Shown here: one piece after another, positions 1 through 25,684 of the stretch
Layout of the letters: each line of letters opens with the position of its first letter
Numbering within the stretch: the stretch's first letter is position 1
Virus record (IMG/VR): IMGVR_UViG_3300029467_000153
Reading direction: 5' to 3' (one strand)
DNA: 25,684 bases
Origin: a virus
Lineage: Duplodnaviria > Heunggongvirae > Uroviricota > Caudoviricetes
Program-made: the position numbers and the translations under genes
Notes under the pieces: generated by a model
Told to the model about the DNA's origin: nothing
Database searches by the model: none
Seen by the model: only the letters and a program-made list of their open reading frames with translations

Positions 1-1020
1 ATGAAAAGCATATTAATTGAAAAACCGAATCAACTGGCGATTGTCGAACGTGAAATACCCACCCCGTCAGCGGGTGAAGTACGAGTAAAAGTGAAACTTG
101 CCGGAATTTGTGGTTCAGATAGCCATATTTATCGTGGGCATAATCCTTTTGCGAAATATCCGCGCGTCATTGGTCATGAATTCTTTGGCGTCATTGATGC
201 AGTGGGTGAAGGCGTGGAAAGCGCCAGAGTCGGTGAACGTGTTGCTGTCGATCCGGTGGTCAGCTGTGGGCATTGCTATCCGTGCTCTATAGGTAAACCG
301 AACGTTTGTACGACACTGGCTGTATTAGGTGTGCACGCTGACGGTGGTTTCAGTGAATATGCCGTGGTTCCGGCAAAAAATGCGTGGAAAATTCCTGAAG
401 CAGTGGCCGATCAATATGCGGTAATGATCGAACCTTTTACCATTGCGGCTAACGTAACCGGACATGGTCAACCGACTGAAAATGATACCGTTCTGGTTTA
501 TGGTGCCGGTCCAATCGGCCTGACGATCGTTCAGGTATTAAAAGGCGTCTATAACGTTAAAAATGTGATTGTTGCCGATCGCATTGATGAACGACTGGAA
601 AAAGCGAAAGAGAGCGGGGCTGACTGGGCGATTAATAACAGCCAGACACCGCTTGGCGAGATTTTCACTGAAAAAGGCATCAAGCCGACATTAATTATCG
701 ATGCGGCTTGTCATCCTTCTATCCTGAAAGAGGCCGTAACGCTGGCTTCTCCAGCGGCACGTATTGTATTGATGGGGTTCTCCAGTGAACCGTCTGAAGT
801 GATTCAGCAAGGAATTACCGGAAAAGAACTCTCTATTTTCTCTTCACGCTTAAATGCAAATAAATTCCCGATCGTTATCGACTGGTTAAGTAAAGGGTTA
901 ATTAAACCAGAAAAATTAATTACCCATACGTTTGATTTCCAGCATGTTGCTGATGCCATTAGTTTATTTGAACAGGATCAAAAACATTGCTGCAAAGTCT
1001 TACTCACTTTTTCTGAATAA
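1..1020 (+). CDS. rspB: Zn-dependent alcohol/polyol dehydrogenase (MDR family), starvation-sensing RspB-like
   Basis: 339-aa ORF with GHE motif (GHEFFGVI), structural-zinc Cys cluster (CGHCYPCSIGKPNVC) and GAGPIG Rossmann motif; matches my recollection of E. coli RspB (339 aa). Confidence 0.85.
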   Translation: MKSILIEKPNQLAIVEREIPTPSAGEVRVKVKLAGICGSDSHIYRGHNPFAKYPRVIGHEFFGVIDAVGEGVESARVGERVAVDPVVSCGHCYPCSIGKPNVCTTLAVLGVHADGGFSEYAVVPAKNAWKIPEAVADQYAVMIEPFTIAANVTGHGQPTENDTVLVYGAGPIGLTIVQVLKGVYNVKNVIVADRIDERLEKAKESGADWAINNSQTPLGEIFTEKGIKPTLIIDAACHPSILKEAVTLASPAARIVLMGFSSEPSEVIQQGITGKELSIFSSRLNANKFPIVIDWLSKGLIKPEKLITHTFDFQHVADAISLFEQDQKHCCKVLLTFSE

Positions 1021-1077
1021 TACCAATAACGGCGAGTAAGTAGTACGCATCTTACCTCTTTTTTAGAGATAACCATT

Positions 1078-1188
1078 ATGACAATAGAAAAACACGAAAG
1101 AAGCACTAAGGATTTGGTGAAAGCAGCAGTATCGGGATGGCTGGGCACTGCGCTTGAATTTATGGATTTCAAGAGTCATGCGTGTTAA
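1078..1188 (+). pseudogene. ydfJ: 5' fragment of MFS transporter gene (ydfJ) cut off by prophage insertion
   Basis: ATG at 1078 encodes MTIEKHERSTKDLVKAAVSGWLGTALEFMDF, then runs into prophage DNA and stops after 5 foreign codons; reading continues logically at 24410 (QLYSLGAALVF...). Confidence 0.6.
1156..1170. repeat. attL core, direct repeat of 24396-24409
   Basis: gaatttatggatttc here versus gaattatggatttc at 24396-24409 (one indel); the two copies bracket the integrase-containing block and both lie in ydfJ codons. Confidence 0.55.
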
Positions 1189-1207
1189 CTATTTGATAAA
1201 TATTAAA

Positions 1208-2503
1208 TTAATTTTTCATTGCTTCGTTATGGGGCATGGTTGGGGCAAACTCGCTTAACTGTGTATTTAACAAAGCTACCTGTGCATTATTGTTTTCAGA
1301 CATCCATTTTCCGTATACCTGAAATACCATTTGCGCATCTGCATGGCCCATCTGGTTTGCTATAAATGCCGGGTTAGCACCAGCTGTCAGCGACCAGCAG
1401 GCATAAGTATGTCTCGACTGATATGATTTTCGATGGCGGAGTCCGGCACGTTTTATCGCTGCGTCCCACATCTGCCTTATTGAGTCAACGGTAAAATGGT
1501 CACCATAATTTTTTACTCTCGCTGACACTTCAGGTTGAAAAACAAAGGTGCATTTTTGTTTTTCTGTTCTGCCATACTCTCTGAGGTGAACATCAATGAT
1601 ATGCTCTTTGCTCAGTCTCGTTAATGTCATCTGACTCCGGAGAGCGTCGATTGCTGGCTTAATAAGATGAATGACCCGATTGGTTCCCGCCTGTGTTTTT
1701 GGTACCGTGAAACGGTCTTTTGCTAAATTTCTCCTGATCATCATTGTTCCATTTTTCAGATCTATGTCCTCCCATCCAAGTGCACACAGCTCACCAGGGC
1801 GAACGCCAGTATAAACAGAAACACACCATAAATTTTTTGCTTGCTGATTTCTGCACGCATCGATAAGACGGATAAATTCTTCCCGCGAAAGAGGATCCGG
1901 AATGGTTCTTGATTCCTTTAATGGCGAGATCCCCTTAAACGGATTATCTGCCAGGTAACCGTTATCAACACCAAACTGGAACACGGCGTTAAGATTTGTC
2001 ATGTAATTATTTACAGTTACAGCCGATCTCCCTGGTTGTGTAACAATATAGTTACTTTTGGGGATCTGGTATCCAGTCAGTAACTCTTTACGAACCTCCA
2101 GTAATTTTTCTTTATTAATCGATGAGGCAAGATTTTTTTCACCGATTATGCTCAGGATATTTTTGATGACGGCACGGTATGTGTTGAGTGATGTTTTGGC
2201 GACTTCAGTTTCTTTCAGTGCCAGAAATTTTTCAGCCAGTTCTTTTATGGTTAAATCTTGTCGGGCCTCACCAAATTTTTCCAGATTGCGTGAGGAGGGA
2301 AACTGTTTTGCATAGTCGAAAACACCAGTTTTTATTGCGTAACAAACAGAGGAGCGTAGTTCACCTGCAACGCGCCTGTTTTTTGCTGTGTCAGGAACCC
2401 CCAGATTTTCCCTGACTCTTACGTCTTTATAAACAAACCAGATACGTAATTTCCCTCCATGGTTTTCCACGCCTGTCGGATATTTCATTTCAACTTCTCT
2501 CAT
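1208..2503 (-). CDS. int: phage tyrosine integrase (full length)
   Basis: 431-aa ORF with tyrosine-recombinase C-terminal motifs (RHTYACW; GHADAQMVFQVYGKW) and an N-terminal arm-binding-type region; sits next to attL and is transcribed toward it. The second ATG at 2488 (MKYPTG) has the better purine-rich upstream context. Confidence 0.9.
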   Translation of the reverse strand: MREVEMKYPTGVENHGGKLRIWFVYKDVRVRENLGVPDTAKNRRVAGELRSSVCYAIKTGVFDYAKQFPSSRNLEKFGEARQDLTIKELAEKFLALKETEVAKTSLNTYRAVIKNILSIIGEKNLASSINKEKLLEVRKELLTGYQIPKSNYIVTQPGRSAVTVNNYMTNLNAVFQFGVDNGYLADNPFKGISPLKESRTIPDPLSREEFIRLIDACRNQQAKNLWCVSVYTGVRPGELCALGWEDIDLKNGTMMIRRNLAKDRFTVPKTQAGTNRVIHLIKPAIDALRSQMTLTRLSKEHIIDVHLREYGRTEKQKCTFVFQPEVSARVKNYGDHFTVDSIRQMWDAAIKRAGLRHRKSYQSRHTYACWSLTAGANPAFIANQMGHADAQMVFQVYGKWMSENNNAQVALLNTQLSEFAPTMPHNEAMKN

Positions 2504-2522
2504 TAGTTAGTGTGGCTTTTAG

Positions 2523-2774
2523 TCAAGTAAGATGACGTCTTGGTCTCGCTGATGCCTGGCGCTCAATCCAGCGATCAATTTCTTCCAGGTTGTAAAAGCA
2601 TGGACTGTTATCCCATGGCATACCGTCATGAGCGACATGCTTATATTCCCTTCCTTCCATAAACGATTTTTCCCGGGCCTTTTTTAACGTACCTTTTTTT
2701 ATTCCTTTCAGCGCAATTAACTGCTCTTCGGATACCCATTTGCCGGGAGAGACAATCATGATTACTTCGCTCAT
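2523..2774 (-). CDS. xis: putative excisionase / small DNA-binding protein
   Basis: 83-aa ORF immediately upstream of int on the same strand, basic C-terminus; call is by position and size only. Confidence 0.45.
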   Translation of the reverse strand: MSEVIMIVSPGKWVSEEQLIALKGIKKGTLKKAREKSFMEGREYKHVAHDGMPWDNSPCFYNLEEIDRWIERQASARPRRHLT

Positions 2775-2846
2775 CGATTTCTTTATCTCTTACATCAGAC
2801 GAGCGCCGGTTGCAGAATACCAGTCACAACCGGCGACAGTTGAACA

Positions 2847-5318
2847 TTAAGAATCAGCCTGACTCGGGATCAGTTTTTGCCAGATAACTGAAACGTATTT
2901 TGCCTGGTAACGGGCGTCATCAAGTGCATTATGGCGCTCACCTTCGAATGGAATAGCCGTTCTGGCATCGAAGTCTATGGCTTTCCCCAGCTCAACGATT
3001 GTGCGTACATCGCGATCGTTGTAGTAACGCCACGGGCAGGGGATCCCCTGCCGTTCGTATGAACGGCGCAAAATCGTGTTGTCGAAGTTGGCTCCATTTC
3101 CCCAAACCTGAACAAAAAATTCACCGGAGTTTTCGTCGATAAATTCTCGCAATTGTAACAGTGCATCATCTAACGGGATTTCATCGGTCATAATGGCAGA
3201 TTGCGCTTCGCGTGATTGCTTAAGCCACCATTTAATGGTGTCCCGATCAATGACTCCGCCAGCAGTTTCCAGATCGATAGTCTTACTAAATTCCGGTCCC
3301 ATATCTCCGGTTTGCGGATCGAAAAATATTGCACCTATTGAGATGATCGGGGCATCAGGATTTTTTCCCATGGTTTCAAGGTCGATCATTAGATGGTCAC
3401 ACGTCCTGCTGGTGGATGTGATTTCGTGATGACTGTTCACCTTAATTGGGTGATCTGCCGTCTCGCCAGTTTCATTATCGCTATTGTGATGCTGATTGCC
3501 GCCAGTGTTCTCCTTGTGTGGATGTTCAGCGCCTTCCATTTCCTCCGGATCATCTTCCTGAACTTCAACCTGATACTCTTCATCGAATGTTTCTTGGTAT
3601 GTTGCGTCGCCCATCACCGCGCCACAATCAGGGCAGTTGCCGCCGCCGGTCTGACCGCAGGCGGTGCAGACTTTTTCCACTTCCTGTTGCGCTACTGGTT
3701 CAGGCTGTTTCGTTTCTGGCTCGTTTTGTAACGCATTTGGACTGTTTTGTTCCGCTTTTTGGTAGTTCCGTTCCGATTCATGCTGGTTCTGGTTCACAGA
3801 ATCGCGGGTCTGGAGCCCCTTAACCCATTTCGGATCATTCGGGTCACTAATCCCTTCAACAAATTCACCACGTGATGCAGCAAGCAACTTATCGGCGTCA
3901 GGCTGGCTGATATTGGCTGCCTGCATAATTTTGTTTACTTCGTCAGCGGTAACTTTTATCGGCTCTGGTTGTTCTGAATCTTCAGCGGTATCTACATTTT
4001 GCGGTAAGCCCGTGTATGTGCCATTTTTTCGGGCAAAATATTCTTCTTTTGTGATTTCAGTGGCGCCAGCAGCCAGTGCCTTATCCAGACCAGAGAGTTT
4101 GTTTGCGCGACCGTATTTTTCTCCGTCCTTATCTGCGAAGAGGAAATAGAACGGCCCCTCACGCTCTACAGATGGTTCAGCTTCCGGCGCGGTTTCATTT
4201 TTTGGGATATCAGATACCTCAGTTTCCACTGCATCAGTTTGTGTGTCTGATGACTGGAGAACATCAACAGTGCCCAGGTCTGTTTCTTCATTCTCAAACA
4301 CGCCCTTTGTCGTCAGGTATTCGCAGATATATTTGTTCAGTGCTACGGGATCTTTGTGAATGTCGATCGGACGCTCACGGACAAGGCCAAAAATAGTTTG
4401 GCGGTCGTAGCGAAGGGCATCAGGCTGTTTGCGCATTGATGCCGAGATACGCTTCCAGTCTTCGCGGTCGTTGTCGATAACTTCTTTTTTTGCCCAGCGA
4501 TGGATGCTGCCGTCAATGTTTCCGGCATCCACATCACTAGGCCAGAGAGCGTAGGCCAGTTCGTCATCCAGTGTTTTCCATGTCTGCTTGTATTCGCGAT
4601 GAATGGCAGCAATGACCGGGCTGATTTTTCCTGTTGAATTTTCAGTGTACTGTTGATTGGCTCTGGCGCGGGCGAGATCAACAACAGACGTGTATTTTCC
4701 GGTTTCCTTGCGTTCACCTTCGCGACGTTTTTTCCAGATGCGCATCTCTGCCTGAATTTCGGGCCATTTAGCACCAGGAATACATTTATGCTTAACCCAC
4801 CCAATGGCGTGCAACTTAAGCTCCGGATACATGGCGTTAACTTCTGGCATTTTCATCAACGCTTCAACGATATGTCCGTCGAATGTTGCCATGTCTTCCT
4901 GCAACAATTCCTGTGCGCTAATAACCATATCAACGGTGATGTTTTCACATGTGTCGAACTTAACCATGACAGCGTTCTGTACTTCAGGGGCCAGCTTGTC
5001 AAAAGTGACGTTCATCGGATCGGATTCAGTCTCAACCGGGACAAAAGAAGCAGACTCCTCATCCCAGCGGTTTTCCTGCATATATTCAGCATCCCATGAA
5101 TCGAGGGCAGGGCGGGGTATGCCAGGTTTATCCTCGCAGACAATAAATTTATAAGCGCAGTCCTGAGCAGCCGGATAATGTTCTAGGAATTGCCAGTGAA
5201 ATTTTGCTCGAGCACGGCGTTCGTCGCCAGCTTCAATGGCTGTGGCTACAGCCACAGCGCCTTCTTCCCTTGTTGCCAGTTCGTCAGGAATAGCGGCGCA
5301 AATAAAGACTTTACTCAT
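2847..5318 (-). CDS. large prophage protein with C-terminal DEDDh (DnaQ-like) 3'-5' exonuclease domain; family often annotated exodeoxyribonuclease VIII-like
   Basis: 823-aa ORF; C-terminal about 180 aa carry Exo I (MIDLETMG), Exo II (GNGANFDNTIL) and Exo III (HNALDDARYQ) motifs; central acidic low-complexity linker and a Cys4 motif (CTACGQTGGGNCPDCG); occupies the exo/bet position of the leftward operon. Confidence 0.7.
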   Translation of the reverse strand: MSKVFICAAIPDELATREEGAVAVATAIEAGDERRARAKFHWQFLEHYPAAQDCAYKFIVCEDKPGIPRPALDSWDAEYMQENRWDEESASFVPVETESDPMNVTFDKLAPEVQNAVMVKFDTCENITVDMVISAQELLQEDMATFDGHIVEALMKMPEVNAMYPELKLHAIGWVKHKCIPGAKWPEIQAEMRIWKKRREGERKETGKYTSVVDLARARANQQYTENSTGKISPVIAAIHREYKQTWKTLDDELAYALWPSDVDAGNIDGSIHRWAKKEVIDNDREDWKRISASMRKQPDALRYDRQTIFGLVRERPIDIHKDPVALNKYICEYLTTKGVFENEETDLGTVDVLQSSDTQTDAVETEVSDIPKNETAPEAEPSVEREGPFYFLFADKDGEKYGRANKLSGLDKALAAGATEITKEEYFARKNGTYTGLPQNVDTAEDSEQPEPIKVTADEVNKIMQAANISQPDADKLLAASRGEFVEGISDPNDPKWVKGLQTRDSVNQNQHESERNYQKAEQNSPNALQNEPETKQPEPVAQQEVEKVCTACGQTGGGNCPDCGAVMGDATYQETFDEEYQVEVQEDDPEEMEGAEHPHKENTGGNQHHNSDNETGETADHPIKVNSHHEITSTSRTCDHLMIDLETMGKNPDAPIISIGAIFFDPQTGDMGPEFSKTIDLETAGGVIDRDTIKWWLKQSREAQSAIMTDEIPLDDALLQLREFIDENSGEFFVQVWGNGANFDNTILRRSYERQGIPCPWRYYNDRDVRTIVELGKAIDFDARTAIPFEGERHNALDDARYQAKYVSVIWQKLIPSQADS

Positions 5319-5411
5319 TTTGTTTTAACCTCATGACAGATTTAAGGATGAACAAATCCCTGCCATTGCTGGCATATAAGAATGAAACCGGATATTTATT
5401 ACGGAACTGTT

Positions 5412-5612
5412 TTAAAGACCTGCCGGGATTTCGATATTATCCTGGTGAATAACTTTATCGACCGGGTAACAGTTACCGGGAATTTTCTGTTCGGTTGCTG
5501 CAGTCATACACTCCTGCATTGTCCTGTGAACACTGACTGCAATATCAACTGGCACTCCGGAAACAAGAAAAACTGTCAGAACAAGCGCAAATGCTGAATT
5601 TATTGTGCACAT
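5412..5612 (-). CDS. ydfD: small prophage protein, YdfD-like (lysis-associated in K-12 Qin)
   Basis: 66 aa from the internal Met (MCTINSAFALVLTVFLVSG...), hydrophobic N-terminus; lies directly downstream of dicB as in K-12. Identity is from memory and the start is uncertain (ORF extends to 5657). Confidence 0.5.
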   Translation of the reverse strand: MCTINSAFALVLTVFLVSGVPVDIAVSVHRTMQECMTAATEQKIPGNCYPVDKVIHQDNIEIPAGL

Positions 5613-5788
5613 CCTTTTGGCATCAGACGTAAACGAGCCAGCATTGAAACAATGCATATTTTATTTAATAGCTCCCGTTCTTGTTTTCTCTTGTTAATGG
5701 CATCTTCAGTAAATACAGGGTTACTGATAGTGACACCAATTTCAAAACAACCTTCAGACGTATTAACGTTTGGTAATAACGTTTTCAT
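5600..5788 (-). CDS. dicB: cell-division inhibitor DicB
   Basis: 62-aa ORF MKTLLPNVNTSEGCFEIGVTISNPVF... matching my recollection of DicB; GAGGA Shine-Dalgarno 9-13 nt upstream of the ATG. Confidence 0.7.
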   Translation of the reverse strand: MKTLLPNVNTSEGCFEIGVTISNPVFTEDAINKRKQERELLNKICIVSMLARLRLMPKGCAQ

Positions 5789-5929
5789 TATCGCGTCCTC
5801 AACAATGAATTTTGTGATGCAGTGCCTGGTGCCTCCAGGTGACGTTAACCAGTTAACAATTAACGTCGGATATTCGAACGCTGGAAGGCTATCGACACCA
5901 GGGATAAGCGTGAAAAGTTCACGGCGCTA

Positions 5930-6193
5930 GTGCCTGCAATTATGGAGGCTATTCGGATTAATGATTTCAGGTTGTATCGTGAAATTAGTGACGGAAAAAG
6001 CATCACGTACATGATCGCCGGGTTAAACAAAGAATATGGCGATGTGGTGGAGTCCGGACTGCTTTTTGCTGATCCTGCCGTAGTGGATCGTGAAACTGAC
6101 GAACTTATAGAAAAAGCAATTGCTTTCAAACTTGCGTATCGACAGCAATACCAACAAAAAGCTGGATGGAATTATGAGCCTTCTTTTTGCTGA
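5930..6193 (+). CDS. hypothetical protein, first gene of the rightward early region
   Basis: 87-aa ORF (GTG at 5930 or ATG at 5942) with balanced composition, unlike the Ser/Thr-rich antisense ORF 5860-6129; its stop overlaps the start of the next gene (coupling). Weak RBS. Confidence 0.3.
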   Translation: MPAIMEAIRINDFRLYREISDGKSITYMIAGLNKEYGDVVESGLLFADPAVVDRETDELIEKAIAFKLAYRQQYQQKAGWNYEPSFC

Positions 6194-7046
6194 ACGCCCA
6201 CTGGTTATAAACACACAGCTTGCGATGAAGATTGGCTTAAATGAAGCCATTGTGTTGCAGCAGTTGCATTACTGGTTGAGAGATACCAATTCCGGCATGG
6301 AATGTGATGGTGTTCGCTGGATTTACAACACAACGGAACAATGGCTGGAACAGTTCCCATTCTGGTCAGAGTCAACGTTAAAGCGCGCGTTTGCAAGTCT
6401 GAAAACGCTGGGGCTTTTGCGTTGTGAAAAGCTCAATAAATCAAAGCGCGATATGACCAATTTCTACACGATCAACTACGGGAGCGAGCTTTTAGATGGT
6501 GGCAAATTGAGCGAATCCATCGGTTTAAAATGCGCCGCTCCATCAGGTCAAAATGACACGATGGAAGAGGTCAAAATGAAACGCTCCATTGGTTCAAAAC
6601 GACCCAATGTCATCGGGTCAAAATGGCCTGATGATCTTACAGAGAATACAACAGAGATTACTACAGAGAATAAAAACACTTTTCGTCCGGAAGCTTCGCA
6701 ACCGGACCCGCAGACCGCTGAACAGGATTTTTTAACCCGGAACCCCGACGCGGTTGTGTTTAGTGCGAAAAAACGCCAGTGGGGTAGCAGGGAGGATTTG
6801 GCGTGTGCGCAGTGGATTTGGGGGCGGATCGTGAACCTTTACGAACAGGCTGCCAGCGACGATGGAGAGATCATGCGACCAAAAGAGCCTAACTGGACAG
6901 CCTGGGCCAATGACGTGCGCACAATGCGGATGCTGGATGGCAGAAGCCACAGACAAATTTGCGAAATGTTTGGTCGGGTAAGCCAGATTCTGGCACTGAC
7001 AGATAGAAAGCCTGTTATCTGTCAACGAACAGGGAAAAAACGATAA
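6174..7046 (+). CDS. phage replisome-organiser / replication-initiator-like protein (winged-helix N-terminal domain)
   Basis: Start chosen at the internal ATG 6174 (MSLLFAERPLVINTQLAMKIGLNEAIVLQQLHYWL...); the N-terminal pattern ...EQWLEQFPFWSESTLKRAFASLKTLGLLRCEK resembles DnaD / phage replisome-organiser N-domains. Recognised by pattern only. Confidence 0.45.
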   Translation: MSLLFAERPLVINTQLAMKIGLNEAIVLQQLHYWLRDTNSGMECDGVRWIYNTTEQWLEQFPFWSESTLKRAFASLKTLGLLRCEKLNKSKRDMTNFYTINYGSELLDGGKLSESIGLKCAAPSGQNDTMEEVKMKRSIGSKRPNVIGSKWPDDLTENTTEITTENKNTFRPEASQPDPQTAEQDFLTRNPDAVVFSAKKRQWGSREDLACAQWIWGRIVNLYEQAASDDGEIMRPKEPNWTAWANDVRTMRMLDGRSHRQICEMFGRVSQILALTDRKPVICQRTGKKR

Positions 7047-7566
7047 AACCCACTGGATTATTTTTATGAAAGAGGCATCCAGTGAGTAGATTCGTAAGGT
7101 TACAGATACGTATATCTGAATAATTAAATTCAGTTCTGTAAATAAAACTTAATCCTTAACCGGATGGATTTCTGCACCCTCAGAACATCAGGAGGCCGCC
7201 CGAAAGGGCGGTAGTGAAATGCGAAAGTTCAAAATTATTATTGAAACGGGAATAGCTGGTGGAGATTTTGAGGATGTATTCGAAGTGGACGATGACGCAA
7301 CACCTGATGAAATTCATGACGGAGCATAAGAAATTTTCTTTAACTACTGCAATTACTCATACCACGAAATAAAAGACGATGAGGAAGAACAAAGTGGCTG
7401 ATTTTTGTTCAGCTAAATATAACATCAGTTTTGAAGAGCGGGATGAACTATTAATGGACTATGGTGAGTTACGCGGTGGAAGTGCTGCTGATGTCGAATC
7501 CTAGCGTGATGACTATGAAGCGGGAAAAACTCCGGTCGAAGCATATTGTGATGAGTGGGGCGATGA

Positions 7567-7854
7567 ATGAGCGAGATTAATTATCAGGAAGGGCATGAAA
7601 CGGCGGGGCAAGCAAAACCAGTGACATGGCGATATCGCTACGTGAAAAAAGGCGTTACGGACTTTCAGGGGAAGTAGTGGTCTGGTGACTGGAAATATGT
7701 ACCGAAAAAAGAGGATTGTAACGACAGGCCGAACTATCAAATTCAGGCCTTATTCACTGCCTCACCAGTCCCGGTTACATCAGAAGAATTGGTTAAAGCT
7801 GTGCACTTTTATGAACAACTAAAACGCGAAAATCCACCAACATCCGGCAACTAG
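7567..7854 (+). pseudogene. about 95-codon ORF interrupted by a single in-frame amber codon
   Basis: MSEINYQEGHETAGQAKPVTWRYRYVKKGVTDFQGK-TAG(7675-7677)-WSGDWKYVPKKEDCNDRPNYQIQALF...PPTSGN in one frame; the frame stays open on both sides of the stop. Confidence 0.3.
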
Positions 7855-8108
7855 ATTAATGGGTTAACTATGTCGGTTAAACGACCAGCCAACTGAAAAA
7901 GCGGAAACCTGATTACAGGTTGCCAGATAAGGCAATGAGCTACCTGGCGCGGAACGGACTGATAAGTATGGGGAATGTTTTACGATGAACCTTTAGACTA
8001 AAGAGTTTGTAACGCTATGTAAGTGATTTTTTCTGGTTTAGATATTTATATGTCCGGCCAAATTGAGGTGTGTTTAAATGTAATTGCACATTGATTGTAG
8101 GAGGAATA

Positions 8109-8246
8109 ATGAAAAACGCATTGCAGTTTTTGTTTGTTGCGTTCTGGTTGTTCGCATCATGTATGCCCATCATCTTCACAGCAAGGTATATGGAAAAAGT
8201 TGATGTTTTGATATTAATATTTGGATATATAAATGCCCTTTTTTAG
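8109..8246 (+). CDS. small hydrophobic (membrane) protein, 45 aa
   Basis: AGGAGG at 8099-8104, 4 nt before ATG 8109; product MKNALQFLFVAFWLFASCMPIIFTARYMEKVDVLILIFGYINALF is largely one hydrophobic helix. Confidence 0.35.
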   Translation: MKNALQFLFVAFWLFASCMPIIFTARYMEKVDVLILIFGYINALF

Positions 8247-8621
8247 GGGTGTTCATGGCGGTCATGTGCATTGAATACTGGCGGTAAATACAGCGAACTC
8301 CATTGGTTTAGTTGGATATTTACTGTGCTGGACAAAAACGGTTTGCGGGGAAATCTTAGTTAAGTAGAATGACTGCGGGTGCTTGAGGCTATCTGCCTCG
8401 GGCACGAACACCAACGGCAGGTAGAGAAAAGCCCCAGTTAACATTACGCGTCCTGCAAGACGCTTAACATTAATCTGAGGCCAATTTCATGCCAGACACA
8501 TGTAGGTTAGCCTCTTACGTGCCGAAAGGCAAGGAGAAGCAGGCTATTGTTAACACCAAGCTGTAATGTCCCCTTTGAACCATTCTAAAATGTCCCCAGA
8601 CAATTCTCTGGGGGATTTTTC

Positions 8622-9963
8622 ATGACCAAAGAAACTGTTACGATGAGTCATAAGGAACTCCACCGACTTCAGATTATTCAGGAGTCAATTAATCGACATA
8701 TTACTCAGGAACAAGCTGCGGCACGCATTGGCATTTCTATTCGGCAGGTTAAACGTCTGGTGCAACGGTATAGAAATGAAGGGCCTTCTGGTCTGGTTTC
8801 CCACCGACGTGGAAAGCGTCCTAATAATTCCTTTTCTACTGAATTCAGAGCAACAGTAATTTCACTCCTCAAAGGCCGTTACGCTGATTTTGGACCTACG
8901 TTTGCGTGCGAAAAATTGCGCGAGATACACGGTTTATCTTTATCCGTTGAAACTCTCAGAAAGTGGATGATAGAAGAGGGGGGTATGGCGTGAACGCCGT
9001 CGTAAAATTGCCCGTATATATCAACGCCGCATGCGACGACCATCTTACGGTGAACTGATCCAGATTGATGGCTCACCTCATGACTGGTTTGAAAATCGAG
9101 GCCCCAGATGTACACTGATCGTTTTCATTGATGATGCCACCAGTGCGTTGATGGCGTTGCGTTTTGTGCCTGCTGAAACAACCCGGGCTTACATGGAAAC
9201 CCTCCGGGGTTACCTTAATGATCATGGCGTACCGCTCGCTCTCTACTCTGATAGACACAGTATATTCAGGGTAAATAACCCAGAGCGGGAAGGTGAGCTG
9301 ACCCAGTTCACTCGTGCGATAAAGACACTGGGCATCGAGCCAATCCATGCCAACAGCCCGCAGGCAAAAGGGCGGGTAGAGCGCGCCAATCAGACACTAC
9401 AGGACAGGCTGGTCAAAGAAATGCGGCTTCAGAATATCAGTGATATTGAAACAGCAAATGCATGGTTGCCGACCTTTATTGAAGCCTATAACAACCGGTT
9501 CGCTACGTCGCCTCGTACTACTGATAATGCTCATCTTGATGTGCACCATTCTGAAGAGGAACTGGGTTATATCTTCAGCCTACAGGCGAAGCGCGTTCTG
9601 TCTAAAAATCTCACTTTCCAGTACAAAAGCAGTGCGTTTCAGGTACGCAGTGAGGGCCGGGGATATCGACTTAGGCATTCGGTTGTTACTGTATGCGAGA
9701 ACTTTGACGGTGAAATTAACGTTCTGTATGACGGGAAAGCGCTGGGCTGGGAAAAGTATGTTGATGGCCCGGAGCCTATACCACTGGATGATGAAAAGAG
9801 TGTCCATGAACGAGTGGATAATGCCCGTATTGATTTACGCTCAAAATACTATGTTAAACCTAAAGCTGACCATCCCTGGCTTACGCGCCGAACGCAAAGT
9901 CATCAGCAAGTTAAGCCCCCGAAGTTACCTAAAAAGAAGCCTGATCCCGATAAAAAAGATTGA
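8622..9963 (+). mobile_element. IS-element DDE transposase (N-terminal HTH plus integrase-core/rve-like domain), split by a frameshift
   Basis: ORF 8622-8993 (HTH-like N-terminus) and ORF 9031-9963 (DDE-like motifs IQIDGSPHDW, YSDRHSIF, SPQAKGRVERANQTL) are in different frames and overlap around a G6 run at 8978-8983; removing one G fuses them (...MIEEGVWRERRRKIARIYQRRMRRPSYGELIQIDG...). IS family and terminal inverted repeats were not determined. Confidence 0.65.
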
Positions 9964-10399
9964 AACCAAGATCGATTCGGTTGAGTGCATATCCATTCAT
10001 AGGGTAGATTCTTAAGTCGCGTTTCTGGTGTTCATTTTCGGGTGGTTTGTTACTTGTTTTACCGGGGATATGCCAGAAACGCGCTGAGTCAGTCTGGGCG
10101 GTGCGCGTAATGAGGCGTTATGGTAAATAGCCTATGCTAATGTCCGCTAAGAGCAAGAAGCGGAAGTTGGCAGTTTTGTGGACTGTCCCCACAAAAGTGA
10201 CTACAGAAATAGTTGCAATTCATAATTGATCATGGGTTGTCAGTTAAACTCGTGGCGATTTAAATAGACTAATTGGGAGTGCGTCCATTACTTATATCTT
10301 GTAATGTTAACTATCAGAAATGATACAAAGATAATATGTCTTTAAAGAAAAGGCTGATGGCGAAAAGTGGCCCGATGAGGGCCACAATACGGCTGTCAC

Positions 10400-10732
10400 T
10401 TAGACGTAAATATCAATGGTGCCAGCGGTATTTGTATCGTCTTTTTTCTCTTCTTTTTTATCAGGCTGAACTGTCGCGTCTTTATTCTTTTTCTCTGCCT
10501 GCTGCCTTAACAACTGCTCCAGTTGAGCCCTGAGGCTTTCAATTTGCTTCTGTACCAATGCAGCCATTTCTTTTTTCTGCTGTGTCGTCATCCCCTCTTC
10601 CGATGAGATTTTCCCAAGCTTTTCAGTCAGCACCTGAATTTGTCTTGTGATTTTGGCTATTTCTGATGTTCCTTCCGGGGCGGAGTTGTTTGAAATAACG
10701 GTTGAGGTATTTCCCTGAATTGTGACAGACAT
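10400..10732 (-). CDS. flxA: FlxA (FliA-regulated protein)
   Basis: 110-aa ORF MSVTIQGNTSTVISNNSAPEGTSEIAKITRQIQVLTEKLGK... matching my recollection of FlxA; AAGGAG Shine-Dalgarno 7 nt upstream; a sigma-28-type promoter lies immediately upstream. Confidence 0.75.
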   Translation of the reverse strand: MSVTIQGNTSTVISNNSAPEGTSEIAKITRQIQVLTEKLGKISSEEGMTTQQKKEMAALVQKQIESLRAQLEQLLRQQAEKKNKDATVQPDKKEEKKDDTNTAGTIDIYV

Positions 10733-10755
10733 AGATTTCTCCTTTTAAAAAAGCA

Positions 10756-10782
10756 CTATCGGCATGCACAAAAAAATCTTTA
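10756..10782 (-). promoter_or_regulatory. sigma-28 (FliA) class-3 promoter of flxA
   Basis: On the minus strand TAAAGATT-N11-GCCGATAG against the consensus TAAAGTTT-N11-GCCGATAA, about 25-50 nt upstream of the flxA ATG. Confidence 0.6.
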
Positions 10783-10934
10783 ATCGTATTTCTTGTGTCA
10801 TTAATTGTTTGATGTTCAGATTGTTTTCCTCGCGGGCTGGCGCGCCTCAGAAAGTAAAGCTTGTTGACAGGGGTAAACGTTCGGCAATAATTTTCTGCCG
10901 CATGCGGGTGTTGCATAAAACGTGCTACGTTCCT

Positions 10935-11240
10935 TTATCGACAGGTCAGGTCACCGCTCACCCGCCGACGAGAAAGCAACACTGACATGCTAAAGCAAAA
11001 AATAGATGAATAAGTTGAGTTGTGCATATGTAGCCTGACCGTCACAAAGTATATGGTGTCTGTACCAGTAAGATGATGGCCGGACTCTTTAAAAACGAGC
11101 TGACCTGCACAATACAGGATGGACTTAGCAATGGCTGCTCCTGGCACAAAGCGGACAGTGATCACCGTTCTTACGACTACTTTCTGACTTCCTTCGTGAC
11201 TTGCCCTAAGCATGTTGTAGTGCGATACTTGTAATGACAT
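10935..11240 (-). CDS. hypothetical protein (YdfV-like by position)
   Basis: 101-aa ORF divergent from relB; assigned only by position and length relative to K-12 gene order. Its start abuts the relB operator, which is suspicious. Confidence 0.25.
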   Translation of the reverse strand: MSLQVSHYNMLRASHEGSQKVVVRTVITVRFVPGAAIAKSILYCAGQLVFKESGHHLTGTDTIYFVTVRLHMHNSTYSSIFCFSMSVLLSRRRVSGDLTCR

Positions 11241-11253
11241 TTGTAATTACAAG
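11228..11253 (+). promoter_or_regulatory. relBE operator (relO-type inverted repeats) in the relB promoter
   Basis: cttgtaatgacatttgtaattacaag contains the perfect palindrome TTGTAATTACAA plus an additional TTGTAAT half-site, ending 12 nt before the relB ATG. Confidence 0.6.
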
Positions 11254-11264
11254 AGGTGTAAGAC

Positions 11265-11504
11265 ATGGGTAGCATTAACCTGCGTATTGACGATGAACTT
11301 AAAGCGCGTTCTTACGCCGCGCTTGAAAAAATGGGTGTAACTCCTTCTGAAGCGCTTCGTCTCATGCTCGAGTATATCGCTGACAATGAACGCTTGCCGT
11401 TCAAACAGACACTCCTGAGTGATGAAGATGCTGAACTTGTGGAGATAGTGAAAGAACGGCTTCGTAATCCTAAGCCAGTACGTGTGACGCTGGATGAACT
11501 CTGA
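11265..11504 (+). CDS. relB: RelB antitoxin
   Basis: 79-aa ORF MGSINLRIDDELKARSYAALEKMGVTPSEALRLMLEYIADNERLPF... (ribbon-helix-helix antitoxin); GAGGTG Shine-Dalgarno; stop overlaps the relE start (ATGA). Confidence 0.9.
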   Translation: MGSINLRIDDELKARSYAALEKMGVTPSEALRLMLEYIADNERLPFKQTLLSDEDAELVEIVKERLRNPKPVRVTLDEL

Positions 11505-11791
11505 TGGCGTATTTTCTGGATTTTGACGAGCGGGCACTAAAGGAATGGCGAAAGCTGGGCTCGACGGTACGTGAACAGTTGAAAAAGAAGCTGGTTGAAG
11601 TACTTGAGTCACCCCGGATTGAAGCAAACAAGCTCCGTGGTATGCCTGATTGTTACAAGATTAAGCTCCGGTCTTCAGGCTATCGCCTTGTATACCAGGT
11701 TATAGACGAGAAAGTTGTCGTTTTCGTGATTTCTGTTGGGAAAAGAGAACGCTCGGAAGTATATAGCGAGGCGGTCAAACGCATTCTCTGA
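11504..11791 (+). CDS. relE: RelE mRNA-interferase toxin
   Basis: 95-aa ORF MAYFLDFDERALKEWRKLGSTVREQLKKKL...GYRLVYQVIDEKVVVFVISVGKRERSEVY, translationally coupled to relB. Confidence 0.9.
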   Translation: MAYFLDFDERALKEWRKLGSTVREQLKKKLVEVLESPRIEANKLRGMPDCYKIKLRSSGYRLVYQVIDEKVVVFVISVGKRERSEVYSEAVKRIL

Positions 11792-11862
11792 ACCAAAGCA
11801 TGACATCTCTGTTTCGCACCGAAGGTGACACTTCTGCTTTGCGTTGACAGGAGAAGCAGGCT

Positions 11863-12018
11863 ATGAAGCAGCAAAAGGCGATGTTAATCGCCCTGATCGT
11901 CATCTGTTTAACCGTCATAGTGACGGCACTGGTAACGAGGAAAGACCTCTGCGAGGTACGAATCCGAACCGGCCAGACGGAGGTCGCTGTCTTCACAGCT
12001 TACGAACCTGAGGAGTAA
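11863..12018 (+). CDS. hokD: Hok-family type I toxin (HokD/RelF)
   Basis: 51-aa ORF, below the ORF-track cutoff, found by direct translation: MKQQKAMLIALIVICLTVIVTALVTRKDLCEVRIRTGQTEVAVFTAYEPEE; carries the Hok signature TRK.LCE.R....EVA.F.AYE and sits just downstream of relE. Confidence 0.85.
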   Translation: MKQQKAMLIALIVICLTVIVTALVTRKDLCEVRIRTGQTEVAVFTAYEPEE

Positions 12019-12086
12019 GAGACCCGGCGGGGGAGAAATCCCTCGCCACCTCTGATGTGGCAGGCATCCTCAACGCACCCGCACTT

Positions 12087-12112
12087 AACCCGCTTCGGCG
12101 GGTTTTTGTTTT
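12087..12112 (+). terminator. rho-independent terminator after relB-relE-hokD
   Basis: aacccgc-ttcg-gcgggtt hairpin followed by tttttgtttttatttt. Confidence 0.6.
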
Positions 12113-12234
12113 TATTTTCAACGCGTTTGAAGTTCTGGACGGTGCCGGAATAGAATCAAAAATACTTAAGTAGCGCGCAGGGATAAGAGGGATGGTCCCT
12201 TAAAGGGGAGAGCTAATTATCCGGAAGGATTCTG

Positions 12235-12486
12235 ATGATGAACATCGAAGAACTGCGTAAAATTTTTTGTGAAGATGGCCTCTATGCTGTGTGCGTTGAA
12301 AATGGAAATCTTGTTAGTCATTACCGCATTATGTGTTTGCGAAAGAATGGGGCTGCGTTAATTAATTTTGTGGATGCTCGGGTCACGGACGGATTTATCT
12401 TGCGCGAAGGTGAGTTTGTCACTTCATTACAGGCATTGAAAGAGATCGGAATAAAAGCTGGCTTTTCTGCTTTTTCAGGAGAATAA
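12235..12486 (+). CDS. rem: small prophage protein Rem-like
   Basis: 83-aa ORF adjacent to hokD as in K-12 Qin; assigned by position and recollection, function unknown. Confidence 0.55.
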   Translation: MMNIEELRKIFCEDGLYAVCVENGNLVSHYRIMCLRKNGAALINFVDARVTDGFILREGEFVTSLQALKEIGIKAGFSAFSGE

Positions 12487-12552
12487 ACTCATCTACAATC
12501 TTGCGCGGGGCTGAACTCCCGCTGAGTAACACCGTGCCACCGGAGAAAACCG

Positions 12553-12831
12553 ATGGCACGCAACGCAAAATATTACAATTCTGATAATTCGCCCGTTCTT
12601 GCCTGCACGCACGGGCGGTATTCTCACGCATTCAAGTCTGAATGGTTCCAGCACCCTCCATGCACTGCAGAACAGGCCGAATGGCTGATTCATTCTTACC
12701 GCAGGCGCGGGTTCGAGGTTAAGAAAGCTCTCAGTCTCGACTATCGGCACTGGATAATCTCTGTCAGGCTGCCTTATTCCGAACGCCCACCACGTGCGTC
12801 CCGCACTTTCCAGCAACGGATCTGGAGGTAA
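12553..12831 (+). CDS. hypothetical protein
   Basis: 92-aa ORF overlapping the next gene by 38 nt in another frame; no recognisable motif. Confidence 0.3.
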   Translation: MARNAKYYNSDNSPVLACTHGRYSHAFKSEWFQHPPCTAEQAEWLIHSYRRRGFEVKKALSLDYRHWIISVRLPYSERPPRASRTFQQRIWR

Positions 12832-13882
12832 CGTGCGGGTATTACTTAGACCTGTTCTGGTGCCTGAGCTTGGGCTGGTGGTCCTTAAGCCAGGCCGTGA
12901 ATCCATACAGATATTTCATAATCCTCGAGTGCTGGTGGAACCGGAACCAAAAAGCATGCGTAATCTGCCATCCGGAGTCGTTCCTGCCGTTCGCCAGCCG
13001 CTGGCGGAAGACAAAACATTGCTGCCGTTTTTTAGTAACGAACGGGTGATTCGTGCTGCTGGCGGCGTTGGCGCATTGTCCGACTGGCTATTACGTCATG
13101 TTACATCCTGCCAGTGGCCTAATGGCGATTACCATCACACTGAAACAGTCATTCACCGTTATGGTACCGGCGCAATGGTGTTGTGCTGGCACTGCGACAA
13201 CCAACTGCGTGACCAGACATCGGAATCACTGGAGCTGCTTGCTCAACAAAATCTGACAGCATGGGTGATTGACGTCATCCGTCACGCAATAAGCGGTACG
13301 CAGGAGCGGGAATTATCTTTGGCTGAATTATCCTGGTGGGCGGTCTGCAATCAGGTGGTGGATGCACTACCTGAGGCTGTATCGCGTCGTTCGCTGGGAT
13401 TACCAGCGGAAAAAATCTGCTCGGTGTACCGCGAAAGCGACATCGTACCGGGAGAGCAGACCGCCACCAGCATATTGAAACAACGCACAAAAAATCTTGC
13501 ACCGTTGCCTTACGCCCACCAGCAACAAAAATCACCACAGGAAAAGACGGTGGTAAGCATCACCGTTGATCCAGAGTCTCCGGAATCTTTCATGAAGCTG
13601 CCTAAACGTCGCCGCTGGGTTAAGGAGAAATACACACGTTGGGTTAAGACACAGCCGTGTGCTTGCTGCGGTATGCCAGCCGACGATCCGCATCATCTGA
13701 TTGGTCACGGGCAGGGCGGAATGGGAACAAAAGCACATGATCTCTTTGTGTTGCCTTTGTGCAGAAAGCATCACAACGAGCTGCATACGGATACAGTGGC
13801 ATTTGAAGATAAGTATGGCTCCCAACTGGAGCTGATATTTCGTTTTATCGATCGCGCGCTGGCAATTGGCGTACTGGCGTAA
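12794..13882 (+). CDS. ydfU: DUF968-type prophage protein (YdfU-like) with C-terminal Cys/His cluster
   Basis: 362-aa ORF; C-terminus CACCGMPADDPHHLIGHGQGGMGTKAHDLFVLPLCRKHHNELH looks like a metal-binding HNH-like motif; sits in the nin-region position upstream of Q. True start uncertain. Confidence 0.6.
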   Translation: MRPALSSNGSGGNVRVLLRPVLVPELGLVVLKPGRESIQIFHNPRVLVEPEPKSMRNLPSGVVPAVRQPLAEDKTLLPFFSNERVIRAAGGVGALSDWLLRHVTSCQWPNGDYHHTETVIHRYGTGAMVLCWHCDNQLRDQTSESLELLAQQNLTAWVIDVIRHAISGTQERELSLAELSWWAVCNQVVDALPEAVSRRSLGLPAEKICSVYRESDIVPGEQTATSILKQRTKNLAPLPYAHQQQKSPQEKTVVSITVDPESPESFMKLPKRRRWVKEKYTRWVKTQPCACCGMPADDPHHLIGHGQGGMGTKAHDLFVLPLCRKHHNELHTDTVAFEDKYGSQLELIFRFIDRALAIGVLA

Positions 13883-13895
13883 GTGGAGAACGAGC

Positions 13896-14648
13896 ATGAA
13901 CCTTGAAGCCTTACCAAAATATTACTCCCCAAAATCTCCAAAATTGAGCGATGACGCTCCAGCGACAGGCACCGGTTGTTTAACAATTACGGATGTAATG
14001 GCAGCGCAGGGGATGGTGCAGTCGAAAGCACCACTTGGGTTGGCCTTATTTCTGGCAAAAGTTGGTGTTCAGGACCCTCAGTTTGCGATTGAAGGCCTGC
14101 TAAATTACGCGATGGCACTGGATAACCCGACATTGAACAAATTGAGTGAAGAAATCCGGTTACAGATTATTCCTTACCTCGTGAGTTTTGCCTTTGCTGA
14201 TTACTCCAGGTCTGCGGCAAGTAAGGCTCGCTGTGAGCATTGTTCAGGTACGGGATTTTATAATGTATTGCGCGAAGTGGTGAAACACTACAGACGCGGG
14301 GAATCTGTAATCAAGGAAGAATGGGTGAAGGAACTATGTCAGCATTGCCATGGTAAGGGCGAAGCCAGCACAGCGTGCAGAGGGTGTAAGGGTAAAGGGA
14401 TTGTTCTGGATGAAAAAAGAACCCGGTTTCATGGCGTACCGGTATATAAGATTTGTGGGCGTTGTAATGGAAACCGGTTTAGTCGTTTACCGACCACGCT
14501 GGCACGACGTCATGTCCAGAAGCTGGTACCAGACCTGACCGATTATCAGTGGTATAAGGGGTATGCGGACGTCATTGGTAAACTGGTAACAAAGTGCTGG
14601 CAGGAAGAAGCATACGCGGAAGCGCAATTGAGGAAGGTGACGAGATAA
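13896..14648 (+). CDS. quuQ: late-gene antiterminator Q
   Basis: Start taken at the internal ATG 13896 (MNLEALPKYYSPK...) preceded by GGAGA; Cys/His-rich zinc-binding region (CEHCSGTG...CQHCHGKG...CRGCKGKG...CGRCNG); located just upstream of the lysis region. Confidence 0.8.
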   Translation: MNLEALPKYYSPKSPKLSDDAPATGTGCLTITDVMAAQGMVQSKAPLGLALFLAKVGVQDPQFAIEGLLNYAMALDNPTLNKLSEEIRLQIIPYLVSFAFADYSRSAASKARCEHCSGTGFYNVLREVVKHYRRGESVIKEEWVKELCQHCHGKGEASTACRGCKGKGIVLDEKRTRFHGVPVYKICGRCNGNRFSRLPTTLARRHVQKLVPDLTDYQWYKGYADVIGKLVTKCWQEEAYAEAQLRKVTR

Positions 14649-14679
14649 ATGATTTTTGCTGAAGATGGCGACATGATGT

Positions 14680-14708
14680 TTGCATTTTTCAAAAAATATG
14701 GATAAAAT
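14680..14708 (+). promoter_or_regulatory. candidate late promoter (PR'-like) downstream of Q
   Basis: TTGCAT-N17-TAAAAT about 35 nt after the Q stop and about 45 nt before a strong terminator, the arrangement expected for a Q-utilisation promoter and short leader. The -35 is weak. Confidence 0.35.
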
Positions 14709-14754
14709 TTTTTCAACGATGGGCTTTGTATACCCGACGTTAAGAAAAAGTAGA

Positions 14755-14784
14755 AAACCCGCTGATGAGCGGGTTTTGTGCTTT
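14755..14784 (+). terminator. rho-independent terminator (tR'-like)
   Basis: aaacccgct-gatg-agcgggttt hairpin followed by tgtgcttt. Confidence 0.6.
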
Positions 14785-15069
14785 AAATGGGGCAATGGTA
14801 ATGTTGAATCTCATCCCGGGACTCATGTCTGTTAACTTATTATTTAGCTGGTGACTTGGTTATTTGCCTGATGTTTAAAATGTTTTCTTCCAGTACAATG
14901 TCCCTAAACACAATGAGTCTGCTTATTATATTATTAGCAGAGCTATTACGGCCAAAGTACAGCATAAGCTTTTAAAGCCAATCAACCAGTCATCAAGACA
15001 GACGGGGTTATTCATAAAAACTCTCCATGTGTGATTCGATGGGGCCTGAAATTAAAGCTTTAATATAGC

Positions 15070-15282
15070 TCATGAAAGGTAAACATTGGCAGCTGAAGGG
15101 CCACGCAGACCATTTATCCGGCAAAATTCCACGCGTAATCCGGTGGTAATTTCTTCTGCATCGCGGAGATTGAGCGCTGAGACATGAAGCTGGACATCGA
15201 TACGACCATCGGATGGGGTGATAAGACCCTTGCCGCTTTTGCCGTCAAAGGTTTTGACAATTCCTGTCATTTTACGGGACAA
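15070..15282 (-). CDS. cspF: cold-shock-domain protein CspF
   Basis: 70-aa CspA-family [29 protein letters not shown]...[16 protein letters not shown], lacking the canonical aromatic RNP1 patch as in CspF/CspH; divergent from cspB. Confidence 0.8.
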
Positions 15283-15385
15283 AAAAATTCCTTAATACTG
15301 ATAACTTGGCGCACTATACACACGTTCCTGAAGAAAGCTATAGTTTTTTGATGGGGTTGAAGATGGCTGGATGTCTAAAATAAAC

Positions 15386-15414
15386 ATTGCTTCATATGTT
15401 CAACTATGCGTTAA
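15386..15414 (+). promoter_or_regulatory. candidate cspA-type promoter of cspB with long 5' UTR
   Basis: TTGCTT-N17-GTTAAT, about 170 nt upstream of the cspB ATG; the 11-mer ATGCGTTAATG is repeated upstream of cspI at the same relative position. Confidence 0.4.
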
Positions 15415-15582
15415 TGATTGCGTCGGTTTGAAGAACAGACGATATACGAAGTAGTTTACTAAAGCAGTTCTCATTTCAGGTGTTATTCACTTATTCCTTC
15501 TTTGAGTCTCTCCAATTAAGTACGAAGTCGTTTCTGTTATGCAAACCATTTATGCCGAAAGGCTCAAGTTAAGGAATGTAGA

Positions 15583-15798
15583 ATGTCAAATAAAATGACT
15601 GGTTTAGTAAAATGGTTTAACGCTGATAAAGGTTTCGGCTTTATTTCTCCTGTTGATGGTAGTAAAGATGTGTTTGTGCATTTTTCTGCGATTCAGAATG
15701 ATAATTATCGAACCTTATTTGAAGGTCAAAAGGTTACCTTCTCTATAGAGAGTGGTGCTAAAGGTCCTGCAGCAGCAAATGTCATCATTACTGATTAA
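15583..15798 (+). CDS. cspB: cold-shock protein CspB
   Basis: 71-aa [41 protein letters not shown]... with RNP1 (KGFGFI) and RNP2 (VFVHF) motifs. Confidence 0.9.
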
Positions 15799-16079
15799 AA
15801 TTCATCGCTCGTCTGTATACGATAACGAAGAAGGCTGATGCCTGAGTAGAGATACGGACAGAGTAGTGAATATTGGATCTCTTTAATAAAAAGTAAGGAG
15901 GTCCAATACATGAAACAATGGCTAGCATATTTGGCAAAATCTTAATCAGGAAAAGTATGCTAACCATTGTGGTGAAGTGCAGGTTTGCTGCATGAATAGT
16001 TTTACAGCAGAAGCTAACTGCTGGCATGGCAAAACAAAGTGCGTAAGTGGATGACTCCCACAAAAAGCACCACAATCTC

Positions 16080-16103
16080 AAACCCGCTCAGGCGGGTTTT
16101 TTA
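16080..16103 (+). terminator. rho-independent terminator between cspB and the minus-strand zinc-ribbon gene
   Basis: cccgc-tcag-gcggg hairpin followed by tttttt. Confidence 0.5.
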
Positions 16104-16161
16104 TTATCTGCTTTAAATATATTATTAAAATATAAAAAATACTTGTTACTAATAAAATCAA

Positions 16162-16332
16162 TCAGGCTACAGCTTTAAGATTTGTCTGGAATACTTTGTT
16201 GCAATGAGGGCAGATCAAAAGGGCACCTTTTTGTACTCTTGAAAAACTGTGTTCTGACTCTTGGGTGCAGTTTGGGCAGGAACATTTAACGAGATAATTA
16301 CGGCGTGATTTTGAGTTTTTACGTTCTGACAT
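16162..16332 (-). CDS. small zinc-ribbon protein (CPxC...CPxC), hypothetical
   Basis: 56 aa from the internal ATG, which has an AGGAAA Shine-Dalgarno: MSERKNSKSRRNYLVKCSCPNCTQESEHSFSRVQKGALLICPHCNKVFQTNLKAVA. The ORF track extends it to 16383. Confidence 0.45.
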   Translation of the reverse strand: MSERKNSKSRRNYLVKCSCPNCTQESEHSFSRVQKGALLICPHCNKVFQTNLKAVA

Positions 16333-16551
16333 AGGCTTTTCCTGTATAAATGGCCGTATACAGTACACTAAATATGAAAACATTTCTCGTATTATTATTT
16401 TATATATGACTTTCTTTCAAAATAATTACCCACATTTTTAATGTGTATGTTTTTTTAGCGCCGTTGAGAACAACGTGTGCTGTCAAAACTACCCCGTAGA
16501 CTCCGATCTTTTCAAACATATTGCACCATCCGTGTACATCGGGGTGAGGAT

Positions 16552-16767
16552 ATGAAATCAATGGATAAGTTAACAACAGGTGTTGCCTATGGCACATCGG
16601 CGGGTAATGCTGGTTTCTGGGCATTGCAGTTACTCGATAAAGTAACTCCGTCACAGTGGGCTGCAATCGGTGTGCTGGGTAGCCTGGTTTTTGGCCTGCT
16701 GACGTATCTGACAAATCTTTATTTCAAGATTAAAGAAGACAGGCGTAAGGCTGCGAGAGGAGAGTAA
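16552..16767 (+). CDS. essQ: class II holin / pinholin (phage 21 S-like) with dual-start motif
   Basis: [71 protein letters not shown]: two transmembrane segments, Met1-Lys-Ser-Met4 dual start, charged C-terminus; GTGAGGA Shine-Dalgarno upstream. Confidence 0.8.
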
Positions 16768-16771
16768 TCCA

Positions 16772-17079
16772 ATGACTCAAGACTATGAACTGGTTGTGAA
16801 AGGAGTCCGTAATTTTGAGAATAAAGTTACGGTAACTGTAGCCTTACAGGACAAAGAACGCTTTGACGGTGAAATTTTTGACCTGGATGTCGCCATGGAC
16901 CGTGTTGAAGGAGCTGCGCTGGAGTTTTATGAGGCAGCAGCCAGAAGGAGCGTCCGGCAAGTCTTCCTGGAAGTAGCAGAAAAATTGTCAGAAAAAGTTG
17001 AGTCTTATCTGCAGCATCAGTACTCCTTTAAGATTGAAAATCCTGCCAATAAGCACGAGCGTCCTCATCATAAATATAT

Positions 17080-17083
<4 letters not shown>
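16772..17083 (+). CDS. ydfR: YdfR-like protein of unknown function in the lysis cassette
   Basis: 103-aa ORF between holin and endolysin; GAGAGGAGAG Shine-Dalgarno; stop overlaps the endolysin start (ATGA). Confidence 0.65.
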
Positions 17084-18107
<1,024 letters not shown>

Positions 18108-18290
18108 GGTAATATTAAATCGGAACATTTACATCGCGGAATGTAAAATTTAAATAAAAAGGACTCTTCCATGAGCCAAAATTCCTGAAATCTTAAGGGT
18201 AAGATAAAAGGTCTTAATCAGAATGACACGTTATTATTAATAAATAAAGCTATTCTTTCATTGCTGTGTTTTTCTTTACAAAAGTAATCC

Positions 18291-18319
18291 TTGCTATGGG
18301 TGGTTAATCATGCGTTAAT
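18291..18319 (+). promoter_or_regulatory. candidate cspA-type promoter of cspI with long 5' UTR
   Basis: TTGCTA-N17-GTTAAT, about 155 nt upstream of the cspI ATG; shares ATGCGTTAATG with the cspB upstream region. Confidence 0.4.
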
Positions 18320-18470
18320 GGTGTTCTGGTTTGTTACAAATTTATCTGAAGCAGTCATTGTTATAATTTTATTATTTGTACCTCTTGAGATTTCCTTGTT
18401 GGTTTTTCTCTCTGATATTTTTTTTCGGACCATTCTGCCCAAGGGCTAATTTCTTCAAAAGGTAATAATT

Positions 18471-18683
18471 ATGTCTAACAAAATGACTGGTTTAGTGAAA
18501 TGGTTTAACCCTGAAAAAGGTTTTGGTTTCATCACGCCGAAAGATGGCAGCAAAGATGTGTTTGTCCATTTCTCAGCAATTCAGAGCAACGATTTCAAAA
18601 CATTAACTGAGAATCAGGAAGTTGAATTTGGTATTGAGAACGGACCTAAAGGTCCTGCCGCTGTTCATGTAGTGGCGCTTTGA
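18471..18683 (+). CDS. cspI: cold-shock protein CspI
   Basis: 70-aa [48 protein letters not shown]... with RNP1/RNP2 motifs. Confidence 0.9.
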
Positions 18684-18887
18684 GGTAGACAATATTACAA
18701 ACCATATTCACTTTAGATGCCCGTGTTGTCATGGTTCCCAGTATAGAACATCATCTTTTGATGTTTCTGACATGAATCCTTTCGGGGCAAAATGTATCTT
18801 TTGTAAATCAATGATGATTACATTTGATAATATTTCACAATACTTAAATGCCAGCCGTCTGTCGTTGGATTTAAAAAAGTGAAAATG

Positions 18888-18910
18888 AAGGCTCCTTCGG
18901 GAGCTTTTTT
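18888..18910 (+). terminator. rho-independent terminator downstream of cspI and the zinc-ribbon ORF remnant
   Basis: gctcc-ttcg-ggagc hairpin followed by tttttt. Confidence 0.55.
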
Positions 18911-18992
18911 GCTTGGTATCTATTCGATGGATACTCACATACTACGGTAACATCATGAAAAAAATCATAGTTTTTTTAACTCTGAACCTGCA

Positions 18993-19184
18993 GTGGTAGT
19001 GCCAGCGATGACTGGAGTTAACACCATCATGCGTGAATATCCAAATGGCGAAAAAACACACCTTACTGTAATGGCCGCAGGGTTTCCATCTCTGACCGGA
19101 GATCATAAAGTCATTTATGTAGCCGCGGATCGACATGTTACTTCAGAAGAAATTCTGGAAGCAGCAATAAGGCTCTTGAGTTGA
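18993..19184 (+). CDS. small protein, YnfN-like by position
   Basis: 63-aa ORF (possible internal start at 19008, MTGVNTIMREYPNGEK...); assigned by position between cspI and gnsB. Confidence 0.35.
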   Translation: MVVPAMTGVNTIMREYPNGEKTHLTVMAAGFPSLTGDHKVIYVAADRHVTSEEILEAAIRLLS

Positions 19185-19352
19185 TTTGATGCTATTGTAT
19201 TGATAATTCAGGAAAATTTTCTTTGTCTGTTTGTGTAAAATTTAGACTATCGTATGTTGATTATTGCGATGTTTCATCTTATCTTTTACACGTTTGCACC
19301 ATATAATCGACTTACTGTGTAACTGGAAAGTCATAACAGACTAAAAGAGGAA

Positions 19353-19529
19353 ATGATGAATATTGAAAACTTAAAAACAAAAGCAGAAGCAGATATTTCT
19401 GAATATATAACAAAAAAAATTATTGAACTTAAGAAAAAGACCGGGAAAGAAGTTACCAGTATTCAGTTTACCGCACGGGAAAAAATGACGGGTCTTGAAA
19501 GCTATGATGTCAAGATTAATTTAATCTGA
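19353..19529 (+). CDS. gnsB: Gns-family small protein (GnsB-like)
   Basis: 58-aa ORF, below the ORF-track cutoff, found by translation: MMNIENLKTKAEADISEYITKKIIELKKKTGKEVTSIQFTAREKMTGLESYDVKINLI; AAAAGAGGAA Shine-Dalgarno upstream. Confidence 0.7.
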   Translation: MMNIENLKTKAEADISEYITKKIIELKKKTGKEVTSIQFTAREKMTGLESYDVKINLI

Positions 19530-19680
19530 TGTATTCAATAATAAAATTTATCCATAAACCTCGTTTTTACGGGGTTTTGTTATATTTGAATGGTTCCGAA
19601 TATCTAAATCACAATTGTTGATGGTTTTTATTAAACCAATGCAGTCCGGCTCAGGAGTGAGAGAAGCCGGACGTTATGGT

Positions 19681-20106
19681 TTAGCGTGGTAAGATCTGTG
19701 TAGTTTTCTGGATGCTTTCAGTAAATAGTAATGAATTATCAAAGGTATAGTAATATCTTTTTTGTTCGTGGATATTTGTAACCCACCGAAAAACTCCTGC
19801 TTTAGCAAGGTTTCTTCTGTATTCCTGAAATGTGATCTCTCTGGATTTCAGCTTATTAGAGGTCGTTTCTATAAGATGCCTATCCTTTGAAAATTTGACA
19901 GACACAATGTTTTTTAGGCCCTTTAATAACACTGTATTATCATTTTTTAATACAATATGAACATTCTCTGTGGCTAAATAGTAAATGTAATGTGAGACAT
20001 TGTGACGTTTTAGCTCAGAATAAAACCATTGATAGTTTAAATCGTTTCGAACTTTATCAAATATTTGTTTAAAAATGACTACCTGATCCATAGATAAACC
20101 TTCCAT
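19681..20106 (-). CDS. ydfO: DUF1398-type prophage protein (YdfO-like)
   Basis: 141-aa ORF; assigned by recollection and position next to gnsB. Confidence 0.6.
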
Positions 20107-20148
20107 GTGATATGAGGGGGCGTAGTCTGCACGATTATCTAAATTGCT

Positions 20149-20382
20149 TCAATCTGGTCTGACCTGTTTTCTGAGCAATTCAGTAATGTCACTCTTTTCT
20201 TTGTTTGCTTCAGAAGAAACTCTTTTTTCTGAGCACAGTCTCCGGCGGCAGGCTTCAATGACCCAGGCTGAGAAATTCCCGGACCCTTTTTGCTCAAGAG
20301 CGATGTTAATTTGTTCAATCATTTGGTTAGGAAAGCGGATGTTGCGGGTTGTTGTTCTGCGGGTTCTGTTCTTCGTTGACAT
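20149..20382 (-). CDS. small basic protein, possibly ribbon-helix-helix (YnfO-like by position)
   Basis: 77-aa ORF with Arg/Thr-rich N-terminus (MSTKNRTRRTTTRNIRFPNQMIEQINIALEQKG...). Confidence 0.4.
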   Translation of the reverse strand: MSTKNRTRRTTTRNIRFPNQMIEQINIALEQKGSGNFSAWVIEACRRRLCSEKRVSSEANKEKSDITELLRKQVRPD

Positions 20383-20581
20383 GAGGTTGTCCCGTATTCA
20401 GTGTCGCTGATTTGTATTGTCTGAAGTTGTTTTTACGTTAAGTTGATGCAGATCAATTAATACGATATCTGCGTCATAATTGATTATTTGACGTGGTTTG
20501 ATGGCGTAGATGCACGTTGTGACATGCAGATGATAATTATTATCATTTTGCGGGTCCTTTCCGGCGATCCGACAGGTTACG

Positions 20582-20770
20582 GGGCGGCGACCTCGCGGGT
20601 TTTCGCTATTTATGAAAATTTTCCGGTTTAAGGCATTTCCGTTCTTCTTCGTCGTAACTTAATGTTTTTATTTAAAATACCCCCTGAAAAGAAAGGAAAC
20701 GACAGGTGCTGAAAACGAGCTTTTGGGCCTCTGTCGTTTCCTTTCTCTGTTTTTGGCCGTGGAATGAACA
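20582..20770 (+). other. lambda-type cos site: cosN (GGGCGGCGACCT, 20582-20593) and cosB with terminase-binding repeats
   Basis: gttacggggcggcgacctcgcgggttttcgctatttatgaaaattttccgg... is near-identical to my recollection of the phage lambda right-end/left-end junction; CGTTTCC-type R elements follow (ttccgttcttc, aaaggaaacgacag, ctgtcgtttcc) before the Nu1-like start. Confidence 0.75.
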
Positions 20771-21076
20771 ATGGAAGTCAACAAAAAGCAGCTGGCTGAC
20801 ATTTTCGGTGCGAGTATCCGTACCATTCAGAACTGGCAGGAACAGGGAATGCCCGTTCTGCGAGGCGGTGGCAAGGGTAATGAGGTGCTTTATGACTCTG
20901 CCGCTGTTATAAGATGGTATGCCGAAAGGGATGCTGAAATTGAGAACGAAAAGCTGCGCCGGGAAGTTGAAGAACTGCGGCAGGCCAGCGAGACAGATCT
21001 CCGACGTTCCTGGGTGACAAGCGTATTGAAGGCTCGGTCTGGCCAAAGTCCATCCGTGGCTCCACGCCCAAAGTGA
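20771..21076 (+). CDS. nohA: terminase small subunit (Nu1-like), truncated after about 75 residues by a deletion
   Basis: N-terminus MEVNKKQLADIFGASIRTIQNWQEQGMPVLRGGGKGNEVLYDSAAVI.WYAERDAEIENEKLRREVEELRQASE matches lambda Nu1 (from memory); after about residue 75 the ORF reads out of frame across a deletion junction. Confidence 0.7.
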   Translation: MEVNKKQLADIFGASIRTIQNWQEQGMPVLRGGGKGNEVLYDSAAVIRWYAERDAEIENEKLRREVEELRQASETDLRRSWVTSVLKARSGQSPSVAPRPK

Positions 21077-21615
21077 GAGGCACCTGTCAGATTGAGCGTG
21101 CAGCCAGTGAATCCCCGCATTTTATGCGTTTTCATGTTGCCTGCCCGCACTGCGGGGAGGAGCAGTACCTTAAATTTGGCGATAAAGAGACGCCGTTTGG
21201 CCTCAAATGGACGCCGGATGATCCCTCCAGCGTGTTTTATCTCTGCGAACATAATGCCTGCGTCATCCGCCAGCAGGAGCTGGACTTCACTGATGCCCGT
21301 TATATCTGCGAAAAGACCGGGATCTGGACCCGTGATGGCATTCTCTGGTTTTCGTCATCCGGTGAAGAGATTGAACCGCCTGACAGCGTGACCTTTCACA
21401 TCTGGACGGCGTACAGCCCGTTCACCACCTGGGTGCAGATTGTCAAAGACTGGATGAAGACGAAAGGGGATACGGGAAAACGTAAAACCTTCGTGAACAC
21501 CACGCTCGGTGAGACGTGGGAAGCGAAAATCGGCGAACGTCCGGATGCTGAAGTGATGGCAGAGCGGAAAGAGCATTATTCAGCGCCCGTTAGCGAATAC
21601 CAGTACAGATGGTAA
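20996..21615 (+). pseudogene. internal fragment of terminase large subunit (gpA-like), no native start
   Basis: Frame encodes ...KSIRGSTPKVRGTCQIERAASESPHFMRFHVACPHCGEEQYLKFGDKETPFGLKWTPDDP...EHYSAPV, which I recognise as an internal part of lambda gpA; the track ORF 21073-21615 begins at a GTG that is a Val codon in gpA. Confidence 0.7.
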
Positions 21616-21791
21616 TCATAGCCATTCACTGTCCGGCACAGCAGCATCTGCAGGTGCACACGCGCATACTGTCGGTATTGGTGCTCATACGCACTCCGTT
21701 GCGATTGGTTCACATGGACACACCATCACCGTTAACGCTGCTGGTAACGCGGAAAACACCGTCAAAAACATCGCATTTAACTATATTGTGA
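21600..21791 (+). pseudogene. C-terminal remnant of a side tail fibre gene (stf)
   Basis: Frame encodes ...[56 protein letters not shown]-stop, a typical tail-fibre C-terminus with HTH.G repeats; no upstream body or start; the stop is 10 nt before tfa. Confidence 0.55.
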
Positions 21792-21801
21792 GGCTTGCAT
21801 A

Positions 21802-22377
21802 ATGGCATTCAGAATGAGTGAACAACCACGGACCATAAAAATTTATAATCTGCTGGCCGGAACTAATGAATTTATTGGTGAAGGTGACGCATATATTCCG
21901 CCTCATACAGGTCTGCCAGCAAACAGTACCGATATTGCACCACCAGATATTCCTGCTGGCTTTGTGGCTGTTTTCAACAGTGATAAGGCATCGTGGCATC
22001 TCGTTGAAGACCATCGGGGTAAAACGGTTTATGACGTAGCGTCAGGGGACGCGTTATTTATTTCTGAACTCGGTCCGTTACCGGAAAATGTTACCTGGTT
22101 ATCGCCGGAAGGGGAGTTTCAGAAGTGGAACGGCACAGCCTGGGTGAAAGATGCAGAAGCAGAAAAACTGTTCCGGATCCGAGAGGCGGAAGAAACAAAA
22201 AACAGCCTGATGCAGGTAGCCAGTGAGCATATTGCGCCACTTCAGGATGCTGTAGATCTGGAAATCGCAACGGAGGAAGAAACCTCATTGCTGGAAGCCT
22301 GGAAAAAGTATCGGGTGTTGCTGAACCGTGTTGATACGTCAACTGCACAGGATATTGAATGGCCAGCACTGCCGTAG
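21802..22377 (+). CDS. tfaQ: tail fibre assembly protein
   Basis: 191-aa [51 protein letters not shown]... typical of lambdoid/Mu-type Tfa chaperones; directly follows the stf remnant. Confidence 0.8.
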
Positions 22378-22474
22378 GGTAAAACATATAAATTCTATAA
22401 TTAGATGTATCTTTCCATTTACGGCAAGGAAGGGGGCTTGGAAGACGTAAAGCATCTCACACCGAGATTATTTT

Positions 22475-23065
22475 TTATATGTCAGGTGTCTGAAGTTTTG
22501 CTTTGGCTCTTAAAATGGTTTGCCGCGAGGTTTTGAATTCCCGGGCAATGGCACTTATACTTACACCTGACTTAATTCGTTCGAATACCACCTGTTTCTG
22601 TTCTTCATTTAACACAGGTGGTCGATCAAAACGTTTCCCTGCGCCGCGGGCTCTTACTATCCCGGAATGAGTGCGTTCAAGTAAAAGGTCTCGTTCAAAT
22701 TCAGCGACTGCTGAAATTACGTGCATCATCATTTTTCCTGTTGGACTGGTCAGGTCAATGCCCCCCAATGCTAAGCAATGCACTCTGATACCTGTTTCGG
22801 TCAGTTGTTCCACTGTTTTCCTGATATCCATTGCATTACAACCAAGGCGATCCAGTTTTGTCACAATCAATTGATCACCACATTTCAGGCGAGCAAGCAA
22901 CCGGTTAAAACCAGGACGCTCACTGGTTGCTGCTGAGCCGCTAATGTGTTCTTCGATTATTTGCTGAGGTTTGATTTTAAAACCTGCACTTTCGATTTCC
23001 CGGCGTTGATTTTCGATGGTCTGATCCAGCGTTGATATCCGACAGTAAGCAAAAATTCGAGACAT
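22475..23065 (-). CDS. pinQ: serine DNA invertase (Pin/Gin/Hin family)
   Basis: 196-aa ORF; N-terminal catalytic motif [15 protein letters not shown], resolvase core and C-terminal HTH ([20 protein letters not shown]). Confidence 0.9.
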
Positions 23066-23381
23066 AGTGAGACTCTATACGAAATTGGTGTTCATATCAT
23101 AATGCATCTCAGAAAATAATTTTGATTATTTTTGTGCATATTTGTATGTACACGTTCGAAAATAAACGAATGCGTATGCAACCCCGTAATTTTGGTGAGA
23201 CCCAAAATCGATTTTGTGAAAAATGGCTTTAACTCGGTTTGTTTTTCGAGTTCCGGGCGGACTCAAGGAAGAAGAATAGTGTTGCGTGTTATTTTAACCA
23301 GATTTCAAGTTGTTTGATCGTGGAAAAGTGGAGCAAAATGTTGTTAAAGTGGAAAAATGATAAAAAAGTAAGTTTATTATA

Positions 23382-23615
23382 TTACATTTTACCATTTAAA
23401 TTTTGGTTGTCTTTAAGAACTGATATCGCTGTTTGTAATAATTCTTTGTTATCCAGCCATGATTTTTTCTTTATGTTTCCTTCAATGTAATCAAGCAATG
23501 TTCTGGTATTGATAGGTCTTCCCTGTTTTGCTACTTCCACTACAGCATCCCCTAGGATAATTCTTACTTCAGGAAGCTGCGCAGGGAACCACTTTAGGGT
23601 GTCTTTTGATTTCAT
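23382..23615 (-). CDS. ydfK: small prophage protein (YdfK-like by position)
   Basis: 77 aa from the internal ATG, which has an AAGGA Shine-Dalgarno (MKSKDTLKWFPAQLPEVRIILGDAVVEVAKQG...); lies between pin and attR. Confidence 0.45.
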   Translation of the reverse strand: MKSKDTLKWFPAQLPEVRIILGDAVVEVAKQGRPINTRTLLDYIEGNIKKKSWLDNKELLQTAISVLKDNQNLNGKM

Positions 23616-24395
23616 GAAGATATTCCTTAAAATATTATTGAGTTTCATTGCGATATTGTATGTCTGATTCAGGATATGTTGACTTATACATCGGTTTTGT
23701 CTGGGTTATTGGATATGCCAATCCCTAATTTTATTAGGGCATGACTAAAAATGCTGAATATGATAAGGAGAGAAGTGATTATCAGTATGCTGTTCATATA
23801 GCCTCGAATTAGTAATGTGTTATATATGATATAGTTGACAATTTTTATCTTGGGTGTTCTTAAAGTTCGTAGATAAACATTGTCGTTTCAGGTATACAGG
23901 AATGCTAACAGGTGGCAGCAAAAATCAGGCGGTTTATGGCGCAAGCTGAAGCGGCAACTGCAAACTATCTTATGCAGAGACTCTACACGGATTGGGTTTA
24001 AAAGTATACATAGATAACAGTTTTTATCTGAAAAAGAAAAATATCAAGGTGATATAGCCTATATGCCTTTGATGCGGAGGAATGAATGTGATGGGAGTGA
24101 TGTATCTGAATAGTTGAAAAACCGCAGACACGCCTTATGCAAGAACGTGCTGCGGTTGGCTGGTAAATTTTTCGATAGTGTGAGTATTGAATGATTTCCA
24201 GCCGTTCTTGATTTTACGCATAAATCCATGAAAAAACTACTTATCTGTTGGGGAGTTTTTTTGGGGCATATATGGGACAGAAATAGGCCCCAGATAGACA
24301 CTGAGATCGAACTTAGGATGCTTTTTAAAAAATGCAACTATCTGAAAAAACCTAGAAAACGCCAAGGAAACCACAGGATGGGAAAAAACACCTGT

Positions 24396-24409
24396 GAATT
24401 ATGGATTTC
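24396..24409. repeat. attR core, direct repeat of 1156-1170
   Basis: gaattatggatttc; the ydfJ reading frame resumes here. Confidence 0.55.
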
Positions 24410-25684
24410 CAGTTATATTCGCTCGGCGCAGCGTTAGTGTTTCATGAAATATTTTTTCCTGAATCATCAACGGCAATGGCGTTAATTCTGGCAATGGGAA
24501 CCTACGGTGCAGGTTATGTGGCGCGTATTGTCGGAGCATTTATTTTCGGCAAAATGGGCGACAGAATAGGGCGTAAAAAAGTGCTCTTTATTACCATCAC
24601 CATGATGGGGATCTGTACCACCTTAATTGGTGTGTTACCGACCTATGCACAGATTGGTGTTTTTGCACCCATCTTGCTGGTGACGTTGCGTATTATTCAG
24701 GGGTTGGGTGCAGGTGCGGAAATTTCCGGTGCCGGTACGATGCTGGCGGAATATGCGCCAAAAGGTAAGCGCGGAATTATCTCCTCATTTGTGGCTATGG
24801 GAACTAACTGCGGAACCTTGAGCGCAACGGCAATCTGGGCCTTTATGTTCTTCATTCTCAGTAAAGAGGAACTGCTGGCGTGGGGATGGCGTATACCGTT
24901 CCTGGCGAGCGTTGTCGTGATGGTCTTTGCTATCTGGTTGCGTATGAATCTGAAAGAAAGCCCGGTCTTTGAGAAGGTTAACGACAGTAACCAACCGACA
25001 GCAAAACCTGCACCTGCTGGTAGCATGTTCCAGAGCAAATCCTTCTGGCTGGCAACAGGGCTGCGTTTTGGTCAGGCGGGTAACTCCGGGTTAATTCAGA
25101 CTTTCCTTGCAGGCTATTTAGTGCAGACGTTATTGTTTAACAAAGCAATTCCAACAGATGCATTGATGATCAGTTCGATTCTCGGCTTTATGACCATTCC
25201 GTTCCTTGGTTGGTTATCCGATAAAATTGGTCGCCGGATCCCGTATATTATTATGAATACCTCCGCGATTGTGCTGGCATGGCCAATGCTTTCTATCATT
25301 GTAGATAAAAGCTATGCCCCGAGCACCATTATGGTTGCACTGATTGTGATTCATAACTGTGCGGTGCTGGGATTATTTGCTCTGGAAAACATTACCATGG
25401 CAGAAATGTTCGGCTGTAAAAACCGCTTTACCCGGATGGCTATTTCTAAAGAAATTGGTGGTCTTATCGCTTCCGGTTTTGGTCCTATCCTGGCGGGTAT
25501 TTTCTGCACCATGACGGAATCCTGGTATCCGATCGCCATTATGATCATGGCATATTCAGTGATTGGTTTAATCTCTGCGCTGAAAATGCCAGAGGTGAAA
25601 GACCGTGATTTAAGTGCGCTGGAAGACGCTGCGGAAGATCAACCGCGTGTTGTAAGAGCTGCGCAACCTTCCAGAAGTCTGTAA
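24401..25684 (+). CDS. ydfJ: MFS transporter (YdfJ-like), 3' portion separated from its first 31 codons by the prophage
   Basis: 427-aa ORF with the MFS loop-2/3 motif GKMGDRIGRKKV at residue about 50, too close to the N-terminus for an intact MFS (TM1 missing); the missing N-terminus is encoded at 1078-1170; an in-frame stop sits immediately upstream of 24401. Confidence 0.75.
   Translation: MDFQLYSLGAALVFHEIFFPESSTAMALILAMGTYGAGYVARIVGAFIFGKMGDRIGRKKVLFITITMMGICTTLIGVLPTYAQIGVFAPILLVTLRIIQGLGAGAEISGAGTMLAEYAPKGKRGIISSFVAMGTNCGTLSATAIWAFMFFILSKEELLAWGWRIPFLASVVVMVFAIWLRMNLKESPVFEKVNDSNQPTAKPAPAGSMFQSKSFWLATGLRFGQAGNSGLIQTFLAGYLVQTLLFNKAIPTDALMISSILGFMTIPFLGWLSDKIGRRIPYIIMNTSAIVLAWPMLSIIVDKSYAPSTIMVALIVIHNCAVLGLFALENITMAEMFGCKNRFTRMAISKEIGGLIASGFGPILAGIFCTMTESWYPIAIMIMAYSVIGLISALKMPEVKDRDLSALEDAAEDQPRVVRAAQPSRSL

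Follow-up and report, generated by a model that had tools for sequence, protein, structure and literature searches.

A RecE paralogue of Qin-type prophages with a predicted DEDDh 3'-5' exonuclease head

The gene at 2847..5318 on the minus strand of the viral DNA analysed here (a stretch of 25,684 nucleotides, the window) encodes a protein of 823 aa which, judged from sequence comparisons, is a paralogue of RecE, in which the PD-(D/E)XK 5'-3' head has been replaced by a DexA-like head of predicted 3'-5' polarity. The gene is the intact counterpart of the K-12 pseudogene ydfE, and comes last among the cargo genes in the early-left operon of Qin-type lambdoid prophages, dicB-ydfD-exo-xis-int. The analysis suggests that the product most likely acts as a 3'-5' DNA exonuclease, processing DNA ends as part of the early operon. 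The reading favoured here, with a probability of about 0.55, is that the protein serves annealase-independent processing of DNA ends, or assists recombination as an accessory, and is not a SynExo recombinase. An earlier reading of the same DNA, the original prediction, had noticed DEDDh motifs, a Cys4 element, acidic stretches and no adjacent annealase; these observations have been confirmed, and its interpretation is supported in part. The gene and its surroundings are listed below.

1-1020, plus strand: host gene rspB, beyond the integrase
1208-2503, minus strand: tyrosine integrase gene int, downstream of xis
2523-2774, minus strand: excisionase gene xis (DUF1233), downstream of the 823-aa gene
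2847..5318, minus strand: whole coding sequence of the 823-aa protein, with the stop codon
about 5412-5603, minus strand: ydfD (DUF1482), upstream, in the same operon as the 823-aa gene
5600-5788, minus strand: dicB, upstream, in the same operon as the 823-aa gene
5869..5872, no strand: deletion junction, from blastn of the window against locus L031

The reading frame starts with ATG, and a GAGG motif is found about 10 nt upstream. The protein is very acidic (pI 4.64, net charge -65), and its domains follow one another in the order N1, N2, helical core, acidic linker, mini-domain, two helices, Cys4 knuckle and acidic tail, ahead of the nuclease. All segments are encoded by the minus strand.

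5019..5318, minus strand: N1, aa 1-100, small alpha/beta domain, first part of the YdfE_N-type module
4653..5018, minus strand: N2, aa 101-222, helical domain (AlphaFold2)
4290..4586, minus strand: core helical domain, aa 245-343 (YdfE_C-type), corresponding to RecE aa 278-345 by BLASTP
4167..4289, minus strand: acidic disordered linker 1, aa 344-384 (29% D+E, pLDDT <50, dN/dS about 0.76)
4008..4166, minus strand: mini-domain, aa 385-437, beta-beta-alpha-beta-alpha (pLDDT 81-91)
3453..3899, minus strand: mosaic segment in common with Rac recE, aa 474-622 (blastn, megablast, BLASTP)
3621..3668, minus strand: Cys4 zinc-knuckle-like element, aa 551-566, CTACGQTGGGNCPDCG, with C551, C554, C562 and C565
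3408..3602, minus strand: acidic disordered tail and linker, aa 573-637 (28% D+E, net charge -16, pLDDT <50, dN/dS about 0.74)
2850..3407, minus strand: DEDDh 3'-5' exonuclease domain, aa 638-823 (PF16473, DexA/Rv2179c family; Pfam, PDB match, Foldseek)

The C-terminal domain has, according to profile matches and structural modelling, the DEDDh (DnaQ-like) 3'-5' exonuclease fold, the activity being predicted. The Pfam profile PF16473 (Rv2179c-like) matches aa 642-813 with E=2.4e-67 and 226.5 bits (cutoff 27), over positions 2-177 of 177. The catalytic motifs M-I-D646-L-E648-T (DxE), F745-D746 (FD) and H796-x4-D801 lie where the original prediction had placed them; D646, E648, D746, H796 and D801 align with D7, E9, D119, H186 and D191 of T4 DexA, and are intact in 9 of the 10 cluster representatives of the DEDDh type. 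T4 DexA (PDB 8kel) is also the best sequence match of the domain in the PDB (E=1.6e-6). The AlphaFold2 model of aa 640-823 (pLDDT 70-87) was compared with known structures by Foldseek, and DEDDh enzymes only were found, with DexA 8kel on top; all 30 PDB matches at E<=1e-3 are 3'-5' exonucleases (DexA, RNase T, Orn, ERI3, Cap18 and others), and Rv2179c falls just past this limit. PD-(D/E)XK structures were not among the Foldseek matches, and PF12684, which hits Rac RecE at aa 615-850, had no hit in the 823-aa protein. A fold of the lambda Exo type is ruled out for this domain by the PF16473 match and the Foldseek results, and the choice of a DnaQ-like nuclease made at the outset is borne out by both profile search and structure prediction. 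The domain opens at M644-I-D-L-E-T, resembling the N-terminus of standalone homologues (MIDTET...). An internal start at M644, which would free the nuclease, was considered and discarded, because the sole AGGA, 14 nt upstream, is poorly spaced.

The remainder of the protein, aa 1 to about 630, was shown to be a RecE-like, very acidic string of domains. BLASTP aligns aa 262-627 with aa 278-592 of Rac RecE (E=3e-62). At the nucleotide level the part coding for aa 474-622 matches recE codons 454-588 (77.9% over 448 nt, blastn), and megablast found matches to annotated recE genes (H24, H25). This mosaic segment contains a ADKLLAASRGEFVEGISDPNDPKWVKG motif, the Cys4 knuckle and the acidic tail, and stops just before the nuclease domain; knuckle and tail both consist of RecE sequence, at about 80% identity. 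The NCBIfam equivalog model for RecE (NF007259) scores 282 bits against a cutoff of 1269, its positions 271-600 of 877 corresponding to aa 246-623. N1 and N2 together are a remote homologue of the RecE N-terminal Exonuc_VIII region (PF06630): HHalign of the YdfE_N-type against the RecE-type N-terminus covers aa 17-199 with 87.4% probability, E=3.7e-6 and 181 columns. Precomputed hits of the newer Pfam families YdfE_N (PF27430) and YdfE_C (PF27432) are found on proteins 96-100% identical over aa 1-345, such as P0002, so that the 823-aa protein itself very likely belongs to both. The N-terminal two-thirds, described originally as matching no recognisable motif, can thus be assigned, being homologous to, and collinear with, the N-terminal region of Rac RecE. 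The original prediction had also considered that it might turn out to be a well-characterised RecE N-domain; the homology to RecE holds, the characterisation does not, as this region of RecE has no known function, and a boost to linear-linear recombination is its sole known effect (PMC11611040).

RecE and the 823-aa protein are alike in size and charge (RecE: 866 aa, pI 4.7, net charge -64), and both are encoded at the integrase-proximal end of a lambdoid early-left operon. They differ in the catalytic domain, which in RecE is of the PD-(D/E)XK 5'-3' type (PF12684-like), in the gene that follows, recT after recE and xis after the gene described here, and in the mini-domain. The latter, kept in YdfE_N-type relatives and replaced by an alignment gap in Rac RecE, is under stronger constraint than any other segment (dN/dS 0.02-0.07). 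The core helical domain, in turn, is common to all family members, whatever the architecture, and is modelled with pLDDT >95 (dN/dS 0.11-0.18). The acidic stretches reported originally correspond to aa 344-384 and aa 573-637, both disordered in the AlphaFold2 model. The Cys4 element is likewise found in mid-protein, as reported, and is modelled with pLDDT of about 68; its equivalent in Rac RecE reads CNACGQTGGDNCPDCG. It occurs in 1 of 65 long family representatives, and is therefore regarded as lineage-specific. A family-wide functional role of the knuckle is ruled out, since it is confined to this cluster and Rac RecE.

Full-length intact copies of the gene reside in 3537 of 5426 complete E. 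coli genomes (65%), and are conserved at 88-100% nucleotide identity across thousands of genomes. The DEDDh-headed ydfE-type gene is among the commonest E. coli prophage genes, and the function, suspected at first to be unusual, belongs to a gene which is not rare. A copy 99.8% identical is carried by Escherichia phage PhiR42_1, deposited as a complete phage genome (host ECOR13). The dN/dS ratio of folded domains is 0.02-0.27, that of linkers about 0.75: every folded domain is under purifying selection, which is relaxed only in the linkers. Because of this conservation and these ratios, the features described do not represent a chance pattern. No functional study of the 823-aa protein or of ydfE was found in the literature, and the protein is one of the most widespread uncharacterised E. 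coli prophage proteins, EHEC O157 included.

The gene is separated from xis by 73 nt. The structure of the dicB operon in K-12, and its repression by DicA, have been described, and in intact prophages the same operon also yields the DicF small RNA (bioRxiv 10.1101/2024.09.21.614188); no Rfam match to DicF was found in the window. Relative to PhiR42_1, the window lacks about 2.1 kb at 5869..5872, containing dicC, dicA, ydfA, ydfB, ydfC and the dicF region, so that the immunity region has been lost from this prophage; about 20 kb of late genes are missing as well (blastn against L031). The neighbours of the 823-aa gene are dicB, ydfD, xis and int, and no RecT/Bet-like reading frame adjoins it. 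The observation that the gene occupies the exo position of a leftward operon without an adjacent annealase therefore stands, on the basis of these neighbours and of the related loci described below. Annealase annotations are missing throughout the complete phage PhiR42_1, as in other Qin-type phages with the gene.

Relatives of the protein carry either a PD-(D/E)XK head or a DEDDh head, each found with either N-terminal type. Another class of head on the same scaffold is probably a Rad52-like annealase, and yet another is a domain without assignment; PDB sequence searches with these two other C-terminal classes gave nothing significant. A RecT-family gene lies directly downstream of all four PD-(D/E)XK-type genes examined (L033, L043, L049 and Rac). 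In contrast, RecT homologues were found neither at the locus in the window nor at any of 85 related DEDDh-type loci; as these are mostly near-identical E. coli prophages, the independent observations are far fewer than 85. When viral contigs were scanned with the core alignment, every locus recovered came from near-identical E. coli prophages.

The closest standalone relatives of the nuclease (55-58% identity) are the exonucleases encoded in erf modules by gene 29 of Salmonella phage g341c and by Escherichia phage mEpX2 (annotated 'exonuclease'). These too belong to the early-left operon of lambdoid or P22-like phages, but measure about 180 aa and are unfused. In both phages the gene is located between ssb and abc2, and adjoins erf, the neighbours encoding the Erf annealase, SSB and the anti-RecBCD protein Abc2, whereas the Qin-type operon lacks all three. 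The order erf-ssb-exo-abc2 was found in 2 of 6 sampled phages with standalone homologues, which are common among temperate phages of enterobacteria. T4 DexA (PDB 8kel, 8ken) belongs to the same family, PF16473, and shares the five DEDDh residues, but is a standalone protein of 227 aa from a lytic phage, about 26% identical, with extra loops and no RecE-like scaffold. More distant is Rv2179c of Mycobacterium tuberculosis (PDB 4hvj, 4hec; Foldseek E about 6e-3), founding member of PF16473 with a DEDDh fold, which is chromosomal, single-domain, and named a 3'-5' exoribonuclease by Pfam. Lambda Exo (Red-alpha) and Bet occupy the same neighbourhood, in the early-left operon near xis and int, but the former is a PD-(D/E)XK toroid of opposite polarity, and the pairing with an annealase is absent here.

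Taken together with the operon, these comparisons favour a RecE paralogue with a replaced head, acting on DNA without an annealase. After induction the protein would degrade DNA from 3' ends, as a 3'-to-5' exonuclease with a two-metal, Mg2+-dependent mechanism, and the RecE-type scaffold may bring the nuclease to the same partner or site as RecE. The role would be in DNA-end processing, or that of a recombination accessory. The pairing of a 5'-3' dsDNA exonuclease with an annealase which distinguishes SynExo systems was not found, as the fold predicts the opposite polarity and PhiR42_1 carries no annealase. DNA is probably preferred over RNA, because T4 DexA and E. coli EcD, the nearest characterised relatives, are DNA exonucleases, because the standalone homologues described above lie inside erf-ssb-exo-abc2 recombination modules, and because the scaffold is elsewhere fused to DNA recombination enzymes. 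A part in recombination proper is weakened by the lack of any annotated annealase in Qin-type phages with the gene; moreover, single-strand annealing needs 3' tails, which a 3'-5' exonuclease would remove. Targeting by the scaffold lacks direct support, since the N-terminal domains, which are acidic, resemble no known fold.

A broader reading can be put forward tentatively. The RecE/YdfE scaffold may be a delivery platform for swappable DNA-processing heads, namely a 5'-3' PD-(D/E)XK nuclease working with RecT, a 3'-5' DEDDh nuclease, a probable Rad52-like annealase, and at least one other domain. The DEDDh form would then represent a separate, annealase-independent pathway of opposite end polarity, which might benefit the host. 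Were this so, the platform would be a feature of enterobacterial lambdoid prophages generally, benefits to the host through phage exclusion or DNA-end processing would explain why the gene is retained in about 65% of E. coli genomes, and the binding partner of the scaffold would also account for the 560-residue N-terminal region of RecE.

It is possible, if rather doubtful, that the protein is an anti-phage nuclease of the HREX type, which mediates superinfection exclusion by degrading the 5hmC DNA of incoming T-even phages and spares host DNA; the gene would stay intact in many cryptic prophages because the host benefits. EcD, a standalone DexA homologue of E. coli, is reported to cut 5hmC DNA but to leave unmodified dsDNA uncut, and to give E. 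coli protection against T4 (PMC12153337). It belongs to the same Pfam family, and an EcD-like ORF of 189 aa (L006), used as a proxy and differing at the C-terminus from that implied by the published reverse primer, is 38% identical to aa 644-816. The frequency of intact copies in E. coli, the purifying selection, and the persistence of an intact gene in the prophage of the window, despite the loss of the immunity region and late genes, fit this explanation too. In contrast, the residues which define the type are not conserved. DexA W152 and D169, assigned to 5hmC recognition, and D90, which forms the tetramer and is Ala in EcD (PMC12153337), correspond to Y766, K779 and D718 in the 823-aa protein; the EcD-like ORF features W, E and Ala, respectively. 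Membership of the HREX/EcD type is rejected on these grounds, the explanation being retained only as a rival, and the anti-T4 activity of EcD cannot be transferred as such to the 823-aa protein. A DicA-repressed early operon is, moreover, not the typical position of a moron expressed in the lysogen, and no family of the PADLOC-DB 2.0 defence-protein models matched the protein at E<=0.01. The large RecE-like scaffold, missing in EcD (about 190 aa), would be left without a role, and the evidence on HREX comes from one study with plasmid expression (PMC12153337).

RNA may also be a substrate, given that Pfam describes PF16473, named for Rv2179c, as a 3'-5' exoribonuclease domain. A 3'-5' exoribonuclease acting in lytic growth on phage or host RNA (transcripts, small RNAs, tRNAs) is nonetheless improbable. 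RNase T, oligoribonuclease, ERI1/3 and RNase AS are among the structural neighbours, RefSeq calls some truncated copies '3'-5' exoribonuclease domain-containing protein', and DicF is produced from the same operon in intact prophages. However, the best match among solved proteins, in sequence as in structure, is the DNA exonuclease DexA, standalone homologues are housed in DNA recombination modules, and the other fusions of the scaffold are with DNA nucleases or a probable annealase. The RNase T structures matched by Foldseek are complexes with DNA, so that similarity of fold leaves the substrate unsettled. That the gene has no function of its own, as a decaying remnant left by mosaic recombination of Rac-type with Qin-type prophages, is scarcely credible: part of it is a recent mosaic with recE, dS varies strongly among segments (0.08-0.7), truncated or internally deleted copies are common (K-12 ydfE, P0002, P0008, P0084) and the representative cluster P0229 has lost two catalytic residues, but the idea is largely refuted by the dN/dS pattern, with selection relaxed only in linkers, and has against it the full-length copies in 3537 genomes and one isolated phage, and the catalytic residues intact here as in most representatives.

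RecE and RecT are the workhorse of recombineering. In the protein described here the RecE scaffold recurs with a nuclease of predicted opposite polarity and no annealase partner, while relatives attach to it a probable annealase or another head; this natural series of domain swaps offers a route to working out the function of the scaffold. Should the nuclease serve defence, or otherwise benefit the host, it would help to explain the persistence of cryptic prophages of the Qin type. If it is no more than an accessory exonuclease of the usual kind, what is gained in practice is a corrected annotation. 'Exodeoxyribonuclease VIII' is a frequent mislabel.

This label is found on the 823-aa protein in databases, for example in phage PhiR42_1. 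The original prediction had asked whether homologues so named share the DEDDh or the PD-(D/E)XK fold. The labels appear to stem from the common N-terminal region, and wrongly imply the nuclease chemistry of RecE, the fold here being DEDDh. In RefSeq the protein is named 'exonuclease' or '3'-5' exonuclease', and in PHROGs it is assigned to phrog_2082.

The 823-aa protein encoded by ORF 2847-5318 (-) is a RecE paralogue in which the 5'-3' nuclease head has been swapped for a DexA-like 3'-5' head; this reading of the architecture is secure. The ORF opens with an ATG, preceded by GAGG ~10 nt upstream. Segments of the product are listed below, with structural data from AlphaFold2 models and dN/dS values computed against diverged alleles.

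aa 1-100: N1, alpha/beta domain; dN/dS 0.05-0.16
aa 101-222: N2, helical domain; dN/dS 0.12-0.26
aa 245-343: helical core; dN/dS 0.11-0.18, computed over aa 236-343
aa 344-384: acidic stretch, 28-29% D+E, disordered
aa 385-437: mini-domain, confident in the full-length model; dN/dS 0.02-0.07
aa 551-566: Cys4 element; zinc ribbon weakly predicted in the full-length model
aa 573-637: acidic stretch, 28-29% D+E, disordered
aa 638-823: DEDDh domain, pLDDT 70-87 in the full-length model; dN/dS 0.27-0.41

The three domains of aa 1-345 were modelled from a 42-sequence alignment with a mean pLDDT of 91.8, and all remaining segments of the full-length model are disordered. The acidic linkers have a dN/dS of about 0.75 against the O157 allele.

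The Pfam family PF16473 (Rv2179c-like 3'-5' exonuclease) covers aa 642-813 (E=2.4e-67), and an alignment that includes T4 DexA among several relatives identifies D646, E648, D746, H796 and D801 as the DEDDh residues. Compared to the PDB by Foldseek, the full-length model matched exclusively DEDDh-type 3'-5' exonucleases, DexA (8kel) on top, followed by RNase T, oligoribonuclease, ERI3, Cap18 and Rv2179c; PD-(D/E)XK proteins were absent from the matches. The original prediction had described C-terminal DEDDh motifs, a Cys4 element, acidic stretches and the lack of an adjacent annealase, all of which were confirmed, and its question of a DEDDh or a PD-(D/E)XK fold is settled in favour of DEDDh. 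The protein is very likely a 3'-5' exonuclease.

The N-terminal two-thirds, previously viewed as unassigned, can be assigned to the RecE family. Residues 262-627 align by BLASTP with Rac RecE 278-592 (E=3e-62), identity being ~80% over about aa 475-625, knuckle and acidic tail included; the RecE counterpart of the Cys4 knuckle is CNACGQTGGDNCPDCG. Against the NCBIfam RecE equivalog, aa 246-623 score 282 bits (cutoff 1269), with only model positions 271-600 covered. Codons 474-622 and recE codons 454-588 share 77.9% nucleotide identity, and the shared block ends just ahead of the nuclease domain, as also in megablast matches H24 and H25, so that the mosaic junction sits in the linker. No BLAST similarity to RecE was found for the first ~200 residues; profile-profile comparison relates this N-terminal type to that of RecE (PF06630; 87.4% probability, E=3.7e-6, 181 columns). 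In precomputed annotations of newer Pfam releases, YdfE_N (PF27430) and YdfE_C (PF27432) span the N-terminal region. According to a 2023 review (PMC11611040), the function of the RecE N-terminal domain is unknown; the RecE nuclease domain alone is genetically sufficient, and full-length RecE betters linear-linear recombination. The region is therefore family-assignable yet not understood.

Homologues of aa 1-345 form only 171 clusters (50% identity) in an exhaustive HMMER search of 1.8 billion representatives. Long representatives, sorted by BLAST against domain probes, feature one of two N-terminal module types, that of the 823-aa protein or that of RecE, a shared core after either, and heads of four classes. 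Heads are a DEDDh domain in the first class and a RecE-type PD-(D/E)XK domain in the second, and each N-terminal type occurs with each of these two nuclease heads. The third class, represented by P0126 (L037, L038 5001-7109), was also found in Erwinia (L046) and Pantoea (L047); its C-terminal region (~250 aa) has no Pfam, PDB or PHROG function match, and no RecT gene lies downstream. The fourth corresponds to phrog_2489 and phrog_7838, annotated 'exonuclease', and includes P0139, P0159, P0131, P0255 and 14 more clusters (L039, L040 5001-7370). Its C-terminal domain (~270 aa) carries the motif KKSLTDAxKKALSxLGF. Pfam Rad52_Rad22, the sole family with matches in more than two members, is weakly matched by six of nine (best E=0.0035, below family threshold). 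This head is probably a single-strand annealing domain, and the PHROGs label of both families is probably wrong. At L039 and L040 a gene for a Sipho_Gp157 family protein follows.

Some members depart from these layouts. P0229 (L034 5001-7259) combines a RecE-type N-terminus with a DEDDh head that has Lys and Ala at the E648 and D746 positions; its exonuclease domain is probably catalytically dead, yet kept at the usual place just upstream of the integrase gene. In P0124 (901 aa) a RecE-type N-terminal module precedes the second half of a YdfE-type one, in what looks like a tandem of both types. P0002 (527 aa), P0008 (532 aa) and P0084 (392 aa) have in-frame internal deletions: linkers, mini-domain and knuckle are missing, and the DEDDh domain follows the N-terminal domains with almost nothing in between. 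They may be naturally occurring 'mini' variants or else artefacts of assembly.

A RecT-family gene is found immediately 3' of the PD-(D/E)XK-type gene in all four cases examined (Rac, L033, L043, L049). RecT homologues were found at none of 85 loci with a DEDDh-type gene, most of which are near-identical, independent cases being few (roughly five distinct gene types); here xis and int usually come next, directly. No annealase gene is present among the neighbours of ORF 2847-5318 in the window, and none is annotated anywhere in the complete genome of Escherichia phage PhiR42_1. In the preferred, tentative reading the protein would be produced from the early-left operon upon derepression and serve as a 3'-5' exonuclease at DNA ends, with no dedicated annealase at its side, the scaffold supplying a targeting function in common with RecE.

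The nuclease domain also occurs as a standalone gene (~180 aa) in about 730 phage records, the closest homologues being 55-58% identical. The domain start, M644-I-D-L-E-T, coincides with the very N-terminus of the standalone proteins (MIDTET); the fusion thus appears to have placed an entire standalone gene behind the scaffold. In mEpX2 and g341c the standalone gene resides between ssb and abc2, beside erf, inside a recombination module, and in four other sampled phages among accessory genes close to the attachment site.

EcD, a standalone E. coli homologue, is reported to cleave 5hmC DNA only and to shield against T4 (2025 paper, PMC12153337). A defence role of this type is the main alternative to the end-processing role, and would suit a gene intact in many defective prophages, that of the window included. 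However, the W and D to which that paper assigns 5hmC recognition are replaced by Y766 and K779, and the tetramer residue missing in EcD is retained as D718, so the function of EcD is not simply transferable. The same paper treats DexA homologues as bacterial genes and does not contain the word 'prophage'. An EcD-like ORF (L006 2070-2636) was recovered from viral contigs which, with the many phage records, suggests that this 'bacterial' defence exonuclease may be phage- or prophage-borne.

RNA as the substrate is a minor alternative, suggested by the Pfam description of the namesake protein of PF16473 as an exoribonuclease; the family also takes in T4 DexA and the EcD-like standalone protein, and thus holds DNA exonucleases besides its namesake. 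DNA is, with moderate confidence, the preferred substrate. A functionless relic is essentially excluded by the dN/dS values, which indicate that selection maintains the folded domains, functionally unexplained ones included. Synonymous divergence from L002, L042 and L044 is several-fold uneven across segments (dS against the O157 allele is 0.08 in the DEDDh domain, 0.40-0.43 in N1 and mini-domain), which fits repeated recombination among alleles within the gene.

Of 5426 complete E. coli genomes, 3537 have an intact copy (at least 80% of the gene covered), and often more than one. The family is already catalogued in RefSeq ('exonuclease' or '3'-5' exonuclease'), PHROGs (phrog_2082, full-length) and Pfam; no functional study of it was found in the searchable literature. 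PhiR42_1 (deposited complete, host ECOR13) encodes a 99.8% identical protein labelled 'exodeoxyribonuclease VIII', a label corrected here for a DEDDh-headed protein. With its different heads on the RecE scaffold, the family amounts to a naturally occurring domain-swap series.

A Qin-type lambdoid prophage, integrated beside rspB, makes up the window; it is 99.6-99.9% identical to the matching region of E. coli WG5. Upstream of the ORF are dicB and ydfD, downstream excisionase, integrase and then the host gene rspB. In a K-12-like genome the gene is cut down to its first 767 nt, and an IS2 remnant and truncated integrase come next; the pseudogene ydfE fragment is listed in the DicA-repressed dicB-ydfD-ydfE operon (2024 preprint, bioRxiv 10.1101/2024.09.21.614188). 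The prophage is defective, with two losses relative to PhiR42_1, and its dicB-ydfD-exo-xis-int block is still intact despite both. DicF was not matched in the window by Rfam. Other features of the window are:

5869-5872: loss of ~2.1 kb (dicC, dicA, ydfA, ydfB, ydfC, dicF region)
5869-6988: corresponds to the PhiR42_1 part where cII and DNA replication protein O are annotated
6120-7046 (+): 308-aa ORF across the deletion junction from dicB, no match in the Pfam library
8377-8548: sok antitoxin RNA (hok/sok locus)
8622-9963: ORFs; matching WG5 region annotated as partial ISNCY transposase
15422-15814 and 18325-18710: cspA-type thermoregulator leaders (prophage cold-shock gene paralogues)
about 21589-21591: loss of ~20.7 kb of head and tail genes
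22145-22343: IS009 RNA match

Follow-up and report, generated by a model that had tools for sequence, protein, structure and literature searches.

How can a cryptic prophage keep dicB and ydfD, which encode a cell-division inhibitor and a lysis protein, when dicA, a repressor gene essential where it is present (PMC11481867), is missing? This question is raised by the 25,684-base stretch of DNA analysed here (the window). The original prediction had found both genes intact beside an immunity region collapsed to about 140 bp, and had proposed that they are either promoterless, controlled in trans by the repressor of another prophage, or controlled by an unrecognised element. The best explanation, which as a whole we consider highly probable, is a single Qin deletion of about 2.1–2.2 kb that left dicB and ydfD intact but probably silent and equally orphaned the remnants of two rightward genes, ydaT and a replication-O-like gene.

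Judged from its sequence, the locus is a Qin-type cryptic lambdoid prophage of E. coli. It is inserted at the K-12 Qin site between rspB and ydfJ, as expected of a Qin orthologue, and carries dicB (PF05358) followed by ydfD (DUF1482), the second mark of the Qin type. The window is collinear with K-12 Qin, with identities of 98.8–99.9% across all common blocks; its positions 1–2367 correspond to K-12 rspB-intQ (99.9% identity) and positions 21606–25684 extend to ydfJ (98.75% identity to K-12). The gene order in intact relatives is int-xis-exo-ydfD-dicB-DicF-ydfCBA-repressor/cro-ydaT-O-DUF977, and the K-12 order dicC / dicA-ydfABC-dicF-dicB-ydfD had been given correctly in the original prediction. 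The following features are observed around dicB:

2847..5318, minus strand: ydfE-type exonuclease gene, 823 aa (Pfam Rv2179c-like domain, E = 2.4e-67)
5412..5603, minus strand: ydfD, lysis protein, 63 aa, intact (DUF1482, E = 2.2e-25; 60/63 residues identical to K-12 YdfD)
5600..5788, minus strand: dicB, cell-division inhibitor, 62 aa, intact (PF05358, full length, E = 1.9e-40; 62/62 residues identical to K-12 DicB)
5789..5872, minus strand: surviving native dicB 5' leader, 84 nt (98.9–99.8% identical to K-12 and relatives up to 5872)
5869..5872, no strand: deletion junction 1, GATA microhomology (alignments to intact relatives overlap exactly there)
5873..6193, plus strand: ydaT remnant, about residues 66–173 of 173 (tblastn with YdaT, 97% identity, E = 5e-69)
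6174..6986, plus strand: replication-O-like gene, residues 1–271 of 321 (tblastn, 97.8% identity over 1–271)
6977..6980, no strand: deletion junction 2, GGTA microhomology (the window jumps from L004 5901 to L004 6888)

The genes dicB and ydfD overlap by 4 bp, and their intactness is as originally described. The ydfE-type gene, labelled 'exonuclease' in the annotation of relatives, is complete in the window while its K-12 counterpart is a pseudogene; the K-12 alignment over this region spans only 4552–5872.

The absence of a dicA/dicC-type repressor is borne out. Searches of all 25,684 bases by tblastn with DicA, DicC and the three other repressor types and three Cro types of intact relatives give a best E value of 0.7, and nothing better is found with YdfA, YdfB or YdfC. 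The helix-turn-helix repressor and divergent Cro/DicC gene that make up a lambdoid immunity region are thus both lacking from the window, as had been supposed, and so are the parts of a dicBF operon, namely DicF and, upstream, ydfA-ydfB-ydfC and dicBp. The Rfam covariance model of DicF (RF00039), the search proposed with the original prediction, yields no match in the window at the gathering threshold and none in 5300–8700 even at E ≤ 10, and the same model scores 72–77 bits in K-12 and three relatives. No DicA, DicC or DicF is therefore detected by homology in 5790–7100, where their discovery would have spoken against the prediction. A permissive Rfam search of 5300–8700 placed only two models in the gap upstream of dicB, one for a plant miRNA and the other for STnc100 (E = 0.67; 18 bits, where the cut-off is 47), and we take both as chance. 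Further to the right, the antirepressor of DicA (role taken from PMC10448788) is kept although its target is deleted:

12235..12486, plus strand: rem, DicA antirepressor (83/83 residues identical to K-12 Rem)

Alignment to the K-12 dic region, as originally suggested, locates the loss. Collinearity ends at 5872 (K-12 1649525) and restarts at K-12 1647439 inside ydfX/ydaT, and K-12 segment 1647440–1649524 is missing from the window. Alignments to five relatives stop and start at 5869–5872. The left parent site, S0, is CCGGATA^ in the dicF-dicB spacer, 84 bp upstream of the dicB ATG; the right parent, S5, is GAAGATA^ in ydaT, near codon 66. The two parents can be read off directly: ...CGGATA^CAGAG and ...GAAGATA^TTCGAAC give the product ...CGGATA^TTCGAAC. 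With identifiable parents, common bases and no inserted DNA, the junction is that of a microhomology-mediated deletion. Measured against L007 the deletion takes out 2,224 bp and against K-12 about 2,085 bp, a length fixed only to 2.1–2.2 kb and dependent on the immunity type of the ancestor. One illegitimate-recombination event joined CCGGATA^ to GAAGATA^ via the 4-bp GATA and removed dicF, ydfC, ydfB, ydfA, dicBp with its operators, dicA, dicC, the rightward promoter and the first ~65 codons of ydaT.

The exact junction is found in 0 of 5,426 complete E. coli genomes, in no GTDB representative and in none of the metagenome contigs matched, and E. coli strains often hold several dicB-bearing prophages (median 2 places per genome). 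Both observations would fit an assembly mis-join of two prophage copies in a draft assembly. Assemblers, however, err at long common k-mers and not at 4 bp, the two flanks are both 99.5–99.9% K-12-like and collinear with the Qin site, and finished genomes contain comparable junctions that share the left end (181 genomes with S0-S7, and MLI105, KL53 and MRE162). We consider a mis-join extremely improbable and take the deletion as real.

The gap between dicB and the divergent reading frame has to be read anew. The distance from the dicB start at 5788 to the first rightward start at 5930 is indeed 142 bp, but only 84 bp of it (5789–5872) is native dicB-upstream DNA. From 5873 on the DNA runs inside the coding sequence of ydaT, so the immunity region proper has left no trace. 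The divergent frame does exist, though not as a whole gene: it is the C-terminal remnant of YdaT, in which the first start codon in frame is the GTG at 5930. The Pfam family YdaT_toxin (PF06254) is matched at 21.2 bits against a cut-off of 21, over profile positions 13–71 of 92, only with translation from 5873; ORF 5930-6193, translated from its own start, has no Pfam match, holds no full-length YdaT domain and is a gene fragment. In MLI105 and MSB1_9I the corresponding ORF carries the RefSeq flag 'missing N-terminus'. The antisense ORF 5860-6129, which had been left as a candidate regulator, is rejected because it lies opposite the YdaT frame, itself 97% identical to YdaT; it also has no Pfam match.

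The remnant of ydaT is followed by the O-like gene, annotated in AHB21 as 'phage replication protein O', whose C-terminus was lost to a second deletion. This deletion of ~1 kb, whose parental sequences were likewise identified, removed the 3' end of the O-like gene, a DUF977 gene and a methyltransferase gene. The left parent site (GGTCGGGTA^) serves in MRE162 as the right end of a deletion.

The consequences for expression follow from what went with dicA. In K-12, dicBp is the only operon promoter with experimental support, and no alternative was found within the operon (Ragunathan et al. 2023, PMC10448788). Since dicBp and its operators are gone, promoterless is the best reading among the proposed options, and control by the repressor of another prophage, as it had been stated, is untenable because its target operators and promoter went with the deletion. 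The pR-like promoter of the rightward genes was taken as well. The promoter prediction called for originally points the same way: a consensus scan finds no sigma-70-like site on the minus strand in 5300–8700 (2 sites overall against 6.6 in shuffles), and a relaxed scan of 5760–7300 never finds a −35 hexamer better than 3/6. No promoter created by the junction is seen by inspection or in the relaxed scan. As far as prediction goes, the locus thus lacks the own promoter of a transcriptionally active toxic moron. Cut off from their only documented promoter, dicB and ydfD are most likely transcriptionally silent passengers, as judged from the consensus scans and the K-12 literature. Loss of dicA alone is lethal through derepression of dicB, so that a dicA-less prophage can persist only if dicBp is lost too; all seven of the other dicA-less deletion alleles examined are also without the ydfA-proximal promoter region.

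The two genes might instead be transcribed at a low, tolerated level, from a weak promoter in the leader or by read-through antisense to the ydaT and O remnants or from the region up to the IS, and be kept since low DicB gives phage resistance. DicB guards against lambda-type infection via ManYZ (PMC6832061), and both ORFs are unbroken in 20 of the 20 deletion-bearing loci checked, with several YdfD haplotypes. The native leader holds a weak −35/−10 pair, TGGAGG-17-CAAAAT, at 5837–5809. Cam et al. 1988, as cited in PMC10448788, suggested a second promoter upstream of dicB, which could still allow dicB expression if it lies inside the retained 84 bp. Against this stand the 2023 study, which saw evidence for no promoter beyond dicBp (PMC10448788), the scans described above, two terminator-like hairpins on the minus strand (7921–7906 and 7413–7397), and a predicted leader hairpin that pairs the ribosome-binding site and AUG. 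Intactness fits recent loss and equally continued function, and it is a weak test because the two ORFs total only 375 nt. Low expression is therefore held to be unlikely, and we retain silence as the preferred reading.

The third proposed option, an unrecognised control element, concerned an inverted repeat in the gap, and its presence is confirmed:

5841..5867, no strand: inverted repeat GACGTTAA-N11-TTAACGTC (8-bp arms 5841–5848 and 5860–5867, 100% complementary, 11-nt spacer)

The repeat belongs to the dicF-dicB spacer as found in K-12 and in every relative, hence is neither new nor born at the junction, and it probably does not serve as the supposed element. In K-12 and 16 other loci it matches at 7/8 positions, with C instead of T at 5866. 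In the dicB-sense RNA this common allele has G.U where the window has A-U, and pairing is complete in both. The leader is predicted to form three RNA hairpins (−26 kcal/mol, z = −2.9) and its K-12 counterpart to fold alike, and hairpin 3 is the one predicted to pair the Shine-Dalgarno/AUG region. As single-stranded DNA the repeat folds weakly, at −6.0 kcal/mol in the window and −3.3 kcal/mol (z = −0.46) in the common allele. We infer that the repeat is the DNA image of the predicted leader RNA hairpin 1, at the 5' edge of the conserved dicB leader, and that it has no repressor-binding role and is not an operator. A DNA site, operator or insulator, for a trans-acting protein replacing DicA would have to consist of this repeat and three TTAAC motifs. 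The motifs show an 8-bp spacing, over 100 loci show hardly any variation in the sequence, and a perfect 8-bp repeat with an 11-nt spacer has, by rough estimate, a chance of ~0.04 in 142 bp. Yet K-12 and all intact prophages have the repeat as well, and there control needs no more than DicA acting at dicBp, 1.3 kb upstream (PMC10448788); the repeat is mostly 7/8 as DNA while fully paired as dicB-sense RNA, and no promoter adjoins it for a bound protein to regulate. A protein site is thus very improbable, and the reading as a leader hairpin is preferred.

Comparison with related alleles shows that the window is not alone in its losses. The S0-S7 allele, found in 181 of 5,426 complete genomes (for example MSB1_9I and E. 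coli 042), has the same left end CCGGATA^, keeps dicB and ydfD intact, has lost dicA, dicC and DicF, and likewise ends on the right within ydaT. It differs from the window in its right end, 79 bp further into ydaT (window 5951/5952), and in a microhomology of TA only, where the junction creates the palindrome CCGGATATCCGG. MB06234 is the closest overall relative (99.7%), with the same T allele in the repeat and near-identical flanks, and like the window it has dicA and DicF deleted. Its junction lies 3 bp rightward (GGATACAG^) and lands in dicC, so that a dicC fragment and full ydaT are retained, unlike in the window. The window allele could have derived from an MB06234-type allele by a further 283-bp GATA-mediated deletion, or could be independent.

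At least 10 different deletions in other strains end at GGATA^, the left end, or at one of a few other ...TA^ sites. S0 anchors a deletion in about 190 of 5,426 complete genomes, and a scan of GTDB species representatives for S0 junctions gives 0 matches. S0 (5866–5872) is joined elsewhere to at least nine partners, namely S3, S6, S7, S8, S9, S10, S12, S4 in the case of MB06234 (+3), and one unmapped site; S3, S4 and S9 are located in relatives. S7 (5951/5952) has five partners, among them the truncation of YdaT that is K-12 ydfX. Junction 2 of the window uses S12 (6980/6981), which MRE162 joins to S0. Scans of IMG/VR for a non-parental next base give 107 matches at S0, of which about 11 contigs carry 5–6 deletion types, against 0 at three other bonds; a control TA site in ydaT shows a SNP only. 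In IMG/VR no use is seen of five perfect GGATA sites, nor of an 11-bp repeat of S0, CCGGATACAGA, 3.4 kb away, and the deletion product of the latter is absent as a single piece from the 5,426 genomes. A plain microhomology model predicts the use of both kinds of site and is rejected; microhomology length alone is not the determinant.

These observations would suit a junction made by sequence-directed breakage or recombination on a few ...RGGNTA^/GATA^ sites, with S0 (5868–5872) the most used, an idea that concerns the origin of the deletion and not what was removed. Several facts weaken it. The scans were built around S0, so deletions elsewhere are uncounted, and natural phage variants diverge at S0, a mosaic boundary that could inflate the apparent reuse. 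Some alleles are possibly sequential (S6 to S8 via the 8-bp repeat TATCGACA, L018 to L017 via GATA). The end sites share only GG(N)TA^/GATA^, and although their reuse is strong, no enzyme or extended recognition site was found. Hairpin stalling as the cause of an S0 hot spot is rejected, the local DNA folds being weak and the common allele like shuffles. By eye, we know of no Chi, Ter, dif/Xer, DnaA-box, IHF, IS-target or restriction site that fits well around S0 or S7. CCGGATA/TATCCGG may resemble the arms of E. coli REP elements, which we treat as a lead only. A sequence-directed origin of the junction is accordingly doubtful, though clearly less remote than the other alternatives. We hold as equally tentative the wider idea that S0 and a few ...GG(N)TA^ sites (S7, S12, S3, S4 and S9) are true hot spots of a sequence-directed breakage or joining process that prunes the Qin immunity and replication region repeatedly and independently across E. 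coli, producing K-12 ydfX and always sparing dicB-ydfD.

The finding itself is minor, a further private deletion allele in a cryptic prophage that is already well studied. It does resolve the paradox of toxic genes without a repressor, as the promoter was lost with the repressor. It also illustrates a general rule, that an essential prophage repressor can be lost only together with the promoter that it silences; dicA-less Qin alleles would therefore all be promoter-less, and their intact dicB and ydfD should not be annotated as an active toxin locus. The reuse of end-points could matter more than the deletion, the K-12 reference being itself broken at S7. If the hot spots were true, prophage decay here would be steered by a specific activity or a structure in the DNA rather than left to random slippage, and a specific mechanism would offer a tractable natural system for the targeting of illegitimate recombination in prophage domestication. 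In the literature we found no account either of alleles that lack dicA but keep dicB or of end-points that recur.

Deletion series with one fixed end are known from Int-promoted deletions at lambda att and from deletions with one end fixed where rolling-circle origins are nicked. The likeness lies in one recurrent end-point with many variable partners that weakly resemble it; the differences are that no recombinase, nick site or att-like structure is found at S0 or S7 and that several sites, not one, are reused here.

In K-12 Qin the integrase and exonuclease genes are lost to IS2, and the ydaT 3' end and most of the O-like gene are lost too; the window keeps the first two intact and retains the latter sequences. 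The window, for its part, is without dicF, ydfCBA, dicBp, dicA, dicC and the 5' part of ydaT. DicB and Rem are identical in the two and YdfD agrees at 95%; the 84-bp dicB leader and the inverted repeat in it are common to both. The ancestral architecture is of the type of the lambdoid switches (lambda cI/cro, P22 c2/cro, with a pL operon of host-toxic early genes). Published work treats C2 as the counterpart of DicA, Cro as that of DicC and pL as that of dicBp (PMC6832061, PMC10448788). Unlike these systems, the window keeps none of the switch, and the distal genes of a pL-type and a pR-type operon alone survive, head to head.

Both dicB and ydfD are intact in the window, as originally predicted. 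DicB matches PF05358 over its full length and is identical to the K-12 protein at 62 of 62 residues, and YdfD matches DUF1482 with 60 of 63 residues identical. The two genes overlap by 4 bp, and the neighbouring gene for an exonuclease of 823 aa is also intact.

Features of the window (5' to 3')
5412-5603, minus strand: ydfD, DUF1482 (ORF listing and Pfam)
5600-5788, minus strand: dicB, PF05358 full length (ORF listing and Pfam)
5866-5872: S0, left end-point of the deletion
5930-6193, plus strand: ORF for the YdaT tail, residues 66-173, 97% identity (tblastn)
8377-8548, plus strand: sok-type antisense RNA match, 99.8 bits
8622-9963, plus strand: ISNCY/IS1202-like transposase in two ORFs (8622-8993 and 9031-9963), directly against the sok match
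12235-12486, plus strand: rem, DicA antirepressor gene, 83/83 identical to the K-12 copy
15422-15814 and 18325-18710, plus strand: two cspA-type thermoregulator leaders (Qin cspB/cspI-type cold-shock genes)
22145-22343, plus strand: IS009 RNA match, near the tail-fibre/pin region

The predicted lack of a dicA/dicC-type repressor is borne out. DicA, DicC, three other repressor types, three other Cro types, YdfA, YdfB and YdfC from intact relatives were used as tblastn queries, and the best match across the entire 25.7-kb window has an E value of 0.7. At gathering thresholds, the Rfam matches in the whole window are sok, two cspA-type leaders and IS009, with no DicF; a permissive search (E<=10) of 5300-8700 likewise gives no DicF, for which K-12 and three related loci reach 72-77 bits with this model. 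Neither a DicA/DicC-like ORF nor a DicF gene is therefore hidden here as far as tblastn and Rfam can see. The locus lacks the DicF, ydfABC and dicBp (the operon promoter) of a dicBF operon, and the repressor and Cro of a lambdoid immunity region. The antisense ORF 5860-6129, raised in the original prediction as a possible regulator, is rejected: it has no family match and lies opposite the conserved ydaT frame.

The locus is a deletion product. No complete E. coli genome of 5,426 carries 5300-7200 as a single piece (megablast), and the best matches split at about 5870. The intact order in annotated relatives is int, xis, exonuclease, ydfD, dicB, DicF, ydfC/B/A, repressor, divergent cro, ydaT, O-like gene and DUF977. 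In pairwise alignments the left side stops at 5872 and the right side resumes at 5869. The left parent, ...AACGYCGGATA^CAGAGAATCC (^ marks the joined bond), comes from the spacer between dicF and dicB, 84 bp upstream of the ATG of dicB, and the right parent, ...GTGAAGATA^TTCGAACGC, is internal to ydaT; the window product is ...CGGATA^TTCGAACGC. This junction is clean, with a 4-bp microhomology, GATA, at 5869-5872. The deleted DNA amounts to 2,224 bp against L007, the closest intact right-hand relative, and to about 2,085 bp against K-12, in whose terms it comprises dicF, ydfC, ydfB, ydfA, dicBp, dicA, dicC and the first ~65 codons of ydfX/ydaT. The first rightward ORF was correctly placed from 5930, and its equivalent in other strains is labelled 'missing N-terminus' in RefSeq. 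Loss of dicA and dicC by deletion is almost certain. The remnant is the distal end of a pL-type operon set against the distal part of a pR-type operon, and the locus is ordinary cryptic-prophage decay.

Three explanations had been offered for the harmlessness of dicB and ydfD: no promoter, control in trans by the repressor of another prophage, or an unrecognised element. Transcription of dicBF begins at dicBp, upstream of ydfA, where DicA represses it, and neither primer extension nor northern blots pointed to a promoter besides dicBp (Ragunathan et al. 2023; PMC10448788, section 6); an older study, as noted in PMC10448788, had proposed a promoter upstream of dicB. As dicA is essential in strains carrying it (PMC11481867), a viable dicA-less prophage must also be without dicBp, and dicBp is gone in the window and in all seven other dicA-less alleles examined. 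Scanned against the consensus, the minus strand of 5300-8700 shows no sigma-70-like site, and a relaxed scan of 5760-7300 finds a -35 hexamer of 3/6 at best. Terminator-like hairpins are found on the minus strand at 7921-7906 and 7413-7397. Control in trans is moot because the operators are deleted. Promoterless passengers are the best explanation of dicB and ydfD, and judging from sequence the two genes are probably silent.

The candidate for an unrecognised element was the inverted repeat GACGTTAA-N11-TTAACGTC, which lies exactly at the predicted position. It was not born at the junction, and it is native leader sequence: the whole 84-bp leader with the repeat is present in K-12 and every relative examined. 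Most strains have TTAACGCC as the right arm, which leaves 7/8 pairs at the DNA level; a T is found there in the window, in MB06234 and in some others. Folded as single-stranded DNA, the repeat has little stability: -6.0 kcal/mol in the window allele and -3.3 kcal/mol (z=-0.46) in the common one. In dicB-sense RNA it pairs in both alleles (G.U in the common allele, A-U in the window). Three hairpins are predicted in the leader RNA (5780-5872, minus strand; -26 kcal/mol, z=-2.9), with the same structure in K-12. In the third, UUCAUUGUUG pairs with CGAUAAUGAA in the Shine-Dalgarno/AUG region, so that the start codon is sequestered and the Shine-Dalgarno sequence flanked, which suggests that translation of dicB may be damped. 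We infer that the conserved dicB leader, whose sequence varies little, would carry at its 5' edge a stem-loop formed by the repeat.

A second deletion is found in the same prophage at 6977-6980, with the microhomology GGTA. It links GGTCGGGTA^ to AGCCAGATT, with CCGGTA^AGCC as the right-hand parent; the O-like gene has lost its final ~50 codons, and the DUF977 and methyltransferase genes are gone. Its end-point, S12, is shared with MRE162. A small set of ...TA^ sites, mostly GG(N)TA or GATA, is reused for the end-points of 12 or more distinct deletions among the Qin-type prophages of various strains (loci L001-L005, L017-L019, L046, L069, L242, L269, L272 and L273), and dicB and ydfD are intact in 20 of 20 deletion-bearing loci. 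All junctions fit a crossover directly 3' of TA, usually in GG(N)TA or GATA. One phosphodiester bond, S0 (CCGGATA^), recurs as left end-point in many distinct deletions and has at least nine partners.

Partners of S0 (site, sequence, position, where found)
S3: CCGGGGTA^GCGGAAC, upstream of ydfA; L069
S5: GAAGATA^TTCG, in ydaT; the window
S6: GGCTA^TCGACACC, window 5891/5892 (site 5890-5892); L003, L114
S7: GGCTA^TCCGGATT, window 5951/5952 (site 5950-5952); L017 and many others
S8: GCGTA^TCGACAGC, window 6138/6139 (site 6137-6139); L242
S9: GGGGTA^GCAGGGAGG, window 6786/6787 (site 6785-6787); L019, KL53
S10: TTGATA^TGTGCTG, absent from the window; L046
S12: GGGTA^CAGCG, window 6980/6981 (site 6979-6981); MRE162

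S7 itself has five partners, namely S0, S1 (just upstream of DicF), S3, a site in the exonuclease gene and S11 (in an ISNCY element, the K-12 ydfX truncation), and S4, in dicC, is common to the H2-type and MB06234 alleles. Certain alleles may have arisen stepwise from others, S8 from S6 via TATCGACA and L017 from L018 through GATA. Alleles related to that of the window are not uncommon: the parental sequence with S0 intact is present in 3,894 genomes, S0-S7 in 181, S0-S9 in 4, S0-S12 in about 3 and S0-S6 in 1. The exact window junction is found in 0 of 5,426 complete genomes, in no GTDB representative and not among the metagenome matches, and appears to be a private allele.

IMG/VR was scanned for the conserved left flank followed by a non-parental base. 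The S0 scan gives 107 matches, about 11 contigs of which carry 5-6 distinct deletion types, in end-point scans that were designed around S0 and with singleton alleles from draft assemblies. S0+3 gives natural variants only, three other leader/spacer bonds give no match, and a control TA site in ydaT shows a SNP and no deletion. The 3.9 kb right of S0 in an intact reference hold 173 TA sites, 16 of them GGNTA; those used are GGCTA (twice), GGGTA (twice) and AGATA. Microhomology length is rejected as the main determinant because five perfect GGATA sites and an 11-bp S0 repeat are not seen as end-points. Lambdoid prophages also show a natural boundary of mosaicism and indels at S0, with divergence or small indels exactly there in L024, L020, L022, L141, L147, L152, L177 and others (IMG/VR). 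One variant, GGATA-ATCCACCC, lacks the CAGAGA of K-12, and others read GGATA-TTTCACCC or CCGG-GTTAGTTGATG, so that at most 3 nt separate the end of the conserved dicB module from the deletion hot spot. The S0 sequence recurs in intact relatives as a direct 20-bp copy at the 3' end of their O-like gene (L007 7724-7745, reverse-complement orientation; CCGGATACAGAAATTCCGCC versus CCGGATACAGAGAATCCACC, exact core 11 bp), which the window lacks. TA(N)CAG(N)G also occurs in S12, S1, S2 and S4, and the S0-like sequence may be a dispersed short motif. No enzyme or structure accounting for the reused end-points was identified; they are the sole part of the locus that might reward more study.

Elsewhere in the window, rem is kept although dicA and the operators are deleted, and is an orphaned regulator. 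No Hok-like ORF is seen beside the sok match, where the IS may have replaced the toxin gene. The cspA-type leaders and the IS009 match are expected of Qin.

Conservation (PMC5069750) and regulation (PMC10448788) of the dicBF locus have been described; our literature search found no description of dicA-less, dicB-retaining alleles or of common end-points. MB06234, the closest relative (99.7%), is joined differently, at GGATACAG^GAGGCATC, and its junction runs into dicC. The window and K-12 Qin are the same prophage at the same chromosomal site, rspB to ydfJ, and are orthologues, with 98.8-99.9% identity over 1-2367, 4552-5872, 5869-5951, 9779-21002 and 21606-25684; window 2368-4551 has no counterpart in K-12. 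The integrase (1208-2503, minus strand) and the 823-aa exonuclease (ydfE) are intact in the window, whereas K-12 has an IS2-disrupted intQ and a ydfE pseudogene. K-12 ydfX is YdaT truncated at S7 (window 5951/5952; NC_000913.3 1647357/1647358). There, GGAGGCTA^ is joined to CCACTGG..., the window parent being GGAGCCTATA^CCACTGG in the ISNCY-type element at 9780/9781; the reference Qin therefore has its own TA-microhomology deletion, of about 3.8 kb. Compared with K-12, the window copy is less decayed in its left arm and more decayed in its centre.

Follow-up and report, generated by a model that had tools for sequence, protein, structure and literature searches.

The early region and its relation to K-12 Qin

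The window, that is the whole stretch of 25,684 nucleotides that was analysed, is a variant of the Escherichia coli cryptic prophage Qin, with 99.5–99.9% nucleotide identity to K-12 wherever both have sequence, a range that also holds for the flanks on both sides of the region described here. From left to right, this region contains the 3' remnant of the CII-like gene ydaT, a lambda-O-like replication initiator gene with a phage origin inside it, the end of a methyltransferase pseudogene, three interrupted accessory genes, a small membrane-protein gene and the 5' half of a hok/sok toxin-antitoxin locus (table 1), and its DNA is 98–99.9% identical to that of annotated Qin-type prophages.

With Qin (Kim) of K-12 the window shares the chromosomal site (adjoining rspB) and the gene order of the dicB/dicF-relBE-hokD region, but the deletions of the two prophages are complementary. 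K-12 Qin retains dicC-dicA-ydfABC-dicF together with a 5' piece of ydaT (its annotated ydfX) and lacks window positions 5952–9778, whereas the window retains 5952–9778, lacks the immunity region and dicF, and carries a second deletion, of 986 bp. An earlier note had described this as the least K-12-like part of the prophage, as the loss of 5952–9778 from K-12 confirms.

The open reading frames on which that description was built are real, each being found at, or 1–2 bases from, the position first assigned to it: 5930–6193 (87 aa), 7219–7329 (36 aa), 7379–7504 (41 aa), a frame from 7567 on that is interrupted in frame by TAG at 7675–7677, and 8109–8246 (45 aa) after AGGAGG at 8099–8104; the 6174–7046 frame has 290 aa counted from its ATG and 308 aa from an upstream TTG. 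Family searches with the conceptual translations gave PHROG/Pfam matches at E = 5e-14 to 7e-68, which places these frames beyond chance ORFs.

Table 1. Features of the decayed early region (window positions).
Feature	Position	Strand	Remarks
Deletion 1 junction	5869–5872		4-nt microhomology GATA; blastn against relative L001 and K-12, junction sequences
ydaT 3' remnant (CII-like, PHROG 163)	5870–6193	+	107 of 173 codons; without start codon or promoter
Lambda-O-like replication initiator gene	6174–7046	+	native codons 1–269 of 321 (to 6980), then 21 foreign codons and stop
Phage origin in initiator gene	6504–6675		iterons and AT-rich repeats; repeat search
Deletion 2 junction	6977–6980		microhomology GGTA
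SAM-dependent methyltransferase pseudogene, 3' remnant	6981–7089	+	mapped to PGAP feature 4776–5220 of relative L001
DUF7167/PHROG 1997 pseudogene	7219–7401	+	full length 60 codons; TAA 7327–7329 is AAA (Lys) in intact copies
58-codon phage gene, pseudogene	7394–7570	+	resembles C-terminal half of PHROG 519 (2.4e-11)
171-codon phage gene, pseudogene	7567–7988	+	PHROG 660 (5.2e-28)
Small membrane-protein gene	8099–8287	+	SD AGGAGG 8099–8104; ATG 8109; ancestral stop TAA 8285–8287; 59 codons
hok/sok 5' (sok/mok leader) half	8331–8547	+	Rfam sok RF01794, 99.8 bits (gathering score 59), 8377–8548

A probable small membrane-protein gene beside hok/sok

The hydrophobic frame at 8109 had been listed as a 45-aa ORF, possibly expressed, with a strong Shine-Dalgarno sequence. 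The latter, at ideal spacing, stands, as does the membership of a genuine protein family, but the gene is a frameshifted one of 59 codons: the T run at 8239–8244 is T6 in the window instead of T7, leading to a stop at 8246 and to the removal of the conserved C-terminal 14 residues (LGVF...IEYWR). T7 and the 59-codon frame were found in all nine of the other distinct sequences compared (9/9). The 45-aa allele is present on 29 contigs, and the truncated product might still be made.

Relatives of the prophage, for example those in E. coli IAI1 and CFT073, encode the 59-aa protein, a predicted two-helix membrane protein that is unannotated in RefSeq (PGAP never annotates the ORF) and for which AlphaFold models a helical hairpin (H2–25/H31–58, pLDDT 73). 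It has no match in Pfam, PHROGs, NCBIfam or PADLOC; indeed, when the small ORFs of the region and their intact homologues were searched against Pfam, NCBIfam and PADLOC, no match was obtained except for DUF7167 in Pfam, and a literature search with peptide strings returned none.

To its right, a 3.3-kb insertion (8548–11848) splits the hok/sok locus at precisely the start codon of hok and sets the right-hand limit of the decayed block. Homology to intact hok/sok loci ends at 8547 and resumes at 11849, and the sok/mok leader is no longer contiguous with the hok reading frame, hokD lying 3.3 kb away at 11863. A plasmid-borne copy of the inserted element whose transposase is intact is known, for example in NZ_CP030003. 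As a separate observation, the relBE toxin-antitoxin genes appear to travel as cargo in an IS1202-family transposon whose insertions fall precisely on hok start codons, a by-product that may matter more than the main finding itself.

Whether the hydrophobic frame is a gene at all can be asked, since it could be a frame open by chance in a leader or spacer of the hok/sok module that is conserved but non-coding. The lack of annotation and of database matches would fit, as would the 97–100% conservation among prophages of the whole 7990–8480 segment, spacers included. The same holds for the 16 closely related copies of the ORF, which show 4 non-synonymous and 0 synonymous changes (substitutions amount to 2.2% in the ORF versus 5.3% in the flanks), and for the frequency of frameshifts, approximately 15–20% of the catalogued variants being frameshifted at the T run. 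The coding question was settled by deeper homologues, found by an exhaustive HMMER scan. A paralog with 39% protein and 59% nucleotide identity has the same start, stop and length with no indels, and sits at the ttcA-uspF island in 1045 of the 5426 complete E. coli genomes (the Qin-locus gene is present in 1570 of them); homology is confined to the ORF, the flanks are unalignable and there is no hok/sok beside it. A second divergent copy, in strain TA280, has 76% protein identity to the Qin copy, with 84% nucleotide identity in the ORF versus 62% in the upstream spacer. The dN/dS ratio is 0.31 for the Qin copy versus that of TA280 and 0.21–0.24 for comparisons with the paralog, and differences are concentrated at third codon positions (8/4/15 over the three positions for TA280). 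Twenty columns are invariant across the family, including W13, S17-C18, P20-I21-I22, T24, F38-G39, N42-A43-L44, F49, E56 and W58-R59; the window copy equals the family at residues 1–45 and then loses F49, E56 and W58-R59. Together with the strong Shine-Dalgarno sequence, this makes a chance frame unlikely. The dN/dS values, the codon-position pattern, the absence of indels and the ORF-limited homology point to purifying selection between lineages, the functional case being built on three diverged lineages, all within Escherichia. Within cryptic prophages, the gene seems, from these sequence comparisons, to be under relaxed selection, because of the 4:0 ratio of non-synonymous to synonymous changes and the frequent T-run frameshifts.

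The 59-codon frame is thus taken as a gene that was probably working until recently. The intact product would be an inner-membrane accessory (‘moron’-type) prophage protein, acting e.g. on incoming phage or on membrane integrity. Prophage ‘moron’ inner-membrane proteins include HK97 gp15 and T4 Imm, which function in superinfection exclusion; the likeness is one of kind only (a small protein with two predicted transmembrane helices, its own strong Shine-Dalgarno sequence and a place of its own, as a mosaic module, in the prophage's accessory region), and, unlike them, the 59-aa protein has no sequence similarity to any described family searched. A bolder proposal, which we regard as possible but rather doubtful, is that this protein and the ttcA-uspF paralog form an unrecognised, Escherichia-restricted family of expressed prophage membrane proteins with a cellular role, for example in excluding superinfecting phage, modulating the neighbouring Hok toxin or modulating the membrane. 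If so, the family would be carried, without annotation, by roughly a fifth to a third of E. coli genomes and the homopolymeric T run would be a frequent on/off switch. As it stands, a small membrane-protein family overlooked by annotation pipelines is of modest value.

The initiator gene, its origin and two deletions

Deletion 1, of 2.2 kb, took ydfB, ydfA, the repressor gene, a cro/dicC-type gene and 197 nt at the start of ydaT (in K-12 terms, dicC-dicA-ydfABC-dicF), so that the rightward early promoter and the immunity region are gone from the window. Of ydaT only the C-terminal 107 codons remain; they encode the same residues as the end of the YdaT annotated in the relative L001 and match PHROG 163 at E = 4.7e-14 over profile positions 84–152 of 168. 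A Pfam search of the fragment (YdaT/CII-like, PF06254) found no match; the intact YdaT of a relative scores 26.1 bits versus a cut-off of 21. The 87-aa frame, listed as a gene in the earlier note, does not survive as one, being the mechanical GTG-to-stop part of a 5'-deleted 173-codon ydaT. An in-frame TAG at 5927 was considered as a further lesion and rejected, the junction sequences placing it out of frame. A consensus promoter scan returned 2 promoter-like sites versus 6.6 expected by chance, and a scan for promoters and terminators gave nothing above chance.

The label of replisome organiser given to the gene of approximately 290 aa fits: the protein matches PHROG 391 (O-like initiator) at 6.5e-68 over residues 17–271, with further matches to PHROGs 9773, 277 and 678, and the gene contains five iterons (6504–6633; 23–24-nt period, core GGTCAAAATG) followed by an AT-rich part of three 12-nt repeats (TACAGAGAATAC/AAA, 6638–6675). 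This is the layout of lambda ori, with iterons and then an AT-rich stretch in the middle of the O gene. For all its matches to the PHROG O-like families, the Qin initiator has no Pfam-level match to lambda O (a Pfam search gave nothing above threshold) and no P-type partner in any relative. The absence of a P/DnaC-type helicase loader, remarked on earlier, holds for the window and for its intact relatives alike, in which a DUF977 gene comes next after the O-like one.

Deletion 2, of 986 bp, runs from the 3' part of the O-like gene across the DUF977 gene into the SAM-methyltransferase pseudogene, most of which is lost. Compared with the 321-aa protein of L001, the window initiator lacks its C-terminal 52 residues, the DnaT-like tail included, and ends instead in 21 codons read out of frame from the methyltransferase pseudogene; cut at codon 269 of 321, it has no complete C-terminal domain for recruiting the helicase-loading machinery. 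The truncated gene might nonetheless still matter, its iterons as a titration site for the initiator of a related phage or its product as a dominant-negative factor versus superinfecting Qin-like phages: the 269 N-terminal residues and all the iterons are intact and 99.8% identical to those of relatives, and the truncated allele persists in a lineage. However, there is no promoter, the high identity is explained by a recent deletion, and the same evidence serves equally for neutral persistence, with nothing to tell the two apart. A continuing role of this sort is considered very unlikely, and the initiator gene is read as a remnant.

A distinct observation concerns the intact O-like protein of the relatives, whose last 20 residues form a tail that resembles the C-terminus of the host DnaT. 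In a PDB sequence search the O-like protein was matched through this tail only, and nothing significant was found for DUF977; a literature search for the DnaT-like motif returned no matches. Unrelated phage initiators share such a C-terminal tail mimicking host DnaT, a by-product that may also prove more important than the finding beside which it arose.

Interrupted accessory genes and the decay of the operon

Downstream of deletion 2, three consecutive frames each match a phage family across a stop codon, and at the stop positions the intact orthologues, from two phages and three further prophages, have AAA, TGG and CAG/CCG, respectively. The first is a DUF7167 gene, with 49.2 bits to Pfam PF23768 (cut-off 24.4) over profile positions 1–60 of 60 and a match to PHROG 1997 at 2.9e-28. 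Its frame is broken by TAA where five intact prophage/phage copies, 100% identical to one another, have AAA, and it carries 5 amino-acid replacements; in relatives PGAP notes an ‘internal stop’. The 36-aa ORF seen here earlier is thus a true frame but not a separate short gene, homology running past the TAA to 7401. The second, a third interrupted gene that the earlier note had missed as such, has lost its start (ATG to GTG at 7394), has TAG at 7502–7504 in place of TGG (Trp) and differs by 9 further replacements; its stop codon shares bases with the start that follows (ATGA). Intact 58-aa proteins are encoded in relatives (L003, L004, L006–L008); in those relatives in which PGAP marks the other two genes as pseudogenes, the 58-codon gene carries no annotation. 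Again the 41-aa ORF assigned to 7380–7503 had the right frame and the wrong limits, its ATG being fortuitous, the real start lying at 7394 and the gene continuing past the TAG to 7570.

The frame of approximately 95 codons with the TAG at 7675 is real in frame but not in extent, being the 5' part of a 171-codon gene that reaches 7988. Its homology to PHROG 660 is accompanied by four lesions, mapped by pairwise alignment with the intact gene of FDAARGOS_1259: the TAG at 7675–7677, a 90-nt in-frame deletion after 7830, a TAG at 7852–7854 (CAG when intact) and a 4-nt deletion after 7885. PGAP describes the gene in relatives as ‘frameshifted; internal stop’. A 1.2-kb deletion suggested by comparison with phage 689R5 was rejected, the closer intact gene giving 90 nt plus 4 nt. 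The comparison that had been called for shows that other copies have a sense codon at 7675, namely CAG (Gln) in the case of phage vB_EcoS-689R5 and CCG (Pro) in that of FDAARGOS_1259. That the amber-interrupted frame might be expressed finds no support, given the three downstream lesions, the nonsense codons in both neighbours and the deletion of the early promoter and immunity region; its being open on both sides of the TAG reflects a pseudogene in which the first lesion is one point mutation, rather than read-through.

DUF7167 (PF23768)/PHROG 1997, PHROG 519 and PHROG 660 are small lambdoid accessory genes of unknown function, matched here over full or partial length, and their order and translational coupling are those of the intact phages vB_EcoS-640R1/689R5 and of CFT073-type prophages; in contrast to these, all three copies in the window are inactivated. 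For the DUF7167 and 58-codon genes together, pN/pS is 0.16–0.18 between the window and the intact copies and 0.06–0.10 between phage 689R5 and the other intact copies, the remaining intact–intact pairs, with 0–3 differing sites, being uninformative. With a pseudogene value well below 1, the divergence from the phage copies mostly accrued while the genes were functional. The lesions themselves are old and widespread, since the truncated peptides are found on hundreds to more than 1000 contigs.

The frames being open on either side of each stop, with family matches persisting over their full length and two of the three stops being amber, suppression by a tRNA or programmed read-through might be invoked to keep full-length proteins in production. 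This is extremely improbable: two kinds of stop (TAA and TAG) replace different conserved sense codons (Lys, Trp and Gln/Pro), the same genes carry additional lesions (a frameshift, a 90-nt deletion, the loss of a start codon and a surplus of replacements), the region of the promoter has gone, and no tRNA or recoding signal was found in the region, where the Rfam search gave sok only. That errors of sequencing or assembly produced the deletions and the T6 frameshift, and hide a locus like that of IAI1/PCP06021, is barely credible, even if none of the 5426 complete RefSeq genomes has both junctions in one continuous match and homopolymer runs are prone to error, because at least 24 contigs, of independent isolates and of gut metagenomes, carry the 290-aa fusion protein, identical throughout, and the order dicB/ydaT fragment/fusion, as well as the 45-aa allele, across varied runs and platforms, one contig being 4.78 Mb long.

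Very probably, then, positions 5870–8330 are the non-functional remains of the rightward early operon that the lambdoid cryptic prophage Qin once had, and, judging from the sequence, the relic would be without expression, although read-through transcription from the antisense side of dicB-ydfD may enter it. The operon would have run from the CII-like gene through the origin-containing initiator to small accessory genes in a nin/ea-like string. It then underwent, in the present E. coli lineage, two deletions by illegitimate recombination, each at a 4-nt microhomology: one took the immunity/promoter region with the start of ydaT, and the other the last part of the initiator gene and the next two genes. 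Single-base nonsense mutations in the three consecutive accessory genes arose separately and earlier, the lesions being common to many other E. coli. The 59-aa gene sits between the accessory genes and hok/sok as a mosaic module of its own, and in the window the loss of one base from the T7 run cuts the protein from 59 to 45 residues.

The gene decay suspected in the earlier note is therefore supported, with two deletions, three nonsense-bearing pseudogenes and one frameshifted gene, and the hidden function only marginally: two of the frames proposed for it are PGAP pseudogenes in relatives, whereas the membrane peptide is part of a small-protein family that is genuine and has gone unannotated. 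As ordinary cryptic-prophage decay, mostly already flagged as pseudogenes in RefSeq relatives, the finding itself is of little weight. The window does, however, preserve the Qin segment lost from K-12, which is of modest value, so that the ancestral layout can be rebuilt as CII-like gene, origin-containing initiator, DUF977, methyltransferase, small accessory genes, membrane ORF and hok/sok.

Deletions in a Qin variant and the initiator gene

The window represents a variant of the Escherichia coli cryptic lambdoid prophage Qin, with an identity to K-12 MG1655 of 99.5-99.9% wherever sequence is present in both. The window starts in rspB; to the left of the studied block (5870-8330), the integrase gene is followed by an excisionase-sized ORF, the gene for an 823-aa exonuclease (intact ydfE), ydfD and dicB on the minus strand, while flxA, ydfV, relBE, hokD and cold-shock genes are found to the right. 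The deletions in the two strains are complementary, K-12 Qin lacking window 5952-9778 and the window lacking the K-12 block dicC-dicA-ydfA-ydfB-ydfC-dicF, so that the description of this region in the earlier note as the least K-12-like part of the prophage is literally true. What the block shows is ordinary decay plus a single small novelty, and features of greater interest are found immediately beyond its borders.

All ORFs listed in the earlier note were found, with coordinates exact or off by 1-2 bases, and their family matches, scored on conceptual translations continued through stops, show that the frames are more than chance ORFs; in the Pfam and PHROG searches, only the hydrophobic ORF was left without a match. 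Gene decay had been rightly recognized.

Features of the window, with family matches and state
Feature	Position	Family match	State or detail
Integrase gene	1208-2503		intact
Exonuclease gene, ydfE-type	2847-5318	C-terminal 3'-5' exoribonuclease-like domain	intact, 823 aa
dicB (minus strand)	5600-5788
Deletion 1 junction, GATA	5869-5872		2.2 kb lost
87-aa frame (ydaT remnant)	from 5870	PHROG 163 (CII-like), 4.7e-14	open frame
290-aa frame (initiator)		PHROG 391 (O-like initiator), 6.5e-68	C-terminal fusion
Five iterons	6504-6633		23-24-nt period
Three AT-rich 12-mers	6638-6675
Deletion 2 junction, GGTA	6977-6980		986 bp lost
GC hairpin	7190-7221 (segment with the hairpin)
Gene 1 (36-aa frame, extended to 60 codons)	7219-7401	Pfam DUF7167, 49.2 bits (cut-off 24.4); PHROG 1997, 2.9e-28	AAA (Lys) to TAA at 7327
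Gene 2 (41-aa frame, extended), 58 codons	7394-7570	PHROG 519, 2.4e-11	start ATG to GTG; TGG (Trp) to TAG at 7502
Gene 3 (amber-interrupted frame), 171 codons when intact	7567-7988	PHROG 660, 5.2e-28	four lesions
T run of hydrophobic ORF	8239-8244		T6
sok/mok leader of hok locus	8331-8547	Rfam sok, 99.8 bits
IS1202-family unit, 3301 bp	8548-11848
ISEsa1-type transposase	8622-8993 + 9031-9963		frameshifted
16-nt direct repeats	8532-8547 and 11849-11864
hokD coding region	11849-12018

Two deletions specific to this lineage were mapped by comparison with NZ_CM129877 (locus L001), a relative that is 99.9% identical, and with further relatives. Lost with the first were ydfB, ydfA, a repressor gene, a cro-type gene and 197 nt at the 5' end of ydaT; the supposed 87-aa gene is, therefore, what is left of ydaT at its 3' end, without a promoter. 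With the second, the last 52 initiator codons disappeared together with the DUF977 gene and the greater part of a methyltransferase pseudogene, so that the 290-aa frame is made up of 269 native codons followed by 21 foreign codons. Both junctions together were found in no complete RefSeq genome; contigs of gut metagenomes and of independent isolates, at least 24 in all, carry the exact fusion protein within the same gene order, and both deletions are, therefore, real.

The iterons within the initiator gene (core GGTCAAAATG) are followed by the AT-rich 12-mers, the same arrangement as in lambda, where the origin lies inside the O gene. Given also the PHROG 391 match, 'replisome-organiser-like' was a fair label. 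The reported absence of a P/DnaC-type helicase loader extends to the intact relatives, in which the DUF977 gene follows the initiator. There, the initiator ends with QRCVNHISEPDTEIPPGFRG (L001:4209-4268), which matches the extreme C-terminus of E. coli DnaT (PDB 2ru8, 6aep, 9zbt; E = 3e-4, 40-aa query). The otherwise unrelated 'O' protein of phages vB_EcoS-640R1 and vB_EcoS-689R5 (comparison locus L004:2569-2628) has only these 20 residues in common with it, 19/20 being identical; in the window the tail was deleted at the second junction. Judging from these similarities, the tail may be a host-mimicking docking device that replaces a P/DnaC-type loader and, if so, could explain why such a loader is missing in these phages.

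IS2 interrupts the integrase and exonuclease genes in K-12, where window 2368-4551 is absent as well. In the window, only ~84 nt of the sequence upstream of dicB are retained; the repressor genes of dicB and its promoter region have been lost along with the dicF sRNA, so that the division inhibitor has neither the promoter nor the regulators known for it.

Three interrupted genes and a probable small membrane-protein family

Intact orthologues of the three small genes are carried by the induced phages vB_EcoS-640R1 and vB_EcoS-689R5 and by prophages of CFT073, FDAARGOS_1259 and strain C7. At the protein level, the five intact copies of gene 1 do not differ at all (100% identity), and the Qin copy has 5 further replacements; gene 2 has 9 beyond the loss of its start and its nonsense mutation. 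The 41-aa ORF noted previously is present, but its ATG (7379) is fortuitous, and it had been missed that this gene is interrupted as well. As for gene 3, the TAG at 7675 does correspond to a sense codon elsewhere (CAG/CCG in intact copies), and it is accompanied by a 90-nt in-frame deletion between two AATCC(A/G)CCA repeats, a second nonsense mutation (CAG to TAG at 7852) and a 4-nt deletion after 7885.

For genes 1 and 2 combined, pN/pS is 0.16-0.18 between the window and intact copies and 0.06-0.10 between 689R5 and the other intact copies, the remaining intact-intact pairs, with only 0-3 differing sites, being uninformative; selection on these genes thus appears to be relaxed. The lesions are common to loci L001 and L002, IAI1 and W-type strains, and hundreds to >1000 contigs carry the truncated peptides, so that the decay is old and widespread; genes 1 and 3 are already pseudogenes in the PGAP annotation of relatives. 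The window differs from 640R1 at ~57 positions over 745 nt (92.3% identity) and, by a rough estimate (not tool-computed) that assumes ~4-5% of random substitutions to be stop-creating, three nonsense mutations are about what neutral decay would produce; nothing special is, therefore, needed for three in a row. With the promoter region gone and a scan of the region showing no outstanding promoter-like site, the three frames are concluded to be silent relics. The proposal that the amber-interrupted frame may be expressed was wrong in view of its further lesions and of the promoter deletion.

A GC hairpin of 6 bp with a GAAA loop (CCGCCC-GAAA-GGGCGG), kept in phage 640R1, lies between AGGAGG and the DUF7167 ATG, which are 23 nt apart; its fold z-score is only -1.9. 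In some T4 genes, a hairpin between Shine-Dalgarno sequence and start codon gives a functional distance, and the present one could act likewise. Gene 3 of the 'intact' phage 640R1 and of CFT073 (L004:3950-4207 and comparison locus L006:2131-2447) has an A8 rather than an A6 run, which shifts the frame and makes the product of 85 aa in the annotation a frameshift artefact; this gene has, therefore, been decaying in several lineages independently.

The small novelty is the hydrophobic ORF. All other distinct sequences compared (9/9) carry T7 at the T run, with a 59-codon frame ending at TAA 8285-8287, and the window copy is inactivated, or at least truncated; the suggestion that the membrane peptide may be expressed thus holds only historically. 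The segment is present in 1570/5426 complete genomes and annotated in none of them. Close copies differ by 4 non-synonymous and 0 synonymous substitutions, T-run frameshift variants are common, and no sign of constraint is apparent among them. An exhaustive HMMER scan yielded an unannotated paralog of exactly 59 residues (39% identical); 1045/5426 complete E. coli genomes have it, in a degraded island flanked by ttcA and uspF. The ORFs are 59% identical in nucleotides with no indels, whereas the flanks are unalignable. A TA280 copy is 76% identical (dN/dS 0.31; codon-position differences 8/4/15), with a nucleotide identity of 84% in the ORF versus 62% in the upstream spacer, and dN/dS versus the paralog is 0.21-0.24. 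With 20 invariant columns in the alignment and a two-helix hairpin predicted by AlphaFold, the family is quite probably a genuine small membrane-protein gene; by size, topology and position only, it could be labelled a prophage 'moron' membrane protein. The paralog (comparison locus L026:5001-5180 and equivalents, in the Rac attachment region) adjoins an integrase fragment and ABC-3 pseudogene fragments, and the 1.8-kb stretches compared show 0-2 differences in the ORF versus 16-28 in the flanks.

A probable relBE-carrying transposon in the hok/sok locus

At the right-hand boundary, homology to intact hok loci ends at 8547, inside the hok start codon, and returns at 11849, just before hokD. 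The leader and the hokD region are thus the halves of one hok/sok locus split by a 3.3-kb insertion; they are contiguous in the prophages of CFT073, FDAARGOS_1259 and strain C7, whereas K-12 has lost the leader half altogether.

The inserted unit carries the transposase gene followed by flxA, ydfV, relB and relE, ends in an imperfect 30-nt inverted repeat (22/30 positions), is flanked by the direct repeat AGGAGAAGCAGGCTAT, and lies between AT and G of the hokD start codon. In a survey of the IS1202 family, ISEsa1 is listed with 1609 bp and no detectable duplication (PMC10132070); a literature search found no publication on the 3301-bp relBE-carrying element. In two different hok-family loci of plasmids, the unit occupies the equivalent position with an identity of 99.3-99.9%, each copy with its own 16-nt duplication: AGGAGAAGAAGGCCAT upstream of Hok MKLPRNTL... 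on the IncF plasmid NZ_CP096189, and ATGGAGGGGCTATGAT upstream of the Hok/Gef-family protein MPQRTF... on the IncI plasmid NZ_CP030003. This amounts to three insertion events, independent of each other and all with true 16-bp target-site duplications, at AT/G of the hok start codon. As the duplication is distinct for each copy, relBE, flxA and ydfV look like transposon cargo. Shorter ISEsa1 copies on other plasmids have the same left junction at the hok ribosome-binding site, and hok translation-initiation regions look like the target of the transposon. The three insertions imply that the relBE-hokD arrangement of K-12 ('relBEF') derives from a cargo-carrying IS1202-family transposon that landed in the Qin hok/sok locus.

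Follow-up and report, generated by a model that had tools for sequence, protein, structure and literature searches.

A frameshifted IS1202-family transposase gene in prophage Qin very probably belongs to a 3302-bp relBE-carrying transposon inserted at the hokD start codon

Introduction

IS1202 and its relatives form a group of ISNCY that has been proposed as a family in its own right (Harmer & Hall 2023, PMC10132070). Its elements have TGT termini and are split by the length of the target-site duplication (TSD) into those with 5-6, 15-17, and 27-28 bp (Siguier et al., bioRxiv 10.1101/2022.12.17.520857). One of them, ISEsa1, is described as 1609 bp long, with terminal inverted repeats (TIR) matching at 15/22 positions and a transposase (Tnp) of 439 aa, and as lacking a TSD "when multiple examples were examined" (Harmer & Hall 2023, PMC10132070, Table 7 and text). 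For members with a long TSD or with none, the same authors found no conserved target (Harmer & Hall 2023, PMC10132070).

Here we describe a transposase gene of this type in a 25,684-nucleotide stretch of virus DNA (IMG/VR record IMGVR_UViG_3300029467_000153; hereafter the window), which belongs to the E. coli cryptic prophage Qin. A reading made from the sequence alone had recognized the gene and left its family and ends unresolved; both can now be given as the IS1202 family (ISEsa1 type), with a left inverted repeat (IRL) starting at 8548, a right inverted repeat (IRR) running to 11849, and a 15-bp TSD. We hold with considerable confidence that the window contains an IS1202-family transposase gene inactivated at a G run within a 3302-bp transposon, and that this transposon was inserted by DDE transposition, with a 15-bp duplication, at the Shine-Dalgarno sequence and start codon of hokD.

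Results

A single extra base splits the transposase gene

The transposase is encoded on the plus strand in two pieces. ORF1 (8622..8993; 123 aa) holds the helix-turn-helix (HTH) part, with matches to Pfam HTH_28/HTH_32/HTH_29/HTH_23, covers positions 1-104 of the NCBIfam profile NF033594 (ISNCY_2, 'ISNCY family transposase'), and ends at a stop induced by the frameshift. The catalytic (DDE/RNase H) and C-terminal part occupies 8983..9963 in the +1 frame; as listed, its ORF runs from an ATG at 9031 to 9963 (310 aa), matches Pfam rve_3, and scores 319 bits against NF033594 over profile positions 122-365, so that the matches of the two frames are consecutive along the profile. The placement of HTH and DDE parts in frames 0 and +1 by the sequence-only reading is thus borne out. 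The frames meet at a G6 homopolymer with a 1-bp insertion (8978..8983, plus strand; context ATAGAAGA-GGGGGG-TATGGCG); that reading had named a G6 run correctly and quoted it as gagggggggt, with one G too many.

When 8622-8981 and 8983-9960 are spliced, the product agrees with the 446-aa transposase encoded by an intact copy on a Salmonella plasmid at 119/120 and 326/326 positions, the latter spanning residues 121-446, and the single extra G is therefore the sole lesion in this copy of the gene. The intact protein scores 464.7 bits against NF033594 (cutoff 250), the profile running uninterrupted across the junction, and intact copies on plasmids and some chromosomes (the Salmonella plasmid, E. 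coli MSI001, and others) are 1341 bp long with one 446-aa ORF. PGAP labels the transposase 'IS1202-like element ISEsa1 family', and in IAI1 it also annotates it as two pieces. The intact relative is a single DDE ORF with an N-terminal HTH and has a length within the 394-507 aa of IS1202 transposases, an ORF that one base breaks in the window; the transposase is of the IS1202 family (IS1202 group of ISNCY), ISEsa1 type.

Local alignment of the junction separates three forms: GGGGTT (GAGGGGTTATGG, reading ...EEGLW) in K. michiganensis, S. flexneri, and E. coli 1303; GGGGGT (GAGGGGGTATGG, reading ...EEGVW) in MSI001 and the Salmonella plasmid; and GGGGGGT (GAGGGGGGTATGG) in the window and IAI1. 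Relatives of 94%, 80%, and 62% protein identity have no homopolymer at the aligned junction. The run was thus lengthened by a T-to-G change and gained one G by a later slip (GGGGTT to GGGGGT to GGGGGGT). Among 5,426 complete E. coli genomes searched, 788 contain the junction stretch of tnp: an exact 91-mer with G6 occurs in 50 of these carriers (~6%), IAI1 included, the exact G5 form in 5, and a form one base shorter with one SNP in ~730. On these comparisons, the frameshift is a recent, inherited, inactivating 1-bp insertion (G5 to G6) that constitutes a minority E. coli allele, the G6 length in the window being taken from its identity to other assemblies.

Three other explanations of the split gene can be weighed against this allele distribution. 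Of the options named by the sequence-only reading, an inactivating 1-bp insertion is the correct one; a sequencing error is very unlikely, and +1 recoding finds no support. Programmed +1 ribosomal frameshifting or transcriptional slippage at the G run would yield full-length transposase, as in IS3 and IS1 with their -1 sites, and would fit both the meeting of two overlapping frames at a homopolymer and the likeness of an HTH-only product to the regulatory OrfA proteins of other IS families. Yet the intact relatives are single ORFs, a single transposase ORF of 394-507 aa is described for the family (PMC10132070), G6 is confined to ~6% of E. coli carriers, and the run is G4 or G5 in near-identical copies and absent at 94%, 80%, and 62% identity; because it is shorter or missing in relatives, there is no conserved recoding signal, and we consider recoding barely conceivable. 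Wrong homopolymer lengths are frequent, and the extra G could in principle be a sequencing or assembly error in a gene that is intact in the cell. However, 17 complete E. coli genomes are 100% identical to the window over 8450-10250, the G6 91-mer is shared exactly by the 50 complete genomes noted above, and the same mistake would hardly recur in independent assemblies while ~730 others share another consistent allele, which makes an error extremely unlikely. 

The frameshifted allele could also have been retained for a useful 123-aa HTH-only protein, for example a repressor that binds the element ends or blocks incoming copies: ORF1 is intact with both HTH motifs, and PGAP lists it as a separate protein found in many genomes. 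Against this, the allele is rare and one base away from intact copies, and for that reason must be very young, and other carriers have lost the gene by other lesions in a manner resembling neutral decay. In E. coli 1303, 27 bp of the HTH region have been deleted in frame between 13-nt repeats at 8670 and 8697, and a large deletion in K-12 leaves only the last ~185 bp of the gene, whose 49 terminal codons (9814-9963) are annotated there as ydfW. (PGAP protects this K-12 gene and therefore tags even open copies as 'missing C-terminus'.) Retention for an HTH-only function is accordingly very improbable. 

We also compared the gene with IS3- and IS1-type two-ORF transposases, in which an HTH ORF is likewise followed by an overlapping catalytic ORF joined by a -1 frameshift. 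In the window the frames are offset by +1, a conserved slippery site is lacking, and the G run is shorter or absent in relatives that have a single ORF; an IS3-type programmed -1 frameshift was rejected, in agreement with the sequence-only reading that this is not the usual IS3-type -1 slippery site, and the resemblance to the IS3/IS1 organization is accidental. Returning to the inactivating insertion: since the transposase is disabled and no recoding is involved, the window's copy of the transposon is non-autonomous at best. By itself the frameshift is routine gene decay; what is specific to the window is the history of the G run and a complete copy of the transposon with both ends.

The gene is the left arm of a 3302-bp transposon

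The transposase gene is the left arm of a transposon at 8548-11849, built in the order IRL, tnp, cer/dif-like site, variable cargo (here flxA), relB, relE, and IRR. Its left end (8548..8620, plus strand; TGTTAACACCAAGCTGTAATGTCCCC...) starts with TGTTAA at 8548, and 26/26 aligned loci, from E. coli, Shigella, Salmonella, Klebsiella, Enterobacter, Citrobacter, Kluyvera, Scandinavium, and others, become alignable exactly there, whatever their flank. Subterminal direct repeats (...AATGTCCCC) lie at 8555-8573 and 8579-8597, and a hairpin followed by a T-run (8593-8614) stands immediately before the start of tnp. Near the end of the conserved left module is a cer/dif-like core of XerC arm, spacer, and XerD arm (GGTGCGCGTAA-TGAGGCG-TTATGGTAAAT; 10100..10128, plus strand), which is the one pattern match in the window, against 0 in shuffled sequences, is kept in relatives down to 80% identity, and looks like the dif-like sites listed in Table 8 of PMC10132070. 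The Qin and Klebsiella versions begin to diverge at the spacer of this site. The left (tnp) module ends at 10156..10165 (plus strand), where relatives read ...GAGAAGCGGAC(A) and where alignment between contexts with different cargo stops (~10165).

The variable cargo slot (10166..11133) contains flxA (10400-10732, minus strand) and part of the annotated ORF ydfV (10935-11240, minus strand). The point at ~10165 where cargo starts, ...AAGCGGAC, is the same for different cargos, and this motif recurs at 11149-11156, at the start of the right module. This conserved right module (11134..11849, plus strand) comprises the relB promoter region, relB, relE, and IRR, and homology with one of the other loci (L077) restarts at its beginning, at CTGGCACAAAGCGGACA. 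The two genes, relB (11265-11504, plus strand; NF008412, 133 bits, cutoff 96) and relE (11504-11791, plus strand; TIGR02385, 54.7 bits, cutoff 27.9), are adjacent, score above their cutoffs, and overlap by one base at 11504, as expected of a relBE type II toxin-antitoxin module. After the relE stop, the element terminates in ...GTTGACA with IRR (11822..11849, minus strand; reverse complement TGTCAACGCAAAGCAGAAGTGTCACCTT), which is kept in all relatives. IRR is identical to IRL at 21/28 positions, and nowhere in the 25.7-kb window does IRL have a better inverted match.

Directly outside the two ends lie the two copies of a 15-bp duplication, GGAGAAGCAGGCTAT, at 8533..8547 and 11850..11864 (both plus strand); the 15-mer occurs exactly twice in the window and in 0 of 100 shuffles. 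The sequence-only reading had seen no convincing terminal repeats or TSD by eye, and 8450-8620 and 9964-10250, the intervals it proposed to search, indeed contain no such pair: over 8440-10300 our repeat search returned only weak, chance-level inverted and direct pairs, and the ends had been missed because the right end, at 11849, lies 1.9 kb beyond the proposed interval. Its description of the element as sitting between the early region and flxA needs revision, flxA being cargo inside the transposon. The termini (TGT at 8548-8550, ACA at 11847-11849) and the imperfect TIR of the ~22-28-bp class are those of IS1202 elements, and an exact 15-bp duplication is among the lengths seen in the family (3-6, 15-17, or 27-28 bp). 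In size, the unit departs from the 1.3-1.75 kb of family members that consist of tnp alone or of a 'tIS' with one passenger ORF, measuring 3302 bp here and 4.5 to ~32 kb, with several passenger genes, in relatives; it is better termed a transposon or tIS of the IS1202 family.

These ends must be set against the published extent of ISEsa1, under which the mobile unit would be a 1.6-kb element from 8548 to ~10165, and relBE, flxA, and the distal repeat would be ordinary neighboring DNA of the Qin prophage. ISfinder gives ISEsa1 as 1609 bp with a TIR of 15/22 (PMC10132070, Table 7), conservation across different cargo contexts does stop at ~10165, and several relatives end ...GGACA there. The proximal 'end', however, matches IRL at only 7-11/28 positions, compared with 21/28 for the distal end, and in no locus is the 1.6-kb unit flanked by a duplication, which agrees with the published absence of a TSD, whereas perfect 13-16-bp duplications surround the long units at 13 independent sites, and the whole tnp-flxA-relBE unit has moved into the pnd gene of an IncI plasmid (see below). 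A right end at ~10165-10168, where homology to the Klebsiella copies stops, was dropped on the same grounds (7-11/28 matches and no duplications), and we consider the 1.6-kb unit highly unlikely. A sequence resembling a hok leader at ~10130-10165 was considered as a possible fossil duplication. With the long transposon as the mobile unit, the accepted right end of ISEsa1 is an internal module boundary, not an element end, and this is why ISEsa1-type elements have been recorded without a target duplication or a target.

The transposon separates a hok leader from the hokD coding sequence

To the left of IRL, 171 bp (8377..8547, plus strand) represent the orphaned mRNA leader of the hokD locus, its mok/sok regulatory region, cut off from the coding sequence. 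Rfam RF01794 'sok' matches 8377-8548 over its full length (model positions 1-157; 99.8 bits, gathering score 59, E 1.6e-22), with the final AUG of the model falling on the transposon junction, and the left copy of the duplication extends from the hok Shine-Dalgarno sequence to the AT of the ATG. The hokD coding sequence (11863..12018, plus strand; 51 aa) stands directly behind relBE; its product scores 48.5 bits against the Hok family profile NF007279, below the cutoff of 73, and is annotated as hokD in IAI1 and K-12. In an intact hok locus the leader directly precedes a Hok-family coding sequence; here 3302 bp of transposon lie between the two. The transposon is inserted exactly on the Shine-Dalgarno sequence and start codon of the Qin-prophage hokD.

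Because the right copy of the duplication runs into the hokD ATG, a ribosome-binding site is regenerated before hokD. Control of hokD would have shifted from the Sok antisense RNA to read-through out of the relBE promoter. Transcription of hok from that promoter would correspond to the known relBEF arrangement of K-12. Pedersen and Gerdes reportedly attributed the inactivation of hokD, in 1999, to a 'major genetic rearrangement' that they left unidentified.

We compared the window with related Qin prophages. Within 8450-10250, it matches 17 complete E. coli chromosomes at 100% identity and IAI1 at 99.9%; the gene order in IAI1 is dicB ... dicA, dicC ... transposase, flxA, ydfV, relB, relE, hokD. 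Two segments present in IAI1 are missing from the window, with junctions at ~5869-5872 (dicA, dicC, ydfABC) and ~6977-6988, and the window follows IAI1 collinearly, at 99.95%, between 6977 and 12500. Since IAI1 is collinear over this interval and keeps dicA/dicC together with the same frameshifted element, the element does not mark the window's deletions: the insertion as the cause of the dicA/dicC loss is ruled out, and the earlier suggestion that it marks the removal of the immunity and replication genes fails, the junctions lying at ~5870 and ~6980. K-12 has a separate deletion that runs from the dicC side into the transposase, which is why the transposon was never recognizable in the K-12 reference.

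Related units are mostly inserted at hok-family start regions

The same unit is found at other sites. In a Salmonella Brandenburg IncI plasmid, the leader of pnd, a member of the hok family, is separated from the pnd coding sequence by a tnp-flxA-ydfV-relB-relE unit whose transposase is intact and which is flanked by the duplication TGGAGGGGCTATGAT. A 12.8-kb version on a Phytobacter IncF plasmid has ncrYCBA and chrBA as cargo and separates a hok leader from a canonical hok coding sequence, with GGAGAAGTCAGCTAT on either side. Among 20 transposase-bearing genomes searched, 17 contain relE followed by IRR and, where positions were compared with the tnp locus, these follow it downstream at distances of 3.3 to ~32 kb, on the same contig and strand. 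The cargo slot holds flxA in one version and, in others, ncr and chr genes (ncrYCBA/chrBA in the Phytobacter and K. michiganensis plasmids), an IS110-type gene, or a LysR gene with membrane proteins/transporters.

In total, we identified 13 distinct insertions of related units with 13-16-bp duplications, 12 of them as exact duplications by scripted pairing of left and right flanks and one further pair added separately. Ten of the 13 occupy hok-family start regions, whose leaders and coding sequences differ; in one of the ten, in C. portucalensis, the element is reversed at the same 15-bp site. In 8 loci, the end of a full-length Rfam match to a hok leader is no more than 2 nt from IRL, and one Leclercia locus contains two tandem elements (IRR, 10 bp, IRL) at a hok-type start site. 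The remaining three insertions are away from hok sites, and two of these, like most hok sites, have GGCA(A/T) immediately to the left of the duplication. Given the three non-hok insertions and the reversed one at a hok site, the specificity for hok start regions appears to be a preference rather than a rule, estimated from ~13 natural insertions that selection could have shaped. We infer that the lineage has an active preference for hok translation-initiation regions.

Discussion

The arrangement of the unit suggests how it might move. A TnsB-like DDE transposase would bind the ...AATGTCCCC blocks of IRL, together with their more diverged versions in IRR, and make staggered cuts ~15 bp apart, with target choice possibly involving the DNA just upstream of the duplication, either the last stem-loop of the leader or the GGCAA motif. 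The hairpin and T-run at 8593-8614 could shield tnp from read-through out of the hok promoter, and the predicted Xer-like site (10100-10128) may serve multimer resolution or cargo exchange.

Taken more broadly, and only slightly favored by us over its negation, ISEsa1 would be the transposase arm of cargo transposons of 3 to >30 kb, in which a single TnsB-like transposase homes to the Shine-Dalgarno sequences and start codons of hok-family genes on plasmids and prophages, always brings an outward-reading relBE, and so replaces Sok control by a type II module (an 'addiction-module swap'), with a cer-like XerCD site at the cargo slot perhaps aiding exchange; relBE, flxA, and relBEF of K-12 would then derive from one transposition. 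This would be a second kind of site-directed insertion in the IS1202 family, at hok translation starts instead of dif sites, and if a single transposase suffices for it, the mechanism of recognition becomes testable. It would also offer a concrete origin for the much-studied E. coli relBE with hokD (relF) behind it, explain the order relB-relE-hokD, and account for several K-12 'y-genes', ydfW as the transposase tail and flxA and ydfV as transposon cargo. The same vehicle brings nickel and chromate resistance to plasmids of Klebsiella, Phytobacter, and Enterobacter while breaking hok/sok stability systems, which is relevant to plasmid biology and annotation.

In the literature we searched, no IS1202/ISEsa1 transposon that targets hok or carries relBE is described, and a recent preprint surveying Hok does not mention one; the reading of the unit as a hok-targeting relBE transposon thus has no published description there, and the family paper reports neither a TSD nor a target for ISEsa1. 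The unit shares with ISEsa1 its PGAP name, a left module (8548 to ~10165; 1618 bp) close to the listed 1609 bp, and a single HTH and DDE transposase of ~440 aa. It differs from the published description in its distal IRR, its 15-bp TSD, relBE and the variable cargo, a strong bias for hok starts, and a Tnp of 446 rather than 439 aa.

Within the family, elements of the ISTde1-type subgroup resemble the unit in having TGT...ACA ends, a conserved subterminal block, and ~15-17-bp duplications; unlike the hok-targeting unit, they are IS of 1.3-1.7 kb without cargo and without a reported target preference. The Hahella relatives, at 62% identity and in at least 10 copies, are likewise plain 1.5-kb IS, with symmetric GGGGACAT subterminal repeats and insertions in unrelated targets; their TGT...ACA ends and ~15-17-bp duplications establish the basic chemistry of the lineage. 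Elements of the ISAjo2/ISAba32 type, also of the IS1202 family, share with the unit site-directed insertion by a single TnsB-like transposase beside a short conserved DNA feature, without accessory targeting proteins, and there is a further link to Xer recombination, in that they target dif/pdif XerCD sites whereas the window's element carries a cer/dif-like core internally. Their insertions, however, are 5 bp from the XerC arm of a dif target, in one orientation, with 5-6-bp duplications, in contrast to the 13-16-bp duplications at hok Shine-Dalgarno/ATG regions found here.

A close counterpart of the window is the relBE-hokD (relBEF) locus in the Qin prophage of K-12, where the genes and their order are identical and flxA, ydfV, relBE, IRR, and hokD are retained. 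With its ydfW/ydfX/'intK' remnants, K-12 Qin has lost the hok leader, IRL, and ~86% of tnp to deletion, whereas the window preserves both ends of the transposon and both copies of the target-site duplication.

Transposase gene and its annotation

The K-12 'gene' ydfW corresponds to the final 49 codons of the ISEsa1-type transposase (9814-9963 in the window). PGAP applies the label 'incomplete; missing C-terminus' even to open 446-aa copies of the transposase, because it protects ydfW (label seen in E. coli IAI1, 1303, and MSI001). The transposase of E. coli 1303 (locus L007, 3188-4528) has the majority form of the G-run, GGGGTT, and carries an in-frame deletion of 27 bp in the first HTH region, with loss of SINRHITQE. 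The deletion is bounded by two direct repeats of 13 nt at a spacing of 27 bp, CAGATTATTCAGG and CATATTACTCAGG, corresponding to window positions 8670-8709.

Deletions relative to IAI1

Two deletion junctions were identified by comparison of the window with IAI1, one at 5869-5872, where ~2.07 kb of the dicA/dicC/ydfABC region is missing from the window, and the other at 6977-6988, where a further ~0.99 kb is missing. The transposon is untouched by either junction.

Insertions of related elements

A plain 1.5-kb IS with 62% identity is present in at least 10 copies in Hahella sp. SMD15-11 (loci L028-L038 and L053), with perfect ends and duplications of ~15-17 bp; in one copy (L029), the duplication is directly adjoined by the start of a second copy. 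In Citrobacter portucalensis (loci L023, 2380-2500, and L079, 1770-1860), the same 15-bp hok SD-ATG site is taken by a transposon of reversed orientation, with the hok coding sequence to the left of IRL and the leader to the right of IRR. The locus in Leclercia sp. EMC7 (L024, 2390-2510), in which relE and IRR are followed by GAAGGCTATG and then by IRL and tnp, is a tandem pair of related elements with 10 bp resembling a hok start between them.

RNA features near hok-type loci

A weak Rfam match to isrK (25 bits, below the gathering score) at 12027-12108 of the window overlaps the terminator (12087-12104) that follows hokD and probably represents just the 3' stem-loops of the hok mRNA. On the Salmonella IncI plasmid (L076), the segment 4596-5102 contains another leader of the hok type (RF01794, 67.5 bits) together with two matches to the antisense RNA AgrB, which adjoin a dinQ-like toxin gene. 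All lie within 1.5 kb of the right end of the transposon, so that type I toxin loci are clustered there.

The cer/dif-like site and borders of the cargo slot

The cargo slot is bracketed by AAGCGGA(A/C), which forms the final bases of the left module (10158-10165) and recurs at the start of the right module (11149-11156); the same bracketing is found in the 12.8-kb version of the transposon from the Phytobacter plasmid (L077, about 12650). Inside the transposon, with the cargo slot 37 bp further on, is a cer/dif-like XerC-spacer-XerD core (10100-10128) that is kept in relatives and reads GGTGCGTACAA-TTAGAGCG-TTATGGTAAAT in the 80% relatives. In the other branch of the IS1202 family, dif sites are the targets of insertion.

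Follow-up and report, generated by a model that had tools for sequence, protein, structure and literature searches.

Qin is a cryptic prophage of E. coli K-12. The DNA analysed here (25,684 nucleotides, hereafter the window) contains, at positions 13866–16800, a segment that is 99.9–100% identical to Qin and in which the genes stand in the order given in RefSeq. The window and K-12 Qin share the order ydfU, quuQ/ydfT, cspF, cspB, ynfU, essQ, ydfR, rrrQ, rzpQ, and cspI, and there are no structural differences between them. Of 5426 complete E. coli genomes, 1608 have the Q-to-holin stretch (13866–16800) at a coverage of at least 80%. The presence of cargo between Q and the lysis genes is already known from annotation, and its logic is that of the textbook.

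Genes and features between Q and the lysis cassette

The features of the locus, in order of position, are as follows.

13896–14648, plus strand: quuQ (ydfT), late-gene antiterminator of the Q-lambda family, 250 amino acids (Pfam PF03589 Antiterm, E 3.6e-54)
14680–14708, plus strand: candidate late promoter PR', with TTGCAT (14680–14685), a 17-nt spacer (14686–14702), and TAAAAT (14703–14708)
14715–14723, plus strand: predicted start (14715) and sigma-dependent pause element AACGAT (14715–14720), then GGG, from likeness to lambda
14754–14777, both strands: tR', putative bidirectional intrinsic terminator hairpin, G+C-rich (scan and folding)
14778–16540, no strand: exchangeable cargo slot (moron block) of ~1.76 kb (junctions and G+C)
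14926–15015, minus strand: 29-amino-acid ORF 3' of cspF, hypothetical protein (PGAP annotation in K-12)
15070–15282, minus strand: cspF, cold-shock-domain (CSD) protein (Pfam CSD, E 5.6e-22; annotated)
15387–15415, plus strand: probable cspB promoter, with TTGCTT (15387–15392), a 17-nt spacer, and TGC-GTTAAT (15407–15415)
15422–15814, plus strand: cspB mRNA, with a cspA-type thermoregulatory 5'UTR (15422–15582) and the coding sequence (15583–15798) (Rfam RF01766)
16080–16105, plus strand: predicted strong one-directional intrinsic terminator, hairpin at 16080–16099 with an 8-bp G+C-rich stem and U6 (z = -5.5)
16162–16332, minus strand: ynfU, small zinc-knuckle protein of 56 amino acids (Pfam PF23499 YnfU, E 6.4e-31; annotated)
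16420 to 16391, minus strand: probable ynfU promoter, TTGAAA-18-AATAAT (promoter scan, 10/12)
16552–18107, plus strand: lysis cassette essQ, ydfR, rrrQ, rzpQ (Pfam; annotated)
16552–16767, plus strand: essQ, holin (Pfam Phage_holin_2_1)
16772–17083, plus strand: ydfR (Pfam DUF1327)
17080–17613, plus strand: rrrQ, lysozyme (Pfam Phage_lysozyme)
17610–18107, plus strand: rzpQ (Pfam DUF2514)
18325–18710, plus strand: second cold-shock cargo, cspI (coding sequence 18471–18683) with a cspA-type leader, right after the lysis cassette (RF01766)

The product of quuQ, annotated in K-12 (as ydfT) as 'antitermination protein', matched the lambda Q structures 7UBM, 4MO1, and 7UBJ of the PDB with E-values from 4.6e-36 (7UBM) to 1.3e-20, and at the level of homology QuuQ is shown to be an antiterminator of the Q-lambda family. 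The protein contains four CxxC motifs (residues 113, 148, 161, and 187). Relative to lambda Q, its DNA-binding zinc arm has an insertion of 40 amino acids that doubles the zinc motif and is absent from the lambda protein.

A sequence-only reading of this DNA had proposed that cold-shock genes are inserted between the late promoter of Q and the lysis cassette, with the holin gene 1.8 kb further on. The distance was borne out, the ATG of the holin being at 16552, which is 1775 bp past the first hairpin. The divergent cspF and cspB were also recovered, on the minus strand at 15070–15282 and on the plus strand at 15583–15798, and both encode proteins with a Pfam CSD. To these a third gene, ynfU, has to be added, which lies on the minus strand at 16162–16332 and had been missed.

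The cspF and cspB genes stand head to head with 300 bp between them. The match to Rfam RF01766 at 15422–15814 covers the full model and scores 158.8 bits (gathering score, 78), and the CSD of cspB has an E-value of 9.8e-32. By its CSD and its long 5'UTR, cspB can be classed as a cspA-type cold-inducible gene. The region upstream of cspF scored only 14.1 bits against RF01766, and no cspA-type leader was found there; cspF is a CspA-family protein and not a cspA-type thermoregulated gene. The block at 15387–15415, preceded by the A/T block CTAAAATAAA, is probably the promoter of cspB. It is conserved in the intergenic regions of Qin, of the chromosomal cspH-cspG pair and of phage PHB10, and 6 nt separate its end from 15422, where the Rfam match to cspA begins. 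On the cspF side, three homologous intergenic regions share a minus-strand -10-like TATAGT. The earlier claim that each csp gene has its own signals is accordingly sound for cspB, which has a conserved block that is probably its promoter, the 5'UTR leader and a predicted terminator; for cspF it comes down to a promoter-like site, and the same is true of ynfU. The YnfU protein has been detected experimentally (bioRxiv 10.1101/511675).

The candidate late promoter, its pause element and the predicted terminators

The candidate PR' that had been read 3' of Q (TTGCAT-N17-TAAAAT) is present at 14680–14708, in the register of lambda and with a pause element. It begins 32 nt past the stop codon of Q; a consensus promoter scan called it one base leftward, as TTTGCA-18-TAAAAT, at 9/12. 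Its spacing is that of lambda PR' (TTGACT-17-TAAATT). Counted by eye, 11 of the 17 spacer positions are identical to those of the lambda spacer, and the spacer is nearly invariant among the relatives. In lambda, the PR' spacer region is the place of the Q-binding element, a 13-bp asymmetric site upstream of the pause element. In seven related loci the -35 hexamer of PR' is unchanged, with a one-position difference in the -10 hexamer. The AACGAT followed by GGG, and its distance from the -10 hexamer, are identical to those at lambda PR', and the relatives have AACGAT or AATGAT. We take the lambda pause hexamer to span +1 to +6. At lambda PR', region 2 of sigma contacts +4 to +6 and the polymerase pauses at +16/+17 (PMC9191641).

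The 25.7-kb window has a single occurrence of the composite motif TTGNNT-17-TAAANT-6-AAYGAT, and none of 100 dinucleotide shuffles has one. The call of PR' is strengthened because the exact register of lambda PR', the pause element and a Q homologous to lambda Q are found together, and these features point to a PR'-type sigma-70 promoter directly 3' of the Q gene with a predicted start at 14715. Two other readings of this region were discarded. A MAFFT alignment put the lambda -35 hexamer ten bases off, and the true correspondence was obtained by ungapped anchoring. A 51-amino-acid ORF at 14680–14835, listed as a hypothetical protein in PhiR42_1, is regarded as spurious, since its first codon is the TTG of the -35 sequence and it runs across the terminator.

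The tR' hairpin lies ~40 nt beyond the pause element. Folding of the PR' leader (14715–14790) gave -30.4 kcal/mol with z = -6.1, and 0 of 200 shuffles were as good. The strong terminator claimed after PR' is present as a hairpin at 14754–14777; on the plus strand its U-tract is interrupted (UUUUGUGCUUU). Because of this interruption the terminator scan called the hairpin on the minus strand only, on which the U-tract is better. The plus-strand tract is short compared with the U7–8 of relatives with other cargo, and tR' may therefore leak. The hairpin is kept in relatives without cspF, and it is annotated as a terminator in SfV. On the plus strand, tR' is predicted to end an RNA of about 63–67 nt from PR'; on the minus strand, it probably ends the cspF transcript.

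The second terminator had been placed at 16080, and a hairpin at 16080–16099 followed by UUUUUU (z = -5.5) agrees with this. Its sequence is almost the same throughout the csp-bearing loci, one of which has a single changed base in the loop, and it is predicted to end cspB transcripts before the lysis genes. The phages 2H10, Tritos, and PhiR42_1 were checked and have both terminators. Terminator-like sites are enriched in 14300–16900, with 5 against 1.7 ± 1.3 expected. A hairpin at 15977–15993 was rejected as a terminator, as it was not significant (z = -1.0, with 30 of 200 shuffles as good), and so was a scan match at 15622, which lies inside the cspB coding sequence. Rfam searches in E-value mode with the PR' leader and the region 3' of cspB gave no curated family and only sub-threshold matches, including Trp_leader (21.7 bits), isrK (18.3 bits), and P9 (19.3 bits), which are put down to chance or to resemblance to a terminator.

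The cargo slot

The left junction of the cargo, 14777/14778, falls at the same nucleotide in SfV, mEp460, an Stx2c phage, and two prophages. The block had been thought to end at 16110; its real right boundary is at about 16524–16540, the junction being at 16540 in mEp460 and at 16524–16548 in many E. coli genomes, and the holin module resumes 12–28 nt before the holin ATG. Across 14600–16550 the G+C content is 32–43%, compared with 44–55% in ydfU/quuQ and 44–52% in the lysis genes. The Q module was found in 2415 genomes, compared with 1412 for the csp junction. Five phages deposited as complete genomes (2H10, Tritos, PhiR42_1, HannyBb, and PhiR63_1) carry the same csp cargo, so that a complete phage genome can accommodate the arrangement. 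The shared junctions, the lower G+C and the swapping of cargo between relatives uphold the reading of the cold-shock genes as morons between Q/PR'/tR' and the lysis cassette, within a late operon under Q antitermination.

The word 'insertion' would be wrong, and an empty site would never have existed, if the Q-to-S interval were a mosaic segment swapped wholesale by homologous recombination at its Q/tR' and holin flanks. A truly empty site, with Q/tR' joined directly to the holin, was not found among the relatives with this Q type, each of which carries 1.6–2.3 kb or more of some cargo, and the junctions fall where conserved modules end, as a wholesale swap would have it. Against it, the divergent csp pair occurs as a unit elsewhere, near the integrase in phage PHB10 and in the chromosome, so that it moves on its own, and sub-variants of the cargo exist, with Tritos lacking 14822–15079 and a prophage of MS15052 having cspB-ynfU without cspF. 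We regard a wholesale swap as somewhat unlikely, and its difference from a moron is mostly one of history and not of present anatomy.

The space between cspB and essQ has been covered by genomic SELEX. An in vitro study of RNA polymerase binding has reported TTTATA-16-AATAAT as a 'constitutive' sigma-70 promoter of essQ, flagged for H-NS (PMC3946193), and this hexamer pair corresponds to 16399–16426 of the window. The site could give expression of the lysis genes independent of Q. If the lysis cassette had such a promoter of its own, read-through from PR' would be unneeded and the csp block would be a mere neighbour. The sigma-70 holoenzyme peak in the essQ-cspB spacer, whose hexamer pair was assigned to essQ-rrrQ-ydfP with the H-NS flag (PMC3946193), and peaks of minor sigma factors in the same spacer (PMC5493296) speak for such a promoter, as does our promoter scan, which found the site at 9/12. 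The peak was, however, assigned to essQ before ynfU was known, and SELEX carries no strand information. A better promoter on the opposite strand (10/12, 16420 to 16391) overlaps the site and faces ynfU, which is detectably expressed, and the published 'essQ promoter' may be that of ynfU. The site also lies in the cargo, outside the conserved holin module, which starts 12–28 nt before the ATG. In mEp460 this holin module directly adjoins the methylase gene before it and so has no promoter of its own, and a holin-endolysin cassette under a constitutive promoter would harm the host. Taken with these points, a promoter belonging to the lysis cassette itself is improbable.

Proposed transcription across the late operon and relation to other loci

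A lambda-type Q/PR'/tR' switch at the start of the Qin late operon, whose leader holds a moron block between tR' and the holin gene, is the reading we consider highly probable. We infer read-through by Q-modified polymerase from the established Q-lambda mechanism, and the starts and terminations are predictions. In the prophage state, PR' would yield only an RNA of ~65 nt that stops at tR'. Q, once made, would load onto polymerase paused at +16/+17. The Q-modified polymerase would then pass tR', run antisense across cspF, sense across cspB, past the 16080 terminator and antisense across ynfU, and go on to transcribe essQ-ydfR-rrrQ-rzpQ. Complexes loaded with Q have been reported to pass terminators across thousands of bp (PMC9388147), and in lysogens PR' is constitutive and terminated at tR', with stx read from PR' (PMC7547250).

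The cargo would at the same time be under signals of its own, cspB having a cspA-like promoter and a cold-sensing 5'UTR, and cspF and ynfU presumably their own minus-strand promoters. Two terminators would bracket the cspF-cspB pair. The one at 16080 would keep strong cold-induced transcription of cspB off the lethal lysis genes, and the bidirectional tR' hairpin would stop cspF transcription from going antisense into Q. The net effect in the lysogen would be insulation, and in lytic growth only the sense-oriented cspB would be coupled to late transcription, as stx is in Stx phages.

The likeness to phage lambda extends to a homologous Q (E 4.6e-36), an identical promoter geometry, the AACGAT+GGG pause element, and an intrinsic terminator before the lysis genes. 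The leader is ~65 nt here, whereas the PR'-tR' leader of lambda is longer, at ~194 nt. The interval from tR' to the holin is ~1.8 kb with three independently signalled genes here, compared with ~400 bp in lambda as counted from the lambda sequence with tR' placed by eye. In place of lambda S there is a holin of the phage-21 S type. In Stx phages, stx lies between Q/PR'/tR' and S, which is the same slot with the same logic, and the Stx2c phage has the same Q/PR'/tR' module at 90.7% identity, followed by a methylase and stx2A/stx2B. Sense-oriented cargo of Stx phages is co-transcribed from PR' upon induction (PMC7547250). In contrast, the cargo here consists of cold-shock genes with their own cold-responsive control, a toxin is absent, and two of the three cargo genes are antisense to late transcription. 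The 'ant moron' of P22 is likewise thought to change the number of late-promoter polymerases that reach a downstream gene. Unlike such morons of lambdoid phages, the csp cargo occupies the leader of its operon, ahead of all late genes and outside the virion-assembly cluster.

In K-12, quuQ may never be expressed, because Qin there is a defective prophage. The locus would then be a dead fossil in this host, in which Q is never made and only cspB, cspF, and ynfU are alive and independently expressed, with PR' and tR' as relics that have no present function or serve only, in the case of the hairpin, as the cspF terminator. Qin is known as cryptic (it is so called in PMC7547250), insertion sequences interrupt the Q-to-holin region in some genomes, and the better U-tract of tR' is on the minus strand. 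On the other side, an 895-bp stretch of the window with the Q gene, PR' and tR' matches the deposited complete genome of phage PhiR42_1 at 100% identity, and this phage has terminase genes downstream; the Q ORF, which ends at 14648, and all four lysis ORFs are intact; and the tR' hairpin is conserved in relatives that have no cspF for it to terminate. We hold this fossil state to be unlikely, and it concerns the present-day use of the elements in K-12 and not their nature.

Among the papers searched, none dealt with the late promoter of Qin or treated cold-shock genes as morons between Q and S, and the essQ-cspB spacer was mentioned in the SELEX tables alone. Among the features listed for K-12 in RefSeq, PR', tR' and the 16080 terminator all have no entry, and the regulatory reading adds these three to the existing annotation. 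Exact coordinates are now given for these three as well as for the pause element and the cargo junctions, which the RefSeq K-12 features likewise do not include. The locus is a clean textbook case and not a discovery. It suggests that cargo of benefit to the host docks preferentially in the leader of late operons under Q antitermination, and that terminators may allow a strongly stress-induced gene to adjoin lethal lysis genes.

The Qin-type lysis cassette is flanked by csp genes in direct orientation, with cspB upstream and cspI downstream. The cspI gene (RF01766, 112.8 bits; Pfam CSD, E 1.6e-31) is present in phage mEp460_ev081 without the upstream csp block. The divergent cspH/cspG pair of the E. 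coli chromosome is ~76% identical to cspF/cspB over both genes and the shared promoter region, and the cspH-cspG(-ymcF-ymcE-gnsA) cluster in which it stands has no phage genes around it. The left part of this cluster, up to the 5' half of cspG, resembles cspF-cspB. From mid-cspG onward, it resembles the cspI-ynfQ-gnsB stretch after the Qin lysis cassette and not the sequence 3' of cspB. Relative to Qin, ynfU and the lysis genes are missing, and the cspH-cspG-ymcF-gnsA cluster looks like both Qin csp blocks fused.

It is conceivable, though doubtful, that the core chromosomal cspH-cspG-ymcF-ymcE-gnsA cluster is a recombination product of direct repeats of the cspB/cspI type. A synthetic cspB::cspI junction searched against the 5426 complete genomes gave no place covering at least 80% of the query; because no recent junction was found, the idea rests only on the old, ~75%-identical chromosomal cluster. 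The origin of cspG, cspH, and gnsA is the sole point here that possibly merits more work. If recombination of this kind did occur, these host genes would be domesticated phage cargo, and the csp repeats would be a built-in route by which a prophage could lose its lysis genes and yet retain its cargo.

Late promoter and antitermination module

The stretch at 13866-16800 shares 99.9-100% identity with E. coli K-12 and with many further E. coli chromosomes found by genome search. A K-12-type record annotates the segment as Qin prophage, with ydfU, ydfT (quuQ, 'antitermination protein'), cspF, cspB, ynfU, the essD/essQ holin, ydfR, rrrQ, rzpQ, cspI, ymcF/ynfQ, ynfR, ynfN and gnsB, and every one of these gene assignments was matched by Pfam. 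The stretch from Q to the holin was at least 80% covered in 1608 of 5426 complete E. coli genomes. The locus, being annotated and this widespread, is therefore already known and very common. The module of Q, the late promoter PR' and the terminator tR' was found in 2415 of the 5426 genomes and the junction of tR' with the csp block in 1412. The logic, familiar from the lambda late switch and from the way Stx phages express stx, is likewise already known. A literature search of a limited collection found no paper that explicitly gives PR', tR' or the junctions for Qin, which is an annotation gap and not a new kind of system. In several E. coli genomes an insertion sequence splits the matched stretch in two: IS5 in genome H1 (within 13866-16800), IS1 in H79 (within 15800-16800) and H119 (within 13896-14777), and IS200 in H90 (within 15800-16800).

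QuuQ, the 250-aa quuQ product, belongs to the Q-lambda family, with matches to PF03589, the Pfam entry of that family (PMC9388147; E 3.6e-54), and to the lambda Q structure 7UBM (E 4.6e-36). Its ORF runs from 13896 to 14648 and, as the sequence-only reading had proposed, is followed by a candidate PR', with TTGCAT at 14680-14685, a 17-nt spacer and TAAAAT at 14703-14708. When the window was anchored ungapped on lambda's own sequence, both promoters stood in the same register (lambda, TTGACT / 17 nt / TAAATT / TGACTC / AACGAT GGG; window, TTGCAT / 17 nt / TAAAAT / TTTTTC / AACGAT GGG), with the AACGAT hexamer and GGG identical. AACGAT in lambda is a sigma-dependent pause element, which we take to cover +1 to +6, and GGG is a discriminator-like sequence often found after such elements. 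The hexamer lies at lambda's distance from the -10, which gives a predicted start at 14715, the position that had been guessed earlier. At lambda PR', sigma region 2 touches +4 to +6, and pausing occurs at +16/+17 (PMC9191641). The window holds a single copy of the composite promoter-pause pattern, and 100 shuffles gave none. In seven related loci the -35 hexamer is the same, the -10 varies at one position (TAAAAT, TAAGAT or TAATAT) and the spacer hardly changes; these loci also have the pause hexamer, as AACGAT or AATGAT, and a CCCGC/GCGGG hairpin, and the stretches separating promoter, pause and hairpin vary. As judged from these sequence comparisons, PR' is real by homology, beyond a mere consensus match.

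In lambda the spacer holds the Q-binding element; 11 of its 17 positions are identical between lambda and the window. In lambda Q a zinc-ribbon 'arm' contacts this element and sigma region 4; relative to lambda Q, QuuQ carries an insertion of about 40 aa that repeats the CxxCxGxG zinc motif and so duplicates the arm. The region of residues 113-194 in QuuQ holds four CxxC motifs (residues 113, 148, 161 and 187) and a Pfam DnaJ_CXXCXGXG match.

Hairpins were confirmed at both predicted terminators and fold far better than shuffled sequence. A hairpin with a 10-bp stem lies at 14754-14777 (PR' leader -30.4 kcal/mol, z = -6.1, 0/200 shuffles as good) and another, with a U6 tail, at 16080-16099 (z = -5.5, again 0/200). 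Further hairpins at 15977 (z = -1.0) and 15622 (within the cspB coding sequence) were rejected as terminators. The terminator scan called the 14754-14777 hairpin on the minus strand only; its tails are UUUUGUGCUUU on the plus strand and CUACUUUUU on the minus strand, and a bidirectional terminator is plausible. On the plus strand it would end a PR' RNA of ~65 nt, and on the minus strand the RNA that carries cspF and a 29-aa ORF. Phages that lack cspF have the hairpin too, and in SfV it bears a terminator annotation; by this sequence conservation tR' is part of the Q module. Its plus-strand U-tract (14774-14784) reads 4-5 U and then GUGCUUU in all csp-bearing loci (the equivalents in L002, L005, L007 and L008 among the loci compared) and U7-8 in relatives with other cargo. 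Since the cargo junction falls inside the U-tract, tR' may leak more in csp-bearing loci, with the 16080 terminator as a back-stop. Both terminators are kept in 2H10, Tritos and PhiR42_1, the fetched loci that were checked.

Boundaries and content of the cargo slot

When 13800-18200 was compared pairwise by BLAST with eight fetched loci, homology of ~91% ended exactly at 14777 in two E. coli prophages, SfV, mEp460 and a Stx2c-converting phage. Homology restarts at 16540 in mEp460, which has the same holin type, and at 16524-16548 in many E. coli genomes, 4-28 nt upstream of the holin ATG. From these shared junctions the slot runs from 14778 to ~16540 (~1.76 kb), and the extent first assigned to the block, 14649-16110, has to be replaced. 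The holin was correctly placed about 1.8 kb beyond the first terminator, its ATG at 16552 lying 1775 bp past the hairpin. The slot has 32-43% G+C, lower than ydfU/quuQ (44-55%) and the lysis genes (44-52%), and the csp block fits the published definition of a moron (PMC2629481). Between the same junctions SfV carries a small ORF and a DNA methyltransferase, mEp460 two hypothetical genes and a methylase abutting the holin, the Stx2c phage a methylase, then stx2A (Pfam RIP) and stx2B (SLT_beta), and the two E. coli prophages hypothetical genes and a methylase fragment. The csp block therefore sits where the same late-gene switch carries Shiga toxin in the Stx2c phage. Prophage decay did not create this arrangement; the whole block is found in the deposited phage genomes PhiR42_1 (99.9%), HannyBb, PhiR63_1 and 2H10, Tritos has it minus 14822-15079, and PhiR42_1 is 100% identical to the window across Q, PR' and tR'.

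Genes of the cargo slot
14926-15015, minus strand, 29-aa ORF downstream of cspF (PGAP hypothetical protein)
15070-15282, minus strand, cspF
15583-15798, plus strand, cspB
16162-16332, minus strand, ynfU, third gene of the cargo (Pfam YnfU, E 6.4e-31)

The divergent arrangement that had been read for cspF and cspB holds, the two being head to head with 300 bp between them, and each has predicted signals of its own. The cspB gene has a full cspA-type thermoregulatory leader starting at 15422 (Rfam RF01766, 158.8 bits against a gathering score of 78). Upstream of it lie CTAAAATAAA, TTGCTT, 17 nt and TGC-GTTAAT, a block shared with the intergenic regions of the chromosomal cspH-cspG cluster and phage PHB10, which we infer to be the cspB promoter. 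The cspB gene differs from cspA in lacking a terminator directly behind its stop codon. The match to the Rfam model leaves out the model's 3' end, and a strong terminator is first reached after 282 nt, at 16080. The cspF gene has a cold-shock domain and a conserved minus-strand TATAGT and lacks a cspA-type leader (RF01766, 14.1 bits). The 29-aa ORF is probably cotranscribed with cspF, and their shared RNA would terminate on the reverse side of tR'. In Tritos the deletion removes this ORF together with the cspF stop codon. The MS15052 prophage has the order Q-cspB-ynfU-holin, without cspF.

An unannotated 11-codon ORF, MKQWLAYLAKS (15910-15945), follows the cspB stop ahead of the 16080 terminator and has a perfect Shine-Dalgarno sequence, TAAGGAGGT, at 15894-15902; the ORF is retained, with substituted residues (L to P, KS to IT), in 2H10, Tritos and PhiR42_1. 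Phage PHB10 (L012 4365-5083) has a diverged copy (~67%) of the divergent cspF-like/csp pair, adjoining an integrase and an SOS-response peptidase gene outside the late operon; the pair therefore travels as one unit from one cargo site to another. A second cold-shock block, from 18325-18710 to ~19530, directly follows the lysis cassette and holds cspI with a cspA-type leader, ynfQ/ymcF, ynfR, ynfN and gnsB, so that the lysis genes are bracketed by cold-shock cargo. In mEp460_ev081 the downstream cspI block is present and the Q-S cargo is different, with no upstream csp block.

Predicted transcription toward the lysis genes

By sequence, the locus has the components of a Q-lambda cassette, and its leader encloses three genes with signals of their own. 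On the established mechanism (PMC9388147, PMC7547250), PR' would fire constitutively in the lysogen and stop at tR'. Q would load at the pause, after which the polymerase would disregard terminators over thousands of base pairs, passing tR', running antisense through cspF and sense through cspB, then passing the 16080 terminator and running antisense through ynfU to the lysis genes. The 16080 terminator would shield the holin-endolysin genes from cold-induced cspB transcription, and the tR' hairpin would guard Q against cspF transcription. Of the coupling or insulation proposed before, the lysogen would thus show insulation and lytic growth coupling, for cspB only, as for stx. SfV has a second annotated terminator directly before S, which suggests that this terminator design recurs.

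It is quite unlikely that the lysis genes have a Q-independent promoter. A genomic SELEX study (PMC3946193, 2014) assigned to essQ-rrrQ-ydfP a sigma-70 promoter, TTTATA-16-AATAAT, which it classed as 'constitutive' and flagged for H-NS, and a promoter scan placed this promoter at 16399-16426 on the plus strand (9/12). However, the method is strand-blind, the study precedes the discovery of ynfU, and the region 16391-16426 holds two overlapping, opposed sites, of which the minus-strand one (TTGAAA-18-AATAAT, 16420 to 16391) scores better (10/12, the best promoter-like site of the whole region) and faces ynfU. The listed site also lies within the cargo, outside the holin module, and the holin module of mEp460 has no upstream room at all. 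We argue that the 'essQ' site would serve ynfU or be incidental, and would not drive the lysis genes. The ynfU gene is independently expressed, and its protein was among the best expressed of newly found small proteins (bioRxiv 10.1101/511675).

Relation to the chromosomal cspH-cspG cluster

The chromosomal cluster cspH-cspG-ymcF-ymcE-gnsA (L010 4001-5275) aligns to the window as three pieces.

Pieces of the chromosomal cluster aligned to the window
15074-15697 (cspF-cspB), cspH through the first 115 nt of cspG
18467-18830 (cspI-ynfQ), cspG through ymcF
19338-19530 (gnsB), gnsA

The 5'UTR of cspG is like that of cspB (up to 34/40) and unlike that of cspI (~15/40), and the 3' half of the cspG gene with the following sequence is like cspI/ynfQ (25-31/40) and unlike cspB (14-16/40), the switch lying inside the csp coding sequence. 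From its sequence the cluster looks like the product expected from direct-repeat recombination of cspB and cspI, with ynfU and the lysis cassette deleted. A synthetic cspB-cspI junction used as query found no recent recombinant in 5426 genomes, and the recombination idea therefore rests on one old event; it is compatible with either direction of transfer. Elsewhere in the window, Rfam matches above the gathering score are the sok antitoxin RNA at 8377-8548 (99.8 bits), which adjoins hokD, and IS009 at 22145-22343 (226.7 bits).

Follow-up and report, generated by a model that had tools for sequence, protein, structure and literature searches.

Further decay at the packaging end of the cryptic prophage Qin: a rare allele with a lambda-like cos site beside fragments of terminase and tail-fibre genes

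What has become of a phage in which a cos site resembling that of lambda is followed by the start of the small terminase gene Nu1, then by an internal piece of the large terminase gene A (product gpA), and then at once by the end of a tail-fibre gene? Such a locus occurs in a stretch of 25,684 nucleotides (IMG/VR virus record IMGVR_UViG_3300029467_000153), the whole of which is called the window below. The question is whether the retained cos belongs to an element that a helper phage could still mobilise, or whether the locus is what deletions have left of an ordinary prophage. Based on alignments with lambda, with a complete phage and with the prophages of other strains, we consider it very probable that we are dealing with the packaging and tail end of Qin, a cryptic lambdoid prophage, in an allele that ordinary prophage decay has taken further than the K-12 copy.

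The setting of the segment is that of Qin. The window begins in rspB (1-1020), spans a whole Qin prophage and ends with ydfJ, so that the element lies between rspB and ydfJ, the integration site of Qin, with att cores flanking it (at about 1156-1170 and 24397-24410). From rspB to ydfJ it is colinear with Qin of strain TOK-001 (NZ_AP018395) and of K-12 MG1655 at 99.4-99.9% identity; for K-12, the identity is 99.7% across window 9779-21002 and 98.8% across 21606-25684. Gene content and order are likewise those of Qin, with dicB, relBE, hokD, ydfU, ydfT, cspB/F/I and the lysis genes followed by gnsB, ydfO, ynfO, nohA, tfaQ, pinQ and ydfK. The open reading frames (ORFs) for GnsB, YdfO and YnfO stand directly upstream of cos, and the genes flanking the cos and terminase remnant are all ordinary Qin genes. 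A scan of 20100-22600 for promoters and terminators gave results no better than those for shuffled sequence.

The same modules are found in the same order, from int to pinQ, in Escherichia phage PhiR42_1 (PV340562, a record of 48,668 nt), which is apparently an intact Qin-like lambdoid phage and is 99.8% identical to the window over most of the regions in common. Its order is int, xis, exo, an immunity region of the dicA/dicC type, O, relBE, hokD, Q and the lysis genes, then cspI, gnsB, ydfO, ynfO, cos, Nu1, A and W through J, and finally lom, stf, tfa and pinQ. Unlike the window, the phage has complete Nu1 and A genes, W through J, lom and an stf of 3 kb. In comparison with it, the window is missing 24.7 kb in four deletions (866, 20,720, 2,085 and 986 nt), the last two of which lie elsewhere in the prophage.

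The copy of Qin in K-12 MG1655 (nohA b1548, stfQ b1547, tfaQ b1546, pinQ b1545) occupies the same site with the same gene order, and its nucleotide identity with the window is 98.4-99.9% in the common blocks. There too, what follows cos and nohA is a tail-fibre remnant, after which come tfaQ and pinQ. However, K-12 Qin has a single junction, at lambda 719, which leaves 176 Nu1 codons, about 1 kb of stf and no gpA fragment, whereas the window keeps 77 Nu1, 196 gpA and 69 stf codons. In addition, int and xis are intact in the window and dicF, dicA and dicC are absent, while K-12 Qin shows the reverse. The K-12 prophage DLP12 is also comparable, in that its Nu1 homologue nohD is followed by a short gpA pseudogene, aaaD, and then by tfaD, although this is another prophage at another site, with a full-length nohD and different junctions. 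In DLP12, cos lies within a region of 98% identity between lambda and the prophage, and lambda recombinants carrying the DLP12 nu1 are viable (PMC3945230). Since Qin and DLP12 of K-12 have the same pattern, the kind of structure has long been known and annotated, and what the window holds is a rarer and further-decayed allele of the annotated Qin remnant. Literature searches on the function of nohA or on cos of Qin returned nothing specific beyond PMC3945230 and the 1983 paper by Espion et al. that defined Qin, the latter as cited in PMC5811629.

Blastn alignment with the lambda reference (NC_001416) gives the structure of the segment. Window 20220-20581 corresponds to the right end of lambda (48141-48502, 95.0% identity), 20582-21002 to lambda 1-422 (97.2%), 20998-21591 to lambda 1284-1877 (97.5%), and 21653-22367 to lambda 21824-22538, the end of stf plus tfa (92.9%). 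An identity of 97% across hundreds of bases is a resemblance far beyond chance. The features are listed in Table 1. A preliminary description of this DNA had proposed such an alignment, which placed both deletion junctions, here called J1 and J2, within a few bases of the positions that it had given (about 20995 and about 21590). Its account of a Nu1 gene that reads out of frame into an internal gpA segment ending in ...EHYSAPV agrees with the alignment, as does the removal of head and tail genes over about 20 kb, the loss at J2 being 20,720 nt relative to PhiR42_1. Two of its counts need correction. The retained start of Nu1 is indeed almost identical to lambda, with 77 codons instead of about 75, and the gpA piece does abut the end of a tail-fibre gene at J2, with 69 codons of that gene instead of roughly 60. 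As for colinearity with an intact small terminase gene, which the description had set against its own reading, there is none with lambda, PhiR42_1 or Qin of TOK-001.

Table 1. Features around cos in the window (window positions), followed by deletion alleles of Qin in other E. coli strains (lambda coordinates where alignable)
Feature or allele	Window position	Strand	Description	Basis
cosQ-like heptamer	20552-20558	+	GGGTCCT; lambda 48473-48479	Conserved in the alignment of lambda, K-12 Qin and TOK-001
cosN cohesive-end sequence	20582-20593	+	GGGCGGCGACCT, 12 nt	Window 20582 = lambda base 1
cosB	20634-20746	+	Three R boxes: R3, R2 (inverted), R1	3 matches against 0.03 expected
R3 box	20634-20645	+	CATTTCCGTTCT	Lambda 53-64
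R2 box	20690-20701	-		Lambda 109-120
R1 box	20735-20746	+		Lambda 155-166
nohA' ORF	20771-21076	+	101 aa: Nu1 residues 1-77 plus 24 out-of-frame residues, stop	Pfam Phage_Nu1; PDB 1J9I
Junction J1	20998-21002		TCTCC microhomology; lambda 422 joined to 1289, 866 nt lost	Lambda alignment
Internal gpA (large terminase) fragment	21004-21591	+	Codons 194-389 of 641 (196 codons)	Lambda alignment; Pfam
Junction J2	21589-21591		GTT microhomology; lambda 1877 joined to the 3' end of stf	Lambda, PhiR42_1 and TOK-001 alignments
stfQ remnant	21593-21802	+	End of the side tail fibre gene: 69 codons (21593-21799), then stop (21800-21802)	Pfam Phage_fiber repeat, E 6e-6
tfaQ, tail fibre assembly gene	21802-22377	+	Intact, 191 aa	Pfam Caudo_TAP, E 3e-44; named tfaQ in TOK-001 and K-12
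pinQ, serine invertase gene	22475-23065	-	Intact, 196 aa	Pfam Resolvase and HTH_7; TOK-001 and K-12 annotations
Strain 789			Loss limited to W through the first part of H
KL53			427 joined to 914-2622, joined to J at 17822...
HH107			427 joined to 914-2268, joined to J at 17832...
20AR0354			2736 joined to stf pieces
EC26			1944 joined to E 6683-7316, joined to stf
HL15			1856 joined to C 5140-5574, joined to tfa; no stf at all
E24377A			2268 joined to stf
WP2-S18			2268 joined to stf, 23 nt upstream of the E24377A point
TOK-001			2268 joined to stf at 21368
TUM12355			2061 joined to stf
DLI.5a			1894 joined to stf
AZ147			1759 joined to stf
CFSAN051542			427 joined to 914-1877, joined to stf
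K-12			719 joined to stf

The deletion at J1 takes Nu1 codons 78-181 together with gpA codons 1-193, and since its 866 nt are not a multiple of three, nohA' reads out of frame after residue 77. Up to this point the product differs from lambda Nu1 by K48R and A75T. It matches the profile Phage_Nu1 (E 4e-47) at positions 1-79 of 164 and the structure 1J9I (Nu1 residues 1-68) completely, thus covering the whole solved DNA-binding domain, and it also matches the TerS(1-98) chain of the Rpp complex 6HN7. A full-length small subunit has 181 residues, with a C-terminal half for oligomerisation and gpA binding; here only residues 1-77 are present. The gpA piece, of 588 nt, matches the Pfam profile GpA_ATPase at positions 165-237 of 247 and GpA_nuclease at positions 2-69 of 294 only, with positions 1-164 of the former and 70-294 of the latter absent, so that no more than the final third of the ATPase domain and the initial quarter of the nuclease domain are left; the Walker A and B motifs of lambda gpA presumably precede residue 194. 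At J2, the loss amounts to 734 nt relative to TOK-001; relative to PhiR42_1 it comprises every head and tail gene together with lom, most of stf and 40% of A at the 3' end. The stfQ remnant is 99.9% identical to TOK-001, has no usable start codon and stands in a frame different from that of the gpA piece. Both junctions break the reading frame. Because the gpA fragment is without the Walker motifs and most of the nuclease domain, we infer at the level of domains that neither a terminase nor a tail fibre can be made from the locus.

The cos site has fared differently from the genes beside it. The cosN pattern ACGGGGCGGCGACCTCG has one match in the window against 0.01 expected by chance, and window 20579-20595, holding cosN with its flanking symmetry, is identical to lambda. 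The boxes R3, inverted R2 and R1 stand at the lambda spacing. R3 departs from lambda by a single change, G to A, and has it in common with both K-12 Qin and the complete phage PhiR42_1. From cosN through cosB (20582 to about 20770) the window is identical to K-12 Qin, and a stretch of 236 nt across cos, including the change in R3 and the heptamer GGGTCCT, which we take to be cosQ, is 100% identical to PhiR42_1. The preliminary description had noted that cos is retained; judged by every sequence criterion it is intact, and it has survived because no deletion reached it. In view of its complete identity to the cos of PhiR42_1, we may fairly expect the site still to be bound and nicked by a lambda-type terminase acting in trans, from a superinfecting or co-resident phage. 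Lambda packaging proceeds from cosN towards Nu1, and packaging from the cos of the window would run rightward into tfaQ, pinQ, ydfK and ydfJ. The scan with the cosN pattern finds no second cos in the window, so productive packaging is not to be expected and appears unlikely; the likely outcome of nicking would be a recombinogenic double-strand break with abortive or unterminated rightward packaging, and not mobilisation. Lambda is known to recombine with the remnants Qin, Rac and DLP12, and its crossovers with DLP12 cluster beside cos (PMC3945230).

It is of interest whether anything in the segment still has a function. The retained cos might make the Qin remnant of about 23 kb a helper-dependent satellite resembling the phage-inducible chromosomal islands (PICIs), excised by int and xis and packaged by a lambda-type helper. 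The intact cos, the open int and xis genes and the att cores on both sides suit this reading, and a cloned lambda cos alone suffices for plasmid transfer by lambda (PMC6739421). The cos-type PICIs, such as EcCICFT073 (PMC6739421), are like the window element in being chromosomal, in carrying a lambda-like cosQ and cosN, and in having no terminase of their own. They differ from it, however: their architecture is conserved, their cosB, replication and regulation are their own, and they have an Rpp that re-targets the helper TerS. The window element has lost its immunity and regulatory region, retains only a truncated O-like replication gene, has no Rpp-like or capsid-redirecting gene, and carries the phage's own cosB. 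Moreover, one unit would be about 23.3 kb, half the lambda genome, and would need concatemers; the many different remnants across strains are the opposite of a conserved satellite architecture; and deletion from a full phage explains the structure. We regard a satellite as very improbable. Hardly any credence can be given to a function of the 101-aa Nu1 fragment in which, like Rpp, it would interfere with the packaging of an incoming phage, either by binding cosB or by pairing with the small terminase of that phage. The fragment does hold the whole DNA-binding domain and does match the TerS chain of 6HN7, and an origin of Rpp proteins from TerS has been suggested (PMC6739421). But the last 24 residues of this ORF are a frame-shifted tail created by the 866-nt deletion, and other strains have a full-length or differently truncated nohA, which means that the 101-aa form is not conserved.

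A different objection is that the arrangement arose in assembly, as an artefact or a chimera. Probes of 100 nt across J1 and J2 have no colinear match among 5,426 complete E. coli genomes, where all full-coverage matches consist of two pieces 381-478 nt apart and so represent other alleles, and among the GTDB species representatives, which were scanned for J1 only, a 30-nt pattern of that junction has no match. Yet exact-protein look-up of the 101-aa ORF locates the allele in different samples from ENA and Logan, on at least 14 contigs that also agree in the 180-aa gpA ORF and in the spacing to tfaQ; over 20500-21900, two of these contigs (73 and 148 kb) match the window with 100% identity. 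An artefact is almost certainly not the explanation; the identical recurrence in independent public assemblies shows that the allele is real, and it is genuine but uncommon.

How the decayed Qin allele arose can be traced in part by comparison with related copies. An ancestral phage with the order of PhiR42_1 (cos, Nu1, A, W...J, lom, stf, tfa, pin) has lost its head and tail genes. The junction sequences, with TCTCC at J1, GTT at J2 and 2-7 nt elsewhere, point to illegitimate, microhomology-mediated deletion as the probable mechanism. The nearest haplotype is Qin of TOK-001, in which the gpA fragment is 100% identical (0 differences in 589 positions), the flanks are 99.6-99.9% identical (3 differences in 803 on the left and 1 in 909 on the right), and tfaQ and pinQ are colinear. 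Unlike the window, TOK-001 has a full-length nohA and an in-frame gpA-stf fusion ORF, with lambda 2268 joined to 21368. Relative to it the window shows four deletions similar in size, of 2,083, 986, 866 and 734 nt, each at a microhomology of 3-5 nt. On grounds of parsimony, two small secondary deletions in an allele like that of TOK-001 probably gave rise to the allele of the window. In this course of events, an older loss of about 19 kb would have produced the gpA-stf fusion of the TOK type with nohA intact, the lineage of the window would later have lost 866 nt at J1 and 734 nt at J2, and the deletion at J2 would have spanned and erased the older junction. Alternatively, J1 and J2 could themselves be the original events, an intact Qin phage having lost 866 nt and 20.7 kb directly, with no TOK-001-like intermediate. 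This route takes only two events, no further gap interrupts the alignment with PhiR42_1 in this region, and a junction of the TOK type is rare among the 5,426 genomes, 4 of which have it. Nevertheless, we think it rather unlikely. The gpA fragment is the same haplotype in the window and in TOK-001, with near-identical flanks, so that on the direct route about 20 kb would have had to be lost twice, independently, in the course of a very short divergence; and the lineage of the window has a run of other deletions of 0.7-2.1 kb relative to TOK-001, into which a loss of 734 nt at J2 fits.

The window is one of many states of this interval. At least 14 other E. coli strains have different junctions in it, each with 2-7 nt of microhomology (Table 1). 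In none of the alleles examined is cos or any of Nu1 codons 1-77 missing, which could hint at selection; the alleles were found with a query containing that very segment, and the sample is biased for this reason. Some breakpoints recur. Four alleles, those of TOK-001, HH107, E24377A and WP2-S18, break on the left at lambda 2268, each with a different right partner and on different gpA haplotypes; the window and CFSAN051542 both break on the left at lambda 1877, again with different haplotypes (14 differences in 589) and different right partners. The left ends at J1 are only 5 nt apart in these two alleles (422 and 427). In stf, the position ...GGATAT/CCAACAGCG, with the break at the stroke, is the partner of A in E24377A and of J in KL53 and HH107. 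Several breakpoints lie immediately 3' of (G)GATA, including that of the 2.09-kb deletion in the immunity region of the window itself. Plain random decay does not predict such re-use. It could be explained by a process, directed by sequence, that trims lambdoid prophages again and again at identical bases, in which case the deletions that dismantle Qin would not be random; we hold this to be doubtful. The re-use may instead come from slippage between a repeat spanning an old junction and its downstream copies, followed by gene conversion, for which co-resident lambdoid prophages would be the donors.

Several more specific readings of the breakpoints were tried and rejected. Comparison with known motifs, namely crossover sites of the Pin/Hin/Gin type, Dcm sites and topoisomerase preferences, gave no convincing match. 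A breakpoint common to the window and K-12 at window 21002 does not exist, as the alignment of K-12 to lambda continues to 719. Finally, simple descent of the window from the CFSAN051542 allele, with which it has the 1877 breakpoint in common, is contradicted by the gpA fragment: there the window has the TOK-001 sequence and departs from CFSAN051542 at 14 of 589 positions.

In itself the finding matters little, for it describes the packaging end of Qin once more; this precise allele had no counterpart in the set of complete genomes, and it adds one more state to a long series of deletion alleles. For annotation, the ORFs of 101 and 180 aa are pseudogene fragments of nohA and of the gpA gene, and the stf tail is non-coding. 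The intact cos would mark a site at which lambda-type phages can recombine with the chromosome or break it. If the deletions do turn out to be directed by sequence, the re-used breakpoints would point to a hot spot for a nuclease, a topoisomerase or a replication-slippage intermediate. Above the level of the single allele, PhiR42_1, strain 789, KL53, TOK-001 and the window, in this order, form a natural series of decay at one locus, which could be used to study how and where deletions form.

Outside the cos-terminase region, the window differs from PhiR42_1 by two deletions and one small insertion (see table). The larger deletion removes dicF, ydfC, ydfB, ydfA, dicA and dicC, that is, the immunity and division-control region, and leaves dicB and ydfD present but without their own promoter and regulators; no Rfam match to the DicF RNA is found anywhere in the window. 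The smaller one shortens the O-like replication gene at its 3' end and takes out the DUF977/LygF and methyltransferase genes. The insertion lies within a region of helix-turn-helix and ISNCY-transposase remnants, and in E. coli TOK-001, which has the nearest Qin haplotype, an IS66 insertion is located about 140 nt downstream of it (at window 8828-8839).

Features of the window (positions in nucleotides)
Feature	Position	Strand	Remarks
Putative att core GAATT(T)ATGGATTTC	1156-1170 and 24397-24410		one per prophage end
int	1208-2503	-	open
xis	2523-2774	-	open
2.09-kb deletion	5869-5872		GATA microhomology; relative to PhiR42_1, TOK-001 and K-12
986-nt deletion	6977-6988		GGT microhomology; relative to PhiR42_1 and TOK-001
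sok antitoxin RNA (Rfam)	8377-8548	+	adjoins hokD
27-nt insertion	8684-8710		relative to PhiR42_1; flanking TCAGGA repeat
cspA thermoregulator (Rfam)	15422-15814	+	upstream of cspB
cspA thermoregulator (Rfam)	18325-18710	+	upstream of cspI
IS009 RNA family (Rfam)	22145-22343	+	227 bits vs gathering score 117

The same deletion breakpoints recur across the Qin alleles carried by other strains of E. coli, as well as at J2, the window's junction of a gpA piece with the stf 3' end (21589-21591). The breakpoint at lambda 2268 is shared by four alleles, each of which has a different right partner, and that at lambda 1877 is common to the window and strain CFSAN051542, whose haplotypes are different. 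Many of the Qin breakpoints have (G)GATA directly on their 5' side. Simple descent does not account for this re-use.

Unlike K-12 Qin, in which intQ is an IS2-disrupted pseudogene, the window has an open int, and its 823-aa exonuclease gene is open as well. The circular junction of the PhiR42_1 record suggests the att core listed in the table. Among the RNA-family matches, the cspA thermoregulators and sok are ordinary Qin features, and the IS009 match falls within the tfaQ coding sequence.

PhiR42_1 (PV340562, whole record; host ECOR13) is deposited as a complete phage genome with the gene content and order of Qin, including relBE, hokD, cspB/F/I, gnsB and pinQ, and therefore the 'cryptic' prophage Qin has a living relative that appears to be intact.

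Follow-up and report, generated by a model that had tools for sequence, protein, structure and literature searches.

The region studied very likely consists of the tail-fibre end of a Qin-type lambdoid prophage that has decayed, joined to 0.7 kb of fossil DNA from a small Tn3-family transposon, with a recombinase gene, pinQ, that has no substrate in cis. The window, i.e., the whole stretch of DNA that was analysed (25,684 nucleotides, 25.7 kb), had been described in a first-pass annotation as carrying half of a Pin/Gin-type invertible segment. The results presented here contradict that description: a single tail-fibre set is native to the phage lineage, PinQ does not group by sequence with the Din-family invertases, the spacing between tfa and pin is explained by a Tn3-family inverted repeat in the gap, and stf was cut by deletions.

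The locus is pinQ of the decayed (cryptic) Escherichia coli prophage Qin, adjoining ydfJ. Qin was identified by comparison with E. coli genomes, where nohA, tfaQ, pinQ, and ydfK are annotated beside ydfJ. The remnant nohA' (20771..21076, plus strand) encodes the N-terminal 79 residues of a lambda Nu1-type small terminase subunit (Pfam Phage_Nu1, E=4e-47, profile positions 1-79 of 164) and is out of frame beyond them. It is followed by an internal fragment of gpA, the gene of the large terminase subunit (21073..21615, plus strand), which has partial matches to Pfam GpA_ATPase and GpA_nuclease and enters the stf fragment out of frame. Only a C-terminal stump of stf is present (21608..21802, plus strand): the last 64 codons and the stop, with a Pfam Phage_fiber repeat. 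This stump is 94% identical to residues 1054-1120 of StfR, a protein of 1120 aa, and homology to StfR begins at about 21599. The tail fibre assembly gene tfaQ (21802..22377, plus strand; Pfam Caudo_TAP, E=3e-44) is intact. Its product is of full length (191 aa) and is 96% identical to K-12 TfaR across all 191 residues; the gene at this position carries the tfaQ annotation in E. coli genomes.

A spacer of 54 bp (22378..22431) leads from the tfaQ stop to the transposon end. It is missing from lambda-type phages without pin, and the homology of these phages to the window ends at 22364-22383. Next to it are the degenerate IRR of a Tn3-family transposon (22432..22466, minus strand) and pinQ itself (22475..23065, minus strand), which encodes a small serine recombinase of 196 aa; its Pfam domains are Resolvase (E=2.5e-36) and HTH_7. 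A remnant of the transposon res/promoter region lies 5' of pinQ (23066..23160, minus strand), as judged from alignments to transposon copies and a half-site scan. The gene of the cold-shock protein YdfK (23382..23615, minus strand) is named after the annotations of strain TOK-001, K-12 Qin, and Rac, and its coordinates were carried over from the alignment with TOK-001. The block pin-ydfK-ynfT is conserved and also occurs in phages; its counterpart in Rac is pinR-ynaE-ynaM. The genes tfaQ and pinQ are convergent, with 97 bp between their stops, and this gap contains no terminator-like site and no significant fold (fold z-score -1.2). Thus the annotation was right in listing one C-terminal stf fragment and one tfa on the plus strand, with the 3' end of pin about 100 bp away. 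The exact PinQ protein of the window is found on 27 public E. coli contigs.

The truncation of stf is due to ordinary illegitimate prophage deletions with 3-5 bp of microhomology, which joined the terminase gene gpA to stf, and not to site-specific recombination. Relative to TOK-001, L001 3304-4164 is missing from the window, and the junction (20998-21002) has a 5-bp overlap; this deletion truncates nohA. The second deletion covers L001 4759-5489 and has a 3-bp overlap at its junction (21589-21591). The segment between the junctions (20998-21591) is 100% identical to L001 4165-4758. In TOK-001, gpA and stf are fused in frame at this locus, giving a product of 703 aa. A half-site-like sequence, TTAGCGAATACC, occurs at 21590 (7.5 bits) beside the second junction and was considered as a remnant of a crossover site. 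It was rejected because it simply encodes part of Stf (WLANTS) and lacks a partner half-site, and because the junction shows 3-bp microhomology.

According to sequence comparisons, PinQ falls outside the Din-family invertases and appears to derive from the tnpR resolvase of a Tn3-family transposon. Its identity to PinE, Gin, and Cin is 36-39%, while these three are 75-82% identical to one another. Identity to TnpR resolvases of small Tn3-family transposons is 77-83%. Two of these resolvases, P0015 (82% identical to PinQ) and P0101 (77%), are each encoded about 160 bp from, and divergently to, a 994-aa transposase with DUF4158 and DDE_Tnp_Tn3 domains; this is the setting of the relatives that have Arg76. 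The best PDB match of PinQ by sequence is Gin (E=1.3e-28). Several proteins with Arg76 and 89-92% identity were considered as intermediates between TnpR and PinQ; they turned out to be clean TnpR/PinQ chimeras with single switch points and form no graded series.

Homology to the transposon extends beyond the coding sequence. BLAST aligns window positions 23145-22436 with L005 5919-6630 at 82% DNA identity. The L005 element is an intact 3.8-kb tnpA-res-tnpR transposon with identical 38-bp inverted repeats, to both of which the IRR in the window aligns. In total, pinQ with about 80-95 bp upstream and 39 bp downstream is homologous to the res-tnpR-IRR end of this intact transposon. The boundary of this homology on the tfa side (22432-22436) coincides exactly with the terminal inverted repeat's tip. 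The repeat remnant matches at about 27 of 35 positions (counted by eye), with a 3-bp deletion beside the tip, and it is kept in Rac, in phage 2H10, and in the diverged copy L015. The spacing of about 100 bp between tfa and pin is thus explained, because the degenerate Tn3-family repeat sits in the gap.

The remainder of the transposon is eroded or missing. The transposon res consists of 26-bp and 32-bp inverted pairs and a lone half-site. Of these, only the pinQ-proximal half-site (23076-23084) fits the consensus in the window, and the 26-bp and 32-bp dimer sites are eroded or missing. A half-site pair scan revealed no inverted pair of TnpR half-sites anywhere in the window. The second transposon inverted repeat is absent from the window as well. 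A tblastn search with the 994-aa TnpA gave no tnpA remnant: the best match in the window had E=4.8, and Rac and phage Turner gave none. The alignment hints that the left breakpoint could be the very centre of res site I, but it is too diverged for such a call.

We infer the direction of transfer, from transposon to phage, from the canonical structure of the transposon. An ancestral phage would have acquired a Tn5403-like element just 3' of tfa, and the tnpA half of this element would have disappeared afterwards, possibly through breakage at or close to res site I. The tnpR gene that survived, today's pinQ or pinR, would have been left with no cis substrate and would invert nothing at the locus. 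Any activity of PinQ would then be exerted in trans or confined to binding its own promoter-proximal site.

Crossover sites were sought with a matrix of 12+2+12 half-sites built from real pix (e14), gix (Mu), and cix (P1) sites, which themselves score 29-35 bits. No Din-type crossover site is present in the 25.7-kb window, where the top score is 3.0 bits against a median maximum of 5.1 among 100 shuffles, or in the segment 21400-23400, where the top score is -6.9. The same matrix found no such site in Rac stfR or in the corresponding region of phage 2H10. An inverted-repeat search in 20400-24400 gave short imperfect chance-like pairs, none of which flanks 21600-22470 in a site-like manner. The failure of the annotation to recognise gix/hix-type sites is thus borne out. 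Taken with the TnpR half-site pair scan, the window has neither 26-bp invertase-type sites nor paired sites of the resolvase type.

The window has one stf/tfa set. In Rac and in the viable lambdoid phages 2H10 and Turner, stf is of full length, there is only one tfa, and pin converges on it as in the window. Therefore one set is the native layout of this phage lineage; the diverged copy L015 shows it too. Of 5426 complete E. coli genomes, 2669 have a colinear tfa/pin junction, and the sole variant junction in a sample of 40 records spread over the ranking is an IS1414 insertion. A partial match (H157) that starts near the tip of the inverted repeat was considered as an alternative cassette context; it is actually this IS1414 element, inserted between tfa and pin. 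Inversions were detected by Kirigo et al. (2025; PMC12529663) in e14 only and not in Qin or Rac. The annotation is supported in these respects: there is a single stf/tfa set, gix/hix/pix-type sites are absent, and the recombinase has no substrate in cis.

The annotation regarded the recombinase as catalytically intact, which is true in part. PinQ retains Ser11, Tyr7, Arg9, Asp72, and Arg73, and two other residues cast doubt on its activity. Position 76, which aligns with R71 of Tn3/gamma-delta resolvase, is Cys; consequently the full catalytic set of Tn3 resolvase (Y6, R8, S10, D36, R68, R71) is incomplete. The window protein alone has Asp at position 147, where the GR minor-groove motif has its Gly. 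Cys76 occurs in five of 120 cluster representatives, all in PinQ/PinR-type clusters; about 110 have Arg, and the remainder had no match to the search motif. The Cys76 representative whose context was looked up (P0009) adjoins tfa-stf, and Cys76 is common to every phage-borne copy examined. G147D was found in none of the motif-matching cluster representatives; together with T17I and Q115H it is specific to the pinQ lineage of the window. The GR motif belongs to the DNA-binding arm of Hin and gamma-delta resolvase, and by analogy with these proteins G147D probably weakens DNA binding by the window PinQ further. Having Cys in place of the Arg71 equivalent probably weakens the chemistry, by analogy with R71 mutants of Tn3 resolvase, in which recombination is lost and cleavage is about 1000-fold slower (PMC2794168).

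Nevertheless, the gene may not be a dead relic. The dN/dS ratio is 0.34-0.40 in the phage-borne pin lineage versus 0.17-0.19 in comparisons with transposon TnpR; between two transposon tnpR genes, synonymous sites are saturated and yield no ratio. The region upstream of pin is 97.5% conserved between copies with coding regions 89% identical. The dN/dS ratio and the upstream conservation suggest a retained function, which counts against the relic view. Cys76 is fixed in two phage-borne lineages with a protein divergence of 17%.

What PinQ might do can be read in several ways. Its interpretation as a Din-family invertase whose invertible segment once held two opposed stf-Ctail/tfa sets, one of which disappeared together with the crossover sites, is highly improbable. 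The gene is named pin and adjoins tail-fibre genes, Gin is the top PDB match of its product, and e14, Mu, and P1 do have the two-set arrangement. However, PinQ is far closer to TnpR than to PinE, Gin, and Cin, and Rac and complete viable phages have a single tfa and a full-length stf in which there is no Din-type site. Besides, pinQ is convergent, unlike the genes of Mu and e14, and the gap contains a Tn3-family repeat. The Fis-dependent recombinational enhancer in the 5' part of the invertase gene was compared as well. Over the corresponding codons, gin and pinE match the annotated P1 enhancer at 76-79% identity, and all three have a Fis-consensus-like 15-mer. The respective region at the 5' end of pinQ has 54% identity, and its first 200 nt contain no Fis-like 15-mer; as Fis sites are degenerate, the comparison carries little weight.

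The guess that the enzyme acts in trans on other prophages agrees with a claim published for K-12 PinQ and the e14 P segment. According to PMC12529663 (Kirigo et al. 2025), overproduction of K-12 PinQ raises the inversion of this segment from ~30% to 88%, and the effect is gone in strains without stfP, stfE, or e14. If this is right, Cys76 may not preclude recombinase activity. We regard it as possible, if somewhat unlikely, that PinQ is an active trans invertase that works on e14 pix sites and yields the StfE2 chimera blocking adsorption of phage T2, and that the window copy does likewise if its strain has e14. Apart from the published shift and its dependence on stfP, stfE, and e14, such activity is supported by the likeness of TnpR-type and Din-type half-sites (TGTCCGAAACC versus TATCCAAAACC, the same at 9 of 11 positions). 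On the other hand, the same paper reports that deletion of pinE locks the P segment despite the presence of pinQ and pinR, and term searches in its main text found neither a catalytic-serine mutant of PinQ nor a test of PinQ without PinE. Activity in trans is also at odds with Cys76, which replaces the Arg whose mutation abolishes recombination by Tn3 resolvase, and with the geometry of the transposon site-I-like site, which has 2 bp more between its half-sites than pix. The window protein additionally has G147D, and the window does not contain e14. It is unlikely that PinQ is instead a domesticated DNA-binding protein that does not recombine, represses its own promoter at the surviving site-III-like half-site or modulates another recombinase such as PinE, and is kept by phages for that. 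The fixation of Cys76 in two lineages at the dN/dS given above, the conserved upstream region with the promoter-proximal part of res best preserved, and the dependence of P inversion on pinE as reported in PMC12529663, which suits a modulator, are consistent with such a role. Against it, the dN/dS ratio is about twice that of the transposon TnpR comparisons and fits relaxed constraint equally well, and the upstream conservation could stem from recent recombination between prophages. More tentatively than the trans invertase, we put forward a rather doubtful combination: PinQ and PinR, found in many E. coli prophages and in viable lambdoid phages, would be descendants of a Tn3-family resolvase in which a key catalytic Arg gave way to Cys and which nevertheless remained under purifying selection. 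They would no longer be ordinary recombinases and would be non-catalytic or have an unusual active site, biasing, for example, P-segment inversion driven by PinE. If so, the phenotype ascribed to PinQ inverting e14 would depend on PinE.

Both pinQ and the fact that it is an orphan were known before, and a role in trans was published in 2025; the transposon origin of the gene is a modest new detail. Yet PinQ and PinR are annotated as tail-fibre invertases, while they look like resolvase fossils with no cis substrate and with a substituted catalytic arginine. This bears on how to read the claim of PMC12529663 that PinQ inverts e14 DNA as an anti-phage defence. It also concerns genome annotation, where Tn5403-type resolvases are now labelled "pinR" and the prophage copies "DNA invertase". 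More generally, a serine recombinase beside tail-fibre genes does not alone imply an invertible segment.

The closest known relatives of the locus are pinQ and pinR of K-12 Qin and Rac. It is the same gene at the same chromosomal site (ydfJ-ynfT-ydfK-pinQ-tfaQ-stfQ'-nohA), with 97-98% protein identity; the window PinQ is three residues off PinR and five off K-12 PinQ. Cys76 and the 97-bp gap are common to them, while T17I, Q115H, and G147D distinguish the window copy. Compared with K-12 Qin and Rac, the window has two extra deletions (861 bp and 731 bp), its nohA and gpA are broken, and its stf is reduced to 64 codons.

The TnpR resolvases of Tn3-family transposons resemble PinQ at the identity given above and have a nearly identical helix-turn-helix region; the 82% DNA identity spans 712 bp from the promoter-proximal res to the terminal inverted repeat. 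A small transposon of this family has tnpA-res-tnpR between 38-bp inverted repeats and is ~3.8 kb long, whereas the window lacks tnpA and the second repeat, its res dimer sites are eroded, its catalytic Arg is changed to Cys, and the cassette is within a phage late region. The donor is presumably Tn5403-like, a name that we adopt from publications and automated "pinR" annotations and not from a sequence match.

With the Din-family systems (PinE of the e14 P segment, Gin of the Mu G segment, and Cin of the P1 C segment) PinQ shares the small serine recombinase fold, the Resolvase and HTH_7 domains, and the position beside stf and tfa; the recognised half-sites are broadly similar as well. These systems have two tail-fibre sets and 26-bp crossover sites, while the pinQ locus has one set and no such sites. 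The invertase genes of Mu and e14 are transcribed away from the invertible segment, and pinQ is convergent with tfa.

The recombinase gene occupies 22475-23065 on the minus strand and encodes a small serine recombinase of 196 aa (Pfam Resolvase, E=2.5e-36, with HTH_7). The list of ORFs and the Pfam hits show that it is convergent with a tail fibre assembly gene of full length (21802-22377; Caudo_TAP, E=3e-44). This gene is directly preceded by a 64-codon remnant of stf (21608-21802); farther upstream, 21073-21615 contains a piece of terminase gpA and 20771-21076 a truncated gene of the Nu1 type. The first-pass annotation had described a single stf C-terminal fragment and a single tfa, with the 3' end of pin about 100 bp away; both points were confirmed, the gap from stop codon to stop codon being 97 bp. 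Megablast against complete E. coli genomes and the K-12 annotation identified the locus as the ydfJ-proximal end of the cryptic prophage Qin, with the gene order nohA - stfQ' - tfaQ - pinQ - ydfK - ynfT - ydfJ'. The recombinase gene is the already known pinQ of Qin. TfaQ, which is intact, shares 96% identity with TfaR. Three substitutions (T17I, Q115H, and G147D in the window) separate the recombinase from K-12 PinR, and five separate it from K-12 PinQ. The variant is a natural one, since exactly the same protein is encoded on 27 public E. coli contigs.

This layout had been interpreted as half of an invertible segment of the Pin/Gin type, in which gix/hix-type sites could not be recognized by eye. 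The latter observation was upheld by a Din-site matrix (12+2+12) built from 12 half-sites of pix, gix, and cix. For the matrix, pixL and pixR of e14 were recovered by an inverted-repeat search, gixL and gixR were taken from the annotated boundaries of the Mu G segment, and cixL and cixR from the P1 annotation. The real sites score 29-35 bits and are the only strong matches in the control loci. No Din-type crossover site was found in the window (top score 3.0 bits) or, in particular, in 21400-23400 (top score -6.9 bits); the median maximum over 100 shuffles was 5.1 bits. The same matrix detected no such site in Rac, including all of stfR, or in the corresponding region of phage 2H10.

The idea of a halved segment is not supported. 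In Rac of K-12, a full-length stfR and a single tfaR are followed by pinR in convergent orientation, with ynaE and ynaM beyond it. The lambdoid phages 2H10 and Turner have the order J - lom - stf (~1118 aa) - tfa, with a pin gene converging on tfa; its product is 98.5-99.5% identical to the recombinase of the window. In a diverged phage-type copy (L015, 83% protein identity) the tfa/pin arrangement and spacing are unchanged. Because all of these share the layout, one tail-fibre set is the native design of the lineage. Of 5426 complete E. coli genomes, 2669 show a colinear tfa/pin junction, and among 40 junction records sampled evenly down the ranking the sole variant is an IS1414 insertion. 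Kirigo et al. (NAR 2025, PMC12529663) likewise report inversions in databases only for e14 and not for Qin or Rac. In E. coli 1332KP (L020, 3758-5642) IS1414 separates tfaQ from pinQ, having inserted within a few bp of the end of the fossil transposon described below, and pinQ is frameshifted.

At the same locus of E. coli TOK-001 (L001, 3592-5703) there is an in-frame gpA-Stf fusion ORF of 703 aa, composed of gpA residues 1 to ~530 and the final ~170 residues of Stf. This fusion is a scar of the original large Qin deletion, which removed head and tail genes. Its annotation reads merely "phage terminase large subunit family protein". Compared with TOK-001, the window has a deletion of 861 bp inside nohA/gpA (junction 20998-21002, 5-bp overlap) and another of 731 bp (junction 21589-21591, 3-bp overlap); the surviving stf corresponds to residues 1054-1120 of the 1120-aa StfR. 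These deletions are illegitimate events typical of prophage decay and not products of site-specific recombination. Qin is mosaic between strains, since at 5869-8839 the window lacks ~2 kb of the TOK-001 immunity region (regulator, ydfA, ydfB, ydfC), the neighbouring segment is less similar (96.7% vs ~99%), and the IS66-family insertion of TOK-001 is absent. Directly upstream of the broken nohA, at 20582-20760, is a putative, apparently intact lambda-type cohesive-end region. It presumably starts with cosN (GGGCGGCGACCT, 20582-20593), judged by its likeness to the lambda left end, and continues with a cosB-like stretch, including a 26-nt imperfect inverted repeat (20690-20746).

PinE, Gin, and Cin share 75-82% identity with each other, whereas PinQ is only 36-39% identical to these Din-family invertases. 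A large protein database contains close relatives of PinQ, many of them encoded on plasmids of enterobacteria. A context check of the relatives P0015 (82% identity), P0101, and P0085 (77-78%) showed that they are mostly encoded ~160 bp from, and divergently to, a 994-aa DUF4158+DDE_Tnp_Tn3 transposase, which is the canonical tnpA-res-tnpR arrangement. One such unit (L005) has identical terminal inverted repeats of 38 bp at its ends, ~3.8 kb apart, and is therefore a minimal transposon of the Tn3 family that carries no passenger genes. By description it resembles Tn5403, an element of this minimal kind according to the literature; a gene adjoining Tn5403 is labelled "pinR" by automated annotation.

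The window, read from 23145 to 22436, is 82% identical in DNA to the L005-type transposon over 712 bp, covering the promoter-proximal part of res, the entire gene, and 39 bp past the stop codon. In a multiple alignment the similarity stops exactly at the tip of the inverted repeat. A degenerate repeat with a 3-bp deletion beside the tip is found in the window (22432-22466), Rac, 2H10, and L015, and pin ends about 100 bp from tfa because this repeat occupies the gap. Upstream of tnpR, transposon copies have an inverted pair of TGWMCGAAA half-sites spanning 26 bp, a pair spanning 32 bp, and a single proximal half-site; phage and prophage copies retain the proximal half-site only (window 23076-23084). 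A half-site scan revealed no inverted pair anywhere in the window or Rac, and no tnpA remnant is detectable in the window. In the simplest history, a transposon of the L005 type would have entered an ancestral phage immediately downstream of tfa and then lost its tnpA half, with a breakpoint that the alignment suggests was in or near the first res subsite. The genes pinQ and pinR are tnpR of a fossil Tn3-family transposon, with a remnant of the inverted repeat, a decayed res, and a lineage-wide substitution of a catalytic Arg. We did not find this origin in the searchable literature, and it is the new detail about a known gene.

Two observations concern related elements. In a chromosome from a JGI sample (L017, 334-975 and 1143-1898) a Tn3-family element with a PinQ-like TnpR lies beside another gene with a Resolvase domain and a truncated piece of DUF4158, which suggests nested or tandem Tn3-family insertions. 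The proteins P0003, P0005, P0006, P0007, and P0008 are clean chimeras, each switching once from TnpR-type sequence in its N-terminal part (with Arg76) to PinQ-type sequence in its C-terminal part. Homologous recombination may have joined tnpR genes of plasmids with pin genes of prophages, or the chimeras may be assembly artefacts, as most come from very short contigs.

The enzyme had been regarded as catalytically intact. The nucleophile Ser11 and Tyr7, Arg9, Asp72, and Arg73 are present, but Cys at position 76 and G147D make this doubtful. Arg71 of gamma-delta/Tn3 resolvase and its Arg counterpart in Gin align with position 76, at which the window, K-12 PinQ and PinR, phage 2H10, and L015 all have Cys. 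Arg is present in ~110 of 120 cluster representatives and Cys in five (a few were unmatched by the search motif), and every TnpR-context copy examined has Arg76. The R71A and R71K mutants of Tn3 resolvase do not recombine, and their single-strand cleavage is ~1000-fold slower (PMC2794168). G147D, confined to the lineage of the window, places an acidic residue directly before Arg148, within the Gly-Arg motif. In Hin and gamma-delta resolvase this motif reaches into the minor groove of the DNA, and by analogy G147D may affect the recombinase of the window. At residue 115 (22721-22723) the window-specific change to His aligns with a His of Gin helix E in the HMMER alignment; all other family members examined have Gln. 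The dN/dS ratio is 0.34-0.40 within the phage-borne Cys76 lineage and 0.17-0.19 between phage and transposon copies; constraint on this lineage is relaxed but still present. Upstream of pinQ, 164 bp (23066-23229) are 97.5% identical to L015 (coding sequence 89.3%, protein 83%), which suggests either constraint on a promoter/operator or a patch acquired by recent recombination.

The proposal that the recombinase is an orphan, possibly acting in trans on another prophage, is consistent both with the sequence evidence and with the literature on PinQ and e14, a prophage outside the window. In PMC12529663, inversion of the e14 P segment (1797 bp) is reported to rise from ~30% to 88% when K-12 PinQ is overproduced; the inversion creates the chimeric protein StfE2 and thereby blocks T2 adsorption. 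According to the same paper, deletion of pinE locks the P segment despite the presence of pinQ and pinR. Term searches of its main text found neither a PinQ catalytic mutant nor a PinQ test in a pinE-free background. A Cys76 protein may catalyse the reaction directly, although this is less likely for the G147D variant of the window. The half-sites of the two groups resemble each other (TGTCCGAAACC for the transposon, TATCCAAAACC for gix), but the first transposon site has 2 bp more between its half-sites than the 26-bp Din sites.
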